A stretch of DNA of 64,000 nucleotides, from contig BCIN01000001.1 in the NCBI GenBank assembly GCA_039545335.1, positions 3,227,136 to 3,291,135 on the forward strand, in the 5' to 3' direction. The notes below the pieces were generated by a model. It was not told where the DNA came from. It made no database searches and saw only the letters and a program-made list of their open reading frames with translations. The number at the start of each line of letters is the position of its first letter. Position 1 is the first letter of the stretch. Positions 1 through 64,000 of this stretch are shown here, piece by piece. The DNA comes from Kondoa subrosea (lineage: Eukaryota). The position numbers and the translations under genes are program-made.

Positions 1-412
1 AGATAGCTTTAGATCGCTCTTCTTCTCGTTTTGGCTGAACAGGCTGCTGTACTACGGGAATGGACGAAGCAGGTACAGGAGCAGGTACAGGAGCAGGTAC
101 AGGTGTAGGAGGCCTTGATCTGCAATCTTGCTTTAGCCGACAGTTGCTGATGTAACTTGGCATTCAGACTCACCTGGGCTTCTCTTGCACTCCTGCAACG
201 TAGTCCAGCATGCTGCCTCTGTCCACTTGATAAGTAGCAGTGCCATAGTCCCACTGAGCAGGGCCTCTCATCTTCCTAGCCCAGAGCAATAACGAATTCC
301 AGCCTGCTGCATCCTTGTATCCTCGCTTGTCGCTGTCCGTCTTGTTCAAGAACTCTTCATTGGCTTGTGCTCGTGGTACCAAGATTGAAGTCACTGGCTT
401 CTCTGATCTCAT
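1..412 (-). CDS. Hypothetical protein, 5' part (continues beyond window start); Pro-rich PVPA repeats
   Basis: ORF 170-412 (GWNSLLLWARKMRGPAQWDYGTATYQVD) splices via GTGAG..TGCAG in frame to RSRPPTPVPAPVPAPVPASS. True start uncertain. Confidence 0.55.
68..110. repeat. 12-bp tandem repeat (gcaggtacagga) x~3.5, coding PVPA on the minus strand
   Basis: Directly visible in the sequence. Confidence 0.85.
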
Positions 413-481
413 CTAAGTCGTGGTCTTGCGCAAACAGGTCTTCCAACATCAACGACTCGATATCGCTAAGGAAGCCGTACA

Positions 482-1251
482 ATGGGACGCTCAGGTTGGA
501 CACTCGGCAGTACGATGACCCAAAGTATAGGCTGACAATTGAATATACAGGAATTCGAGGATACGCAAATGAAAGCAAACCTGAATCTGGGCCGCAAAAG
601 AAGCTGCTAGTACACTATTGTATATGTGGAGAGTTCGTTGTAAGCTCAGAGTGTTAGAGTGCTGCCTGAATGCGGCTGTCTAATAGTGGATATGCTTGCA
701 GCTGGTACTGGACCGACCATTGAAAGTATTACCCAGAAGACCAGTAGACGCATCGTATGTGCTCAGGAATAGAGACTCGAAAGTGGATCCGGAGAAGAAG
801 GCGCATGTATATAAGCTGAATGTGCGAGTAGAAAAGATTCCTGTTCTCGTACGCAGGTATGTCATGCATTTGGGCTGGCATACAGCTTACTGATGATACA
901 ACAGGCCGGAAGGGATAGAAAAGCTCTATAGAACGAGGTGTACACGATGTGTAAGTCTTCGCTTCCACGATTCCGAAGATCGCTCAACAGAATACAGGAT
1001 CTACATGTTGGCTGGGAAACGGTAGATCCTCAATTCATCAAGGAGAAGGGTGAGAAAGTGAAAGGCGACTACTCATATCTGCTCGATGTAAGCTTCCATC
1101 AATGCTTGCTTGGCGTCTGACAACATCTCAACAATCTGTACAGGGCGCACTGACGGAAACTCAAGCCAAACTACCGCCTACTGCCTTTGAAGAACGAGTG
1201 GGCATGTTCGCTGTGCAAGACAAAGCAGACGAAGTCATGCAAGAAGCATGA
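482..1251 (+). CDS. STEEP1/CXorf56 (UPF0428) homologue, multi-exon
   Basis: Spliced product LLVHYCICGEFV|LVLDRPLKVLPRRPVD...VLVRR|PEGIEKLYRTRCTR matches family motifs (YYC.CG..VLV.D..L..LP.RP.D; RRPEGIE). Confidence 0.8.
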
Positions 1252-1354
1252 AGATTTTGCCTCGACTCTATTCGCTTCTCAGATTGTTCTGGGCTGCTTG
1301 TATATTTGTGATGTATAGTAGGTTTTAGTCGTCAATCGATATTGTGGAGACGAT

Positions 1355-1603
1355 TCATCGCTTTGACCTCGAGCTCCTGTCTTCTACCTTTCCTTTTTCG
1401 CTTTCTTCCTCCTCTTTATGTTGGTCAAGCACATCAAATCCATTGAATATGGGAGCGTTCTTCTCACGTCTTGCTAGAATATCTTCCTGGATAGGCAAAG
1501 CGCTCGAGGTGTGCAGATTCTGCCTTCTCCGTATAAGCTGGGGATCTCAATCTGCCCCTCAGTTCTCGGTGTTGGCTATCGCAGATCTGCTCACTATGCT
1601 CAT
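1355..1603 (-). CDS. Putative small (63 aa) charged protein, 2 exons
   Basis: ATG AGC ATA|gtgagc..ccccag (intron 1538-1594) joins in frame to LIRRRQNLHTSS...SRSKR*. TA-rich element at 1691-1702 upstream. Confidence 0.4.
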
Positions 1604-2099
1604 TGGGGCTACTTTTGGTTGTCTATCCGGAACTTGTCTATGTCTAGCTAGTGAGGTCTAGCTTTTGCGCAGTGTCATTGAAGCTGATTTTATATATATA
1701 TAGGTATTTCATGCTGCTGCAATGCTTCAGATCCTCAACAAATCTATGGCAACGAACTCTTCTCCCTGCCCTCGCCTAATCAAGCGACGAAGAAGATGGA
1801 AGGTGCGCGAACGCGGAAAGCGACGAGCAAATGTTATAGCTGGATGAAGCCGCAAAAGAAGCAGAAGGCTATGATTGAGTAAATGAAACGTGTAGTGGTA
1901 TTATTGACGGCAGTGAAAGACCCTTTTCGTTTGCATTAGGTGAAAGACGTGTTTGGACTTTCATCCTGACTTGGCACTTGACAAAATACTTCTGTAATCT
2001 CTACTTTCTTCACATGCGGTGATAACAAAGATAGAAGTCTGAAGAGTGAATGATCTAATGCAAGTGTCTCTTATCTACAAGTGTTGATATATTTTGCTT

Positions 2100-4058
2100 C
2101 TATGCTGTCTGTGTGGCTGTCTCGGTCGATGCAGCAGCAATCAGATCTTCTGGTTGCGCTTCAGAATTTGCTCCCTTTATTTCATCTTCAGTCTGCGTAT
2201 GTTGTTTTGAAGCTTTGAGTTCATCCTTTGTGATTGTCCACGCCCATTCGGGATCATCTTCGCGTTCCGCGGGTCTTCCGAGCCATTGTGTAGGAGCACG
2301 AAGGGTCTTCAGAGCAGAAGACCAACTGTTCTCTTGCAACGAAGCCATTTCATTGCGCAGAGCCGTTGGGACGAATCTTCGAACAGCCCAATGAAGTCCA
2401 GCATGTGTCTTTCTTATACCTTCATCTGAGAAGGGTCGATCCATTTCCACATAGTAAGGAACGTCTTCCCGATCTTCTTCTGGTAAAGAAGCACTCTCGA
2501 CCGCATAAGCAAACTCGCGCTGTTCATCTTCCACAATCTTAAGGTATTCTTCACTTTCATTTGCACCAGGGACTTCACCGCACTCGCCGACATAGTTGCC
2601 AAAGTCGTCCATTTCACCCCAATAAAGATCTGGAATACCTTCCCAACCTTCAGCAACACCTTTCATCCCTTTCCCATGACCAAACAAATCAACAGCTTCT
2701 GGACCCCAACGTACTTCAATTCTTCTCTTCTCCTTTTCGATCCCATTCATCAATCGTTCACCATTCATCAATCTACCTAAATCTTCTTGATGAAACCTAA
2801 TACCAACAAATCCACCTTCTCCACCAGCTAAACATCTAGCCATATGTCTGATCAATCTTTGCAATCTATCAATCCTTAATCGCAGAAGTCTTCGAAAGAA
2901 AGAAGGACCATCTTTTCGATCTGGATTTGGAACAGAAGCGTAATAAGGTAAACCTCTTTCTAGACCTTTTTGAAGTCTTTTGATTGTTGCTGCTAGTGGT
3001 CTAGTAGGGAAAGTGAAGAGGAAAAGAGGTGTAAAGAATGGTGGATCGGTATAAGGTGGAAGCGGAACGTTGAGAGGTAGATGAGGTGAAGTGTCATCCC
3101 ATACTGGCCAAGCAGCGTTCCTCTTCTCTGGGATATGAGGTCGACGATACTCTTCTGGAGGGAAAACGTCTGGTGGTAAAGAAGCCAAGTAAGCTTCATG
3201 TTCTTCCAATGCTTTCACTCGGAGTTCTTGTCGTTCTTGTAACCATTCCGAACCTCCCCATAGAGCGTTCATTGCTGCTAATCGAGCTTCTTTGGCCATG
3301 GGCGGTAAAGATTTGGCTGCTGGTGTATAAGGTAAAGGTACTTTCGCTCTTTCTTTTTTCTTTTGCTTTCGGGTCAAGTTAGAGAACTTTCTCTGCCGTA
3401 CTTCCAAGCCTGTCGTCAGCGGAGGAGAGTCATCTTCAAGTTCTTGTTCTTCAGATTCTTCGTTCTCCTCTGCATCTTCTTCCTCTTCCTCTTGATTCTC
3501 GTTCATCCCAGCATCAGGATCAACAGCATTGCCGTTAAAGTGAGCTAAGATTTGCTTGAAGTTCCTTTCTGAACACATGCCAGTCTCAAAAACTCGAGCA
3601 GTAGCAGTGCCATGACCTTGCCAAACTGGATATCTTGAGATGAATCCGTAAACACAATGAGGTGTGTAAGCGTTAGCTGGAGGTTTTCTTTCCGGTCTAG
3701 GTCTTTTAGTATAGAAATGGGTATCCAGACGATCCAGAGTTCTCAATTTCTGAGGAACAGTGAAACCACCCATGTAGACTTTAACGGGTGTAAGAGCAGC
3801 AGTGATGTCCATTCGCTCTTGCCTTTCTGCTCGAGCTGTTCTGTCATCTTCAATCCTTTGCTTTTGCTCGTCTGTCAATGGCAAAGGTTCGCGCTCTTCT
3901 TCAATGATGCCGAAAGGTTTGTGACGAGCACCAGGTCGAGGTGGTATCCTTTGACCTGATGCTGTGTACTTGGATTTAGCTGATCGAGGTGCAGAAGTAC
4001 ATAGACAGCAAATTTGAGATTTGGGCAGAAAGAGAGCCTTTGAGGAGGAGATGAGCAT
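2100..4058 (-). CDS. Hypothetical 652-aa protein, possibly mitochondrially targeted
   Basis: Uninterrupted long ORF with an Ser/Lys/Arg-rich, acid-free N-terminus and an internal poly-Glu tract. No domain recognised. Confidence 0.75.
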   Translation of the reverse strand: MLISSSKALFLPKSQICCLCTSAPRSAKSKYTASGQRIPPRPGARHKPFGIIEEEREPLPLTDEQKQRIEDDRTARAERQERMDITAALTPVKVYMGGFTVPQKLRTLDRLDTHFYTKRPRPERKPPANAYTPHCVYGFISRYPVWQGHGTATARVFETGMCSERNFKQILAHFNGNAVDPDAGMNENQEEEEEDAEENEESEEQELEDDSPPLTTGLEVRQRKFSNLTRKQKKKERAKVPLPYTPAAKSLPPMAKEARLAAMNALWGGSEWLQERQELRVKALEEHEAYLASLPPDVFPPEEYRRPHIPEKRNAAWPVWDDTSPHLPLNVPLPPYTDPPFFTPLFLFTFPTRPLAATIKRLQKGLERGLPYYASVPNPDRKDGPSFFRRLLRLRIDRLQRLIRHMARCLAGGEGGFVGIRFHQEDLGRLMNGERLMNGIEKEKRRIEVRWGPEAVDLFGHGKGMKGVAEGWEGIPDLYWGEMDDFGNYVGECGEVPGANESEEYLKIVEDEQREFAYAVESASLPEEDREDVPYYVEMDRPFSDEGIRKTHAGLHWAVRRFVPTALRNEMASLQENSWSSALKTLRAPTQWLGRPAEREDDPEWAWTITKDELKASKQHTQTEDEIKGANSEAQPEDLIAAASTETATQTA

Positions 4059-4313
4059 CCAAAGACTGGTCTGAACTTCTTCGATCAGCCTTTATCAATA
4101 GGTGATTAGGCCGTAGCGCACCTTTACTGTTGACAATTTGGCTGACGGTGTCCAAGCCTGAATTCGCTTGATATGCTTGACCACGATCTGCCACTCGTGC
4201 AGTATACCAGTACGCCAAGTAGATATGTCTAACAGCTACAGCCTGCAAATGATGTGCCCTTCTTCAGCTCCATAATCGCGCTGCTTCAAATCTGTTGGAA
4301 GACCCCAGAAGTC

Positions 4314-6147
4314 ATGGTTTCTTCCGCGAGCAAAGGCAAAGGACGACGTGTCGTGATTGATCTGGATGAAACGGACGATAGCGATATTGAAGTGCTCACG
4401 CCTGTGCGAAGCAAGAAGGCATTCGTCGATTTGACACTATTGTCCGACGAAGAGACAGAGAATCTAGTAACACCCGTTGCAAGCACTTCCAAAGTCACTC
4501 TGGATGATCCTCTACCGGCTTCAGGTATTCCTACTTCAGTGGTACACGATTTGGCAAAGGTAGAATTGGCAAACTTCAAAGAGATAGCAGTCATATTGGC
4601 TTCTGGTGACGATGTGCCCGTGCCCACGCAGCTGTTTTCTTTCAAAGAGGGTAAATCATCTTCTTTCGCTTTATGGTTCGCATTGAACAGCTGTCGTAAA
4701 ATAGTCCGAAAGTTCTATGCCGACAAGCTCGATTCTGTTGTACTCTCGCCAGCTAGCAAGATACATCTTGAATCGCTACTAAGCAATTGGGACTTCACAC
4801 TGCCCAAAACACAATCTCATCCTCTTCTATTCAGCTTGAATCGCATAACGATATATACCGCTCGACCTAGCGCTTTGACCGCGCCTCATCTTTTCCTCTC
4901 TTCCGACCAACTCGAGATCTTGGCTCGTCAAGCTGCTCTTTTCACTTCTAATCCTCAAGATTACTTATCTTGGTACCCACCTCCTTCTCTCAAGAACGCA
5001 GAAGGCTATCTTACACCTACTCTCCGTAAAGTACCGGAAGGGTCATTCAAAACTTGGATCAGGACTGAAGCTCTTCGTGAAGTCATACTATCTTCTTCTC
5101 CTCCTCCTTCAGCAAAGAAAAAGAAAGCAACCTCTTCTCCTGTATTACGTAAATCAATCCGATTAGCGAAAAATGGAGCTCGATCGGGAAAAACTAATCC
5201 CGTGGTCATCAAGAAGAAGACGATTTCAGTCTTTGCTAGAAAACCTCTTATTGCGAAAATCAAGATCCCTTCTTTCGCTAAACTGAAAGGAAAGAAACAA
5301 ATTCTGAAGTTGAAAGTCAAACCACCTAGATTGGAAGCAAATGATGCGTACTTGAAAGCTTCCCGAGTACTTTACGATCAAATGAGAAGTGAAGGTGGAA
5401 TTGTTGTCAGTGTTGATACGGAAGGATGGCAGGCGCAATGCGCTGGTGCTGTCACTCAAGTTGGGTTGGAATACGAAGCGTTTAGGAAAGAGGGAGATAA
5501 AATTAAGAGACAAGTTGGAGCAAGACATTGCATCATCAAAGAGTACAACTGTAAGTTCACTATTGACTAGTAAAGCAATATCTGATCTGAGGGCTTTGGA
5601 TCGTTATAGACAAGACTGTCAAAGACTTCAAGCTAGGCGACTCGGAAGATGTATCTCTAGCGCAAGCAAAGAAGATCACTTTCGATCTTCTTGGTGATCT
5701 CGAGAAACCAGTCATTCTTCTCGCTCACGCTCATGATGCCGAAACGCAAATGCTTCAACTCGTAATGGATTTCGAGCCTGAAAAGATCCATTGGCTAGCT
5801 GCTTTCCCTCGGCATACTTTTCCAGCTGGGAAAGTCATCTTAGTCGACACTCAAGTTCTACTTAGGTCTTTGAAACTTCCAAATCAGCAGTTGGGTCTTA
5901 AGAAAGCTTGCGAATGGATGGGTCTTCCAGTTAGAGATGGTTATCACAATGCTGGCATGTTCTTTAGCTAGTCTAGGGTTTCTCTGGCTCATCGAGTTCA
6001 ACAGCCAATGATGCTTTTTATACTCTCAATTTGTTTCGGAAGATCATGGAGCATACTAAAGTGGAGAAACTGGTACCTGACAGTCCTTACAGAGGTCAGA
6101 GCGTGTATAAAGTAGCTGCCGATGGAGTTTTAGTACTGTTGGATTGA
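4314..6147 (+). CDS. DEDDh 3'-5' exonuclease, Gfd2/YDR514C/QIP-like C-terminal domain, with N-terminal SIM-like motifs
   Basis: Exo motifs VSVDTEGW, LAHAHDAE, LVDTQ and HNAANDAFYTL, the last reconstructed across a GC-AG intron at 5955-6004. Confidence 0.75.
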
Positions 6148-6390
6148 GTTATGTCTCGCGTTCGTAAAGTTTTGGTATGTAGTTCCGTTTGCTGGATCCT
6201 TATGTAATTGATTCAACTGCTTAGCGTTCAGATATATAGTTCTATATAGCTCTATTGGGCTCGAAGTATCGTCCTCTGCGGAAAAGTTCCCCTTTGTTTC
6301 AACTTGCTCAAGAAGTTGCCAGCGTTTTCCCTCTTTGGCTCTTTCCTATTGCTTTCTGCTTTATTTCAAGTTCACTTGAATTCTTCCCGC

Positions 6391-8586
6391 ATGTATCTGA
6401 TCCTCGAAGGCCCGACAGGGTACCGACCGCCGCCAGACTACAATTATAATATAGCAGGTCTTTCAGATAGGAATTCATTCTTCCGATACTATTTACCTCA
6501 AACATTGGAGCATGTGGTGCTGTTGGATAATACCACCATATTTGAGATCACTCGGCAGATTGGCGGTATCTTCAATTGGGTCAAGCTATCTGTCGTTGTC
6601 GATCACCCCAATGATGCGACCTATCAGGCATTGCGCAATGCCAGAGCTCTTATGGCCCGTACGAGACGCTATCTACATGTTCTTCATCTATTCATCAATC
6701 ATAATCATCGATATACAATGCCGACTGCTGATGAATTCCACACGTTCGTTGTAAACCAAGCTACAAGATCCTCTTTGTTGGCTCGTGGATTTCATCCCGA
6801 CTCGCTTCTGATGTATCCGATGCTTCATCAAGCCATGCAAAACTGTGTCAAGCACCACCAGCCCAAGAATTTCTACGAATCCTTTATGTTTCTGACTAGA
6901 CGCCAGGTGCTCGAAACTATCGGCGGAACATTCTATCATAACATTCATCCGACAGTTCTGTTTCTTCTTGCCTCAGACGGCGGTTACTGCCATCTTGACT
7001 TTGATCAACAAGCGACTAGGGATGTTGATGCAGCAGAAGATGAAAATGTGCGCGAGTTGCTGGTTTCACAGAATAGAGACAGCTCAAACGATCAACAATT
7101 GCTGCCGTGGAATCGCTCAACCTTGTGCCGTCATATTCTCGAAGTTGCTTTAAATTCGACTACCGTCGTTCGCCTCTCGGACACAAAGTATTACCGTTTC
7201 TCGAGCTCATCCGCTCGCGATTCGCTGAATATGGCAGAAACTTATATTGCAGCCGGCACCCAGATTGAGACCGCGAATACGCAAAATCGGCGCAGGCCAA
7301 TGCTCTGTGCGCACTTGTTCTTTGAGGCAAGAGATGGAAAGCCGAGAGGATTCCTTGGAGCGCAGATCAAGACACAGAATGAAGCAATGAAGTGCGTTTC
7401 AAGATCTGGCGGAGAACAGTTTAGTTTCTGTCCCGGCGAGTATGTTTCCTCTCTGTCCCTCTATTGGTCATCAGTCTAAGGCTTGAGCAGTATGCTCAGT
7501 ATATTCGAGACTCATCCAGATAACCAGAATTCTATAAGTCATCGGGCAATGGTGGCTTCTCATCCTACAAGCAGGGCGGCCGCAGATATGCTTTGCTTTT
7601 CTCTCGATGGGTGGTCGGGTCCTAGAGGTTCTCTTCAAGTGGCTCCCATATTCAGTGTATCGCATTGGATGCGGACCTTGGTAATCTCTCAATTCCGGTT
7701 TTGTCGTGTGGCTAACAAAATTGTAGGTCTATGTACAAGTCTACCGCGCACCTTGGTTTCAGCACTACTATGCGCGCGATTCTGACCAACCCACTGTGCC
7801 CATTTGGGACGACCAGCAATTTGCAACATGTCTAAGTACGTTGCAAGTTGCGTCTCAGCTGTAACACCCTAAAGCAAAGTCCAAACAGACACCATGCTTG
7901 TCCCGCACAGACCGCCGCCGCCCCCGAATCGACCACAGACAAGAGTACACGGCGAATTGCCTGACACAAGTCATACTGTGCCGCCAAATCAGCTACCTTT
8001 TGCTTTTACCAGTGAGCGCAATGCAAGAGAAATTCTCATGAGCTGATGACTATGCAGCAACGTCGCGCACGCCCCTGCCAGCAATCTATCAGGTGCATCC
8101 AGCAATGTATCGACCACCGTCAGCTGCTAGTGTTGCTTCGTCTCTGCATAGATCGACATCACACCCAGGTCTGGCTCGATTACACTCAATAGGTAAGACA
8201 ATCACTTAGTGTACATTGCGCTGTGCTGATGCTCGTAGTAGCGTCAGCTCGTGCACCACCGTCTTCCGCGCAAGATGACACTTTCGCTCACCGTACTCCG
8301 CACGTCACATCACCAGACTATTTCAATCGACCTATATTGCCTCACCTTCCGCAAGGACTGCCAAATGGCATAGCCGCACCTGTTGCGCGCAGACCAGGCC
8401 AGAGGACTGGTCTCCTTGTGAGCTTTCTGCCTACAGAACCTTTGTCAAACTGAGCGTACTGATATCTAGCCTCCTGGAGCATCGACTGTACATGCTGGTG
8501 TCACTAGGCCAGTAGTACATGAAGCTCCTTCGCCGCCGCGATACAACCTGAGAGACTCAGGCAAACGATTCAAATCAAAGAGATAG
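6391..8586 (+). CDS. Orphan/hypothetical multi-exon protein with Pro-rich C-terminal half
   Basis: ~350-codon first exon followed by GT-AG-bounded exons ending RDSGKRFKSKR*. TATA-like repeats at 6232-6250. Confidence 0.6.
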
Positions 8587-8927
8587 AGCAAACGCGTCTG
8601 ATTATTGTAATACCAGAAGCAGTAGGCCATTGCCGTAAATATCTCGACGGGCTTCGAGATGATCAATATTTGTGCCCGCTTGTTGACCTAGAAGAGTGAC
8701 TGCGTTTCCAGGTTGCCGGTCTGACTTTCTTTTGCGCCTCGTCTGCCTCACTGCATTTGTACCATCAGCTATCTTTAGCATCTCTTGCCAAAGCAGGCGC
8801 AAACTGGCATCAAAAGCAAGAGTCTGCTCTTATTGGCCCTTAGCGAAGAGCTAGACAAGCAACTGACTGCATCTGCACCGAGTCACCGCTCCTCTCCCTA
8901 CCTTCTTCCTGTCTTCTTGGAGACTAG

Positions 8928-11900
8928 ATGCCTCCCAATTTCAATAGCCATGTGCGTTCACGGGATGTTTCTGACACCGAAGACGAAGCTTCATCATCTC
9001 AAGATCTTGTCGCACCACCAGCAGGCTTCCTAGCCAAAGTCCGGAAAGAGGTTAGCCCGCAGCTCGAACTGAAAGAGCTGATGCGAGCATGGGACAATGT
9101 CGAAGGAACTTCTCAAGAGAGAGTACCAAAATGCATTCAGTATCTCAAAGACGCCCGTAAACCCAAATCAGTAACAAAGAAACGAAAAGCGGGTTCTCAA
9201 AACGCTACCATGGTGAACGATTCATCGACTGACAGCGATGTCGAAGTCATGCTTTCCAAAACACAACCGAAAGCTGGTCCATCAGCCAAAAAGAAGGCCA
9301 AAGCACCAGCAGCGAAAGCTAAAGGCAAAGAAACTCAAGTCATTTCACTACTCGACGGCTCTTCCGACGAAGAAAACGTCGCTTTGGCTGTCTTAGCTAG
9401 CAAATCTAAAGGCAAGCAACGAGCTGTCGAATGTGCACAACCTATTGCAGGTCCATCAACCCACAAGAAAGCCAGGCATTCTATTATTGATGTCTATGCT
9501 TCACCCAAACAAGAACTGAAACAAAACCCTACCAATACTGCCGAACCATCAAAGAAGAAGGCAAGAAAATCAGATGAACCGATTACAAGATTAACGCTTG
9601 ACCCTGATGAAATACCCTTCCTGCCTCCACTTGCTAGCTCGTCAAGAGTGCCTCCTGCGACTCTAGTTCCGGCACCTGCACCCATGGCTGGTCCATCGAA
9701 GCAGAATAACAACCAGGGTGAAATAGCCCACTTGACTGCTATCTTTCCAGATGTATGTACTCCTTGAATCACTTGAGTCAGAAACAAGCTAATTTGTTTC
9801 GGAAGATCTATACCACCTTTGTCCAGCAATTGATTGATGCTCCGCAATTTAAAGATCAAGCCAACAAGATGGATCTGATTGCAGAACATATCTTTGACTT
9901 GAACGGCGAATATCCAAAACAAGCCATTCCAGCCAGCCTCAAAGGTAAAGGCAAAGCTACCAATCAAAGCTCTAGTCCTTCTGGAAAGAAACGCAAACGG
10001 GATGAGGAAGAGGAAGAAGAAGAACAATTGGATCCAGCTATTGTTGCGGAAGAGCCCACCTGGATGAGCATTCATCAACGCAAAAAGAAGAGTAAAGATT
10101 ACGAAACGCTTGCAGTCAATTATCTTTGCGATCAATTTCCTACCACTCCTAAACCTCATATTCGCAAGGTGTTTATCCAGAATTCACGCTTTTATGCTCC
10201 TGCATTCTTTGAATTGTATGGAGATTCGATCGCTAAACCTCCGAAACACAAAGCTCTCGATAAAGCTCGCGGTGGTAATTCAACCACGACTATCTTTGAC
10301 GCGGATTTCACGAAGGAAGCTGCTTGGGTGAAATCGAAACATGGTTAGCTCATTAAACACGATTTTTGTGCTTTTCAGAACAGCCACGATTGAATGCGTA
10401 TTCCTTTTCTTACAGAGTATACTCTACGCGTCAAAGCTGTCAAAGATGCAAAAGAAGCCAGAATCAAAGCTATTGCGGATGAAAAAGCAGCTAGAGAGAA
10501 AGCGGAGAAAGAAGCGATTGAAGCTGCTGACGCAAAAGCTGAAGCTAGTGGAGAGGTCTTCGAGTGTGGATGTTGTTTCTGCGAGCATCCTTTCAGGGTA
10601 AGCTGTTTGGCTGTCAGATCTGGCACGGATTATTCTCACAGGTCAGAAAGGTGGTAGTGCAATGCACCGAGGTGAGTGTGAGCCAAAGGTGCCCTCACAT
10701 GGGCTAATTGATATGTAGGGTCATCTCTTCTGTATGGATTGCGTTCGAAGAGCCACGGAAGCAGTGGTTGGTGACCGCAAAGTCGTAAGCTGGTTTAGGC
10801 AATTCCCAACGTGGAATTACTGATTCATTACTCAGAATGTTCAATGCATGCATGGCGACGGATGTGATGAGGTCTTTCCCAACAGCGAATTGCAACGATT
10901 TTTGCGAACCGAAACTTTCGAATTGTTGGAACGAATCAGACAAGAGCAATCATTGGCCGCTGCTGAGCTCTCACTCTCCGAGTGCCCTTTCTGCCCGTAT
11001 GCATGTATTAGTGAGTCTGTTTGCGAACGTGGCTGTGTTTGTCGACTGAGGTCTCTTATAGTTGAAGATCCCAACGAGCGCCTTTTCAGTTGCCAGAGAG
11101 ACGAATGCGGTAAAGTCTCCTGCAGAGAATGCAAGAAGGAGAATCACTTGCCAAAGACCTGCAAAGAAATGGATCAGGATGCCAAACTCGATCAATTGCA
11201 TACCGTGGCAGAGCGAATGACGGCGGCGCTGATCAGGAATTGCCGCACGTTCTCTTCCTATTTACGCGAATCTTGCTCATATTTTGCACCGCTAGCCAAC
11301 CCAAGCTGCAAGAAACCTTTCGTCAAGGAGTATGGTGTAAGCACAGTGTCAGAGACTCGCTTAATCAGCGCTGAGAGTTACGCACCAGTGTAATAAGATG
11401 ACATGCAGTTCATGTGGAACTCTCAGCTGCTTCATCTGTAAGCTTCAGTCAACTCCTTTTCAGCGGATTTTAAGGCTTCAAACAGGCGGCAAGAAAGTCT
11501 CAGGCTATGGTCATTTCGTAGATGGGTCAGTTCCCAATCATCACCTCAGTCTTTAGTATTCATCCATTCCGCAGCGGAGGAAACCAAATTCCACAACCTG
11601 GTAGCTCTCGCGAACGTAGTACCGGTTGCGTATTGCATGATGATACTGAGGCACGCATACGTAAGTCCTGTCACATGCGACGCTTGTAGGTTGCCTGATC
11701 TGGCAAATAGGTCGCGACATTGAAAAGGCTCAGAAAGAGGCAGCCGAGACGGCCAAACAAGCTAATCCAGCAATCAATGACGAGGATGTTGCAAGTTTGA
11801 ATTTGGCAGTACGTTTGCCATCAGTTCCTATAAGAGAATAACGCTAATTCATCCTTCAGCCCGGTCCTGCGCCAATTCCTCGGCCTGGTCATGCCTATGC

Positions 11901-12361
11901 GCCAGTTCCTCAGCCTCGAGGCGGTGGACTGGCAGGTCGCCTTCATCGAGCACTTCATGCTCCAGTATTCGCCCAACCTCAGCAATTGGATCGAGTTCAA
12001 AGATTGGAACAAAACGTCGCAGCTTTCCAGAATGAAGTCAATGCCTATCAAGTCCATCTAGCAAACAATCCTGCCATGGCAAATCACATCCAACCAGCTT
12101 TGCAACAAGCTCAACTGCGTTTGCAACAGACTCAAGCTCAACTTCGAGTGGAACAGCTTCAACAGCAGCGTTTAGCAATTCAGCAACAGCAAGCTCTTGT
12201 AAGACAGTATGGCATCAACGCGCCGAGAAATCCGCAGTACGAGGCGATGATTCAGCTTCAACAGCAGTATGTCACCTTGTTTTGAAGTATACAACGTGCT
12301 TACTGAATAATTTTACAGAGCTGCTCTTGATCAGCAAAGACGATTGGGCTTGATTCCCTGA
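8928..12361 (+). CDS. RBR (RING-IBR-RING) E3 ubiquitin ligase, RNF216/TRIAD3-like
   Basis: RING1 ECGCCF..QC.EGHLFCMDC, IBR ECPFCPY..CQRDECGKVSCRECKKENHLPKTC, and RING2 CPNPSCKKPFVKEYGCNKMTCSSCGTLSCFIC. Gln-rich C-terminus. Confidence 0.9.
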
Positions 12362-12583
12362 AGTACAACTCAAAAACAGTAATGTATAGCATTTTAAATT
12401 AGCATTGTCATTGTACTGCGAGCTCTAATTTCAAAATTCAATGTTGCTATTGCAATTCCTTCAACTTTGTTTTCCCCTAGTGTACATTGCTGTTAAGACC
12501 CAAATGCATTGTGAAGACTCCCATAGCATGTTGCATTTACTCAGAACTGCGCGTAAAGTTAGAATTATCAGTGTTCCAGCTCA

Positions 12584-13923
12584 TCACTTCAAGGGCGAGA
12601 AAGGCAGAGGTTTCATGATGTTAGCTTGCATATCGATAGTCATCTTGACAGTCTGTAATGGATCCCTTCGCTCTGAGCACTGAAATTGCACAATTGGCGG
12701 AAGATGCACCTTTGAAACAGTCGAAGACCATCCTTCCACACTCCAAGCAGCCGCTCTCATCTTTTGCCGATGTGCCAAATCCTTGTAGTGCCAGATATGA
12801 CTATCAGTTGGCCAATATAAAGTCAGCATCAAGAGCCGAAAGCAAAAAGGCCTAAAATCGAGGACTGACCAAACTTGGTGTAGTTTCCCTAATTGGGAGA
12901 AGAAGGCAGCAATAGGTTCATGATGTTGTCTCCGAGCTTCTAAACCTTGTCGCCATTCGGTTTCCCATTCCAAGAGTGCTCCAGGTTTCTGTGCGTCAAA
13001 GACATGGCTTTTAGTGATTATACATCACACACAGGTAAGTAACTCTGGCGCACGAGATTGTATGTTCTCATTTCGTAGAGACCGCCTAAAGTCACGGGTG
13101 GACTGTATGGCAGTGTTTCAGCACATGGAGAAAATACAGGTATGATCAAGTGCACACCTTGTTGGCCAGAAGTTGAATTCTTGTGCCAGTAGACTCTTAC
13201 GTTCGGTAACAAGAGGGAAAGTCTTCGTTTTTAGATCCTTGTATTCCTGCGCATTTTGTGTAAGCGGTAATTGGTACCTTGACCGGACAAACGCACATCA
13301 CTAGTATGCAGCTTCTCGATAGTCGCATCCCATCCTGTTGCCTTGTCAGCTTGAGGTCACTTGAAATCTGAGCCAGATCAGTACCTGCATAACCATTGTC
13401 GAACTCCAGGATATGGTCTGCTCGATCAAGAAGGCTGACGTTCAGCTACAGAACATCATAATACCTGGATCGGACGCACAGAATGTGTCCAACTCGCCGA
13501 CGATCACCTCCCACGAACCAGTAAGCTTCAGACTGAGATCAGTTGCTTTAGCGATCGCTCCGTAGTAGTTGCCGCTGTACGTGTTTAATGATGTCCTTGA
13601 GCTCAAAGAGTAGAGCATACTAGCGAAACTGGAACATACATCAACGCCTTATACTCATCAGTCTTGTGAGGCGGGACTTTGTGTTTGACAATCTGATGAA
13701 TGTATTTGCCTCTAGCGACCATATTGGAATGCGACTGCATATCAATCCGACCCTCTTCTTTAGCTTCCTCGCTTCCATGTAAGAGAGACCCAATCAAGCC
13801 TTGAGATTTAGCTGCTGGTTTGGAAGGTTGAGGGGTTTGGGCTTGGAGTAAAGGTGTTGTGGACAGTGTCCTGAGTGCAGGCGTATGCCTCAAGCGAAGA
13901 GGAAGTCTTGTAAGGGAAGCCAT
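12584..13923 (-). CDS. NIPSNAP family mitochondrial protein
   Basis: Presequence-like N-terminus, SHSNMVARGKYIHQIVKHKV, LYEMRTYNL, HIWHYKDL..R..RAAAWSVEGWS, and C-terminal PLPFSPLK. Confidence 0.92.
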
Positions 13924-14145
13924 GGTATGAGGTAAAGCGGGTCTCCAAAACGCGCGCGAGGTGGACGCCGGCGAGGGTGACGAGGAAGTCGGTGATAAGA
14001 AGGACATTGGCAGGAAAGTCATGAGTCTGGTGATAAAGTACTGACCATCGCAAGCACGGAACGAGGCGTTCATAAATTACATATTACATAGCTGGATGAA
14101 CTGAAAACATGTCAAATGTCCCTATTTCCTCAACAAATGGCTTTC

Positions 14146-16800
14146 TCAGTCCAATCTTGATACATATCGATTCGTATTGGCAGCATAAGGTATTGCTCCA
14201 GGTTGAGATTCATAGACAGGAGGAGCAGATGTACCGGTAGGTGACATGGAAGAAATTTCCTGTTCAGTCATATCTTGTCTGCACCCATACTCAGTCAGTC
14301 AGTGATCAACTCAATAAAGATTACGGAAAAACTCACGAAGCTGTTGTCGACCTACTCTTCTTCAATCGCAAAGGAGCAACCGAAACTGGTCCATCTTGTG
14401 CTTGTTCCTGTTGCTGTTGCTGCCTTTCTTTCTCTTGTCTTTCCAAAGCAGCCTGTTCAGCTCTTTGCCTCATCTTCTGTTGCTCTTCCTGTTCCCTCAT
14501 TTCTTTATCCCTAATCTCTTGATCTCTAGCACTTTGAGCTAACCAAGCTTCTCTAATTTTACTAGCTTCACTTTGTCCTCCACCTCCTGCTCCAGAAGAA
14601 GAAGAATTACCAGCTGTATTCTTTCTGAAAGCAGAAGCGGTAATTCGTCCATTATTAGGTTGAGCAGGAGGTTCTGCTCGATGATAAGAATAACCAGCAG
14701 AATTGACTGCGTTGCTTATTGCAGCTGCAGTGAAATTAGAAGTAGAAGGAGAAGAGGAAGAGTTTGCTAATTGATTACTGTTTGGTAACGGGAAACGAGA
14801 AGTTTGGGACAAGTTGTTTGTATCTTTCGAAGGTTGATAAGCGGGATCATCGAAACCATGTTTTGACCCTAGAGCTGAAGCACCCCTCAAAGGCATACCA
14901 GGTCGAGATGGACCTTGAGACAAAGAAGGTGAACGAGAAGGTGCGTCAGGTAAAGGTCGAGGTGATTTGAGTGGTTCAGCTGTTCGTTGTGAACGAGATC
15001 CATCTTGAAGTTGCAGAGAAACGGGCCTATTTGAAGTATAGCTCTGTCTTTTCGGTACAGAAGGGAAAGAAGATTGTGTAGGAGGAGCAGAGAAAGACTG
15101 TTGTTGCTGCATTGTAGGCGTCGCATCCATTCTAGGACTAGCAGCAGGTACAGAAGGTAATTCAGCCACCTCGTCCGGTTCGTCATGTATCTGTTGCTGT
15201 TCTTCTTGGGCATAAGATCTAGAAGGTTCTTGAGCGTAAGACCTTGATGGTTCAGGCGTTGGCGAATCATAGAGTTGGTATGATCTAGGTTGTGTTGCAG
15301 CGACAGGTTGATTATTTGGAGGGGAAAGAGGAGCAGGACTATCATCCGGTATAGTCGCTTCCTGAATATGAATTGGCATGATCGGTAATTGAGGCATAGC
15401 AATTGGAGTAGCTGGTCCAGCATTGTTCCTGACCCAATGCGCAGATTCGTCATATCCATATGAAGTAGATTCGTCGCCTCTAATGCCATGTCTGGGTATG
15501 CCTGCATTTCGTATCAGTTTATGCTCTGGCAATACGAAAATATGCGAACCTTCAGCCGCATTGTATGATGCAGGAGGACCACCACGAGATGGATCAGGTG
15601 TCGGGGATCCTTCTGTCGCAGATGGTCTTCTGAACTGAATAGGGACAGGTTCTTCCTGATTTGGCATTTCCATGTAAGCCAAACTACTTCTGTTTCCGTC
15701 ATCGTTGATGTTGCCGAACGAATGAGAGTCCTGCTGAACAGGAGGAAGAAGAGGTGGACCTAAAGTCGATTGATGTCGAGCTGGACTTTCTGGGAAATCT
15801 TCAGGTCGCTCGTTTCGGAAATCAGGTGTTTGAGATCGTCGGATAGGTGGAAGCTGAGGAGCGACAGTACTTGTGCTATTAGAAAGACCGTTGTTGAGAT
15901 TACTCGAAGAATTGGCCAAAGGATCGTCTACACCATATGTCGAATAAGGTGTTTCCAGAGGAGGATCAAAAGAGGTATCGCCATTTGGAGACATTGCGGA
16001 CAGATCCTTGTTTGGTACTGGATTGAACACAACCGAACTTAGGCAGTTCTGAGCTTCTTGCATCACTTCTTCAGTTGTAGTATAGCCTGGCGAGATATTA
16101 GCTTGAATGGCCTGAGCATACAGATTGACTGACTTGTATACGGCTGCCTTGATTGACCTGGTACTGTCCTCTCGTTCGGTACTTCAGCAACCAGAAGTCG
16201 GCACATTTCACCAATAATACTTGTCCGTTCCGAAAGTTCAATCAAAGCACCCAATTTCAATCCCATTGCCTCTCTTACGGTTTCTCTCTTGAAATCACTC
16301 AACCTAGCCTCCTCGTTCATGACCGCGTTTTCACTTCCAATCATTTGCTGTTTCAACTCGTACAGCTTACTTTCTCTTGCAGTACGTTCTTTATGTTCAG
16401 CTGAAGTCTTTGACAATTGTCGATCAGCGCTCTCGATAGATTTCTGCAATGAATCTTTTGACTTTCTCATACTCAACAAGTTCTCTTCTCTTGTTCGTAA
16501 AGTTTTGAAGAACAATCGATAAGTAGAAACATGTTCTGAGTATTTGGCTTCCGCTTTAGCCAATTGTTCAAACAGAAACCCAACTTTAGGTAGTATATCA
16601 GCCAAATCATCTCCTTCAGCATTTCCATAATCTCGTAAAGCTTCAGCTGCTTTCCTTGTATCGGTGGATAAACGACTGTGAGAGACGACTATAGATTTCT
16701 CGGAGTTGATGACATCGCCTAATAGTTTCAAATCTTTGTTGCCCAAGTTCAAACCAGCCAATTTGGAAGTATGAGCGAATTTAGACTTGAAGCCAGACAT
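14146..16800 (-). CDS. Eisosome Pil1/Lsp1-family BAR-domain protein with long disordered C-terminal tail
   Basis: DLKLLGDVINSEK, YGNAEGDDLADI, FKTLRTREE and FKRETVREAMGLKLGALIELSER, followed by a Pro/Ser/Gln-rich exon. Confidence 0.8.
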
Positions 16801-17754
16801 GGCTGTCTATTGTTGAGGGGAGAGGAAGGCTCAGACAGAACAGCCCTCAGTCCAGTGATGCCTGCTGCGGATATTAATGAATGGCGGTGTTATGAAGAGA
16901 AGGAAGGCGAGGTGACGATCAAGTCTGGATTTGGCGATTGGCAAGGAACGGCGAAATACAATGTCTGCGCTATCCTACAGACAGCTAACATTCATAATAC
17001 ATGATTACTGTATACTGCGTACAAGATCTTCAGGGATTCGACAATGGACAATCAATGCTTCAAGTTCGACACCAAGGCCATGATCTCATCTGACATTTGC
17101 AAAGTTTAACGAATCTTCTTCTTCCACGGTCCAATGTCCTGAGTCCGCTCTGCGGCTGGCATCAGATGACAGAATGATTATCGTCAAGAAAACTCTTACA
17201 CTGTTACGATCTTATAATCTTCGAACAATTCGAAACCCACAGATTTGCTGCTGAATGTATCCATGATCGCTGTTCAAGATCGAGCACGGTACTTTGCTCT
17301 AGCTAGCGAATAAGCTTCTCCTCCCTTGTGGCATACACTAGCAAAGCAGCTGATCTCCATTTGATATTGTAAGAGCCATCGCGCTTCATATGACCTTCAT
17401 ACTTATCCTTGAGCATATTATCGCAAGTAAGAGGGGAAAATGACGAAAAGCGATGAACATGATTTGAAATGACACTAAGGCAAGAAAGATAGTGACAAAG
17501 ACAGAAGAAGAAACATCTTGAATGACTGAATAGTGCTCTGACAAATGCAGAGCCAGACAAGCACTTTAGACGTGTGGGAAAACACAGTCAGAACCTGGAT
17601 TTGATAAGAGAGGTAATCAGGTTTTATGCTTGTGATCCTCAAACCGTCAGGCTTCACTGCGATATCCCAAGGAGTTGTTTTCCCCAAGTCAGCAAGTGTA
17701 ATTACACGACATGATTTTACCAATATGCATTTCCATGAATCCCCGCTTCTAAAT

Positions 17755-19359
17755 CTAGAAGAGCTCATCCGCGAAAGGCAGAGCATGTACATTGCCTACA
17801 ACGACCAAACTGGGTTTCGACTTGATAGCAGAAGCGGCAGCCTGCGACAGAAGAAAGGAACATGAGCTCGTCTGAAATGTGGAAGAACCACCAGCGCACT
17901 TTTGCAACACTCTCACTCGTGACCTTGTCCAAAGCAGCTAATAGGTCAGATGGAGATCCGGCCATGAGCTGTTATCAAGACGATCCTTCTGAGCTCGAAT
18001 CTAGCTAAATCAAGCAAGCAAACTGACCTGACTTCCGACCAATTCCAGCTTGCCCGTCCTGCTTTCCAATTGAGAAGCAATAGCGAACTTAGCTTTCTGA
18101 ACGGCCTTCTTTAAATCCTCATCCTTTACACCTTGACTAACGGATTTCATAGCTGCAACCGCTTTCTTTGCAATAGAACCCGCTTCATCCGTAGTTGAAT
18201 CGACGCTGAAACCAACCAAACCAGTATCCGAGTAACCCAAATTGAAAGCTTGAGCTCCTAAAGCAGAAGTAGAGAAAGCTGTTGTTCCGTTTGCCCATTT
18301 GACTGAAGTTTCACCACCAAGCAAATAACGTAAAACAGTGTACTCGACCTCTGAAGCTGGACCTCCTTTGAATCCTACGAGCATATGAGCATGTTCAGAA
18401 TGTGCTTTGCCATGTTCGCCTGTTCCGTGACTGTTTGAAGGTATTCTGATTTCACCACCGAAATAACCAGAATTGGCTGATGAAGCGGCGGAAGAAGAGT
18501 TGGAGGAAGAAGAAGGGAAGTAATCGGCTACAAGACCTTGCAGAGCGCTTGCGTCTACTCCGGAAGCGACTACTGCAATGTTTGAAGCGTCGGACAAGGC
18601 AGACTTGGCGAAAGAGGAAGCTCGGTCGTAGTCAACTTGAACATGGGGAGTAGCGAACATGGAGTTGCCTAGACCTTTTCGGAAAGCGAGCTGGTGAATA
18701 GCATCTAAAGCCAAAGTTTTGGAATCTGAGCTTGCTTGAGCATATTCTGATTGAAGTTGAGGTACGACTTCTTCGTTGTATTCTGCTGTGGTGAGCTTAG
18801 ATTCGGCCAAGACGTCGCCCAACAGTTCAACGAAGTAAGCTCTGTAAATCATGCCGCCCTTTAGCATCGAGTATCTAATGATATCCGATGGCTTCTGGAC
18901 TCACTCGTCTCCTCGTAGGAATTCTGCAGTGATAAAGAGATGTTCCCTTGAAAGCGAGCTCGACAGAACTCCTCCATAAATCTCAGTCTCCCTGATGACT
19001 CTCAATGCACTTCTTTTGTTTGTAGTCTGTGTGAATCAAAAGCAACCTTATATCTTAGCTATCTTGTTACATAGCCATAGTGACTATCATCACAAAGCCA
19101 GACTCACCCTAAAGACAAAGTTTTTCAAAGCATGAGCCAACCCAGGCGAAGGTTCGTAACGAGGACCAGCTTTGAGTACAAGCGAGATTGCGCTCGTTAC
19201 TGATTGCTTGTCATCGTGGGAAGCGACTTTGAAAGGACCAGATTGATTAACTGTAAAGTCGAAAGCTGAGCTTGAAGGTGAAGCAGCAGCGGGCGTAGCT
19301 AAACAGCGTCTGCCAGCTGTCTTGAGCCCTCGACTGGCTGTAGTTCTCAGCAAGGACAT
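17755..19359 (-). CDS. QCR2: Ubiquinol-cytochrome c reductase core protein 2 (peptidase M16-like)
   Basis: Mitochondrial presequence, LKAGPRYEPSPGLAHALKNFVF, RSALRVIRETEIYGGVLSSSLSREH, LLGGETSVKW, and C-terminal VGNVHALPFADELF*. Confidence 0.93.
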
Positions 19360-19620
19360 GGTTCGCTATCACAGGATAACCGAAATAATAAGGGTCGTTG
19401 TGCTCAAACAGTAAACTTGCCCGATTTCCCGCGAGTGTGATTATCGTGGTCAATCGAATGTTAATATTACAATGTGCAGTCCTGTATACAAGTAAAGCCA
19501 GTCTAATCTTCGTATATGGTAAAAACAGAGGGCATCAAAAGAGAAATGAAAGCCATCAAAGCAGTGTCCAGTTCAGCCAAGCAGCAGAACGTTCAGTCTG
19601 AATAGGCAGATGAGTATTAT

Positions 19621-22588
19621 TCACCGACTTGTCATAGCAGAATCACCTTTGCCATAGCCAGTCTTTGCAATTGCATCCTTGTAGTGTTCTTGCAACTTCT
19701 TGCGCTGCAGCTTCTGAGCAGGAGTGACTAGACCTGACGCAGGTGTCCACTCTTCGGCAGTGAGGATCACATCTTGTAGCAGCTGTTCGCAATAGAGTCT
19801 ATCAGTATACGATCAAACTTAAGGAGACTCGGACGAACCTCCATTTGCTTGAATCCAGCTCTCTTTCCCGCTTCGTTCAATTGTTGTAATGCAGCTTTCT
19901 TCACTGCTGAGTCTTGACAAAGCGATTCCGCATCTTGATCTTTGCCAGACAAGTGCTTGAGATTGCCTTCATGAACGGAAATGATCTGATATCGCAATCA
20001 GCCCATGATTTGGGAACAGGTACAATAACATACAGCAAGTGGTTGCTTGGCGTTTGGATCAGCATGGACCTGTCAATACGCAAGATCGGTATCAGCACAC
20101 GCTGAAGATACATCTTTGTGACTGACCAAGATGTTTGAGACAATCGGCGCGGCCTTGTACGCAGCTTCCAGTTTCTGTCAAGGGAGCTATTTCGACACCT
20201 ATCGATACAGGATTGAAAGAGTCTCTACTGACCTCCAGAGCAATATATTCACCACCAGACAATTTGACCAAGTTCTGTGCGTTTTATGAAACGGAAAAAC
20301 TAAGTCGACCAGTCGACAGCTATCCATACACAAACGCACCTTCTTACGATCAATAATACTCAGAGTACCATCTTCGTTCCATTGGCCGATATCACCAGTC
20401 ATGAACCAACCATCGGAAGTGAAAGCTTCTTTTGTCAAATCTTCTCGCTATTCGTCCATCGATAAAGAAACATCAGACTGCATACTGATGAGTTCAGAAG
20501 ACAGACGAACCTTGAAATAACCTTGAGTGACTGATCCACCGCGAATGTAAACTTCTCCCTGTTGTGGTGTATTGCTAGTGACGTAGCCTGCATCCGCGCA
20601 ATCGACAAGTTTGACTTCGATAGACGGCACTGGCACGCCGACGGAGTGATAGCGAGGATGACTGGGTGGTAGAATGGCTGTGAGTTGATGATGAGTCGAT
20701 ATTAGCTCATGCTAAAATCTTCTACTGATAGTACTCACCGCACATGCTATATTGCCACTGTTCGTCAGTACTCAAGACCGAACAGCAAAGAGAGAGCATA
20801 CCCGCAAGATTCGGTCAAACCTGTGCGAGTAACGTCGATTGCATTTAGCTGAATGCTGACAACAGATCCTGGTCACGCACCATAACCTTGAATGGTAGTA
20901 ACCAAGCAAGTCATCAAGAACTGTTGAGTACTCTGGGAAATCGGAGCTCCACCGCTCATAGCATACTTCAATCTTCCACCGGTAGCTTGTTTGACCTGTT
21001 TGAAAACGACCGCATCCGTCACACCGCCAAACAAAGTCTTGTTGAAAGTTTTAGCAGCCATGGCAGTATTGAACAAAGTTTCTTTGATCGAACCACCAGC
21101 TTTGACTTTGGTTTGAATACCTTTGCGAATCAGTTCCCAAACTGCTGGAACACCGCACATGATGGTTGGCTTGAAGGCTCGGATATCGCCAACGCAGTTC
21201 TTCATCGAATTGTCGGTGAGAGTCTTGACGTTGCCATAACCCATCGGTAAACCAACATAGAACATGCACATTTCAACAACGAATTCCAGAATGTCTGTTG
21301 AATAAGATCAGCTCGTGCCGAGTGATTACCACAGTTTACGAACGAGCAAGAGGTAGATAGGCTGTGTGGGAAACAAACTGGCTGAGCAAAATCTCTTGCA
21401 GCAGAAAGGTTCTTACTCACCGATATACGACTCTCCGGCTTTAACGAAGTCGGCAAGCAGAACAGTAACACCAGCAACTGTAAGAACCCGTATTCACCAG
21501 AGCTGATATCCAGCGAGGCGAGCGAAAACTTACTGGAAGATACGATCTGATGATGTGAAATGATAACACCTTTAGGTGTTCCGGTCGAACCAGATCTGTG
21601 ATACTCCCGCCGTTCAAGTAACTCATATAGAGTAAGACTTGAATGAAAGCTCACGTATACATGATGCAAGCAATATCTTCAGGTTTAGGTGGGCTAGGTT
21701 CAGTAGGGTTTTCCTGACCCAATTTCCTCAATTCCGCAATCGAATAAACTTTCAAATCTTCTCTAGTAAGTTCAATCTTAGATTTGATGCCTTGTTCCTT
21801 TTCTGAAAGTTCTCCGTTGTAGATAATGTATTTGACGGTTTTGCAATCAGAAATGGCTCCTGCTACGGTGGATAGAAGATCGACGTTGGTGAACATGCCT
21901 ACTACTTCTGGTTCATTGAGAGAATGTTTGAGCTGTTCAATAGAACCAAACGCTATTAGTCAATACTGATATGCCGCATCGGAATGACGAACCCCTTCAA
22001 CACCAAGTGAGTCGTAAGAAGTACAGAATGTAATTGATTGAGTAACGCAAGCGAAAGACATGCAGAACCATTGAGGTGAAGTAGAAGCAAAGATATTGAA
22101 GCGAGTCGATTTGGTCAGACCAAGATGTTTGAGACCAGCGCCTAAATCATGAGCTTCCTTTGCTACATCCGTGAAGTTCATATACTTGTAGTCCTGTTCG
22201 ATCACGAATCTATTCATCAGCCTTACGAAAAGGCAAGAGATAGAACGAGGTGAGCGAACGGTCAATTCAAAGTATTTCCAAGTCTTCTTCTCCTTGACTT
22301 CTTTGCCATCCACAGTCTTAGACACCTCCTTTTCAACATCATGGACTTGAATAGTATCACGCCAACCTAAAGCTTTATTGACAGAAAACAGTCGAGCTGA
22401 GCGTTGCAAAGAATCGTATAAAGTGTTTGTTCCAGTTTCAGGGATGGTCAACAGTTCATCAGGGGATAAAGCACATCGTCGCTGTATTCCATAGAGTGAG
22501 TAGAAATCCCGCAGAGTAGCAATGGACACACGATAGCGCCTTCACCAGGATTGGCTTGTGACACTTCGACAGAGAAAGGAGCTGGCAT
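19621..22588 (-). CDS. Long-chain fatty acyl-CoA synthetase (FAA1/FAA4-like)
   Basis: [32 protein letters not shown] and [20 protein letters not shown] motifs across many exons. Confidence 0.93.
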
Positions 22589-23211
22589 TGTCAATGTTTG
22601 CTGAGCAGTTGTAGTGAGCAGAGTGTTGTAGAGCTGAGTACAGTAATAACGATACGGCACTTGCTCGTTATAAGACAAGGGGTTTTGAGAAGCTTCGAAA
22701 TTAAGCAGCGTCACTATCTGAGATCTGTCTCTTTCAGTGTCGGGATGGCAATCCGAAGCTATGTCTATGCTATGTATATGTTTTCCACCTACTGGCCGAA
22801 TGTAGACAAGCTCAACTTCGTTCCGTTCGCTTGCGAATCGTCGACAAGGCGCCAAGAAGTCGAGCGGCAACGGGATCACTGAAGAGAAGACAGTACACAG
22901 GATCGGAGAATGATGTGCAGTGTGTGATGCCAGTCGTACTAGCAGGCTGTCACGCATTTTGACTTAAACTTCCAAAAGATCATGTAAAGACAGCACAAAA
23001 AGATGAACGCGAACAGCAACTGTGTGAATGTGTCGTGAGCGATTGCTACCGCGGGAGTGTGTGCACTACAGGACCGACAGGAAGTACCGAGAGTAGAAGA
23101 AAATGAGAAGGGAAAAAAGTGACAATCCAGTGAAAAAGTCCAAGCTGTTGGCAATAGTCTTGCATTCATCCCGATGCATTTTTACTACTATGCTCCAATA
23201 CAAGCAACTGT

Positions 23212-23960
23212 TTATCGTGATTGGCTGTAAGAATCCGACAGGCTTATCAGCTCAGGGCTGAAGCGGTACTGCCAGAAAACTCACAAGTAGTCGAGGAGGC
23301 TGAACATCAGGACAGTACTCATCAGCATACATCCAAGGGCACTCAATAAAGTACACCGACACTGAAAGAGCTTCAGACTCAACACCGAAGTCTGTCGTCC
23401 GGCACAAGGAGTCAGCATACGTCGAGCGATATCTTTAGCTGGCACTGACCCTTTACGACGACGCAAGAGCAGCCGACAACCTTCCTTGGTTTGCCTTCCC
23501 TGTCAATCTTGCAGAGACCAGCCCAAGTGCCTAGAACTTTAGGGTCGGAAACCTTGATCAGGTTGATGTTGTGCTCAGCGCTGCAAAGCCAAAAATCACG
23601 ACAATTAGTGAGAAACTAAACGATCAGGCACATTGACTTGCCAAAGAGCTTCAATGAGCTTGATGTATTCTTGCTCAGTGCAAGATTCGTTCAAGACGCA
23701 AAGATGAGCTTGACGCTTGTCCAGAGCCTTGACACATTCACGAAGACCACGAGCGAGACCATCGTGGATCTATGCAAACAAAATTTCAATTTCATGCAAA
23801 TCCTGTCTGTCACGAGGGGAGGACGAACCAGGGCCTTCTTGAGGACATCCTGGAGAGCATCTTCCACGCTCATCTTTCCTTTTGGGACCGAGGTGGCTTC
23901 AGTTTGAACTTCAGCGACTTCTCCTCCAGCGTTTGATGTGGTTTCTTCGACGTCTGACAT
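23212..23960 (-). CDS. RPS12: 40S ribosomal protein S12 (eS12)
   Basis: [69 protein letters not shown]. Confidence 0.96.
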
Positions 23961-24092
23961 TTTGGTACTGTACGGGATGATTAGAGCCAGGTGATAGGGT
24001 CAAGGTGTATCGTTGCGCACAGATTAGCTTCTCTTTTCCTAAAAGCTTCTTGAAGGGAGAGAAAGAGAAACTTGGTCGAATTTTTGGATTCC

Positions 24093-24128
24093 TCTGTGAA
24101 ATCTCTGTGAAATGTAAATCTGTGAAAT
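24093..24128. promoter_or_regulatory. Three direct copies of TCTGTGAAAT in the RPS12/GDPD divergent intergenic region
   Basis: Copies at 24093, 24104 and 24119. Regulatory role is inferred only from position. Confidence 0.35.
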
Positions 24129-24358
24129 GTCAGACACCAACTGTCGCGGCTTTCCTCCCTCTTCTCCTCTGCTTCCCTTTTCATCCAAACAACCGACTCC
24201 AGAGTCTTTGCGCTCCTCGTAAACTCCCTGCCCACCCTTAGAACATCATTTCTTCCGCGATTTGTAGCTCTAAAGCTGCTTTTCGATTAGCGGCACGTTC
24301 ACTCCTTCCACGTCTTCCAGTGCCAGCTGTTGGTATATCTTCTCGATCTCTCGCTACC

Positions 24359-25924
24359 ATGGTCTCTTCATCTGCAACAACAACTATGAGCGATTTACCT
24401 GCGTGTTGTCAGTCATTCTTCGGTTATTATGACGCCCATCTCCTGTTTTTCTTATCTCCAACTTTCACATAACAGGGGGACATAGAGGCGTAAAGGGGGA
24501 CCCATTCGACGATGTGTGATACTGAACTAAGTGAGGCAGGCTTCGGCTACCTTTCCTGAAAACACTTTGGCTAGCTTTCGTGAGTCTTAGTTCTATGTAT
24601 AGCAACTACGGAAACATGCTCATGTGTTTCTGAAGGAGGGGCGATTCTTGATGGCGCAGATGGTTTAGAGACTGATGGTACTCTTCTATCGCCAATCAAC
24701 AAGGACGAGAATTGATCAAACCTTAAAACAGTTCACGTCACTTCTGACAATGTTGTTATCTGTTTTCACGATCCTTAGTGAGTTCTTGCCCCTGTGCAGC
24801 TCGTTTAGCTTATATCTTCTTTCTTCTTCGAATAGCTTGGAAAGAGTTACTTCTGGCACTGGTTTGGTCAAGAATCAACCCTTCTACAACGGAATCGATC
24901 AAGTCCTCACTATCAAGACTCCTGTTCAACCTATAGCTACATTCGAGCAGACTGTTCGTATACCTTTTTCTCTGCCTCGGGTCTGCGTTTTGACTAGGAA
25001 CTCAGATCGCTCTTCTGATGCAACCTGAAGCCAAACACGTTTTACTCAATCTAGATATCAAGCCCGATAACAACTCGGAACTCTTGTTCTCTCTGATAGC
25101 CAAGACGATTGCTTCCTACCCGAATTGGGAAACCGAATTAGCTCCTCGAATCATTTTGGGTTTATGGTGCGTTCTAGGTCGCTTTTGTCAACTTTCGGTT
25201 GATTCATCTGATTGTGGGTTGCACAGGCACCCGAAATTCATTGAACCAGCTAAAAGACTTTTACCTGAATGCAAGAGAATCTTCATTGGTTTCTCTATCG
25301 ATTTAGCAAAGAAGTTCTTTTGGCGCGATTGTTCAGGTTGGTCCCGTTGTTTTGTGAGCTTCTGTAATAGTAATTCAAAACAACGACGGGGTCAACAGGC
25401 TTCAGTATCAATTTCGCTACCCTTGCTGCAACGGATGGGAAACAGTTCAGAGAAGATTGCAAAGCTTCTGGGAAAGATTTGTTTGTCTGGACTGTGAATG
25501 CTAGGAATGAGATGATTGAGGCTACCAAGGTATGTACTGTTTCTTCTTCTCTCCGGCAATAGAAGGAATAGTATCTGATTTTGATCATAAAGTGGGGCGT
25601 GAAAGCTATTTTGACTGATCGGACTGCGGATTACCTGGCTTTGAGAACAAGTATGAAAGGTGTGTCTAACACTCTTTGTTGCTCTGTAGAGCTGCAATGA
25701 AACTTGTGTACGCACAGATGATTGGGAAAGGATTAGTCAAGAACCTTCACCTTCTTTATTGGCTATCAATTCTATCTACTCTTGGTCTTTGGTCAACAAG
25801 GTCTGGTCGGCTTACTCTCTATTCATGTTGACTAGAAAGGTGTGTTGAGTCTGAATGATTTCACCTGTGATTTCATTTTCAGTTTTAACGCACAGGCTGG
25901 TCCTATGTACATCTCAGAAGAGTA
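24359..25924 (+). CDS. Glycerophosphodiester phosphodiesterase-family protein (PGC1-like phosphatidylglycerol phospholipase C)
   Basis: Spliced CWGHRG|ASATFPENTLASF..GADGLETD|VHVTSDNVVICFHDP..LDIKPDN..VWTVN..ILTD. Confidence 0.88.
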
Positions 25925-26231
25925 GACTTATGTCTGTCACCAATACTGGACACGAAGCAGCTGGATCCTGCAAGAACATTTATACACTTTCATTTCGATA
26001 CATCCACACAAGCCGCGGACACTCTACAATCATTTGTGTGCTTTAATTTATATATAGCAGTGCCCATAGTAGTATTAATGCAGTAGCTATCACTTCCCAA
26101 TTGCTCTGACACCTCGACGCGACTCTGATGATTTCTCGCCTCTTCTCAAGCAACGTCGAATACCTGAGCTTGGTTGTACATTTCACGACATAGATGCCCT
26201 CATAACGAATATACCCCCTTTCAGCCTTGAG

Positions 26232-29200
26232 ATGAGTGCCATAAAGCGTAAACGCTCAGCTAGGATTGCCAGCCAAGATCCAGTTCAAGAGGAAGTTGCT
26301 ATCAAACGAAGTAAGGGCTGCTGTCTGTTCAAATATCTGTCTCTTGTTCTGATGTATGTGTATGTGTTGCTAGCTACTACGAAACCTTCAACGCCCAAGA
26401 CAGCTAAAAGAGCAACTTCACACAAACCTGTTCAAACACCTCGTACCAATAATAGCAAGAAAGCAAAGACTCCTTCTCAAAGAACACCACCAGCTACAGC
26501 TACCAAAGCTACTACAGTCTTACCTATACCTGTACTAGAACCAGATAGTTCTGCGGATGATGAATTGCTTCTTGTTGGACCTTCTGAGCTGTTCAGATCA
26601 GTACCGAGATCTACAAATACTACTACTGCTAGAAAGAGGAGAAGAGTCGAGGTTGAACAACGATGTGGGAGTGTGGCTTCTACTTTGAGGAAAGTTAGAT
26701 GGTCTCGATTAGGGGAAATGACCAAAGAAGAGTCGGAAGAAGTACCTGAAGATACTTTTGCTTTCAACAAGCATACTTCGAAACCTGTGTCCATGTTGAA
26801 TCATAAAGGCAAGCAGAATGAAGTCGAACAAGAACAGGATAGTGCTAGACCTGCTTCGATCGAACCTGTCCAGCAAGAGGAAGAAGAAGGCAATGCCAAC
26901 GACGGAGATTTCTCTTTCGCCCCTTTGGATGAAAGTGTTCAATGGCAAGAGGATGATTTGCCTGTTCAAGAAGTAGCGGAAGATGAATTACCTCCTCCGC
27001 TAGATCTGGGCACGCAGAAAGAACAACCTAGAATTTATGATTTCAGCAATGGAGATGCTGATGATCCTTCGTCTGATGATGAGCAAGAAGTAGTACAAGC
27101 GCAGACAGTCGAAGATGCAGCTGTTCAAGATTCCAAAACCTCGCCAAAAGCACAGCGCGCTACTTCTTCCCCTATTTCACCCATGCTTGATATTGAAGAT
27201 ATACCGGAGACTGAAGATCAACCGTCATTCTTTGCTTCAGATTCGATAGAAGATGTTTCGCAACCTATTCTGCAGAATGATTTGCAGCAATACCCTTCGC
27301 CCAGGGTAGAAGAAGTGCCTGATGAAGCGGGAATTGATCCATCAGTCATTTCACCAATGGTTCAGCGGAGTGAAGAGCAATTCGAAGATGCTGGAATGTC
27401 TCAAGATACGATCATTGAATCCGAATCATCTTCGCCTGTTCGGCCTCCGCATGCGGAAGCTTCTCATTCTCTCTCCTCAGACATCTCTACTTCTGAACCC
27501 CCAAATGTGCAAGTGGACTCGACCGCGCAATCTGCTTACCAGGTAGAAACTTTCACCTTTGAAACAACGACTACTACTACTACTCAGGTTGTGTACGAAA
27601 GTCAACCGCCATTGGAATCCGTCATGCTTCCTACGTCCTCCAGATCTGCTTCCAAATCGCGAAGTACCACTCCTTTCCTTGATCAGCTCAACTCAGCTTC
27701 ACCAGATTCACCTTACCTCTCAGCTGAACCTTCTCCTTTTAGACGCAATTCAGATCTGGAGGTCACTCTTGCTCCAGCTGCCGCAATTCCAAGATTGAAA
27801 TCCGTCAGTCCTGTACCTCATCGTTCTCCCTCACCTTTCAGTCCCACACCGCCAGAGCCAATCGCTTCAACCAGCCAATTGCCGTCTTTCGACGAAGCTG
27901 AAATTGATCTACTACCTGAAGAGCAGGGCGATATCTCACCTGATTCAGCTTCGCAAATTACCGCTAATCCGGAAGCCGCCATTCCAGCGCAAAAACCCTT
28001 CACTTTCTTGTCGCCTATGCAAGAGATCCCTTCCACTTCTGCTCGACAACGTACACCTGAACCCGTTCAACCGATTCTACGAACTCACACAACGCTAACG
28101 AGTCCTTTTAAATCGCCCAGAAAATCCGCAAGTGAATTACAAGCTATGTTATCCAAATTGAGGTCACCTATCGCTCCTGGTTCGTTCTCTGGATTATCAG
28201 TTACTTTGGAGAATAGAGTTCGTCAGCAGTCTATACAGCAGGAAGAAGTGCAGCCTGAGAAAGCAGCGGAGATTGGATTGGAGAATAATTTTAGGCCAAC
28301 GTCTTCGCCTGAACAGCCGCCAGCACGGGATCAAAGTGTCGAGCAAGATCCTGCAACAGAGAAGGAATTCGAGGAGCCTGGCACTCAATGTTCTGCGATA
28401 TCTATGCACAGGAAGACTCCATCACTCCAAGTCGCTTCGCCAAAGCGCAATATACTTCCAGCTCGCTCCTCTTTATACTCACCATTTCAGCTGCGCAAAT
28501 CTCCTCAAGCTGCGGTTACAGACTTGCCTGAAGCAGGGCCATCTCATACTTCGACACCTCAATCCCGTACTCCTCAGCCTTCTGCAACTCGTATTGATAG
28601 CCCAGCACAACCTGAGATCCCTCAATCACCTGCACCTGTTACACCTCCGACTCGCTTTACCTTTGGTTCATTGGAAGACTCAGCCGGATCAAACAGCACT
28701 ATCGATTCAGATGCTCAAACACCAGAAAATGGCTCTCTGTCCAGATCTACACGTCAATTAATCTATGATATCGTCTCTTCGCCTTCCGCGGGAATCATGT
28801 CATCACCTCAGTCCTCCGTAAATCTCAATCTGGCTCATCTTCGCATGCAATCCTCAACAAGATCAGAAAGAGTTGCTCAACCATCACCTTTGTCGCAAGC
28901 GAAGAGCAACAAGTTTACCAGATATGAATCACCTAGCGATAGAAGATCGAAAGTTACTGAAACGGATATCAGGTTGCACGATCCTGACGCTTCGGATGAA
29001 GAGGAAGCAATTGGAGGCACGTTGAAGATGCGAGCTGGGACGCCTATAAGGGCAGAAGAGAAGAAAACTAGTCCTTCTCCCAAATTACCCAAAAGGCGGA
29101 AAGTGGTTGAAAAGGAAGTTACATCAGATCCTCCTGTAGCTTTGGTCGACGAAGAAGAGCAAGAGGAAGATGATTTGACAGAGGAGCATTCTACTACTCT

Positions 29201-30399
29201 ACATGGTACGGTATCGCTAGGCTGCGCAATGCGAAGTAGCTAATGGGCACACAACAAACAGATGAAATAATTTCTGCTGAATTGGATGATCCATCAGTCA
29301 CCAATTCGCCCGGCCTGCCGCATCATCACGATACTCGACCTCTGTCAGAAAGTCCAACTGAACACCGTGCAATATCTCACGCGGCTGTTCCACGTGAAAA
29401 ACCTTCCTCTCATCCTCCTCGACTATTAGAAACGGTTTCACCTAGAACTCTTGATAAAGAATGGTCAAAGACGGCTCTTGCTCCTGGGACAGTCGCAGCC
29501 CGAACCAAAGCTTTTGAAGAGACAATTGCAGCTTCAACCTCACCTCCGTCCAGTCTCTCCCACATTTCTCCTCGACCAGCCAAAGTGGACTTGCCCAAAA
29601 GAATTCGAGCAAGAACGGAAAGTATAGATATCAAGCCTTCCTCAAATCTTCTACAAGTAGTACGGCAACATCGAAAGAGTCGTTCTCATTCTCATAGCGC
29701 TGATCTGACGCATCTGTTCGAGAATTCAAGAGACAAGACCGAAGCTGTAGTAGAGATCAGAAGTTCAGATCCGAAAGCTGCAGCAAGAGTAGCAGCTATT
29801 CTCAAAGTCCACCACGATTTTGTGGCTCAAGAACCAGCAGCCATAGCAAGTCGACATGATCATTACCGAGCGGAATCGCCAGCGCTAGATGGTCTACTTC
29901 GAGAGGCTGAAGTGTCTGTCATCTCTGAAGTGGACCAACTTTCGTTGTCGAGAATGAGAAACTCGCGCTCCCCTCGTCCTTCGATCATTCCACCTCATCC
30001 TGTCAGAAATTTCAATGAATGGTCCAAATCAGATTGGAGGAAACTTGAAAGTATATTGAAAGATGCTCAGAGACAGGCTTACGAGGAAGCTGTGGATCAG
30101 CCAACTGTGGAGAGTGTAGTCGATGACTTTATCGAAAGTGAGAACCTGGAAGATCAGGATCTTGTTGGTCACTGGCAAAGGTGCGCTTGCTGTTCAAATG
30201 TTCTGCATTCGACTTATGTCCAAGGTCCAGAGCCAAGCTTGAATTTCGTGTTCAAGCTCTACTCAAGACTCGTTGCCAGCCTCGACTTCTTGCATTCCTG
30301 GATTCGCCTTCTGGCTCGCCTGTCCCTTCTCATCACTCTCGCGCTTCTTCTGTTGCCTTTTCAGCGTATGATGGACCGGAAACCGTTAAGCGCGACTGA
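26232..30399 (+). CDS. Large Ser/Pro/Glu-rich, mostly disordered hypothetical protein (~1300 aa)
   Basis: ORFs 26232-29243 and 29243-30409 joined by short introns. Basic NLS-like N-terminus. Compact C-terminal motifs VVEIRSSDPKAAARVAAILK and WSKSDWRKLE. Confidence 0.75.
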
Positions 30400-30601
30400 C
30401 GAAAAGTGACGTGAATTATATGTATTTGTATATCTGGGTTTCTGTGAATATTTATTGAGGGTAACTAGATGAACTATACGATCACGACTTTGTACGATGC
30501 CTTTACTGGGTGGTTAATAAGTTAATGCTTTTACGGCACTACTTCCTCTTGTTATTCTTCATTATCCCACGCAATCTAGATCGAATCTTCACCTCCGTGC
30601 A

Positions 30602-32689
30602 CTACAAAGCAGTCAGCAATGTCGTAAGTAGATTGTCCCTAGTAAGGAACTCACCACAAAGGTCCGCGAAGTGTATGATTTGCGCGAGCCATATTTCCAT
30701 TGACGGCAGACCTGCGCGAATACGTGAGCATACGCAGCAAATGACAGAGTGCCAATCAACCATGATAGTGTATTGAATCTGTGCTAGACAGATACATAGG
30801 CAAAGTAGTCGCAAAGCCATCAATAACTTGAATAGGTGCTTGCGTCTTTGCGATTCGGAAGATATCTTTGGTGGCTTCTGACCAGTAGCTTAGCCTATAG
30901 CGATACATTGCTCGAGTGAGCTGAATACGACTTAACTGCAAGGAGGAAAAATCTACCTTGGATTGGTTCGCCAATCTCTTGGAGAGCTTTTGTCAGGCTT
31001 CTTTGGCGGTCTGCTCGGCGATGTCTGCAAGCAAAAGCAAATGAGGCTACACCTTGGCAATCAAAGATGAGCTTACTAGATACAGGATTTTCGAACCGGT
31101 GTTTTTGCGAAGCGCAGTAACAGCTTCTACGAAGTCCCATATCAGGTTGCAGAAATTCATACTCTTGACATTCTGCGCAGTAGGGTCCAGATAAGTCCCT
31201 TATATGTAACTACGTTGAAGCCTCTTTAACCTACCTGCGCGGCTTGATGTGCACCCTGGTCTCGATCTAAGCGACATCACGAAATCGTACTTGTAGTACA
31301 TACAGCAGTATAAACCGACACATCGCTTGAGTATGATCCGACTTCCTCCAAATAGGGATCCCAATGGAACTCGAACGTGATATTGCCAATTTTTCGCTTC
31401 TTCTGCTTGGCTTTCGAGTAAGAAGGTAGGCGACCTCTGCCCTCTATCCTTGGCCAGAGAGCATCGAAAGCATAGCGGAGATGACTGTCGCCTTGTAGTA
31501 AAATAGTTTTGGGTGTCGCAAGACAAGCTGCCCGTTTTAGTCGATCCGAAGATGACAATTCTTTTGTATTGGACAAGAGGATGTGGACATCTTCGCGAAC
31601 TCGACAGCCCAAGGGTTGCCAGCGGTAGTTGACAATAGGTGCGGCATCGAATTGATGTAAAGGTGTGGGATCAGGGAGATAAACGCCTTCTATCGTTGAG
31701 GAGGAACAGAGAGGCAGTGAGGAGACGCTCTCTGGTTGCAAGAGACTAGTCGATTTGCCTTTGTGCATGCGTGTAGGAGACTGAGAAGGTAGGAAGCTGT
31801 ATGTTGGACAGCTTGAGGAGCAGTAGCTTGAGCCGGGAAGATGTATTTCTTTAGAAGATAAGCCTTGTATTTTACCAGGCAAGAGAGGTCTGTTCAATAT
31901 TCTAGGCCAACCAGGCTATCGCATTGTAAGCTTTTGATGGAGATTGACTTTAGAACACCTCACAATTTTTCCTTCAATTGGTTCAAGAGTATATTCCAGA
32001 TCGCCGTGTGTATTCTCGCCAGGTAGTTCCCATATCTCGCTCAATCCCTCGTAATCCGTATACATATGATGTATTTGCAGCGAGAATTCTTGTTTAGAGG
32101 TCAGGTTGCCAGACATGAATGCAACAGGCTGAAACGTACGACCAGCATTTCTCAAAGGCACATGATATACATAACGACAGTCCTCGTAATGGTGAGGCAC
32201 AACAGTCGCGAAGAGCTGAGCGCCGTGGACAGAGATATGAAAGGTTTCTCTGCCTAATTGCTGCTTTGTGAAGTCATCTTCCTCCGATAGAGAAGACAAA
32301 GGCTCCGCAGGTATTGGTAGGCACCATTTCTGAGCTTTGATGACTATGTCGAAAGTGTTACAAGTTGTCGAAGCCAGCGGAGCGCAAAGTTCGACAGAGA
32401 AGTCATCATTTATGGTAGGAAGGGTAGAGCAGAGAGTGTGATTATTTGTAGCAGGCTTGTAGGCTGCTGGAGCATTGTACGGCGAAGGGCAGCCTAGACT
32501 GTCATAAATTGTCGGTGCTCGAACTTCTTCACGCCGATAGTCTGGTGCAGAATCTCCGCGGATCTCCTGTGTTAGCTGTAGATCTGCAGGGACAGCGACA
32601 GGCGAGAGCCGAGGTATCACAAGGGAATATAGTCCCAGCAAGCCGCATGCAACGAGCAATAAAGCGAAGGACGACCGATTTGCTCCCAT
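30602..32689 (-). CDS. Type II membrane SGNH/PC-esterase-like protein (Cap64/Cas3-like glycan-modifying family)
   Basis: N-terminal signal anchor, ILLQGDSHLR nucleophile motif, C-terminal TDSIH (DxxH), and Cys-rich ectodomain. Confidence 0.65.
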
Positions 32690-32802
32690 GCACGGTATGT
32701 CTTGTTCAAGGGTATGCGTTCATGGTCTATAAACAACAGCCTTCTTCGCTATCCCCTTCACATGCTGGAGAGAAAACGCCAAGAGAATTTCATTTCGACG
32801 CG

Positions 32803-34086
32803 CTAGGGTCTTGCGCGTTCACTGGAGTCTATCTGAAGTGAGTAAAAAGCTGAAAAGTGATGCCTGGAAACGGCAGGACTCATTTTAAATTCGGATACGG
32901 TCTCGTTTCCTTGCTTGTCGAAGTATCTTCCGCAAGATTTCTTGTGCTCTAGCTTCCAATCTGCAGCTAATTATCAGCCATTAACACTACCAAGGTGTAA
33001 TCAGAACAAAGTACGATCCGATTGACATCGCTTGTTGCAATAAAGACCAATTTTGCAGTAAGCGCAACGTTTCACCGACTCTTTATTGCCGAAAGTCTTC
33101 GCGCAAGAAAGACATACATACAATTCAGGCTGTCTGTTTCCCTTAACAATTTCGGCGACGGTCTTCTCCTCTGAGGAATTGGGTAAGACCATGCCGCAAA
33201 TGAGATTAAACCGTTGAGAAGCTTTCGGTCTGGTCGACAGCCCTTTGGGAAGATGATAGTCCATAGTGTAGGATATGGCAAGGAGTAAATTGACGAGATC
33301 CGGTAAGAGTTGTGTTCCAACTGCATCGGCAACATACTTGGTGATGTGCTGTTGAGGCTTTTGGGACATTGACATAAGATAGGCGGTGAGCATAGAAATA
33401 CCAAAGGAAAGGGATGGCCAGCTTGAATCTCGTAGGTCTGGAAAGTGAAAGAGGATATCCCATACTGCCGGCCTTCTTTGCCCTATCACACAAACTACCG
33501 CTAGAATACTGTGGGCATGTACAATCATCTGAGCCCACTGATCAGTATACATTTGTAGCTTGTCCATCTTGAGATCAGAGGGGATGTGATACCAGATGAG
33601 CTCTTTGAGACTCATGAGAGACAAACGAACGTATTCGACAAGCTGACTTTCTGGGAAGTGCCGGAGCTCCATCGTATCCATACCAATCAGCGAAAGATAG
33701 CTGATGGCAGCGCAAAGATCCATGCGCTTGTCGAATGAGGGAGCCAGTCTGATCCTATCCAACATAGACCAGCAATGCTGCATCAATAACGCGTAAGATT
33801 TACAGTCGGCCAGGATTAGGTGAATGAGGAGGTTGTATTCCGCTCTCAAGTCGCAATCCGTTGATTTGTATACCAGAATGTGACCACAAAGCGTCAGCAG
33901 ACCTTTCTTGTCGCCCTTTGCCATCGCATCCACTAGATAGCTTTTCCAAACTTTGCCTGACTTCAATCTCATGGACTGTTCTGCCTCGCTGCAATTGGCA
34001 ATGTAGGATGCCAGTAATTGAGCATCCAGGCGAGGAGAATTTGAGACTTGTGCAGAGTCTGCTGGTCGCGCTGCAGAGGCAGCCAT
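32803..34086 (-). CDS. MYND-type zinc finger protein
   Basis: CLSC..RCAYCKIGLYCNKRCQSD|HWKLEHKKSC. Confidence 0.85.
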
Positions 34087-34386
34087 ACATCCACAATTCA
34101 GAGAGTATAGCTGTATGAGCTTCGCAGCCTCAAAAGTCTTTGCGCGTCCAGAAGAAGATTCGATTCGTGCTATTGTTGTCTTGCAAGTGCTTGTCTAAAT
34201 AAGACACTTAGCATATAGCAGGAACACGATCAATGTACGGCCAGGGAGAAAGCTGATTCAGTCGATGACAGATTCACCACTTCGCGATTATCAAGAGAGA
34301 GCGAACGAAAATGGATCTTGAGAAAGCCTATGTTCGATTACGTAATATGGCCTAGCATGCAACTATACTGTCATACTTGCGCGCAG

Positions 34387-35825
34387 CTAGAAGTCTGCGC
34401 CTAAAGCTAGATCATCCACATCTACGGAATGTCAGCCAAAACAGATCAGAAAGTCGGACAAGCTTACTAAGCCAATCTGCACCGCTATCAATGGCAGCCC
34501 GTAAAGAAGCATCTCGAAAAACAGCAGCTCTTCCAGACATATCCCAAAAGCGAGCAGTTCTGTAAAGGACGCTCAGCTTTGTCATCATAAAGCGACTCGT
34601 TCTGACATTCCCCGTCTGTGCGCTTCGGCCACAGCTTGCTTCATATCAGCCAAAGGTCCTTTGCGCCAAGAAAAGAGCGGCTCGAAGTCGAAATCTTTCT
34701 TTATGCCACCAGAAGCCATAGGTGACCAGATCAATGAAGTATCGGTAAGAGAAAGATTCGCCAGATGTGCATCATAGAAGATATCGTGATACGGCAATGC
34801 CTTGATCTGCTCCAAAGTGCAGTAACCAGAGAAGATTGCAGTGATCGGGAATTGCTCAATGGCTGAATCGTTGCGAACTCGAGTTGCAAGATATCCTGCA
34901 TTGCGCAATTCGCTGAGCTCTTCAGCTACCGCTTGCACAAGTCTAAAATACGTCTGTGAGTGGAACTTATGAAGTGCGGTGGACCTACGTTAGATCCCAA
35001 GTCTTGATGTCGAACAGCAATTGAACCGCTTGATCGGGATTCACTTCATACAGACCGACGGGCTTCGATCGATCCCGATCGTAGTTTCTAATATCCAGCA
35101 ACCGCTTAATTGGATTCAAGTAAAGGTCTTTGAGAGTATTGGTCGATTTAAGATCCTTCTCTTTGTGTCCGACCAGAATCTGCCCTTTGACCAAAAATAC
35201 ATCTGCTTCAATGCTTGTAGCGCCAAAAGACAAGGCTTCGTACAATGGCGTTTTCCGCTCATAATCGTTATGCGAATGCTGTTCGCCGTATGAGCAAACT
35301 ACTCATTCCAGATGAATGGAATCACCGACTGACCAATCTCAGAGGAACAATGCCACGAGTCAAAGTGCCATCATCTATTTCTCTTCGGAAGGGACTGTCA
35401 GCAGCTTCTCGTCCATATAAAGCTGTTCGATGTCGTACTCTTGGCGGCAAACAAAGGAAAACTAAAATCGCGATATTGAGAGCAAGAGTGGTCGATATTA
35501 GAAGCCACTTCAAAGATCTGACCAGAAGACGACGACGACGATGCGAGGAAGAAGGCAAGTCAGCTTGAGTAGATGATCCGAAGTCGCCTTCGACCTTTTC
35601 GACTTCCGCTTGTACTGATCCATTCCTCGAGGAGGACTGCGAGACCTCAGAGGTTTGATTAGTTGCCTCTAATGCATTGATACTTTGTTGACCTGGTTGG
35701 AGGATACGAGACCGCAGACTTTGAGGGAAAGTATCTCTCACTGCTGACGACACGCCAAGCGGAGTATGCGGTGACGCAACATTTCCGGAAAATAGATGAT
35801 CTGTAGGAGTCTGTAGATAGCTCAT
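34387..35825 (-). CDS. PLC-like phosphodiesterase, AIM6-like, with one N-terminal TM helix (paralogue A)
   Basis: LHSHNDYER..LYEALSFGATSIEADV..ILVGH..LYLNP..LLFDIKT..TRFW..ADWLNVDDL. Confidence 0.85.
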
Positions 35826-35939
35826 GGCATTTCAAGAAAGAGAGCGATAGATTGAGAACGGAATAAGAGAAGTCCGCTGTAAAGAAAGGGAAAACCTTGA
35901 TCGTATGCATGGTAGATAAGAGAAAACATCGAGGGTATC

Positions 35940-37337
35940 TTATGCTGGCAGTCTATGGGTCTTGATTGCCAGATCTAGATCATCAGCGTCTGTTGAAGTA
36001 AATCAGTACGGGCTTTTGACATCTGAACAAGGAATCTCACTGAGCCAGTCCTCGCCGCAGGCGCGAGTGTTCTTCCAAGTTGCCTCAGTCAGCATTGTTG
36101 GCCATCTATAAGAAGCCCAATCAGCTTGAGGTTAATTATTTGTCAAACCAAAGGAGTTTACTTAGGAATAGACCAGAATCGCGTTGTACTATGTAGCATT
36201 AGCTTCGATCGCAATAGAATGTACAAACCTTACATTCCTCTTTTGTGTGCTTCATCCACTGCCTCTTTCATCTTCCGCAAAGGCTCTTCTCGGAATGGCA
36301 GTAGTACGCTATAATCGAATTCTTTCAGACTGGCAGAAGAAGTAGGACACCATAGAGCTGTTAAATCTTCTTTCACAATGTCGAGCATTTTTGCATCGTA
36401 GAAGATGTCCTTGTTTTCCAGAAGCTGAACAGTTGGCAAGGTAATTGCGCCACTTGCGATCTGCATGGTGGAAGAATGGCACACTTAAGAACAACATCAT
36501 GTTATTATAAGCAGTTCACTGACGACTGTTATCAGACCATTTTTGACCGAATCTCCCTCAATTCGAGACAACCAGCCTCGATTTCTGAACGCATCAAGTT
36601 CTCGTACTACAGCCTGTAGAAGACTGAATAGAAGTCAAGCAATGTTCTTATGATTCTTGACTTTAGCTCACGCCGGCTCGTTCGTCTTGAAATCGATGAT
36701 AAAATGGAGAGGATGCTTTGGCGACGCGTGAAAGACGCCTCGGGTCCTAACAAACTTTATTAGTCATCGCTGATTCCACTTTTGAAAGACTCACTCAGCT
36801 ATGTCGTTATTCACCTCGCTATTGTTATGTTCAATGATTTCGATCAAGGGATCTGAATAACGGATGCTCAGTGCAGGCACAGAACTAGCAGATTCTTGCG
36901 AATTACCGATATACATAGCCCCTAAGAGCTGACTTAGCTTCGCATGCAAGCACACCAACAGAACGCTCGACTCACTTAGATTTCGTTCTGGTGTAGTATC
37001 CCTTAGGCTGTGAGCAACCTGAGCATACCATAAATATGATACCGAGATTCCAGAAGTACAGACGAACCAAAACCTGGCCTTCGACGAGATAGACGTCTGC
37101 CTCTACAGAGCTTGCACCATGCTGAAGTGCGTCGAACAGCGGTATAGCGCGGTCATAATCATTGCTTAGAAGTATGTGAGCTACCTGCTGCCTCTCGGAG
37201 TACTTCCAACATACTGGCTATGGACTGTAATCAATTTGAAATGACCATGAATGAGGGTCTGTTCGGCTCGACAAGGGCTTACTCCGCACAGGCTCGACTC
37301 CATGTGTGATCTTGAGCTGTGCTGGAGAGAGTGGCAT
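35940..37337 (-). CDS. PLC-like phosphodiesterase, AIM6-like (paralogue B)
   Basis: IHSHNDY reconstructed via a 10-nt micro-exon at 37215-37224. Also LFDALQHGASSVEADV, IIDFKT, TRFW and DWLNADDL. Confidence 0.8.
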
Positions 37338-37609
37338 CTTCTCCTTAGGTGTTCTGGGCAATCGCAAGGCCAGCAAAGCAAAAGCCAAAGCTAGAAAAAC
37401 ACTGAGAGAAGATTGCCAGATTGGACGCAACACTGTGGGCAACAGAGCTGCGCGATGTGTCACTAATAGCAGCTCAAGACAATGCGCGAACGACTACATA
37501 CAGGACTTGGTGGACTATTCTATACAAAATTACGTAATGTCGAACCGAAACGAACATCGCTACAGTCGCTTGAGCTCGATTTTTGCCTCCCAAAATGAAA
37601 TGAGGATCA

Positions 37610-40085
<2,476 letters not shown>

Positions 40086-40445
40086 GATGCGTGCGAGATT
40101 TCAAGAAAAAGGGCTATTCGACAGAATAACGGCAAGGATAGAGCTATAGCAGTGAAGTATGAGGACACTCCGTATAGAATTAGGGAGCGTGAGTCTATAG
40201 CACGTCCTGCAAGGAATCGCAAAAGGCGGGGAAATGCAAAGCTTTCAAGAAAATAGAAGAGAGGAGAGTCTGATAGCTAGTCAGCTTGATACGCTCGGAA
40301 GGCACAGCGACACGCCGACAGCTGTGAGAGATGATGAAGGAGGACTTCGCGGTTGAGCCAAACCTTGTTGAAAATGTCATTTTGCGCTTGTCTTCAGGCG
40401 ATCACCCTAAAGCCAGAATAATACCCCTGCAAGTGGTGTATAACC

Positions 40446-42028
40446 ATGGACATTGACGATGGATCTGACTTGGATGACTTCATTGTGGATGATAACGAGC
40501 TGAATGCAAGTTCTGGAGCGAGAAAAGGCAAAGATGTAGAGCGAGGTGGGGCAGATACAAGACGAAAGAAGCATGCAGCTCAAGCGCAAGGTGGTAATGG
40601 TGACGAATATTCATGGGAGGGAGCGTTTCAGCGAAGTTGGGATGTTGTGCAGGAAGACGCTTCTGGGAGTTTGGCTGGTGTAGTGAATGAGTTTGTGGAA
40701 AAGAGCAAGCGGAGAAGATTGATGCGCGATACGGATACGATTCAAAGAGGTCTCATCAGACATCTCTACCTGGTGTTGGATCTTTCGCTAGCTATGACCG
40801 ATCGAGATTTACGACCTTCAAGATTGGAACTCTCTGTACAATATGCTCAAGAGTTCGTCAATGAGTTCTTTGATCAGAATCCTATCTCGCAATTGGGTAT
40901 TATTGGCATGAAGGACGGGATAGCCGAAAGGATCAGTCCGCTGAGCGGTTCGTCCACCTGCCATTCTCGTGTTTCTGTCTTCATGTACGTACAGGTAACT
41001 CTGTGGAGCATATCAAAGCGCTGCAAAACAAACGAAAACTTGAACCATCGGGAGAACCTAGTTTACAGAACGCGCTCGAAATGGCCAGATCCAGTTTGGC
41101 GTATGCTTCTTTGGCAGGTGTCCTCTGTATTTTCTCACACTCTATACAGTCATCTACCTTCTCACGGCTCTAGAGAAGTCCTCGTCATCTTTGGCTCATT
41201 GACGACTTGCGATCCTGGAAATATCCATAACACGGTTTCCGCTTGCATGAAAGACAAGCTGCGTATAAATATTATTGGATTATCAGCAGCTATGGCAATT
41301 TGTCAAACGATAGCAAAGCAAACAGAAGGTCCGTAGTACGGCCATGCAAATCAACATATGACTGATTAACAAGCGTTGTTTTGGACAGGCTCCTATGGTG
41401 TTGTTGTGAATGAAGCACACTTCAAAGATCTCCTCTTCGAATCCGTTCCACCACCAGCCTCATCATCATCTCACATTTCCTCATCCCCTTCCAAGTCAAC
41501 TACCGCACCGGGATCAGATCTCATGCAAATGGGTTTCCCAACCATGTTATCAAACACGCAATACCCAACTTTATGTTCCTGTCATTCGAAATTGAAATCC
41601 AACGGTTTCATCTGTCCGAGATGCAAGAGTCAAGTTTGCGAAATACCAACGGAATGCGGAATTTGTTCCTTGACTATTGTCTCGAGTCCTCATTTGGCTA
41701 GAAGTTATAGACATTTGTTCCCTGTCAAGAATTTTGTGGAAGTGGAATTGTCAGTTGCTCTTTACATCAATGTAGCTTGTTTCGGGCTAATGAGAGAAAT
41801 CAAATTGACAGACCTCTGGATCAGAATGCAGTCAAGGAATGTCATGCTTGCGCTCATGCATTCAGAGAAGTGATCCTCTCTTCCGACGGAACACAAGAAG
41901 TAAACGCAGAAGAACAAGCTTTGAGCGCAACAGGCAGATACGCTTGTCCTTCATGCAGGAAACATTTCTGTTTGGATTGCGATACTTTTATACATGACGT
42001 TTTAGCAGTTTGTCCTGGTTGTCATTAA
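40446..42028 (+). CDS. SSL1: TFIIH core subunit Ssl1/p44 (vWA + zinc finger + RING-like)
   Basis: GLIRHLYLVLDLS..DLRPSR..EFFDQNPISQLGII, SLTTCDPG, CPRCKSQVCEIPTECGIC..SPHLARSYRHLFP, and CLDCDTFIHDVLAVCPGC. Confidence 0.96.
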
Positions 42029-42146
42029 GCATTTTACTCCCCACATCGCCATTATGTTACATAGAATTTGTTGTTATAATACATTTGAGAAGTCTAAAAT
42101 AGCATAGAATCCTTGTTCTGCTCGACTTTCAGCCCATTGGAACCAT

Positions 42147-43047
42147 CTAAAGTCTTGGTTTGCTCGTTAGCGAACTTGTCTGCTTTTGTGGGAGTTGAGC
42201 AATAGCACGTTTTCGAGCAGCTACGTAAGCTCGAAGTTCATCTCGGAAACTAATCGTACAACGTTAGGTAATGAGATAAAGAACGAGATGAGACCATACG
42301 CTACAATTCCAGCAGAAAGAGAACCAGTTTCACGAATGTTGCTGAATAATCTGTGTCGAAAAATGTTGATGCATCAGGAACAAGCCTGATAGAGACATCA
42401 TTTTATCGCACCTGAAAGCTGCATATAGCGATACTAGCCAACCGGTGACCATTAATCCAAGTAAAGCAGCACCAGAAAGAGTAGCAAGCAGAACCAAAGT
42501 AGCTCTGTGTGCGTGCGCGATATGCAAATCAGGGCAAAGCTGAACTGAGCATCGCGAGACACACCCTCCAACGATGATAGAGAACCAGAACAGTACAAAG
42601 GCAAGGGAAGAACCCAACAGAGCCAGAGTAACGAAAGTAGCGAAACCGGTAAAGACCAGTAAAGGCATTAGAGCGAGAAAGAAGAAGATAGTAGAGAAGG
42701 TAGTTGCAATGGGAAAAGATTGGAAAGAGTGAATGTACTGCATCTTGAGCGGTTGTAGAACTGCACAGTCAGTCATCCTTACGTCAGATTTCGTTCAACC
42801 GTGCATGAGAAGACTAGCCTTTGTCATTCGCGCTGTCAAAAGATCAGATGGGATCCATTGCGTGAATAGAGCACATACTCATTTGATTTGCTGTAAAGGT
42901 AGACTTTCGCATCTTTCGAATTGCATAATCAGCCTTCGCGTCAAGACAACCCCGTAAGGACTGACTAGCAATCTCTTGAGACAAGTCTCTACCACCATTC
43001 TGCTGCTGCGTGTAAGTGGCTAAGCCAGTCTTCTCTTCGAAGGACAT
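42147..43047 (-). CDS. Promethin/LDAF1-like hydrophobic hairpin (lipid droplet) protein
   Basis: Short exons join in frame from MSFEEKTG to an ~80-residue uninterrupted hydrophobic stretch (FFFLALMPLLVFTGF...). 3' end uncertain. Confidence 0.6.
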
Positions 43048-43090
43048 CTTTTGGATGTTGGAGAGCAACGTCCAGATAATAGTATACCTT

Positions 43091-43730
43091 TGCAATGGCC
43101 TCATGACAGGATGACACATACCCTAGATCCATCCACTGTTAGCTCATACCCGCCAACAAGCAGGACCGTCGAACTAGGTCCTCTAGAGATACTTCGACAT
43201 CATAAACCTACAGATGTGATTCGAGTTGAGAGGGATTATGCAAGTGGTGAAGGAGTAGTTCAATTCTGGTCTGGCTATCCTGTGGAATTGGAAGGCAGAG
43301 TTAGTGAACGCGACAGGTGCATGCGGTACAACACAACCTGAGAGCGAAGTTATCAGATCTCTCCTTCTGATTGGGCTACTCTCATGAATGATCTCAACAC
43401 CATCTTGGCTTCAGCTTACAATCCTTACAAATCAATTATGGATAATACTATAGCTATCTTGACGTTATATTTGTCAACTTGGTTGCTAACTTCGCATTAT
43501 GACAAGGTGCGCATGACTACTGACTTGCATTGTAGTATGCTGAGCGTGAGTTGTGAGTACAGGAGATGAAGCGCTTCGATGAACGAGTCTTTCAGGCAAA
43601 TGCGATTTTCAACCTCAAAGGTTTGAATATCCTTGATCCACGAAAGAATGCCTTCCTCTTCGTAAGAATAATGCTTGAGTCATTGCGCTGTAGCTCATCC
43701 ACTATTCAGCTGGAGATCGAATACTATTGA
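43091..43730 (+). CDS. Erf4/Golgin-A7 family (Ras palmitoyltransferase subunit)
   Basis: IRVERDY..QFWSGYPVELEGR|ISP..MNDLNTIL..LTLYLS..KGLNILDPRKNAFLF|LEIEYY*. Confidence 0.85.
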
Positions 43731-43923
43731 TCTATTGAACTATCCTTTTGTCCATGCTTTCATCGAAGCATATCAAGAATCAAGCGCGTATAGTGAAGCA
43801 TCGGTATACCCTTTCGTAGAATGACCAGCATTACATTGAAACCTAGTATAAATACAATGCGCTAAATTTTACACCCAATACAATAAATGATACATTCCTC
43901 AATTGATCAAAAAGGATCAAAAG

Positions 43924-46900
43924 TTAATCCATTTCCTCTGATTTCCTCTTCTTCTTTTGCAACCTCTTCCTCTCCTGGATCCTGACCGCGCAATCATACA
44001 GCTTTCTACATGTCTTATTATCAATCTCATCAATATCTAACGTTATTGTTGCGACACCATTCTAGAAACAACGACTCTTATTAAAATCTCCTTCGTGAGG
44101 TTTGCAAGGAGGAACAACTCACAGGTACCAGATCAGGTCGACAAGCTTTGACGACAAGAATGGATTCCTCAATTTCAGTTTCATTCAAGGAAGCCAAGAT
44201 ATTAGCAAGTAGTTGCTTTTCCGCCCAGGTCACAATCGTATCCTCTTCTTCCCCTGCCAAAGGTTCTGAAGAAGCTACAGTGTCAGAGCTAGGAGGTGTA
44301 GAGGAAGTTGAAGTTGTCGAAGAAGCAGAAGAGGAAGAATTGTCAGCAGAAGGAGAAGGAATAGATTGTTGCGATACAAAAGCGGAAAGTTTCTCCAAGA
44401 TAGCAGAATCCAGCGTTCCGGCATAGATTTCACCAATAGGTAGATTCTACCCATTCCAGTATAGGATCAGCACTTGAAACAACCAGAACTAAGAAGCGAA
44501 ACTTACTTCAGATAAGAAAGGTCTACTTTCTCGAACAATAGCCAGAGCTTGTCGTTTCTGAGTGTTATCGAGTCGAGCGAGATCTCGAGCTAATTCAGCT
44601 CTCTGCAACCAGGTGATAGAGGAGGCAGCTGGAGTCACTGAGATCAAAGGAAGTTGAGGAGAGGTCGAATTAGTCGTCGTCAGCTGAGTTGTCGGCGAAG
44701 TACCTGATGTGGCAGCAGCTGTAGTTTCAGACGATACAGGAGTGGTGGAAACAGATTGTTTTGAGGTACTTTGAGCGGGATCGGACGAAGGAATGGAAAC
44801 TTGCATTAAAGAAGATGAGATATATCTCAAGGAAGAGGCTACAAGAGTAGCTTACCTGGTGAATCCGGCTCCTTCTCTCCATTGACTATTCTTTGCAATT
44901 TTGGGTATCCTTCTAGCAGTTTAAGCGCGATTGTAGTACCTCCTGCACCAGAATCAGCTACGAAGAGATGTAAAACTTATGCGACGTACCTAGTAGCTTG
45001 ATGAGACTATCAACTTTATGCCTCGTCTTGTTTGAACCATCCAGAACGCATTTCATGCTCTCACATTGTGCGCACGCTTGGTCCGGACACATATTGATAG
45101 CTGTTCTCCATTTCATTGTAGGTTGTGCATTCAAAATTTTATCTCCAACAAACTTCTTGCGAATGACTAGCATGTAAGACAGCTCGGTTTCTCTGGTTTT
45201 GAGCGAAAGTTTGCCCGCATGAAACAACGGCTGTAGACTTGACTTGACACGAGCACGAGTAGTATCATCCCTTCTGATTGTGAGATAATGGCGAACGGGA
45301 TCTTGCAAGAACGAGTTAATGTCGAAACTCTGTTCCCGGATATTCTTTTCGAGAGGAGGCAGCGAAAGATCTAATGGAGCTTGATTCTTTTGTCCAGAGT
45401 ATAGCTCGACCGTCTGCTTGAGTGTCTTTCGGGCCAATGTTGCGAAGGCAGGATGAGAGAAGGTAAATCCGTTTCGATCTACAATGGGTTGCAGAGCGCT
45501 CAGGAGACTCAAGCCAAGAGAAACAGCATTGGATGGTCTGTACCGGCCAAGTAGCTCAGAGACCAGTTCAGCCTGATGATACCGCAAAGCAAAATCGACC
45601 AAATCCACAACTTTCTATAGGTCCAATGAGCGATAATACGAAATGTCTGGTATCAACACTTGCCTGTAAGAGGAAGGGATTTATGACTGTATCACTTGCT
45701 GGAGGCCAAACGAAACCGGTTGTCAGACGCTGTAGTTCGTAATCGAAGAAGGCAATGACTTCGGGCAACAGCGTGGAACGTTGAGTCCGATCCGGATTAC
45801 ATCGTAAAGCCTGAAGAAGGCGAAGTCGATCAGTGGAGTCGTTAACTGGAGATGCGTTGATGATTTTCATCTCTACGATAGGCCACCCAATGACTTCCAC
45901 TACAGAAAGAAGATCGCTGATATCGTATTCCTTAACATGTTTGGGCCAGAGATGACAAATTTGTTCTGCGCAAAAGTCTACGATGCGGGCGGGCATTTGT
46001 TCAGCTTGGACCAGACTTCTAGTCAGTTGCACAACCAGTGCTCGGAGAGAATGCCACGTCTGATCTTCTGGACGGATGAGACTGTTGATTTTGCTGTATA
46101 TCTGCGCCAAACTGGATATTCGATGAAGCTAATTAGTCTCGTCAATCAGTCTCGTCGAATCAGGCCTAACATACAAAGGAAAGGCAGAATCTGACTGCAC
46201 TCCCTGCACAGCATCTACGATCAGCGGAATAGATGCCATCGTGAGAGGCTTTCCGGCGATGAGAGTAAGCGATATGTCGGTGAGATACTTCTGGGCGCAA
46301 GGATCATCTTGGTATAACAACCTGACTTCTCTTGATATTGCAGCAAAAGAACCAGATGAGTGCTCGTACGCGACGCTTGGATTCGCATGTCGTGAATATG
46401 AAGGCGTTATTGCATGAGCCAAGACTGAATCGAGACTGTGCAAGCTCAAGCATTAGCGAAGTCTTCCTAGGCTCTGTAGAAACTAACATCTTGCGACTAT
46501 CCGCAAAGTCTAGACCTCTAATGAAGCCAATAGCTATTTCAAGATCTTCCTGCCTGATGTGCACGCTCGACAGGAGCTGCACAGCGGTTTCAAAATTAAC
46601 ACGAGACAGCAGCACAGAAGCGCCTACATTGAGCATCTGCTGATTTGACCAATCCTGCAGCTCATTACTATCTTCGAAAGCATTGCATAATTCCAAGAGA
46701 AAAGTGTAGGCTTCCTTGATCACATGTCTGTTCGTGTTGTCGGCAGAGTGACTTTGTTGAGACGGTCTGATCTGTTGCATTTTTTCCAGGTTGGTGGAAA
46801 GGCTGAAGAAAAATTCATGAGAGCGGTGCTTAGGTAGCGTAACACACTTACTGAGATTTCATTGAAGCAAATCCGAATTGATGCACTGCAGAAATCCACG

Positions 46901-48619
46901 CATAATTTGATACAGCTCGATGACACTGCAATACCTCCAGTACCGCGGAAAAGAGTTCAGGATACTTTGATACAATAGCTGCTTCGATGAAAGTACTGGA
47001 GCAATGTATCCGAGCTAAGAGTGAAGGTGTGGTCCTGATGGTCGATAGTAGCTGAGACTCTGATCCAGTAGCGTTCGCGGTGGGTAAGGACGTACGCCTT
47101 TGAACCTCCTCCGCGACCAAGGCATTGACTGTTTGATCGCTGCCGTATTGCAGAGACATTGAAACGTCTTCTGACATTGGCCATAATATCACGACTGCAC
47201 GAGTATAGTAGTGACGCACTCCATTGCGGTCTCCTTCCCTTCGTTCAAATGCAGGTGCTTTCTTCATGGAGAATGACGGAAGGAAAGCAGACGTTTTCAA
47301 CTTCAATCCAGAAAATTCGAAACGTCTGCCATCAGCCCTTGTCATGTCGGCCAATTGATACGCTATTGCAGTACCCCGAGCCATTTCGTAAACACGATGT
47401 GGAGCTAATCTTCGACAATTGATGCAGCTTCCGTTGACGCAACGCCAATTACTGCAAGCGTAGACTTGATCTTTTGCTGGTCCACTTATAGTAATATTGA
47501 CTTTGCCAAGAGCTACGCATAAGCCCAGATCTTTGGCAAGAACTTGCAAGACGTCGACTTTGGGCTTGAAATCATGTTCAAGTATGTTGAAATCAGGCGC
47601 AGCGTAACATTGATCTTCCGACAGTATATGAGCGAGGATTTGAGGCGCGCTTGGGTTTGCTTCTCTTCGACTTAGCCATATTTTCAGCTTCGAAGCGAGA
47701 GTGTTTGCAAATTGAGAAATCGATGGCGCTCGAGGTATCGAAGAAACTTTGCCTGTCCAAGTTAGCATGTATTCGAGAATTAAGCCAGCTCCAGAAGTGA
47801 TTAGTTCCTGTGATTGTTTGACACCATGAACTATAAGGCTTTTCAGCTCGAGACATTCATCTCAATGATAAAGCTTACAAGCAGAGCTGTAAGAGTACCG
47901 GAAAGCCGAGCTACTTTGTGGTGTGATTGTCATAGATCTTTGCTCATGCTCTGAATAAGCGATAATTAGACATCAGGGATCCGATGCTTCGAAGGCTTTC
48001 GCTCACCCATGAGCAAATTACCACCTGAAAACTTTGTAGGCAGGAAGACATTGACGATCGCTACAGTAGTACTGCTCTTGGTTGTTGCTGCGATAGGTAA
48101 TTGACTCTTGACAAGAAGGAGTTTTCGAAACAGAAGAAGACAGGAAGAGGAATCGATTTCAAGACCTTGAGCCACCTGCGTCTTGAATTCACTGTTCATG
48201 TACGTGCGAAATTCAGCGTTTTCGAAGACCACTTTGCCAGAATCGAAAGCAAAGACGTCGGCCGCTGTTTGACTGGTGATGTACTCGATACATCTTTGAC
48301 TCAGAGGAAGACCGAAGGAGCCTAAGTCCTCTATCGCCAGACCAGGATTCGGCGGATTCAGAGAACCGAAAGAAAGGAAGGGTTTTGTATTAATTGACGC
48401 AAACGATTGCAAGAGATGGGCGACAGAGATTGACCAAGCAGTCTTTCCAAACTTATCAGCCTGCCAGATAGAATCATCCGCTTCTTCCTCCGCTTCTGAC
48501 ACTTGATCCAGATATTCACTTTGCTTGACCAATTCATCTGAAGGCAGCATGGACTGGGGAAGAGTCTTGCCTCCTATTGTTGGCCTCTCTGCTTTGTCCT
48601 CGTCCATAGCTGAAGCCAT
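43924..48619 (-). CDS. Degenerate 2OG-Fe(II) oxygenase-like protein (copy 1) with two C-terminal BET extra-terminal (ET) domains
   Basis: Family motifs PNPGLAIEDLGSFGLPLS, FLPTKFSGG and YTRAVVILWP. In-frame splicing leads to ITWLQRAELARDLARL..|..LDSAILEKLSAFV and VTWAEKQLLANILASL..|..ITLDIDEIDNKTCRKLYD. Confidence 0.7.
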
Positions 48620-48967
48620 TGCAGTTAAAATGAACGCGGTTCGAGCGGGAGAAAACCCAGGATCCAGAAAAAACAAACAAGTCATAAATCTCTAGCGTCT
48701 CAGAATTCAAGGCAATCCAATGTCAGTCTCATCAGACAAGTGGTATCTGCGAAGAAACGCGTCTAAATGTGTCCAATACTCGCGCATTAGGAATGATTAC
48801 ATAATTTGGTTACAATGTGATGATGCGCTATCTACAGCCCTAATACAGTACGTACACTTGTGTCTCTCCGCAGTTCGTAAAAAAAGTAAGGAATTCGGAT
48901 GCATCGCTTGCAAAGGCGCGTCGATCCTTTAGGAAGTTCGAATAATAGGCCAAGTTGTTGGACAAGT

Positions 48968-51900
48968 TCATTGGCGCGTAGCTGTCAATTACATGTGCTC
49001 AGAGAACGAATCACACACGGTTCAAACACAACTCACAATCTGCTAGCGAAGCATTGGGTACACCGGTAAGCATAGCGATCAAAGCAGGTTCGCCTGCAAG
49101 CAGGTCCAATGCTACTTTAGCGCCACCTGTTCGAGAGATAAGGATCAACCAGAAGTGACACACAACAAGCTAACCAATAATTTTGACTAATTCGTTGACT
49201 TTGGCTCTCCCATCTGCTCTTGAGATGGTCAATTTTAGAGCTTGACATTGACGACAGCTCGATGTAGCGCAAGTAGCAACAGCTGCCTTATAAATCGATA
49301 CCTGATGAGGATCGAGGTTATCGTCGGTGCGCAATGCTTTGTGAGCGTTGTGTATTTTCTTCCGAATAATTAGTGTATGAGGTGACCGTCCCTTGACTGT
49401 TTCCGTGGTGATGAAACCCATACGGACCAGGTGGCTAACAGCCTTCTCGAACCTTGTTCGTGCCGCTTGAACTGCGGAAATACGGACACAATGTTCTACC
49501 GAACTTCGAAGAAAGTCATTGAGGTTTATTCTTCCCTCGATAATATTGGTTGGTACACCGGCAAGAGCCATATTCAGCGGAGATGAGGTAGCCGGTCCCA
49601 AGAATGTTCTCGCACTCAAAGAGAGCGCTTTGCGTGCGAAAGTTGCTACGGGTGCCCGAGTGAAAGGACATGTGTGGGCTTCCACGACTGGCCGAAGAGC
49701 AAGTAGAAGTGGTTGACAGATACTTGATAGATCGCCTTGATTACTGGGAGCAAATCGACCGAGTAGATTTGCTGCCAGCACAGATTTGTGGTTTCGCAGG
49801 CAAAGATCAACGAGCTTCACCAATCTCTGTTGCATATTGTAGGAAATGCAGAGAAATACATAGCTTGTGACTCACCGTAACATTCACAGATGTTGCATCT
49901 GTATTCAGAGCATGTCTCCAATTTACACCAGACGGTGCCGACTTCCATCCAGGATCTGACACTGGCGGCCAGACATAAGAGGTCGTAAGGCGCTGTAATT
50001 CCGAATGGATGAAAGACAGCATGTTTTGATCTACGCTTTCACCAGCCACAGAAATTGCTTTATTTTGAAGTTCTTCAAGCAGAGGCAGGCGATGATCAAG
50101 TCCCAATTGGAATACTCGATTGATGACTTTCGCTTCCACAGAAGACCATCCAAGGAGATCAATCAACGCTAATAAATCATCGAATTCCGTGCCAGTTTGA
50201 ATTGAGTTCCATAGGGAAGCAACTTGAGTGGATAGAAAATTTGCCATATCTGGATCAGAATGGAAGACTTGCATGAGTTCTGCTGTGAGCTTGACACCCA
50301 AAGTCCGATGTGTTACTGCTATCGAAGGATTCGCACGTGCTTTCTGCCCAATTTGGCGATATACTTCTTTGAGACTGAGGAGCAGCATTCAGTCATCGTA
50401 AGGAAGTATAATATGTTCACTTACAAGCCGATACAATTTTCGAGCGGCGAACCAGCAACACTCTGAACAATGTCGGGAATAGAAGAAGCTTCAAGTTCTT
50501 TTTTCGCTAGCAGTTGTTGAGTCATTGACCGGAGATAGCTTTGCGCGTCCATATCATGATTGTAGAAGGCTTGCGCTTGTTTCGCCAGCTGGAAAGCGGT
50601 AGAAATCTGTTCCTGCTCTGGCGATTGTGTGGGACGCGGACCATACTGATGGTGCGGCTGAGCCACGGTCGGCGGTGTCAAAGCTCGAACGAAGACCGAG
50701 TCCAAGCTTTGTCAGGGTCAGTCAGCTGAGCATACTTTTAAGTTGAAGCAGGAACGCACATTTTTCTGCTGACATCGAAATCTAAGCCTTTGATGATGTC
50801 TATAGCTAAAGCCAGATCTTCTGTTTGCAACTCTGCTGCAGCCAGCACCTATAGTTCACGTTAATCCTTTCTCGCTCTCATATGGGGAGCATTGACCTCA
50901 ATCATAGCCGAACTACACCAATCTTGGATGTCTTCGCTGGCTTCCTCAAAAGAATTGCATAATGTTGTAAGGAAGGCATAAAGGCTTTTAACAGTATCTT
51001 TCTTCTTTAGCTGATGTCTCGTGGTCATATGAAAGTACGTTGGTCCAGCCGACGGAAGAAGCATAAGTTGCACGGCTTGATGTAAACTAAATACAGAGCA
51101 ATCAGCATCGATGTTTGAAAGAAGAAGAGAGTGATTTACTGATTCTTGACAACATTGAAGGTGAAAGTGTCGATCGCTTGTGTCCACAGCGCTTGCTTTA
51201 TGTTCGGATGGCACTTCGATCGCGACAGAACCTGATCAAATAAAGCGAATCTTCTCCCAGCTAAAGAAGCCTCCAACAAGGTTTCGCAACATCCAGTACG
51301 AAAGGAAATGTCAAAATGGTGGATATTGTCCAGCAGATCGGAAGCTATTTCGCCTTCAGTCGAGTCTCGGATGCTGAGAATCCGTGCAGTCTCTTGCTTG
51401 ACCATCTGATTGATTGCCTCGTCGGAAGAGCTACTGAGCATGATCTCGAGGTCCTCTTCAGCTGGCCAAAGTAATACGATAGAGCGGTAGAAGAAATGCT
51501 CAACCTCTTCTGAATTTGAAGATTCGTCGTCATATTCCGGTGGATCTACAGGGAAGCGAGGATAAAGGTTATCACCATCGAAATTGAGAGTTTTGAGATC
51601 AAGAAGCCTTCCATCCATTTTAGAAATGCCTTCTAGAGTATACGTTCTCTCCTGCTCTTCTGCCATTTCATAGACTCGCTCTTCCCTTGCCTGCTCGCAT
51701 TGATAACAATCGCCGTAGCACTTCCATCTTCCGCAACCCTCGTCGTCGTCGCCATACCCATATCTATCTTCCGCTGGACCGCTGATAGTCACTTTGAGTC
51801 TGCCAACCGATATTTGAAAACCCAGGTCTGAGGCCAAGGAACTGAGATAGTCGACTTTTATCTTGGCCAAACCTTGCAGATCGTGAAAGGTAGGTGACTG

Positions 51901-52911
51901 CACGCAATATTGTTCCGATAACATATGACCAATGAATTGAGGTGCATCACCAACTTCATTTCGTCGCACGATCCATTGCTTCAACTTATCGGATAATTCA
52001 AGCATTCCTGATGACGCTACTGGCGCTCGGGGAATGCTTGTATCAAGCCCAGTCCATTCGAGAGCGTATTGCAGACTCAAACGAGCACCGGAAGTGATTG
52101 GCTCTTGGTGACGTCGAAGTCCAGAGTCTAGTATGAAGAATATGGGTTTTAATAAGATTTGCGAGCATGATGAGCAGAATATGATGACGTACAGGAGCAC
52201 TCGTAAGCTGATCCAAAGGCAGAATTCTGCTGACAATCGAAAGTGATGGTTTTGCCTTGATGTTCTGCTCACCGAGAGAAACATCATGCACAGGTCGACT
52301 TTGCGCCTAGAGGACTCACCAACTGATACAGATCCTCCTGAGAACTCAGTCGGGAGGAAGATATTGACCGTAGCGAAGAGCTTGGGCTGCAGTTCACCTT
52401 GGGGTGTTGTTGCAGTACCGCGTTGCAGCAATAGTCTTTGCAAAACTAGACGACACAAAGATTGATTACATCCAAGACCATTCGCCAGTTGTGGTAGCAG
52501 ACGCGTTATTACCCATTGACTAAAGGCTTGATTCCGAAGCTTGATCTTGTTTGCGCTAAACACGCAGGAATTGCTTGCGCTACTTTGTGTAATACGATCT
52601 ACGTCTCTTGCACTCAATGGCAGTCCAAACGCGCCTAGATCTTCGCCCTCAAGCTCCAAGCCAGGATTCGGCATGTCCTCTAAATTGCCATTACACGAGA
52701 ATTTGCCTTGTACAGCAGATTCGAAAGCTGTGTCCAGTAGCTCCGATACTTCTTCTCCCCAAGGTGTATTGCCTTCATCGTCCTCGGTCCAAGGTGCGTC
52801 TTCATCGTCCGGCGCCTCTTCCCCTTGATGCCGCGGAGGAGGCATAGCCGCACGAGCTGCCATCATTGCCAATTGCTCTCGCGGAGTCAGCTTGTGCAGC
52901 GCAGCGGCCAT
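48968..52911 (-). CDS. Degenerate 2OG-Fe(II) oxygenase-like protein (copy 2)
   Basis: PNPGLELEGEDLGAFGLPLSARD, FATVNIFLPTEFSGG, EPITSGARLSLQYAL, FYRSIVLLWP and TETVKGRSPHTLIIRK. Collinear with copy 1, including intron positions near the 3' end. Confidence 0.78.
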
Positions 52912-53135
52912 AGGTTCCCTCAATTATCGAGAGCAAGAAGAAAAACAATGTGTAATTTCGGACTTGTCTTGAATCAGCCGTGTCGACTAACAGGGGTCTA
53001 CACTGAGTGTATACCTAATTGTGTCTGTGAATTGGTACCGACGCGACAGAGCATTTGTGAAGCTCGAAGCAAGATTTATGTGGTTCGAATGAAAGAATAG
53101 AAAGGCCTGTGACTCAAAGTCTATACCCTGCTATC

Positions 53136-56100
53136 ATGTCTGTGACCTGCATCTCGAAGATACTGCAAGCAAGCAAAAGAGAAGGCAATGGCTGGTCCAA
53201 TGCAACAGAAAATGAAAGACCGCATCATTTCGGACCAAGTGTCGCTTGTGAGTACTCTTACTGGATGATCAGTGCCGTCGTAATGATCCTAATCTCAGCT
53301 GTAATGGGTCAAATAAAGTCTTCAAGGGATGTCTCGCAGTTCTGTCAAGTTATCCTCGATACACCTAGTAAGTTGTCAAATTTCCAACTGTTGAGAAGCC
53401 TCATCTTGCAGTGCCAGGATACCAGAGACCTTCAGATACTCTTTTGTGCTACGAATCAGCTATACCTACCTTCATTCAGATGGCATCACATTGGCCAAAA
53501 GACAAGTACTCTCCTGCACCGCGACCAGTCTTCGATCTCGTGCCTACATCAGAACCAGGCTTTAGGGCTTCTGTAGTCCTTCCTAGACTATCATGGATAA
53601 AAGATATGGAAGTGAGACGTCTAACCGGACCAATTCTACCCACAAAGAAGCTCGCTCGTCAAGGTATGTACTAGCCTCGCTTTGCACAGTGCGACGCTCA
53701 AGAGATTGACAGCTATAGCATTCTACGCCTGTAGAATAATGCATGCCTGGGCAGCGCCTCAGCATGTGTTTTCCGACAATTATGATCCTGATTCTCCGTC
53801 CAATGTTGATCTTACGGCGGACAGCGAAGCAGCAGATCTGTCGCCAGTCGCAGAAGAACATGCAAGTATCTTTCCTAACCCGTTTGGCTTCCTGCAAGAT
53901 CCGACTGAACGTCTATATCTACACAATCTCCGCTTTCTTTTCTTGGATGGCTCATCAGAACATCTCGGTATCATCACTGCGAACAGGATTCAATCTGCTA
54001 TGCCATTTTCCCTGAATAGTCCTGTTCTTGCAAGTATGGAACTTGTTACATCTGTAGAATTGCAATGGCAAGGAGAAGAACGACTTGAACGGTTACAAAT
54101 CTGCGAGAGCTTCACTAGAACAGTAGTACAAGTCATCCTCAATCGTAGACCCACAGAGACGCCATTCTTTCACTTACTTGTTCCTCTTTTGCCAGCAGAA
54201 CCGCTTGAAATTGACTGGGAAATCGCAGTGACACCTTTCAGCCCGCTGATTGACTCTTCTACCATCACAGAAGGTAATCTTATCGTCGTCCCTTTCTCCC
54301 GCATGCTTGTTTCTCGCTTGTTTACTTGGAAGGAATGCCGCTCTGAACTTTCAATGTCGAGTCCTTTGTTAGAACATCACCCAGTCAAGCACAAGAAGAG
54401 ATTTTGGGATTATCAAGGACTTTTCATGGTTGTCTATCAGTTCACAGACCTCCCTTCCGATGATCAGCTTATTCAGCTTTCACCTATTCTTGATCTCACA
54501 GCTTCTTTCGCCGAAGCCAAGATAGCAAGCACTAAAGAGACCAGGGATGAGATTGTGCCTTTCTCAAAATGTAGAAGCAGCAAGCTTTCGTGGAAATTCC
54601 TGCAGGCAGTACATTCTATGCCAACTTGGATCAACAATCTTTACACCGCAGCAAGATCGCAACGAGCTGTAGAATTGCTGAATTTACAGCGCCTGGACCC
54701 TGTTTTCGCTCAAATGGCTTTGACTTTACCTTCCTGCGGGACAGGAAGGGATTACGAAAGTCTGGAAACTCTAGTGAGAAATCAAATCCCTATTCAGAGA
54801 ATTCTGTATTTCTGACGACGTATTGATGTTATAAAGGGCGATTGCTATCTGAAACTTGCAGTATCAGTTTATGAATATCAAAGATACCCTCAAGCAGCTG
54901 AAGGCGTTCTAGCAATGATGCGAACTCGAAGCACCGATAACCAATTCTTGCGCAAGAAAGCCATAGAGCTAGATCTAGCTAGTCATATCATGACTGAACG
55001 ATTCCAGAACAAGACTTGGATCCCTTCTTCTATCGAGTGAGCTTATTTTGACCGCTTTCAATCTTCAGCTGCCAACTAAAGCTTGCTATGGCAGAGAAAC
55101 GCAATTGCTCGAGCAAGGTCGAAGATTGGAACGCGTGGTACCACGAAGAGCACTATCAGATTGTATTGAAGCTCTGATTGGTGCGGGCTGGTTGAGCGGC
55201 ACAAACGATATCGCACTTGAAGTTGGTCATTCTCTCAAGATGTGTTTTGGTGGATCTACACCGTGGCACAAAAGACCGATCGCACTTGCAAGCAATGCTT
55301 TATTAGCCTGTGACTCAGCTCTGGAAGTAAAACCCTTAGAAGTAACCCTCGGCTACAGCTTTCGTAATGCAAAATTGCTGCAAGAGGCTCTTTCACATCA
55401 AACTTGGGCTATCTTGCGTCCTGATGAGCCTACGTATGAAAGAATGGAGTGAGTGAGCAGTGCAGACAATACATTTGACTAATCTAGCTATGTAGGTTTC
55501 TCGGGGATGCCATTCTCGATGTAAGAGATATACTCTGTGTGATAACCGCTTTGGTGTACTAAATGTCACTTAGATGTTTGCTTCTGAATACTTGATGGAT
55601 TACTTTGGACCATTCTACATCACTCCAAGTCAACTAAGTCGACTCAAAGCGATCTGCGTATGCAATGGTACGGCAGCTTACTTATCGGTCAATCGTCTCC
55701 AACTACACAAATACATCAAACATGCAAAGCCTGAATTGGATATTATCTTTGCCAAAGCAGAAGAACAAGCCCGTCTACTACAAATTGACGATTTCCATGA
55801 GCACTGCTGGAAGTGGGAACCGCCGAAAGAGCTATGTGATGTCTTCGAAGCAGTCATTGCCGCCGTTTTCGTAGATTCGGGATACCGCCTGAACGTTGTC
55901 TTTGATGTTTTGCGAAACATCTACGGCGATATTATGACAACGTTGCGAATTGATGTGTAAGTTGATTGGCTTTATATCAAGAGCAATAGCTTATGCCATC
56001 CGCAGTGCTGCTGATCCGTGAGCTTACTAATACCGTTCAACGCTTAGCTGAATGAAACATTTTCATAGCGCGTCTCGATTGCGTGAATTTGTTTCCCGCA

Positions 56101-56525
56101 TGCGTTGTCGCGATATCTTGGTCGCCATCACTTCATCATTCACAACAATGGATGATCCTGCTGTCTATACTTGTGTGGTTACGCTGCACGGCCTCAAGCT
56201 TGCAACCAATACGAATCCCAGTCAAGTCACTGCAAGGCAATTGGCTTGTAAAGCTGCGGTAGAAGCTCTCGAAAATATGTCCGAAGAAGAAGTCAAGCTT
56301 CGCTGCAGCTGTTCGCCGAAGTCCTTATCGAAGAAAGGTCACTGGCAGCTACGCAAATCAAGTGCAACAACGCTGCAACCTGAACGTATGCTCTCTGCAC
56401 ATCTTGCCTGCGAGGCAGCTCGCTGATATTAGTCAGCAGAAGTCAAAGGAGATGTGGCAGCTGCTGCTATCGACGCGCCTATCGATGCTCAATCGCATAA
56501 GAGGAGCTGGTGTACAATCTGCTGA
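53136..56525 (+). CDS. Dicer-like RNase III: DUF283 - central region - RNase IIIa - RNase IIIb - dsRBD, no helicase
   Basis: DUF283-like RASVVLP..GPILPTKKLARQ.AFYAC. RIIIa DYESLETL|GDCYLK..LSDCIEALIGA. RIIIb TYERME|FLGDAILD..KELCDVFEAVIAAVFVDSG. dsRBD YTCVVTLHG..ARQLACKAAVEAL. Confidence 0.9.
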
Positions 56526-56683
56526 GGGCCAGCGCATTTTGGGTATTCTTTCTGTTTGTGCAATATGTTCAGCACTCGTTCAGAGAAGTGAGTAAGAAAA
56601 GAAGAGATGAGTTTATGCTGTATTATGGGGGTTTTCTAAGTCTACATGTATACACTTTTATGCTTTACCCAAATCATCAAATA

Positions 56684-59543
56684 TCATGAAAGCGTTGATT
56701 CAGCTGCAACTTCTATTGCTGACTTTGCTGCTGGATTATCTGGCCTGACATTTCCACCTCCTCGTTCGCCAGCCGCTCTTATACCTATGCTGCCAACATT
56801 TGCGGTTCTCATTGGTTTTGGTGCACCAGGTTTAGACTTTGGACCAATACCAAAATAAATGGAGATCCACTCCCTAGCGAAAATTTCGCCGAAGCCTGAA
56901 AGGATAGCCATCAACGCAAGCCAGAACACTAGTAGGAAATCAAAACGAACCTAGCATGACTCCGTTGACAAAGGGTAAAAAGAGATTCACGCCCAGACTC
57001 GCAAGAATGGTGAAGACTCTTCTTCTCCAAGGCACAGACGGTGAATTCATGTTATTGAAGATAGACATAGTAAGGGAAGGCGCTTCAGGTTGTGGTCCTG
57101 ATGCTTGGGATTCTGGCATGACTTTGTCCATAAAATCGGGAAAGTCTGGTATAATGGGTTTCGACAAGTCTTCATCGGAATCGGAATCGTGCGCTTGAGA
57201 GATGCCTCTTCTGTTTGGTCTAGGAGTTGCATCCACGGAAACAGGTTCAGAGATGGACTTTTCGTTTGTAGAGGACGTGGAAGCTATTGATTGGGAAGAT
57301 GTGAACAGATCGTGAATAGGTGCGACTTTCGCAAGAATCGGTGATTCATCATCCGCTACACTTGCTAATGATATTGCTGCCATATCGTCTTCAATTGCTT
57401 GTGACGCAGCAGTAGATGAGTCAAGCGCAGTTGTGCCATCACCTTTGATAGCTCCCTTCACAGAGACTGGGGTAGGCTCTTCTAAATTTGGGTCCCAGTT
57501 CGCTGATATACGCGACATAGGCAGAAGTTCAGATGACCCTGCCTGCAGATTCTGTTGCGCTTGTACTGTTGCTGAGCTCTTCTTGGGAGTTTCTCGTAGA
57601 GGCTCGCCAGAAGAAAGTTGTAAATCCGGATCCTGCTGATCTTCTTGCACAGAGTGAGGTTCGGTGTCAGTAGTAAATGGCTGAGATGCGTCGTCTACTG
57701 GCTTAGAAGTATCTGCATGCAATTGAGAGGAAGGCTTGGAGGAAAGTTGCAAATCTGCGTCTGCTTGATCGTCTTCTACTGTTTTCGGTTCTTTAGTGTC
57801 ATTTGCTCCGTGGAGCGTTCTTTCAGACGACAGTTCCAGATCAGTGTCCGTTTGTCCTGACCTGGCAGAATGAAATGTTGCGGTGGTTGCAAATGATGCA
57901 GGAACATCGTCTTCTTGCTCTGGAGGAGAAGTTTGGAGGGAATTTGTAGATGATGAAGGAGAAAGATCAGCTTCGTTCTCTTGCATTGGCTGCGAGTCTT
58001 GAGCTGCTTCTGGATTTCTACTGACCGCTGGACTTTCTCGCGATGGTTCTCCTCTTGACAGTTGCAAATCTGCATCGGCATGTTCTTCCTCTACTGGATG
58101 AGCGGGTGTATCGGTTGTGAGAGGTTTGGCGATATCTTCTTCTACCTCCTTTGGCGATTCTTTGAGGTCTTCTGGATTGGCAAGTGACAGATCCACATCC
58201 GCATCCTCTTTTTCTTCAGATTCCTGCTCCGCTTCAACAACTTTCGGACTTTCCCTTAATGGTTGACCGGAAGATAGTTTTAGATCTGCATCCTCTTGTT
58301 CTTCCTTGACTACATGTACTTCTGCATCGTCCATCAAAGGCTTGCTGATATCTTCTTCTTGTTTTGCTGGTGGATCAACCAGAGAAGAAGGAGCAGCAAG
58401 TGTGAGATCTTGATCTTCCATCTCATTCGTACCTTGTTGTGCAACAGTTGAAGTAGTTGGATCAGAAAGTGAAAGAGAAGTGAAAGATAATGACAGGTCA
58501 GGATCTTGATCTTTTACTTCTGTACTAGTCACAGCGGTATGACTAGTTATGAACGGCGAAGAAGCGTCTTCTGCTGGTCTGGCGGGCGGGTCAGATAATG
58601 AAGAAGGATTGCTGAGTTGTAAATCAGCATCGTTTTCTTCATTCGTTTGACTAGTGGTCAATTGGTTCGATACAGGAGGTTCATCTAAAGGCCTGGAAGA
58701 GCTTGAGAGCGAGAGGTCAGGGTCAGTTTCTTGCTGCAGGTCAGTTTCCTCTTGCGATTCACTGGTGAATTTATTCTCGCTCGTGCTGTGATTTGAAAGA
58801 GAGACAGAAGCAGGTTGATCAAGAGACTTTCCAGATGACAGTGATAGATCAGCATCTGCTTGTTCTGAAGAGTCCTCACTCGGCTGCACTGAAGTATGAG
58901 AAAGTGTCGGATCTGATATAGCTTTTCCGCTCTTCACTGAGTTTCCTTCGGTTATAGAAGAATTGACTTGCGAAGACAAGGTTTCTACGGCAGGTTGTTC
59001 AGAAGATGGAACTGAGGAAGGCTGAGGCTCTGAGTTTGAAGCAACCGAAGGTACATCGAGTTCTTTTGATGCAGATGCCTCCATTTGTGGATCAAGTTCT
59101 TCCATTGTAGTGCTGACAGGCTGCGCGGCTTGATCAGATTCTGGAGCATCTTGCGTAGGTGAACTTTCTGAAACGCTATCCACAGGCCCTGGGGTAGGCT
59201 CTTCAACCTTTGGCTGTTCTTCAGTCTTGGAAGAAGAGTCCGTTGGCTGTTCTATGCTCTCTTTGACAGGTAGACGTTCAGGCGGACGATTGTCCTGCAT
59301 TTGCTCGAGCGCATCTCCATTGACAGGCTTGGATTCGCTTGACGATTCAGATGTGCCCTATACGGGTAGTGAGTGTTGAGACTAGAGACATCAACTGCAG
59401 GCTAAGCTCACATTCTCGCTTTCATCATGACTTTCTTCAGCTTTGTCCAATGCAGCGACCTGTTGGCCCTTCTGTTTCTCTTGAAGCTCTTTTATCTGAG
59501 CTGCACTTGGCCTCTTCTTGTGTTTCCTATGGACTGTTGGCAT
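56684..59543 (-). CDS. Mim1/TOM13 mitochondrial outer-membrane insertase domain preceded by an ~800-aa acidic repetitive extension
   Basis: C-terminal SLGVNLFLPFVNGVMLG|FGEIFARE is the Mim1 signature. The upstream 786-codon ORF is in the same frame with no stop, and a first exon MPTVHRKHKK splices in frame. Confidence 0.75.
57580..58870 (-). repeat. 12 degenerate protein-level repeats with core D[A/P]DL[S/Q/K]LS
   Basis: DADLSLSSG, DPDLSLSS, DADLQLSN, DPDLSLSF, DQDLTLAA, DADLKLSSG, DVDLSLAN, DADLQLSRG, EADLSPSS, DTDLELSS, DADLQLSS, DPDLQLSSG. Confidence 0.85.
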
Positions 59544-60522
59544 TTGCTTCCGCTCGCCTCTTTGAGAGCAACCTGCATCAGCTCGAAAAAGACGAAACCA
59601 TGTCTGTGTTGTTTGTTTCAGGCTATCGTTTCCTCCTATCTGGTACGGATGACGTGCAGGACATGGCCTTGACAATGTGTTCTCTCTCCTACCGCTTGAT
59701 GACTTGGGAGAGACATTCATGCAACTCCTTGAACTACTAGTAGTGATTGCAAAGCTGTCTTGTCGTTGGTCATCGCATGTTGGTAAATTGACGAACAGCT
59801 CTTACAAGTGAAATCCACTTTCATCTCGCTTCATACTTTGAGCGAAGTGATGTAAAGCGAACTTTTGCTGAGCTTCAAGCTAGCTGACCGTTCTCACACT
59901 GCTGGTCAACTATGACTCTAGCATGGGCTATTAGTGCGCAATGCTGCGAACATAATAAGGTTCTCGAAACTACGTTCTGTTGCTCAACCAGCTGTCACTT
60001 GCTCACAAGGCTTTCTTCTCGCACATGGTCTGCGATTCTTTCGCGAATTATATTAGTGAGTCCTACCAACCAATTCCTCCCGAGCTGTGAGATGGTACTA
60101 GATGCTTAGTAAGTGAATTTCATGACAAGCGAGGCATTCAAACTTGAATCGCTTTGGTTCATCCTCAAATGCTGAGGACTATGCAAGACGTAGGAATTGC
60201 TGCGCCTGTCAGCTTGCTGTAATTGTAACTTGAACGTAGTGCAAGGAAGCTGAATGTCGACTTTCTCTTCTTGTACCGACGAATCCATGCGTCTATACCA
60301 CACTCATTGAGCGTTCTAAGATACATGCAATACATGATGATGCTCTGCTCTCGTGACCGGTCATTCTTCTTCTGCAGAATTTCTGAGGCCCAAACGCAAG
60401 CATGTTGTTTTTTGCGCGTGCGCATGGCTCCTTCTTTCTCGAACGAGCATTTTGATACCCCAATTTACTGCGAGAGAGCTGGTTTCTCTTATACCCTCTA
60501 GTGATATACACATATACACATT

Positions 60523-62375
60523 ATGCTTTTGAATGCAACGAGGAAATTCTTCTCTGGTGTGGTTAAAGGATTGAAATCGCCTGGTACCAGCAGCGAAGGG
60601 CTTGATAGTGAGAGGTTTAAGAGATCTGCTTCGGATGATTCGGTAGAGCAGGAACTATTGGATGAGAGGCCCGGTAAAAGACGCAGAATTGAAGGTAAGG
60701 CAATCAAGCATTTCATTTACAGCGCTATTTCCTGATATTTACGTCCTCAGATGATCAACTCTCTACCTCGTATGATAATGCAATGGATCCCTTCTTGTCT
60801 CGAGTAACCCAGAACCTGCTTGCCGCACAATGGCAGAACAAGACTATCTTCAGAACCTCTACCTTCTTCTAGTGCTTCGGTCAAAAAGAAGAGTCGCTTC
60901 GTAGAGCACTTTGATACGCTCAAGAAATCTGATCAAGCAAAGATTGCTCAGCTGGAAGCTCAAGTTGATCATTTGCAGAAAGAGGTATGTCCATTCTTAT
61001 CGCACAAAGCTCATCTGACAGTATATCATAGCTCGGATCAAAGCATGTACATTTCGCTGCCACACCCAAAAAATCTCGAACATCGATCTCCTCAGATTGG
61101 ACACCTGTCAATCGACCTCTAGCACCTTTCCCACCACCTCCTTCTTCCATTTCTAAGCCACCTACTGGCAAACCTATCAACAATTGGGAAGAAGCGATAC
61201 AAGGCGCACGTGCTAAATTGAGAGAAACACCTTCCCCAGTACCAGAAACGTCCACTCGAGCAACATGGGCAGCTCGAAAGAGTGCTTTGTCCCATGTGCC
61301 CTCAGCAGCGATGGACAAGTTCCTTAGTGAAGTCAAGACCATCAAGCTTCGGAAAGTAGCAAAGAACGAAGCGAAACGAGAAAACGCTACGGCAGCTGCC
61401 AATCGAGGTCGCATCAATTTCTCATTACGCAAGAAAGCAAGTCAGCATTCTTTAGCTGCTAGTAATGGTCAAGATAATCCGATCGAGGCATGGGAGAACT
61501 GTACCTTCACTTTCAAATCACCTAGTCCTGTTGCAGCCTTGCTAGCAAACAAAGTACAGCAACGTCCATCCACAGTCACTTATGGTCGAGCAGTATCTAC
61601 TAACAGTCCTTCGCCTCCAAGAAACTCACCTAAGATCGAAATCATCTCTGCTACTTCTCCCATTCGCTCACCAATTTTACCTGAATTCAACTTCGGTCAA
61701 GCTCTTACCGGTTCTCCTTCTTCTTCTCATACAATACCTGCTGGAAAACACAGTATTGTGCCAGGGGCTTATGATGGTCTTCCAGCTTTAGTTGCGAAGA
61801 AGAATCGAGAGATGGAAAAAGCATTGCCTGAACCTCCTTCAGCCGAAATCTCTACTATCCCTTTCCCTCGAATGGATCCTGTCCCTTCTTCTCCAACTAC
61901 TCAACAATCTGTCCTGGAGGAGCAAGAGCCTATACCTTTTCCGTCAATGGATGATTCACCTTTCTCCCTTACCAGAAATGCATACGTTCATCCTGTTTCA
62001 GCTGGTCTACCTACTTCAAACACCTCGATGGATATCGATCAACCTTCTTTACCTCTCCCTATGATCAATCTTGTTGAAGCTGTCGCAGCTGGACTTCGTA
62101 GCAGGAAAAGATCCACTGAAATTCTCAAGCTAGAAATAACCAAACCTATCACAGCAAGACAACAGACTTTGAAGAAGAGGAAACGAATAAGTGAATCGTC
62201 CGTCTCATCTTTGGAGCAGGAGAAGGAGAACGAAAATGGAAGAGCATCAGGAGCAATCTCGGAAGTCGTCAAAACGGAAGATGAAGAGCTTTCGGGTTCG
62301 GGTACAAAAGAGAAGTTGGCTGATAGAGTTATTGGATATGGTTTGAGCCCTCTTTTGGATGCGCAAGGACGATAA
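60523..62375 (+). CDS. Hypothetical low-complexity protein with a short coiled coil, Pro-rich tract and WH2-like KLRKV motif
   Basis: Three exons (introns at ~60695 and ~60985). KIAQLEAQVDHLQKE, PFPPPPSS and MDKFLSEVKTIKLRKV. Confidence 0.7.
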
Positions 62376-62606
62376 ACGGAACCTTTTCGGTCGCGCTCAT
62401 TTGTATGTAATTCTTTCAGTTGAGTTGTTGTTGTATTTATGCTCTTCCTTGAATTCCTTGCTTGTCTACTGTGCTGCCCGCCTCTGCTGTTAGACCTGTC
62501 TCTTTCTGATCTTTCATTGGTTCTCGTGAAATATGCAAATGCGTGCTTTGATATAATGCTCATGCCGTTGTACCTGTACATGCATGCTATGCTCCTTCCT
62601 CTCTTC

Positions 62607-63642
62607 TCATACGGAGGCCCGCTCCCCCCCTTCTTCACTGGCGCTCTGCGGTCGCCGTCGTCGGGGTCTTGTAGATCTTGGAGCATCTCGGCAATCATCC
62701 AGCCCAACTAATGACGCGCTTTCAGCAAGTTGAAGCAGCCTTTTGGGACGCAACAGAAACGTACTTCGACAGCATCGCGTACAAGGCCTAAGAACAAGAG
62801 AAAGGAATGGTCTCAGCTTGCGATGAATCTGCAAATTGAGCATGCATTCTCACCTGGCTTCACTGCACTTCTTGTTCGCCTACGAGAAAGCAGCGTGTCA
62901 GTCTTCGGATACTTGACAAATGCAATTAGTACCCACGACTTGACAATGCACCTGTTTGACGGGAAGCAAAGTCAGGTCTAGCCCAAAAAACGCCTTCAGG
63001 AGACGTACGCATGCTCGTTTAACCCTCCGTGGCTCGGGCTCCAACTTGACATCATTCAAGTTCACAATCGTTTCTATCCGCTCTGATGTTTAAATAAGCC
63101 AAAACATCAGACCACATTTTCATTTTAAGATCGACAATCCCGACCCGGAGCGGTACGTACCTTCAACGTATTTGGGCTCTTCTACGGCGTGATTGTGAAG
63201 GGGTTGGGTCAGAGGATATGCTGGATATGGTGGTTGCAGAGGGGGAGAGTTGTTGGAAGAAGAGCTATACGAAGTAGAAGGCCGTCTGAGATTCGGCAAA
63301 AGGTCATCTGTAACAAAAGAAAATGTGTTTAGCCAGGCCACAGAATGTACTTGCAAAACCCTCACTTGATTTTGTAGGAGTATCAGAGGCTGAACTCCAT
63401 CCCTTATATCCGTTATAGGCATTGTTCATAAATATCATTTGATCCGTGTTTGAGGAGTTTTTGCGGTCTGATGCCAGGGAAGCTAGGGTATGAGCAGTAG
63501 AGAGATCCGCTATTGCAATGGAAGAAGGAGGAGATGGAGTCGGAGCAGAATATATTGAAAGCATTGGCTTGAGAAGCAAATGACGATGAAGTGAGACTGG
63601 AAGGGAGCTTGTAGTGCTTGCAGATCCGTATTCTCCAAACAT
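62607..63642 (-). CDS. Zn(2)Cys6 binuclear-cluster transcription factor with the DNA-binding domain at the C-terminus
   Basis: Micro-exons 62937-62951, 62854-62879 and 62765-62787 join to give RRVKRAC|VHCQV|ANKKCSEAR|PCTRCCR|IGLDDC = Cx2Cx6Cx5Cx2Cx7C. Confidence 0.82.
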
Positions 63643-64000
63643 GGTTGGTGTTTGGGGAAAGCAAAAATACAGGCGGTAGGAAGCGGGAGTAAGCAAGAAA
63701 GGAGAAATGAAAAGACGATCTTAAGGCGGAGATCGACAACTGCGATTAGACTTGCCGGTCTGGACCTGAGGTCTCGACTTTTCTGCGCGGTGGAGCTGTC
63801 TTCCGCAACTAGAGTCTGGAGAGAGCGTTGCGCCGACAGCTGTAAAGCGGAAATGAAAACATTCGAGACGCCAAACAAAAAGAAACCAACAGACAGCTCA
63901 ATATTATATACATCGAATTGTTAGTAGCCCTTTGGCGAGATGATACATGTTACAGCATAGCTTTTAGCATTTACACTGCATATGAAGTCAGTGGACTGCG

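Follow-up and report, generated by a model that had tools for sequence, protein, structure and literature searches.

Two Bdf1-like ET domains predicted at the end of a degenerate 2OG-Fe(II) oxygenase-fold protein in Kondoa subrosea

To our knowledge, extra-terminal (ET) domains normally occur once per protein. Two accounts describe one such module per chain, on a protein that also has bromodomains (BET) or a YEATS domain (PMC7442819; PMC10451976), in plants only beside bromodomains (PMC10451976). Their ligands are short peptides in which hydrophobic and basic residues alternate, and which pair with a strand between helices 2 and 3 (PMC7442819; PMC5701133). In BRD4 this strand is E651-I-E653-I-D655-F-E657, its acids being E651, E653, D655 and E657, and E651A/E653A weakens binding of NSD3 and JMJD6 (PMC5701133).

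The gene described here, copy A, is predicted to join two ET domains to a degenerate oxygenase, and it resembles each of several described systems in part. With BET proteins (Bdf1/Bdf2, BRD2/3/4/T; PF17035) it shares the ET sequence, the intron of the resident Bdf1 ET, and the acidic lead-in before the ET and basic stretch after it, as seen around its second ET (ET2). Unlike them it is predicted to lack a bromodomain (none in a Pfam scan of the long exons of A and of its paralogue, copy B), and it carries two ETs rather than one, with an altered ligand strand, on an unrelated 1100-aa body. As in the YEATS-ET proteins (Taf14, Sas5, AF9, ENL), the ET would be a docking module on a non-bromodomain N-terminal domain (PMC7442819), but a Pfam scan of the exons found no YEATS domain, and the ETs of A trace to a BET-type donor, not to the YET subtype. 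Its body is homologous to long fungal proteins with PF13640 (2OG-FeII_Oxy_3; e.g. TFK65122.1, KAK0189105.1, TCD68473.1), which bear a low-complexity tail with a basic cluster and are named 'Prolyl 4-hydroxylase alpha subunit Fe(2+) 2OG dioxygenase domain-containing protein'; A differs from these in its lost iron triad, a deleted loop, an absent C-x-C-x2-C motif and the presence of the ETs. PHD2/EGLN1, PPHD and OGFOD1 are active enzymes, and the fold likeness to them, which comes through the model of a homologue (P0006), covers the oxygenase domain only. BRD4-ET with JMJD6 also sets an ET beside a 2OG oxygenase fold; that pairing is non-covalent and involves an active JmjC enzyme (PMC5701133), whereas A is predicted to be a covalent fusion with a dead prolyl-hydroxylase-type domain.

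Copies A and B are tandem paralogues on the minus strand of the window, by which we mean the whole 64,000-nucleotide stretch analysed, and have the Ssl1, promethin and Pil1 genes among their neighbours. The genome (18.9 Mb in 27 contigs) has short, spliceosomal introns. A is the downstream member, with the ET exons at its 3' end. The two copies are 33% identical across 1125 aligned positions, and all nine introns of B are matched in A by position and phase. Genome searches with the long frame of B and with P0006 returned copies A and B only, counts that are lower bounds. The predicted features are as follows.

43924-48619, minus strand: copy A, 12 predicted exons and 1367 aa, an open frame once 11 introns (47-63 nt) are removed; in order, pseudo-2OG oxygenase, helical body, C-terminal alpha/beta domain, linker, ET1, linker, ET2, basic tail.
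47760-48355, minus strand: pseudo-2OG-Fe(II) oxygenase domain of A, about aa 90-253, spanning introns 1-2, edges approximate.
44800-44855, minus strand: A intron 9, the joint of oxygenase body and ET exons, 56 nt, GTAAGC..AAG, phase 1, with a branch-like word CTCAT 17 nt upstream.
44804-44806, minus strand: in-frame ATG in the 3' end of intron 9, a possible start of an ET-only gene, with T at -3.
44618-44799, minus strand: linker 1, Ser/Thr/Ala/Pro-rich in translation.
44375-44617, minus strand: ET1, aa 1178-1238, exons 44617-44507 and 44446-44375, ligand strand degenerate.
44506-44447, minus strand: ET1 intron, 60 nt, phase 0.
44234-44374, minus strand: linker 2, Ser/Thr-rich in translation, ending in an acidic lead-in that resembles the one preceding the Bdf1 ET.
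43984-44233, minus strand: ET2, aa 1286-1348, exons 44233-44123 and 44061-43984.
44122-44062, minus strand: ET2 intron, 61 nt, phase 0.
43924-43983, minus strand: basic C-terminal tail in translation, with KKKRK, a likely nuclear localisation signal, then the stop.
43926-43924, minus strand: stop codon of copy A.
48968-52911, minus strand: copy B, 10 predicted exons and 1155 aa after removal of 9 introns; no ET, low-complexity tail or basic cluster, triad lost, 2OG-binding Arg kept.
48982-49036, minus strand: B intron 9, phase 1, the counterpart of A intron 9, with four codons between it and the stop.

Two further introns of A stand out. The one at 45663-45615 (minus) is GC-AG, where B has GT-AG at the same position. 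The one at 46627-46577 (minus), 51 nt, in frame and stop-free, was recognised only through the matching intron of B; its donor score is low (2.5), so partial retention is possible. A gene runs in the opposite orientation upstream of B, from 53061 onward (plus), and a Pfam scan of 53625-54812 found no match. A repeat search over 42500-54500 returned short paralogue matches and chance pairs, and no signs of a mobile element. Elsewhere in the window, long open frames at 2100-4091, 4233-5570, 6250-7479, 14333-16183, 26079-30409, 33001-34194 and 61032-62375 have no Pfam match at E <= 0.001, and an 805-aa frame at 56940-59357 has just a short TOM13 match at its end.

The sequence-only reading of this DNA had proposed two ET-like units after a Ser/Thr linker, and the ET peptides it named all occur there on the minus strand. 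Homology to the ET of the resident Bdf1 bears the proposal out: spliced ET2 is identical to it at 27/62 positions (BLASTP E 6e-10, z 22) and spliced ET1 at 19/61 (E 3e-4, z 12.8), and shuffled sequences equalled neither score (0/2000). The ET2 match begins at aa 1279, in the acidic lead-in of linker 2, and the Bdf1 match also extends into the basic C-terminal tail of A. Helical core positions are kept in both units; the ligand strand has drifted. The Pfam BET profile, to which the same reading had pointed, agrees in part. Two of the four unspliced ET halves match, namely the second half of ET2 (E 1.1e-4, 22.7 bits, profile 42-60) and the first half of ET1 (E 0.034, 14.7 bits, profile 3-36), neither reaching the 24.5-bit cut-off alone, and the unspliced second half of ET1 and first half of ET2 gave no match; both halves of the Bdf1 ET exceed the cut-off (30.3 and 33.2 bits). 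A half-ET profile compared with the alignment of the PF13640 family returned a probability of 0.2, which argues that the ETs are not a diverged portion of the family body. Searched against PDB sequences, the last exon and three-row half-ET profiles found no ET structures, only short chance matches (gp41, Arl1, Spo0F, flagellin), and the ESM Atlas gave no usable match to the first half of ET2. Word-index protein searches with B exon 3 and the first half of ET2 were empty, as was one with the first half of the Bdf1 ET as positive control, so these empty results carry little weight.

Across the whole genome the Pfam BET profile has three matches, of which two fall in separate exons of a contig-2 gene and the third in the final exon of A. 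We take the contig-2 gene to be Bdf1, with one ET and two bromodomain-like regions read from motifs in its translation. The intron of its ET is in phase 0, 37 codons after VTW, and both ET1 and ET2 are split at that same codon and phase, counted from their [IV]TW, as the sequence-only reading had noted for the two units; the first halves of all three align gap-free. Sharing of this intron with the Bdf1 ET places the capture at the DNA level, and a retrocopy origin was rejected because the intron is still present. Counted at first, second and third codon positions, ET2 agrees with Bdf1 in 28/36/22 of 57 cases and ET1 in 25/31/20 of 56; second positions are kept best and third positions are near saturation, and the ET intron pairs score 12-16 against a background of 11.8 +/- 2.3 for unrelated intron pairs. 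This codon-position pattern, together with introns that align no better than unrelated pairs, suggests that the ET copies are old and kept at the protein level; as far as these alignments go, the pattern is one of purifying selection. The resident Bdf1 is the likely donor of both ETs: a piece of its DNA, ET and intron together, would have entered the tail region of A, where it is now present twice. ET1 and ET2 are identical at 15/56 positions, and to Bdf1 at 19/56 and 25/57 respectively. The sequence-only reading had taken the shared intron position to suggest exon-module duplication, but because the intron was inherited from Bdf1, sharing it cannot separate one capture and tandem duplication from two captures. 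Exon 11, phase 0-0, runs from the last part of ET1 through a linker into the first part of ET2, as would be expected after an internal duplication, and SIPS opens both linkers; the three ET sequences would fit tandem duplication or two captures alike.

HMMER with the first long frame of B had 350 protein matches at E <= 0.001; the best 150 of these, together with P0151, were scanned for domains (151 homologues, 74 of them at least 850 aa long). At E <= 0.01, PF13640 occurs in 77/151 of this set and BET in none; a three-sequence ET profile run against the best 150 of the 350 reached E 0.075 at best. The combination of ET and 2OG oxygenase, an architecture that the earlier reading had taken to be new, is thus absent from the 151 (best 150 of 350 plus P0151), and relative to the PF13640 family as sampled the ETs are a gain. 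The homology of A and B to the long PF13640 proteins spans the oxygenase, middle and C-terminal domains (C-terminal domain of B against P0006, E 1e-9), and in the Atlas placement of P0006 PF13640 stands alone in 29/30 clusters. Five named homologues among ten looked up belong to mushroom-forming fungi. Some of P0070, P0101, P0102, P0151 and P0043 have repeated oxygenase units or lengths of up to 2643 aa, and one of this group is joined to a protein kinase domain; such cases may be fusions or merged gene models. No second genome with the fusion was found among the 151 homologues (best 150 of 350 plus P0151) or in metagenome scans, where exon-1 and exon-3 alignments gave 219 and 562 pattern matches and 0 confirmed.

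The earlier reading had placed the gain of the ETs in one paralogue; A may have gained them, or B may have lost them. Copy B may be a 3'-shortened copy, since a low-complexity tail and a basic cluster, present in most long homologues, are missing from it, a judgement made on composition and the absent basic cluster and not on length. Among the 74 long homologues (from the best 150 of 350 plus P0151), 43 have a KRK/KRR/RKR cluster within the last 45 aa and 23 end the low-complexity tail in a VIDLT-type motif; we read the former as a likely nuclear localisation signal, and the latter, which in many members comes after the basic cluster, resembles a SUMO-interacting motif (SIM); these tail features suggest a nuclear role for the long PF13640 proteins. 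As for the basic tail of A, it may belong to the family or may have arrived together with the ET, given that the Bdf1 match extends into it. Exon 9 of A and exon 9 of B gave no alignment to P0003.

The closest relatives (P0001, P0002, P0004) are fragments on contigs of 2.3-2.9 kb. In a tree of the post-oxygenase domain (21 rows; 19/70 BLAST hits had sufficient length), A and B fall with two fragments in a single clade (100/99), within which A lies nearer the fragments than B does (96/89), its branch being about twice that of B (1.03 vs 0.48). An N-terminal tree (16 rows, from the first 14 long-enough hits of 119) supports a clade of A, B and P0004 (96/94) without support for its inner order, and an A+B clade is not rejected (p-AU 0.55), so the placement of A nearer the fragments rests on one region. 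The long branch of A fits a new function or relaxed constraint.

That the upstream domain of A is a pseudo-2OG oxygenase, as first proposed from the sequence, holds up: a profile built from homologues matches it with E 1.5e-34, indicating that the fold is kept, and its triad is lost. A Pfam scan of the exons found no PF13640 match in A or in B. In A the iron triad H-D-H is replaced by I-A-Q and the 2OG-binding Arg by Gly; in B the triad positions hold a gap, Q and R, with a His one residue later, and the Arg is kept. A loop of about 16 residues, conserved in active homologues, is missing from A, B and the fragment P0004. In the triad alignment (156 rows) the Arg is present in 129 homologue rows, and among the rows covering all four columns the HxD..H triad is intact in 76/116 and lost in 40/116, a share that may be biased because the query is itself a pseudo-enzyme. 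Triad loss at this frequency need not be tied to ET gain; on these alignments the pseudo-oxygenase state predates the gain, nor is it rare among family members. The genome seems to have no catalytically intact long member of the family, P0006 matching just A and B, and there are two other PF13640 matches in it (L010, L011). A further difference concerns the stretches 44991-45614 and 49176-49826 (minus): the C-x-C-x2-C motif of the family and the next His, presumably a zinc site, are absent from B where it aligns to P0006, while both copies carry a C-x4-C-x2-C motif in a later insertion, perhaps a metal site that has moved.

The AlphaFold model used for fold comparison is that of the homologue P0006, not of A (mean pLDDT 80.5, pTM 0.59). 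Its matches, confined to the oxygenase domain, are the Pseudomonas prolyl hydroxylase PPHD, PHD2 and OGFOD1 (E 1.5e-4 to 1e-3), with TM values by target of about 0.45-0.57 for PHD2/PPHD and 0.22-0.24 for OGFOD1. No JmjC chain is among the listed fold matches of the model, and a JmjC Pfam match occurs in 0/151 homologues (best 150 of 350 plus P0151). The parallel with JMJD6, which the earlier reading had drawn from the binding of that enzyme by the BRD4 ET, does not hold: JMJD6 is a JmjC enzyme (PMC5701133), and on the model of P0006 this family folds like the PHD2/PPHD/OGFOD1 prolyl hydroxylases. The likeness is superficial, since on that model it concerns the wrong class of oxygenase.

In our alignment, which sets the register, the acids of the BRD4 strand are kept 4/4 in Bdf1, 2/4 in ET2 and 1/4 in ET1. 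ET2 has Thr at both positions equivalent to E651 and E653, and ET1 also lacks two large hydrophobic residues of the ligand strand. Strands altered in this way speak for ligand preferences that have shifted or weakened, more than for a close imitation of Bdf1. A helical core that is kept beside a drifted ligand strand would also be expected if the ETs of a fused protein had no outside ligands and instead packed on each other or on their own body, or self-associated. A does contain LKLKT (47306-47292, minus; aa 404-408), which resembles ET-binding motifs and is absent from B. This motif aligns inside the folded domain after the oxygenase, however, and motifs of its type occur in 7/74 long homologues without any ET (from the best 150 of 350 plus P0151), so that it may be there by chance; an acidic strand, moreover, is still present in ET2. 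We consider such self-binding distinctly unlikely.

Whether the ETs belong to A at all turns on intron 9. The splice of A into the ET linker, claimed from the sequence as in frame with the residues PG at the joint, keeps the frame when read from the DNA, but the junction is Pro-Val with no Gly, because the G preceding the donor opens the Val codon. The claim that B has an equivalent upstream intron (49036-48982, phase 1) and a stop four codons on is correct. Against a splice-site matrix built from the 26 introns predicted in this same analysis, the donor of intron 9 is strong (rank 6/26) and its AAG acceptor weak (rank 24/26); AAG acceptors occur in 3/26 modelled introns, among them Bdf1 intron 2 and B5, which sits at the position of A5. 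An out-of-frame AAG at 44769 outscores the acceptor (2.1 vs 0.3), and a CAG at 44719 is an alternative that preserves the ET frame; the AAG at 44800 is the only AG within the 47-65 nt range. Left unspliced here, both A and B reach a stop within a few codons. Past the conserved strand, A with intron 9 retained would have 98 residues, against 105 in B and a median of 115.5 in 36 homologues, so an ET-less A would have normal family length.

The three ET exons could accordingly be read as a separate small gene of about 255 aa starting from the ATG at 44806, with A ending inside intron 9 near where B ends. The in-frame ATG overlapping a weak acceptor and the normal length of an ET-less A both fit this reading, which we nevertheless regard as quite improbable: the stop of the intron-retained frame lies 34 nt from that ATG, compared with about 350 nt from the stop of B to the start of A, and would put the promoter inside the coding exons of A; the ATG has T at -3; and a strong donor is retained at the position and phase of B intron 9. 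Copy A is thus probably one fused gene, with the splice inferred from DNA alone. Retention of intron 9 would yield an ET-less product resembling copy B.

For a fused A we tentatively propose, at somewhat less than even confidence, a lineage-specific nuclear adaptor made of a dead oxygenase and two Bdf1-derived ETs, its binding and nuclear location both being putative; taken on its own, and granting the fusion, the adaptor role is slightly favoured. The dead double-stranded beta-helix domain and helical body would bind a client without modifying it, and ET2, with help from ET1, would dock on short basic/hydrophobic motifs of chromatin or transcription complexes. The changed acidic strands would give partners or affinities unlike those of Bdf1, with the second ET adding avidity. 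A bolder version, which we find rather doubtful, would make this tandem-ET adaptor on a dead prolyl-hydroxylase fold a third ET class beside BET and YEATS, conserved in a fungal lineage, in which the pseudo-enzyme reads a peptide mark, the re-tuned ETs recruit non-Bdf1 chromatin complexes, and intron 9 switches between ET-bearing and ET-less forms.

The sequence-only reading had offered 'chromatin adaptor or decoy', and of the two, adaptor is the best reading, if a tentative one. As a decoy, the fused protein would titrate the ligands of the Bdf1 ET and so damp Bdf1 function, and tandem ETs from the resident Bdf1, free of bromodomains and followed by a basic tail, are what such a role might use. 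A decoy would be expected to keep the ligand strand of its donor, yet ET2 and ET1 have lost acids of it as set out above, and ET1 two large hydrophobics as well; this weakens the idea, and we judge it decidedly improbable. A chance insertion of Bdf1 sequence, now functionless and decaying, might account for the long branch of A, the divergence of ET1 and the lack of another genome with the fusion; it is very improbable given that all three ET exons are open with intact GT-AG introns, and that codon positions show the graded conservation described above beside introns that no longer align. A still-active oxygenase domain, using an unusual metal site and brought by the ETs to chromatin substrates, would suit the retained fold and the binding of an active oxygenase in trans by the BRD4 ET (PMC5701133), but is scarcely tenable with three iron ligands and the 2OG Arg all replaced in A and the loop of active homologues deleted.

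A literature search covering titles and the starts of abstracts, few of them from subscription journals, returned no tandem-ET chain and no ET-2OG oxygenase fusion; supplementary tables of domain architectures may contain such a case. The wording 'two ET domains' does appear, a single time in PMC3798688 and again in PMC8578508; 'tandem et' appears once in PMC7641849, as well as in its preprint. On the sequence evidence the domain capture is real and well anchored, in one genome, and its architecture of ET with pseudo-oxygenase was not found in the searchable material. Because the likely donor gene, intron included, can still be recognised in the genome that carries the copies, it is a clean case of domain capture, and ET1, ET2 and Bdf1 ET together offer a natural series in which to ask how the acidic strand governs the choice of ligand. 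A nuclear function for the large, unstudied fungal PF13640 family is a further hint from the fusion.

Follow-up and report, generated by a model that had tools for sequence, protein, structure and literature searches.

The window analysed here, a 64,000-nucleotide stretch of contig BCIN01000001.1 from Kondoa subrosea, carries a Dicer-like gene whose product would end in the prenylation motif CTIC if a putative last intron is removed. The probability of a farnesylated Dicer-like protein with this end is put at about 0.4, with splicing, lipidation and location each being predicted steps. A farnesylated protein is the likeliest single outcome, because CTIC, with Ile at a2 and Cys at X, is accepted by farnesyltransferase. 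What is directly observed is which domains the gene holds, that the named elements lie in its sequence, that the tail is coding-like in composition and that CTIC is competent in a yeast reporter. A CaaX end on a Dicer, and from it a possible membrane anchor, had been proposed in an earlier note on this DNA.

53136..56525, plus strand: Dicer-like gene, own model of 10 exons, start ATG at 53136.
53248-53298, 53368-53411, 53664-53718, 54774-54836 and 55037-55094, plus strand: predicted introns of this gene.
55449-55495, 55521-55573, 55957-56068 and 56386-56436, plus strand: further predicted introns, of which the last is putative.

The model was built by enumerating GT..AG introns that leave one frame open, and the chosen set comprises the sole combinations with a single open frame across the RNase III motifs. 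The eight introns upstream of the putative terminal one measure 44-112 nt, and introns in the window are short in general, with CTRAY branch sites. The start codon and the two introns nearest to it are predictions of the model. The 112-nt intron before the dsRBD exon (55957-56068) can alternatively be read as two introns, 55957-56005 and 56018-56068, which enclose a 12-nt in-frame micro-exon (56006-56017); both readings preserve the frame. The predicted protein has about 951 residues with the last intron removed and 935 with the intron retained.

53483..53662, plus strand: Dicer dimerisation (DUF283) domain, Pfam PF03368, residues 24-83 of exon 53414-53662.
53721..54773, plus strand: 351-residue middle exon at the position of platform, PAZ and connector, no family recognised.
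54837..55036, plus strand: core of RNase III domain a, PF00636; the domain runs on into exon 55095-55448.
55574..55956, plus strand: RNase III domain b, PF00636; it starts in exons 55095-55448 and 55496-55520.
51136..52923, minus strand: 595-residue open frame, divergent gene upstream, with no Pfam family.

Judged by its domains, the locus is a member of the Dicer lineage (class 3 RNase III). This assignment follows from RNase III domains a and b, the Dicer dimerisation domain, a dsRBD and matches to Dicers in the PDB. PF03368 scores 24.7 bits on exon 53414-53662 (E 2.3e-05), just over its cut-off of 23.7, and PF00636 reaches 35.9 bits in domain a and 39.8 bits in domain b against a cut-off of 27. 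In both RNase III domains the acidic catalytic motif residues are intact on inspection of the translation by eye. The best PDB matches of the RNase IIIb exon are the RNase IIIb regions of Dicers, headed by Drosophila Dcr-1 (8dfv_A, E 2.3e-06) and followed by mouse and human Dicer and Arabidopsis DCL1. For the middle exon, Pfam gave nothing at E up to 10, and in the Atlas its best match, at 0.84, fell among unrelated families, with none at 0.85. A Pfam search over the gene found no N-terminal DExD/H helicase, and DUF283 begins after about 60 residues of the modelled protein; since the 595-residue frame on the opposite strand lies about 200 nt from the Dicer start, there would be no room for a helicase region. 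The predicted enzyme is thus a non-canonical Dicer, with the helicase absent, which the earlier note had missed, and PAZ undetectable. Its domain order would be Dicer dimerisation domain, unrecognised middle region, RNase IIIa, RNase IIIb and an extended dsRBD with the fungal C/H/CxC pattern.

56069..56385, plus strand: dsRBD exon with a CHCC-type pattern, C13 at 56106-08, H40 at 56187-89, C79 at 56304-06 and C81 at 56310-12.

A C-terminal dsRBD is supported by a weak Pfam match together with its Atlas placement. The exon scores 18.9 bits with Pfam dsrm, under the cut-off of 23; its first Atlas match, at 0.90, shares 172 features and lies in a cluster of which 95% carry dsrm, and all ten of the ten best family-bearing matches share one family or clan. 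The CHCC-type residues lie in the contexts MRC (C13), TLHG (H40) and RCSC (C79 and C81), giving the spacing C-X26-H-X38-C-X-C with Leu39 right before the His. In the extended dsRBD of S. pombe Dcr1 the spacing is C-X36-H-X37-C-X-C, and the dsRBD there likewise follows RNase IIIb, with the Cys after helix 1, the His before strand 3 and the C-x-C after helix 2 (Barraud et al. 2011, PMC3199388). The likeness to S. pombe Dcr1 drawn in the earlier note is therefore borne out in order and in rough spacing: the distance from His to C-x-C is 38 here and 37 in Dcr1, whereas that from Cys to His is 26 here and 36 in Dcr1, ten residues shorter. According to the same description, the CHCC motif is known in 39 dicers and the position just ahead of the His is hydrophobic in every one except that of S. 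pombe, so that the Leu of the present protein resembles the other CHCC dicers described there (PMC3199388). The resemblance holds at the level of sequence and concerns a known family feature; the zinc site is putative. A phmmer search of the exon against the PDB returned no matches at E up to 10, and an AlphaFold run without alignment over 56070-56423 gave an all-helical, unusable model (mean pLDDT 39.7).

The predicted protein is strongly diverged, and word-based searches do not reach canonical fungal Dicers. In a collection of 5.8 billion proteins, a homologue search with the middle exon (53718-54773) gave no matches among 3581 candidates, and word-based homologue searches gave none from 591 candidates for exon 55096-55446 and none from 124 for the RNase IIIb exon. 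With the dsRBD exon, phmmer run exhaustively over 1.84 billion representatives gave two matches, with no Dicer and no self-match among them; one is an animal-type multi-dsRBD protein and the other an SRCR-repeat protein, so neither was kept as an orthologue. The sole match of the RNase IIIb exon, a metagenome locus, covers 26 residues only, lies among bacterial-looking frames and was set aside as spurious. A Dicer-lineage enzyme that lacks a helicase and has three exons without relatives is noteworthy in its own right.

The surroundings of the gene seem rich in lineage-specific genes. Of ten long ORFs tested, nine have no Pfam match with E up to 0.001, among them one of 1054 residues (26079-29243); the sole one with a match is a TFIIH Ssl1 frame (40422-41336), whose scores are slightly higher with fungal Ssl1 chains than with human p44. 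Taken with the short introns and their CTRAY branch sites, this suggests a fungal organism. An 805-residue frame on the minus strand (56940-59357) converges on the 3' end of the Dicer-like gene. Its translation is strongly acidic and rich in Ser and repeats a motif of the type D-A-D-L-Q/S-L-S-S. The frame may run via a short intron into the frame 56684-56950, which would leave about 160 nt between the stop codons.

56386..56436, plus strand: putative terminal intron of 51 nt (54 nt with the acceptor at 56439), phase 1, donor GTATGC at 56386-56391.
56422-56427, plus strand: its branch site GCTGAT, with branch A at 56426 and CTGAT 10 nt from the AG at 56436.
56431-32, 56435-36 and 56438-39, plus strand: candidate acceptor AGs.
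56424-56426 (TGA) and 56430-32 (TAG), plus strand: in-frame stops inside the putative intron.

The donor, the branch site, the AGs and the C/H/CxC residues named in the earlier note are all present where it had placed them, and its three translations, with CEAAR, CTIC and CSIA ends, are correct. If the intron stays in, the dsRBD exon reads on to ..LACEAAR and stops at the TGA 56424-56426. Splicing from 56386 to 56436 or 56439 keeps the frame and leads to ..DAQSHKRSWCTIC, and a Cys at the fourth-last residue holds only if this intron is removed.

Introns were scored by position weight matrices for donor and acceptor plus a term for the branch match, in a leave-one-out scheme trained on 26 hand-picked introns that link open frames of the window, of which the Dicer-like gene supplies 11. 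The training introns have a mean score of 17.54 (sd 2.67), a scale that is somewhat circular because they were picked partly on the same features. The candidate terminal intron scores 18.61 with the AG at 56436, above 16 of the 26 training introns, 17.31 with 56439 and 13.41 with 56432. A score of 18.61 is also attained by decoy donors, with nine instances in 19.5 kb of long ORFs read in sense (0.46 per kb) and 35 on their antisense strand (1.8 per kb). A simpler pattern, GTRNGN..CTRAY..YAG with a length of 44-130 nt, occurs 126 times on both strands of the window; the Markov expectation is about 63 per strand, or about 1 per kb, so the window is not enriched. Splice signals alone are weak discriminators here and no better than chance. 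In long ORFs this simpler pattern occurs once in 23.1 kb of sense strand as against 12 times in 21.2 kb of antisense strand, a depletion that suggests selection against cryptic introns in exons.

The choice of acceptor has a counterpart within the same gene. Intron 55449-55495, which is required for the continuity of the RNase III motifs and the RNase IIIb signature, has a branch distance of 13 and skips an AG 5 nt past its branch A, which makes it plausible that the AG at 56432, 6 nt past the branch A, is skipped as well. An RNA-family scan over the intron gave as its lone match SNORD34, located elsewhere and sub-threshold (20.8 bits against 38), and the RNA fold z-score over the intron is 0.51. 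On balance the terminal intron is probably removed, with the acceptor at 56436 or 56439, as far as can be read from the DNA.

56437..56525, plus strand: putative last exon of 28-29 codons and a stop; CTIC at 56511-56522, stop TGA at 56523-56525.

In the spliced form the tail extends about 50 residues beyond the C-x-C and ends in ..HKRSW-CTIC. Its codon usage lies above chance and is coding-like. With codon log-odds trained on 14 long frames of the window, the 27 tail codons at 56439-56519 score 0.236 bits per codon, a value inflated by the Ala-rich composition; coding windows have a mean of 0.231 (sd 0.188). Among stop-free windows, 3.3% of those read off-frame or antisense score at least as high, as do 9.4% of those from DNA that lacks long frames. 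G occupies codon position 1 in 48% of the tail codons and in 31% of the coding training set. The 13 codons translated under retention score -0.015 bits per codon, the last 28 codons ahead of the donor -0.07, and the Dicer exons only 0.10-0.14. The openness of the tail frame is uninformative, since frames are open for at least 28 codons at 29% of positions in ORF-poor DNA.

With the AG at 56432 as acceptor, the reading frame changes and the product ends in ..RRAYRCSIA, with a stop TAA at 56498-56500. The earlier note had offered this second CaaX-like end as an alternative; its translation is right, but use of an acceptor only 6 nt past the branch A is unlikely, given its score of 13.41 against 18.61 and the non-coding codon usage of the frame that it opens. 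That frame scores -0.49 bits per codon, a value reached or exceeded by 99.4% of the null, and because it does not look coding the CSIA end is treated as chance. Its tail is rich in Arg and Cys and resembles a Ras hypervariable region. CSIA with its stop (56486-56500) and CTIC with its stop (56511-56525) lie 25 nt apart in different frames. A tandem duplication behind the twin ends was considered and rejected, because 53.5% of shuffles score as high as the local alignment (12) and Tandem Repeats Finder reported no repeats. That both splice variants end CaaX-like is an unexplained coincidence.

In CaaX motifs a Cys at X points to farnesylation and a Leu at X to geranylgeranylation. All 8000 Cxxx ends have been tested on yeast Ydj1, and the rule drawn from that screen places the main restrictions on D/E/K/R at a2 and on K/P/R at X, while Ras-based data mark Ile at a2 as a positive determinant (Kim et al. 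2023, PMC10320760). CTIC, with Ile at a2 and Cys at X, passes this rule. Its enrichment factor (EF) in the Ydj1 screen is 0.90; the non-prenylatable control SASQ stands at 0.132, the canonical controls CVIA and CVLS at 0.406 and 0.494, CTIM at 0.63, CTIS at 0.73, CTIP at 0.13 and the CTK series at about 0.1-0.15 (PMC10320760). The claim that the motif is a farnesylation signal is thus upheld for the rules of the yeast enzyme: an EF of 0.90 indicates that yeast farnesyltransferase can use CTIC, by an indirect read-out on another protein in another species. A Cxxx end in itself says little about selection, because yeast farnesyltransferase takes most Cxxx sequences (PMC10320760). Among 1995 frame ends in the window, 80 (4.0%) have Cys at position -4 and 48 (2.4%) pass the permissive Cxxx rule. 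Under a strict CaaX-like rule (a2 = I/L/V/M, X = A/S/M/Q/C/L) nine of the 1995 remain, CTIC and CSIA among them.

In the preferred reading, splicing most likely takes out the last intron (phase 1, 51 or 54 nt), which would put a flexible tail of about 50 residues ending in CTIC behind the C-x-C. The protein would be farnesylated and would probably undergo cleavage and methylation too, as is usual for CaaX proteins. A farnesylated Dicer-like protein would sit peripherally on membranes of the ER or the nuclear envelope. The membrane-anchor idea depends on one predicted splice in one genome.

That splice is the point at which an only somewhat unlikely reading enters, in which there is no terminal intron, the protein ends in ..LACEAAR at the TGA 56424-56426, positions 56427-56525 are 3' UTR and the CaaX end is an artefact. 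Chance does produce splice-like signals of equal strength at 0.46-1.8 per kb, the stop codon in question shares its letters with the branch motif, and open frames of the length of the tail are found at 29% of ORF-poor positions. Against this stand the downstream codon usage, which lies at the coding mean and is rare in non-coding windows, the score of -0.015 for the 13 retained codons, and the length, donor, branch and branch-to-AG distance of the candidate, all typical of introns in the window. If the splice is granted, the CTIC end may still be a lineage-specific accident in a fast-evolving tail, either unmodified or modified without a role in the site of dicing; this reading as a whole is unlikely. 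A chance ending is plausible and the default expectation, because the stretch beyond the C-x-C varies in both composition and length among CHCC dicers (PMC3199388). The permissive ends at 2.4% of frame ends in the window and the acceptance of most Cxxx by the yeast enzyme (PMC10320760) agree with an accident, as does the presence of just three basic residues (H, K, R) ahead of the motif, while the rarity of strict CaaX-like ends (9/1995) and a long tail whose composition appears linker-like, as in known CaaX proteins, argue for a signal.

A decaying, truncated Dicer paralogue without function, for which the C-terminus would be irrelevant, is very improbable. The absent helicase, the unrecognisable PAZ, the three exons without homologue and codon scores of 0.10-0.14, below the window coding mean of 0.23, would fit decay, but a single open frame runs over 9-10 exons, the acidic residues of the catalytic motifs look intact by eye in the two RNase III domains, and these as well as the Dicer dimerisation domain clear their Pfam cut-offs. 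Quite improbable, too, is a use of the last intron as a membrane switch, in which retention would give a soluble protein ending in ..CEAAR, splicing a farnesylated one ending in ..CTIC at the ER or nuclear envelope, and the acceptor 56432 a second lipidation end, CSIA. Such a switch would parallel the p42 and p46 isoforms of OAS1, and with CSIA in use a lipidation signal would close each of two reading frames here. Dicing would then be brought to membranes at which mycoviral or other dsRNA arises, or the lipid would stand in for the protein-mediated perinuclear retention reported for S. pombe Dcr1.

Canonical fungal Dicers, such as DCL-1 and DCL-2 of Neurospora, consist of an N-terminal DExD/H helicase, DUF283, two RNase III domains and a C-terminal dsRBD. 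The protein described here has DUF283, the two RNase III domains and the dsRBD in common with them, and the helicase is missing. The Dicer of Giardia is a natural helicase-less Dicer with a PAZ domain and no dsRBD; both enzymes lack the helicase, whereas the present one has a dsRBD and PAZ is undetectable. S. pombe Dcr1 has about 22 residues after the C-x-C and is not known to end in CaaX, and its perinuclear retention is reported as protein-mediated. It differs from the present protein in possessing a helicase and in its shorter end, as about 50 residues follow the C-x-C here. In known cases, Dicer is positioned in the cell by protein partners or by its dsRBD. A farnesyl anchor, if real, would couple dicing directly to membranes.

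Among the papers listed by full-text literature searches, judged by titles and abstract openings, none describes a prenylated or lipid-anchored Dicer. In Arabidopsis, a farnesylated HSP40 (J3) is described in membrane-bound RISC; there too a farnesyl group ties small-RNA machinery to membranes, but it is carried by a chaperone acting with AGO1 and not by Dicer (PMC6204899). The closest analogue in logic to the proposed anchor is human OAS1 p46, a dsRNA-recognising antiviral enzyme with an isoform-specific CaaX motif, CTIL, which is necessary and sufficient for prenylation, and whose endomembrane targeting raises antiviral activity (Soveg et al. 2021, PMC8357416). CTIL and CTIC differ in the last residue alone. 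OAS1 p46 is a nucleotidyltransferase and not an RNase III, it is geranylgeranylated (X = Leu), and its prenylation is experimental, whereas that of the Dicer-like protein is only predicted. A Dicer with a CaaX anchor, if real, would be a combination of known kinds and not a new kind of system, and the precedent of OAS1 p46 shows that prenyl targeting can decide antiviral potency.
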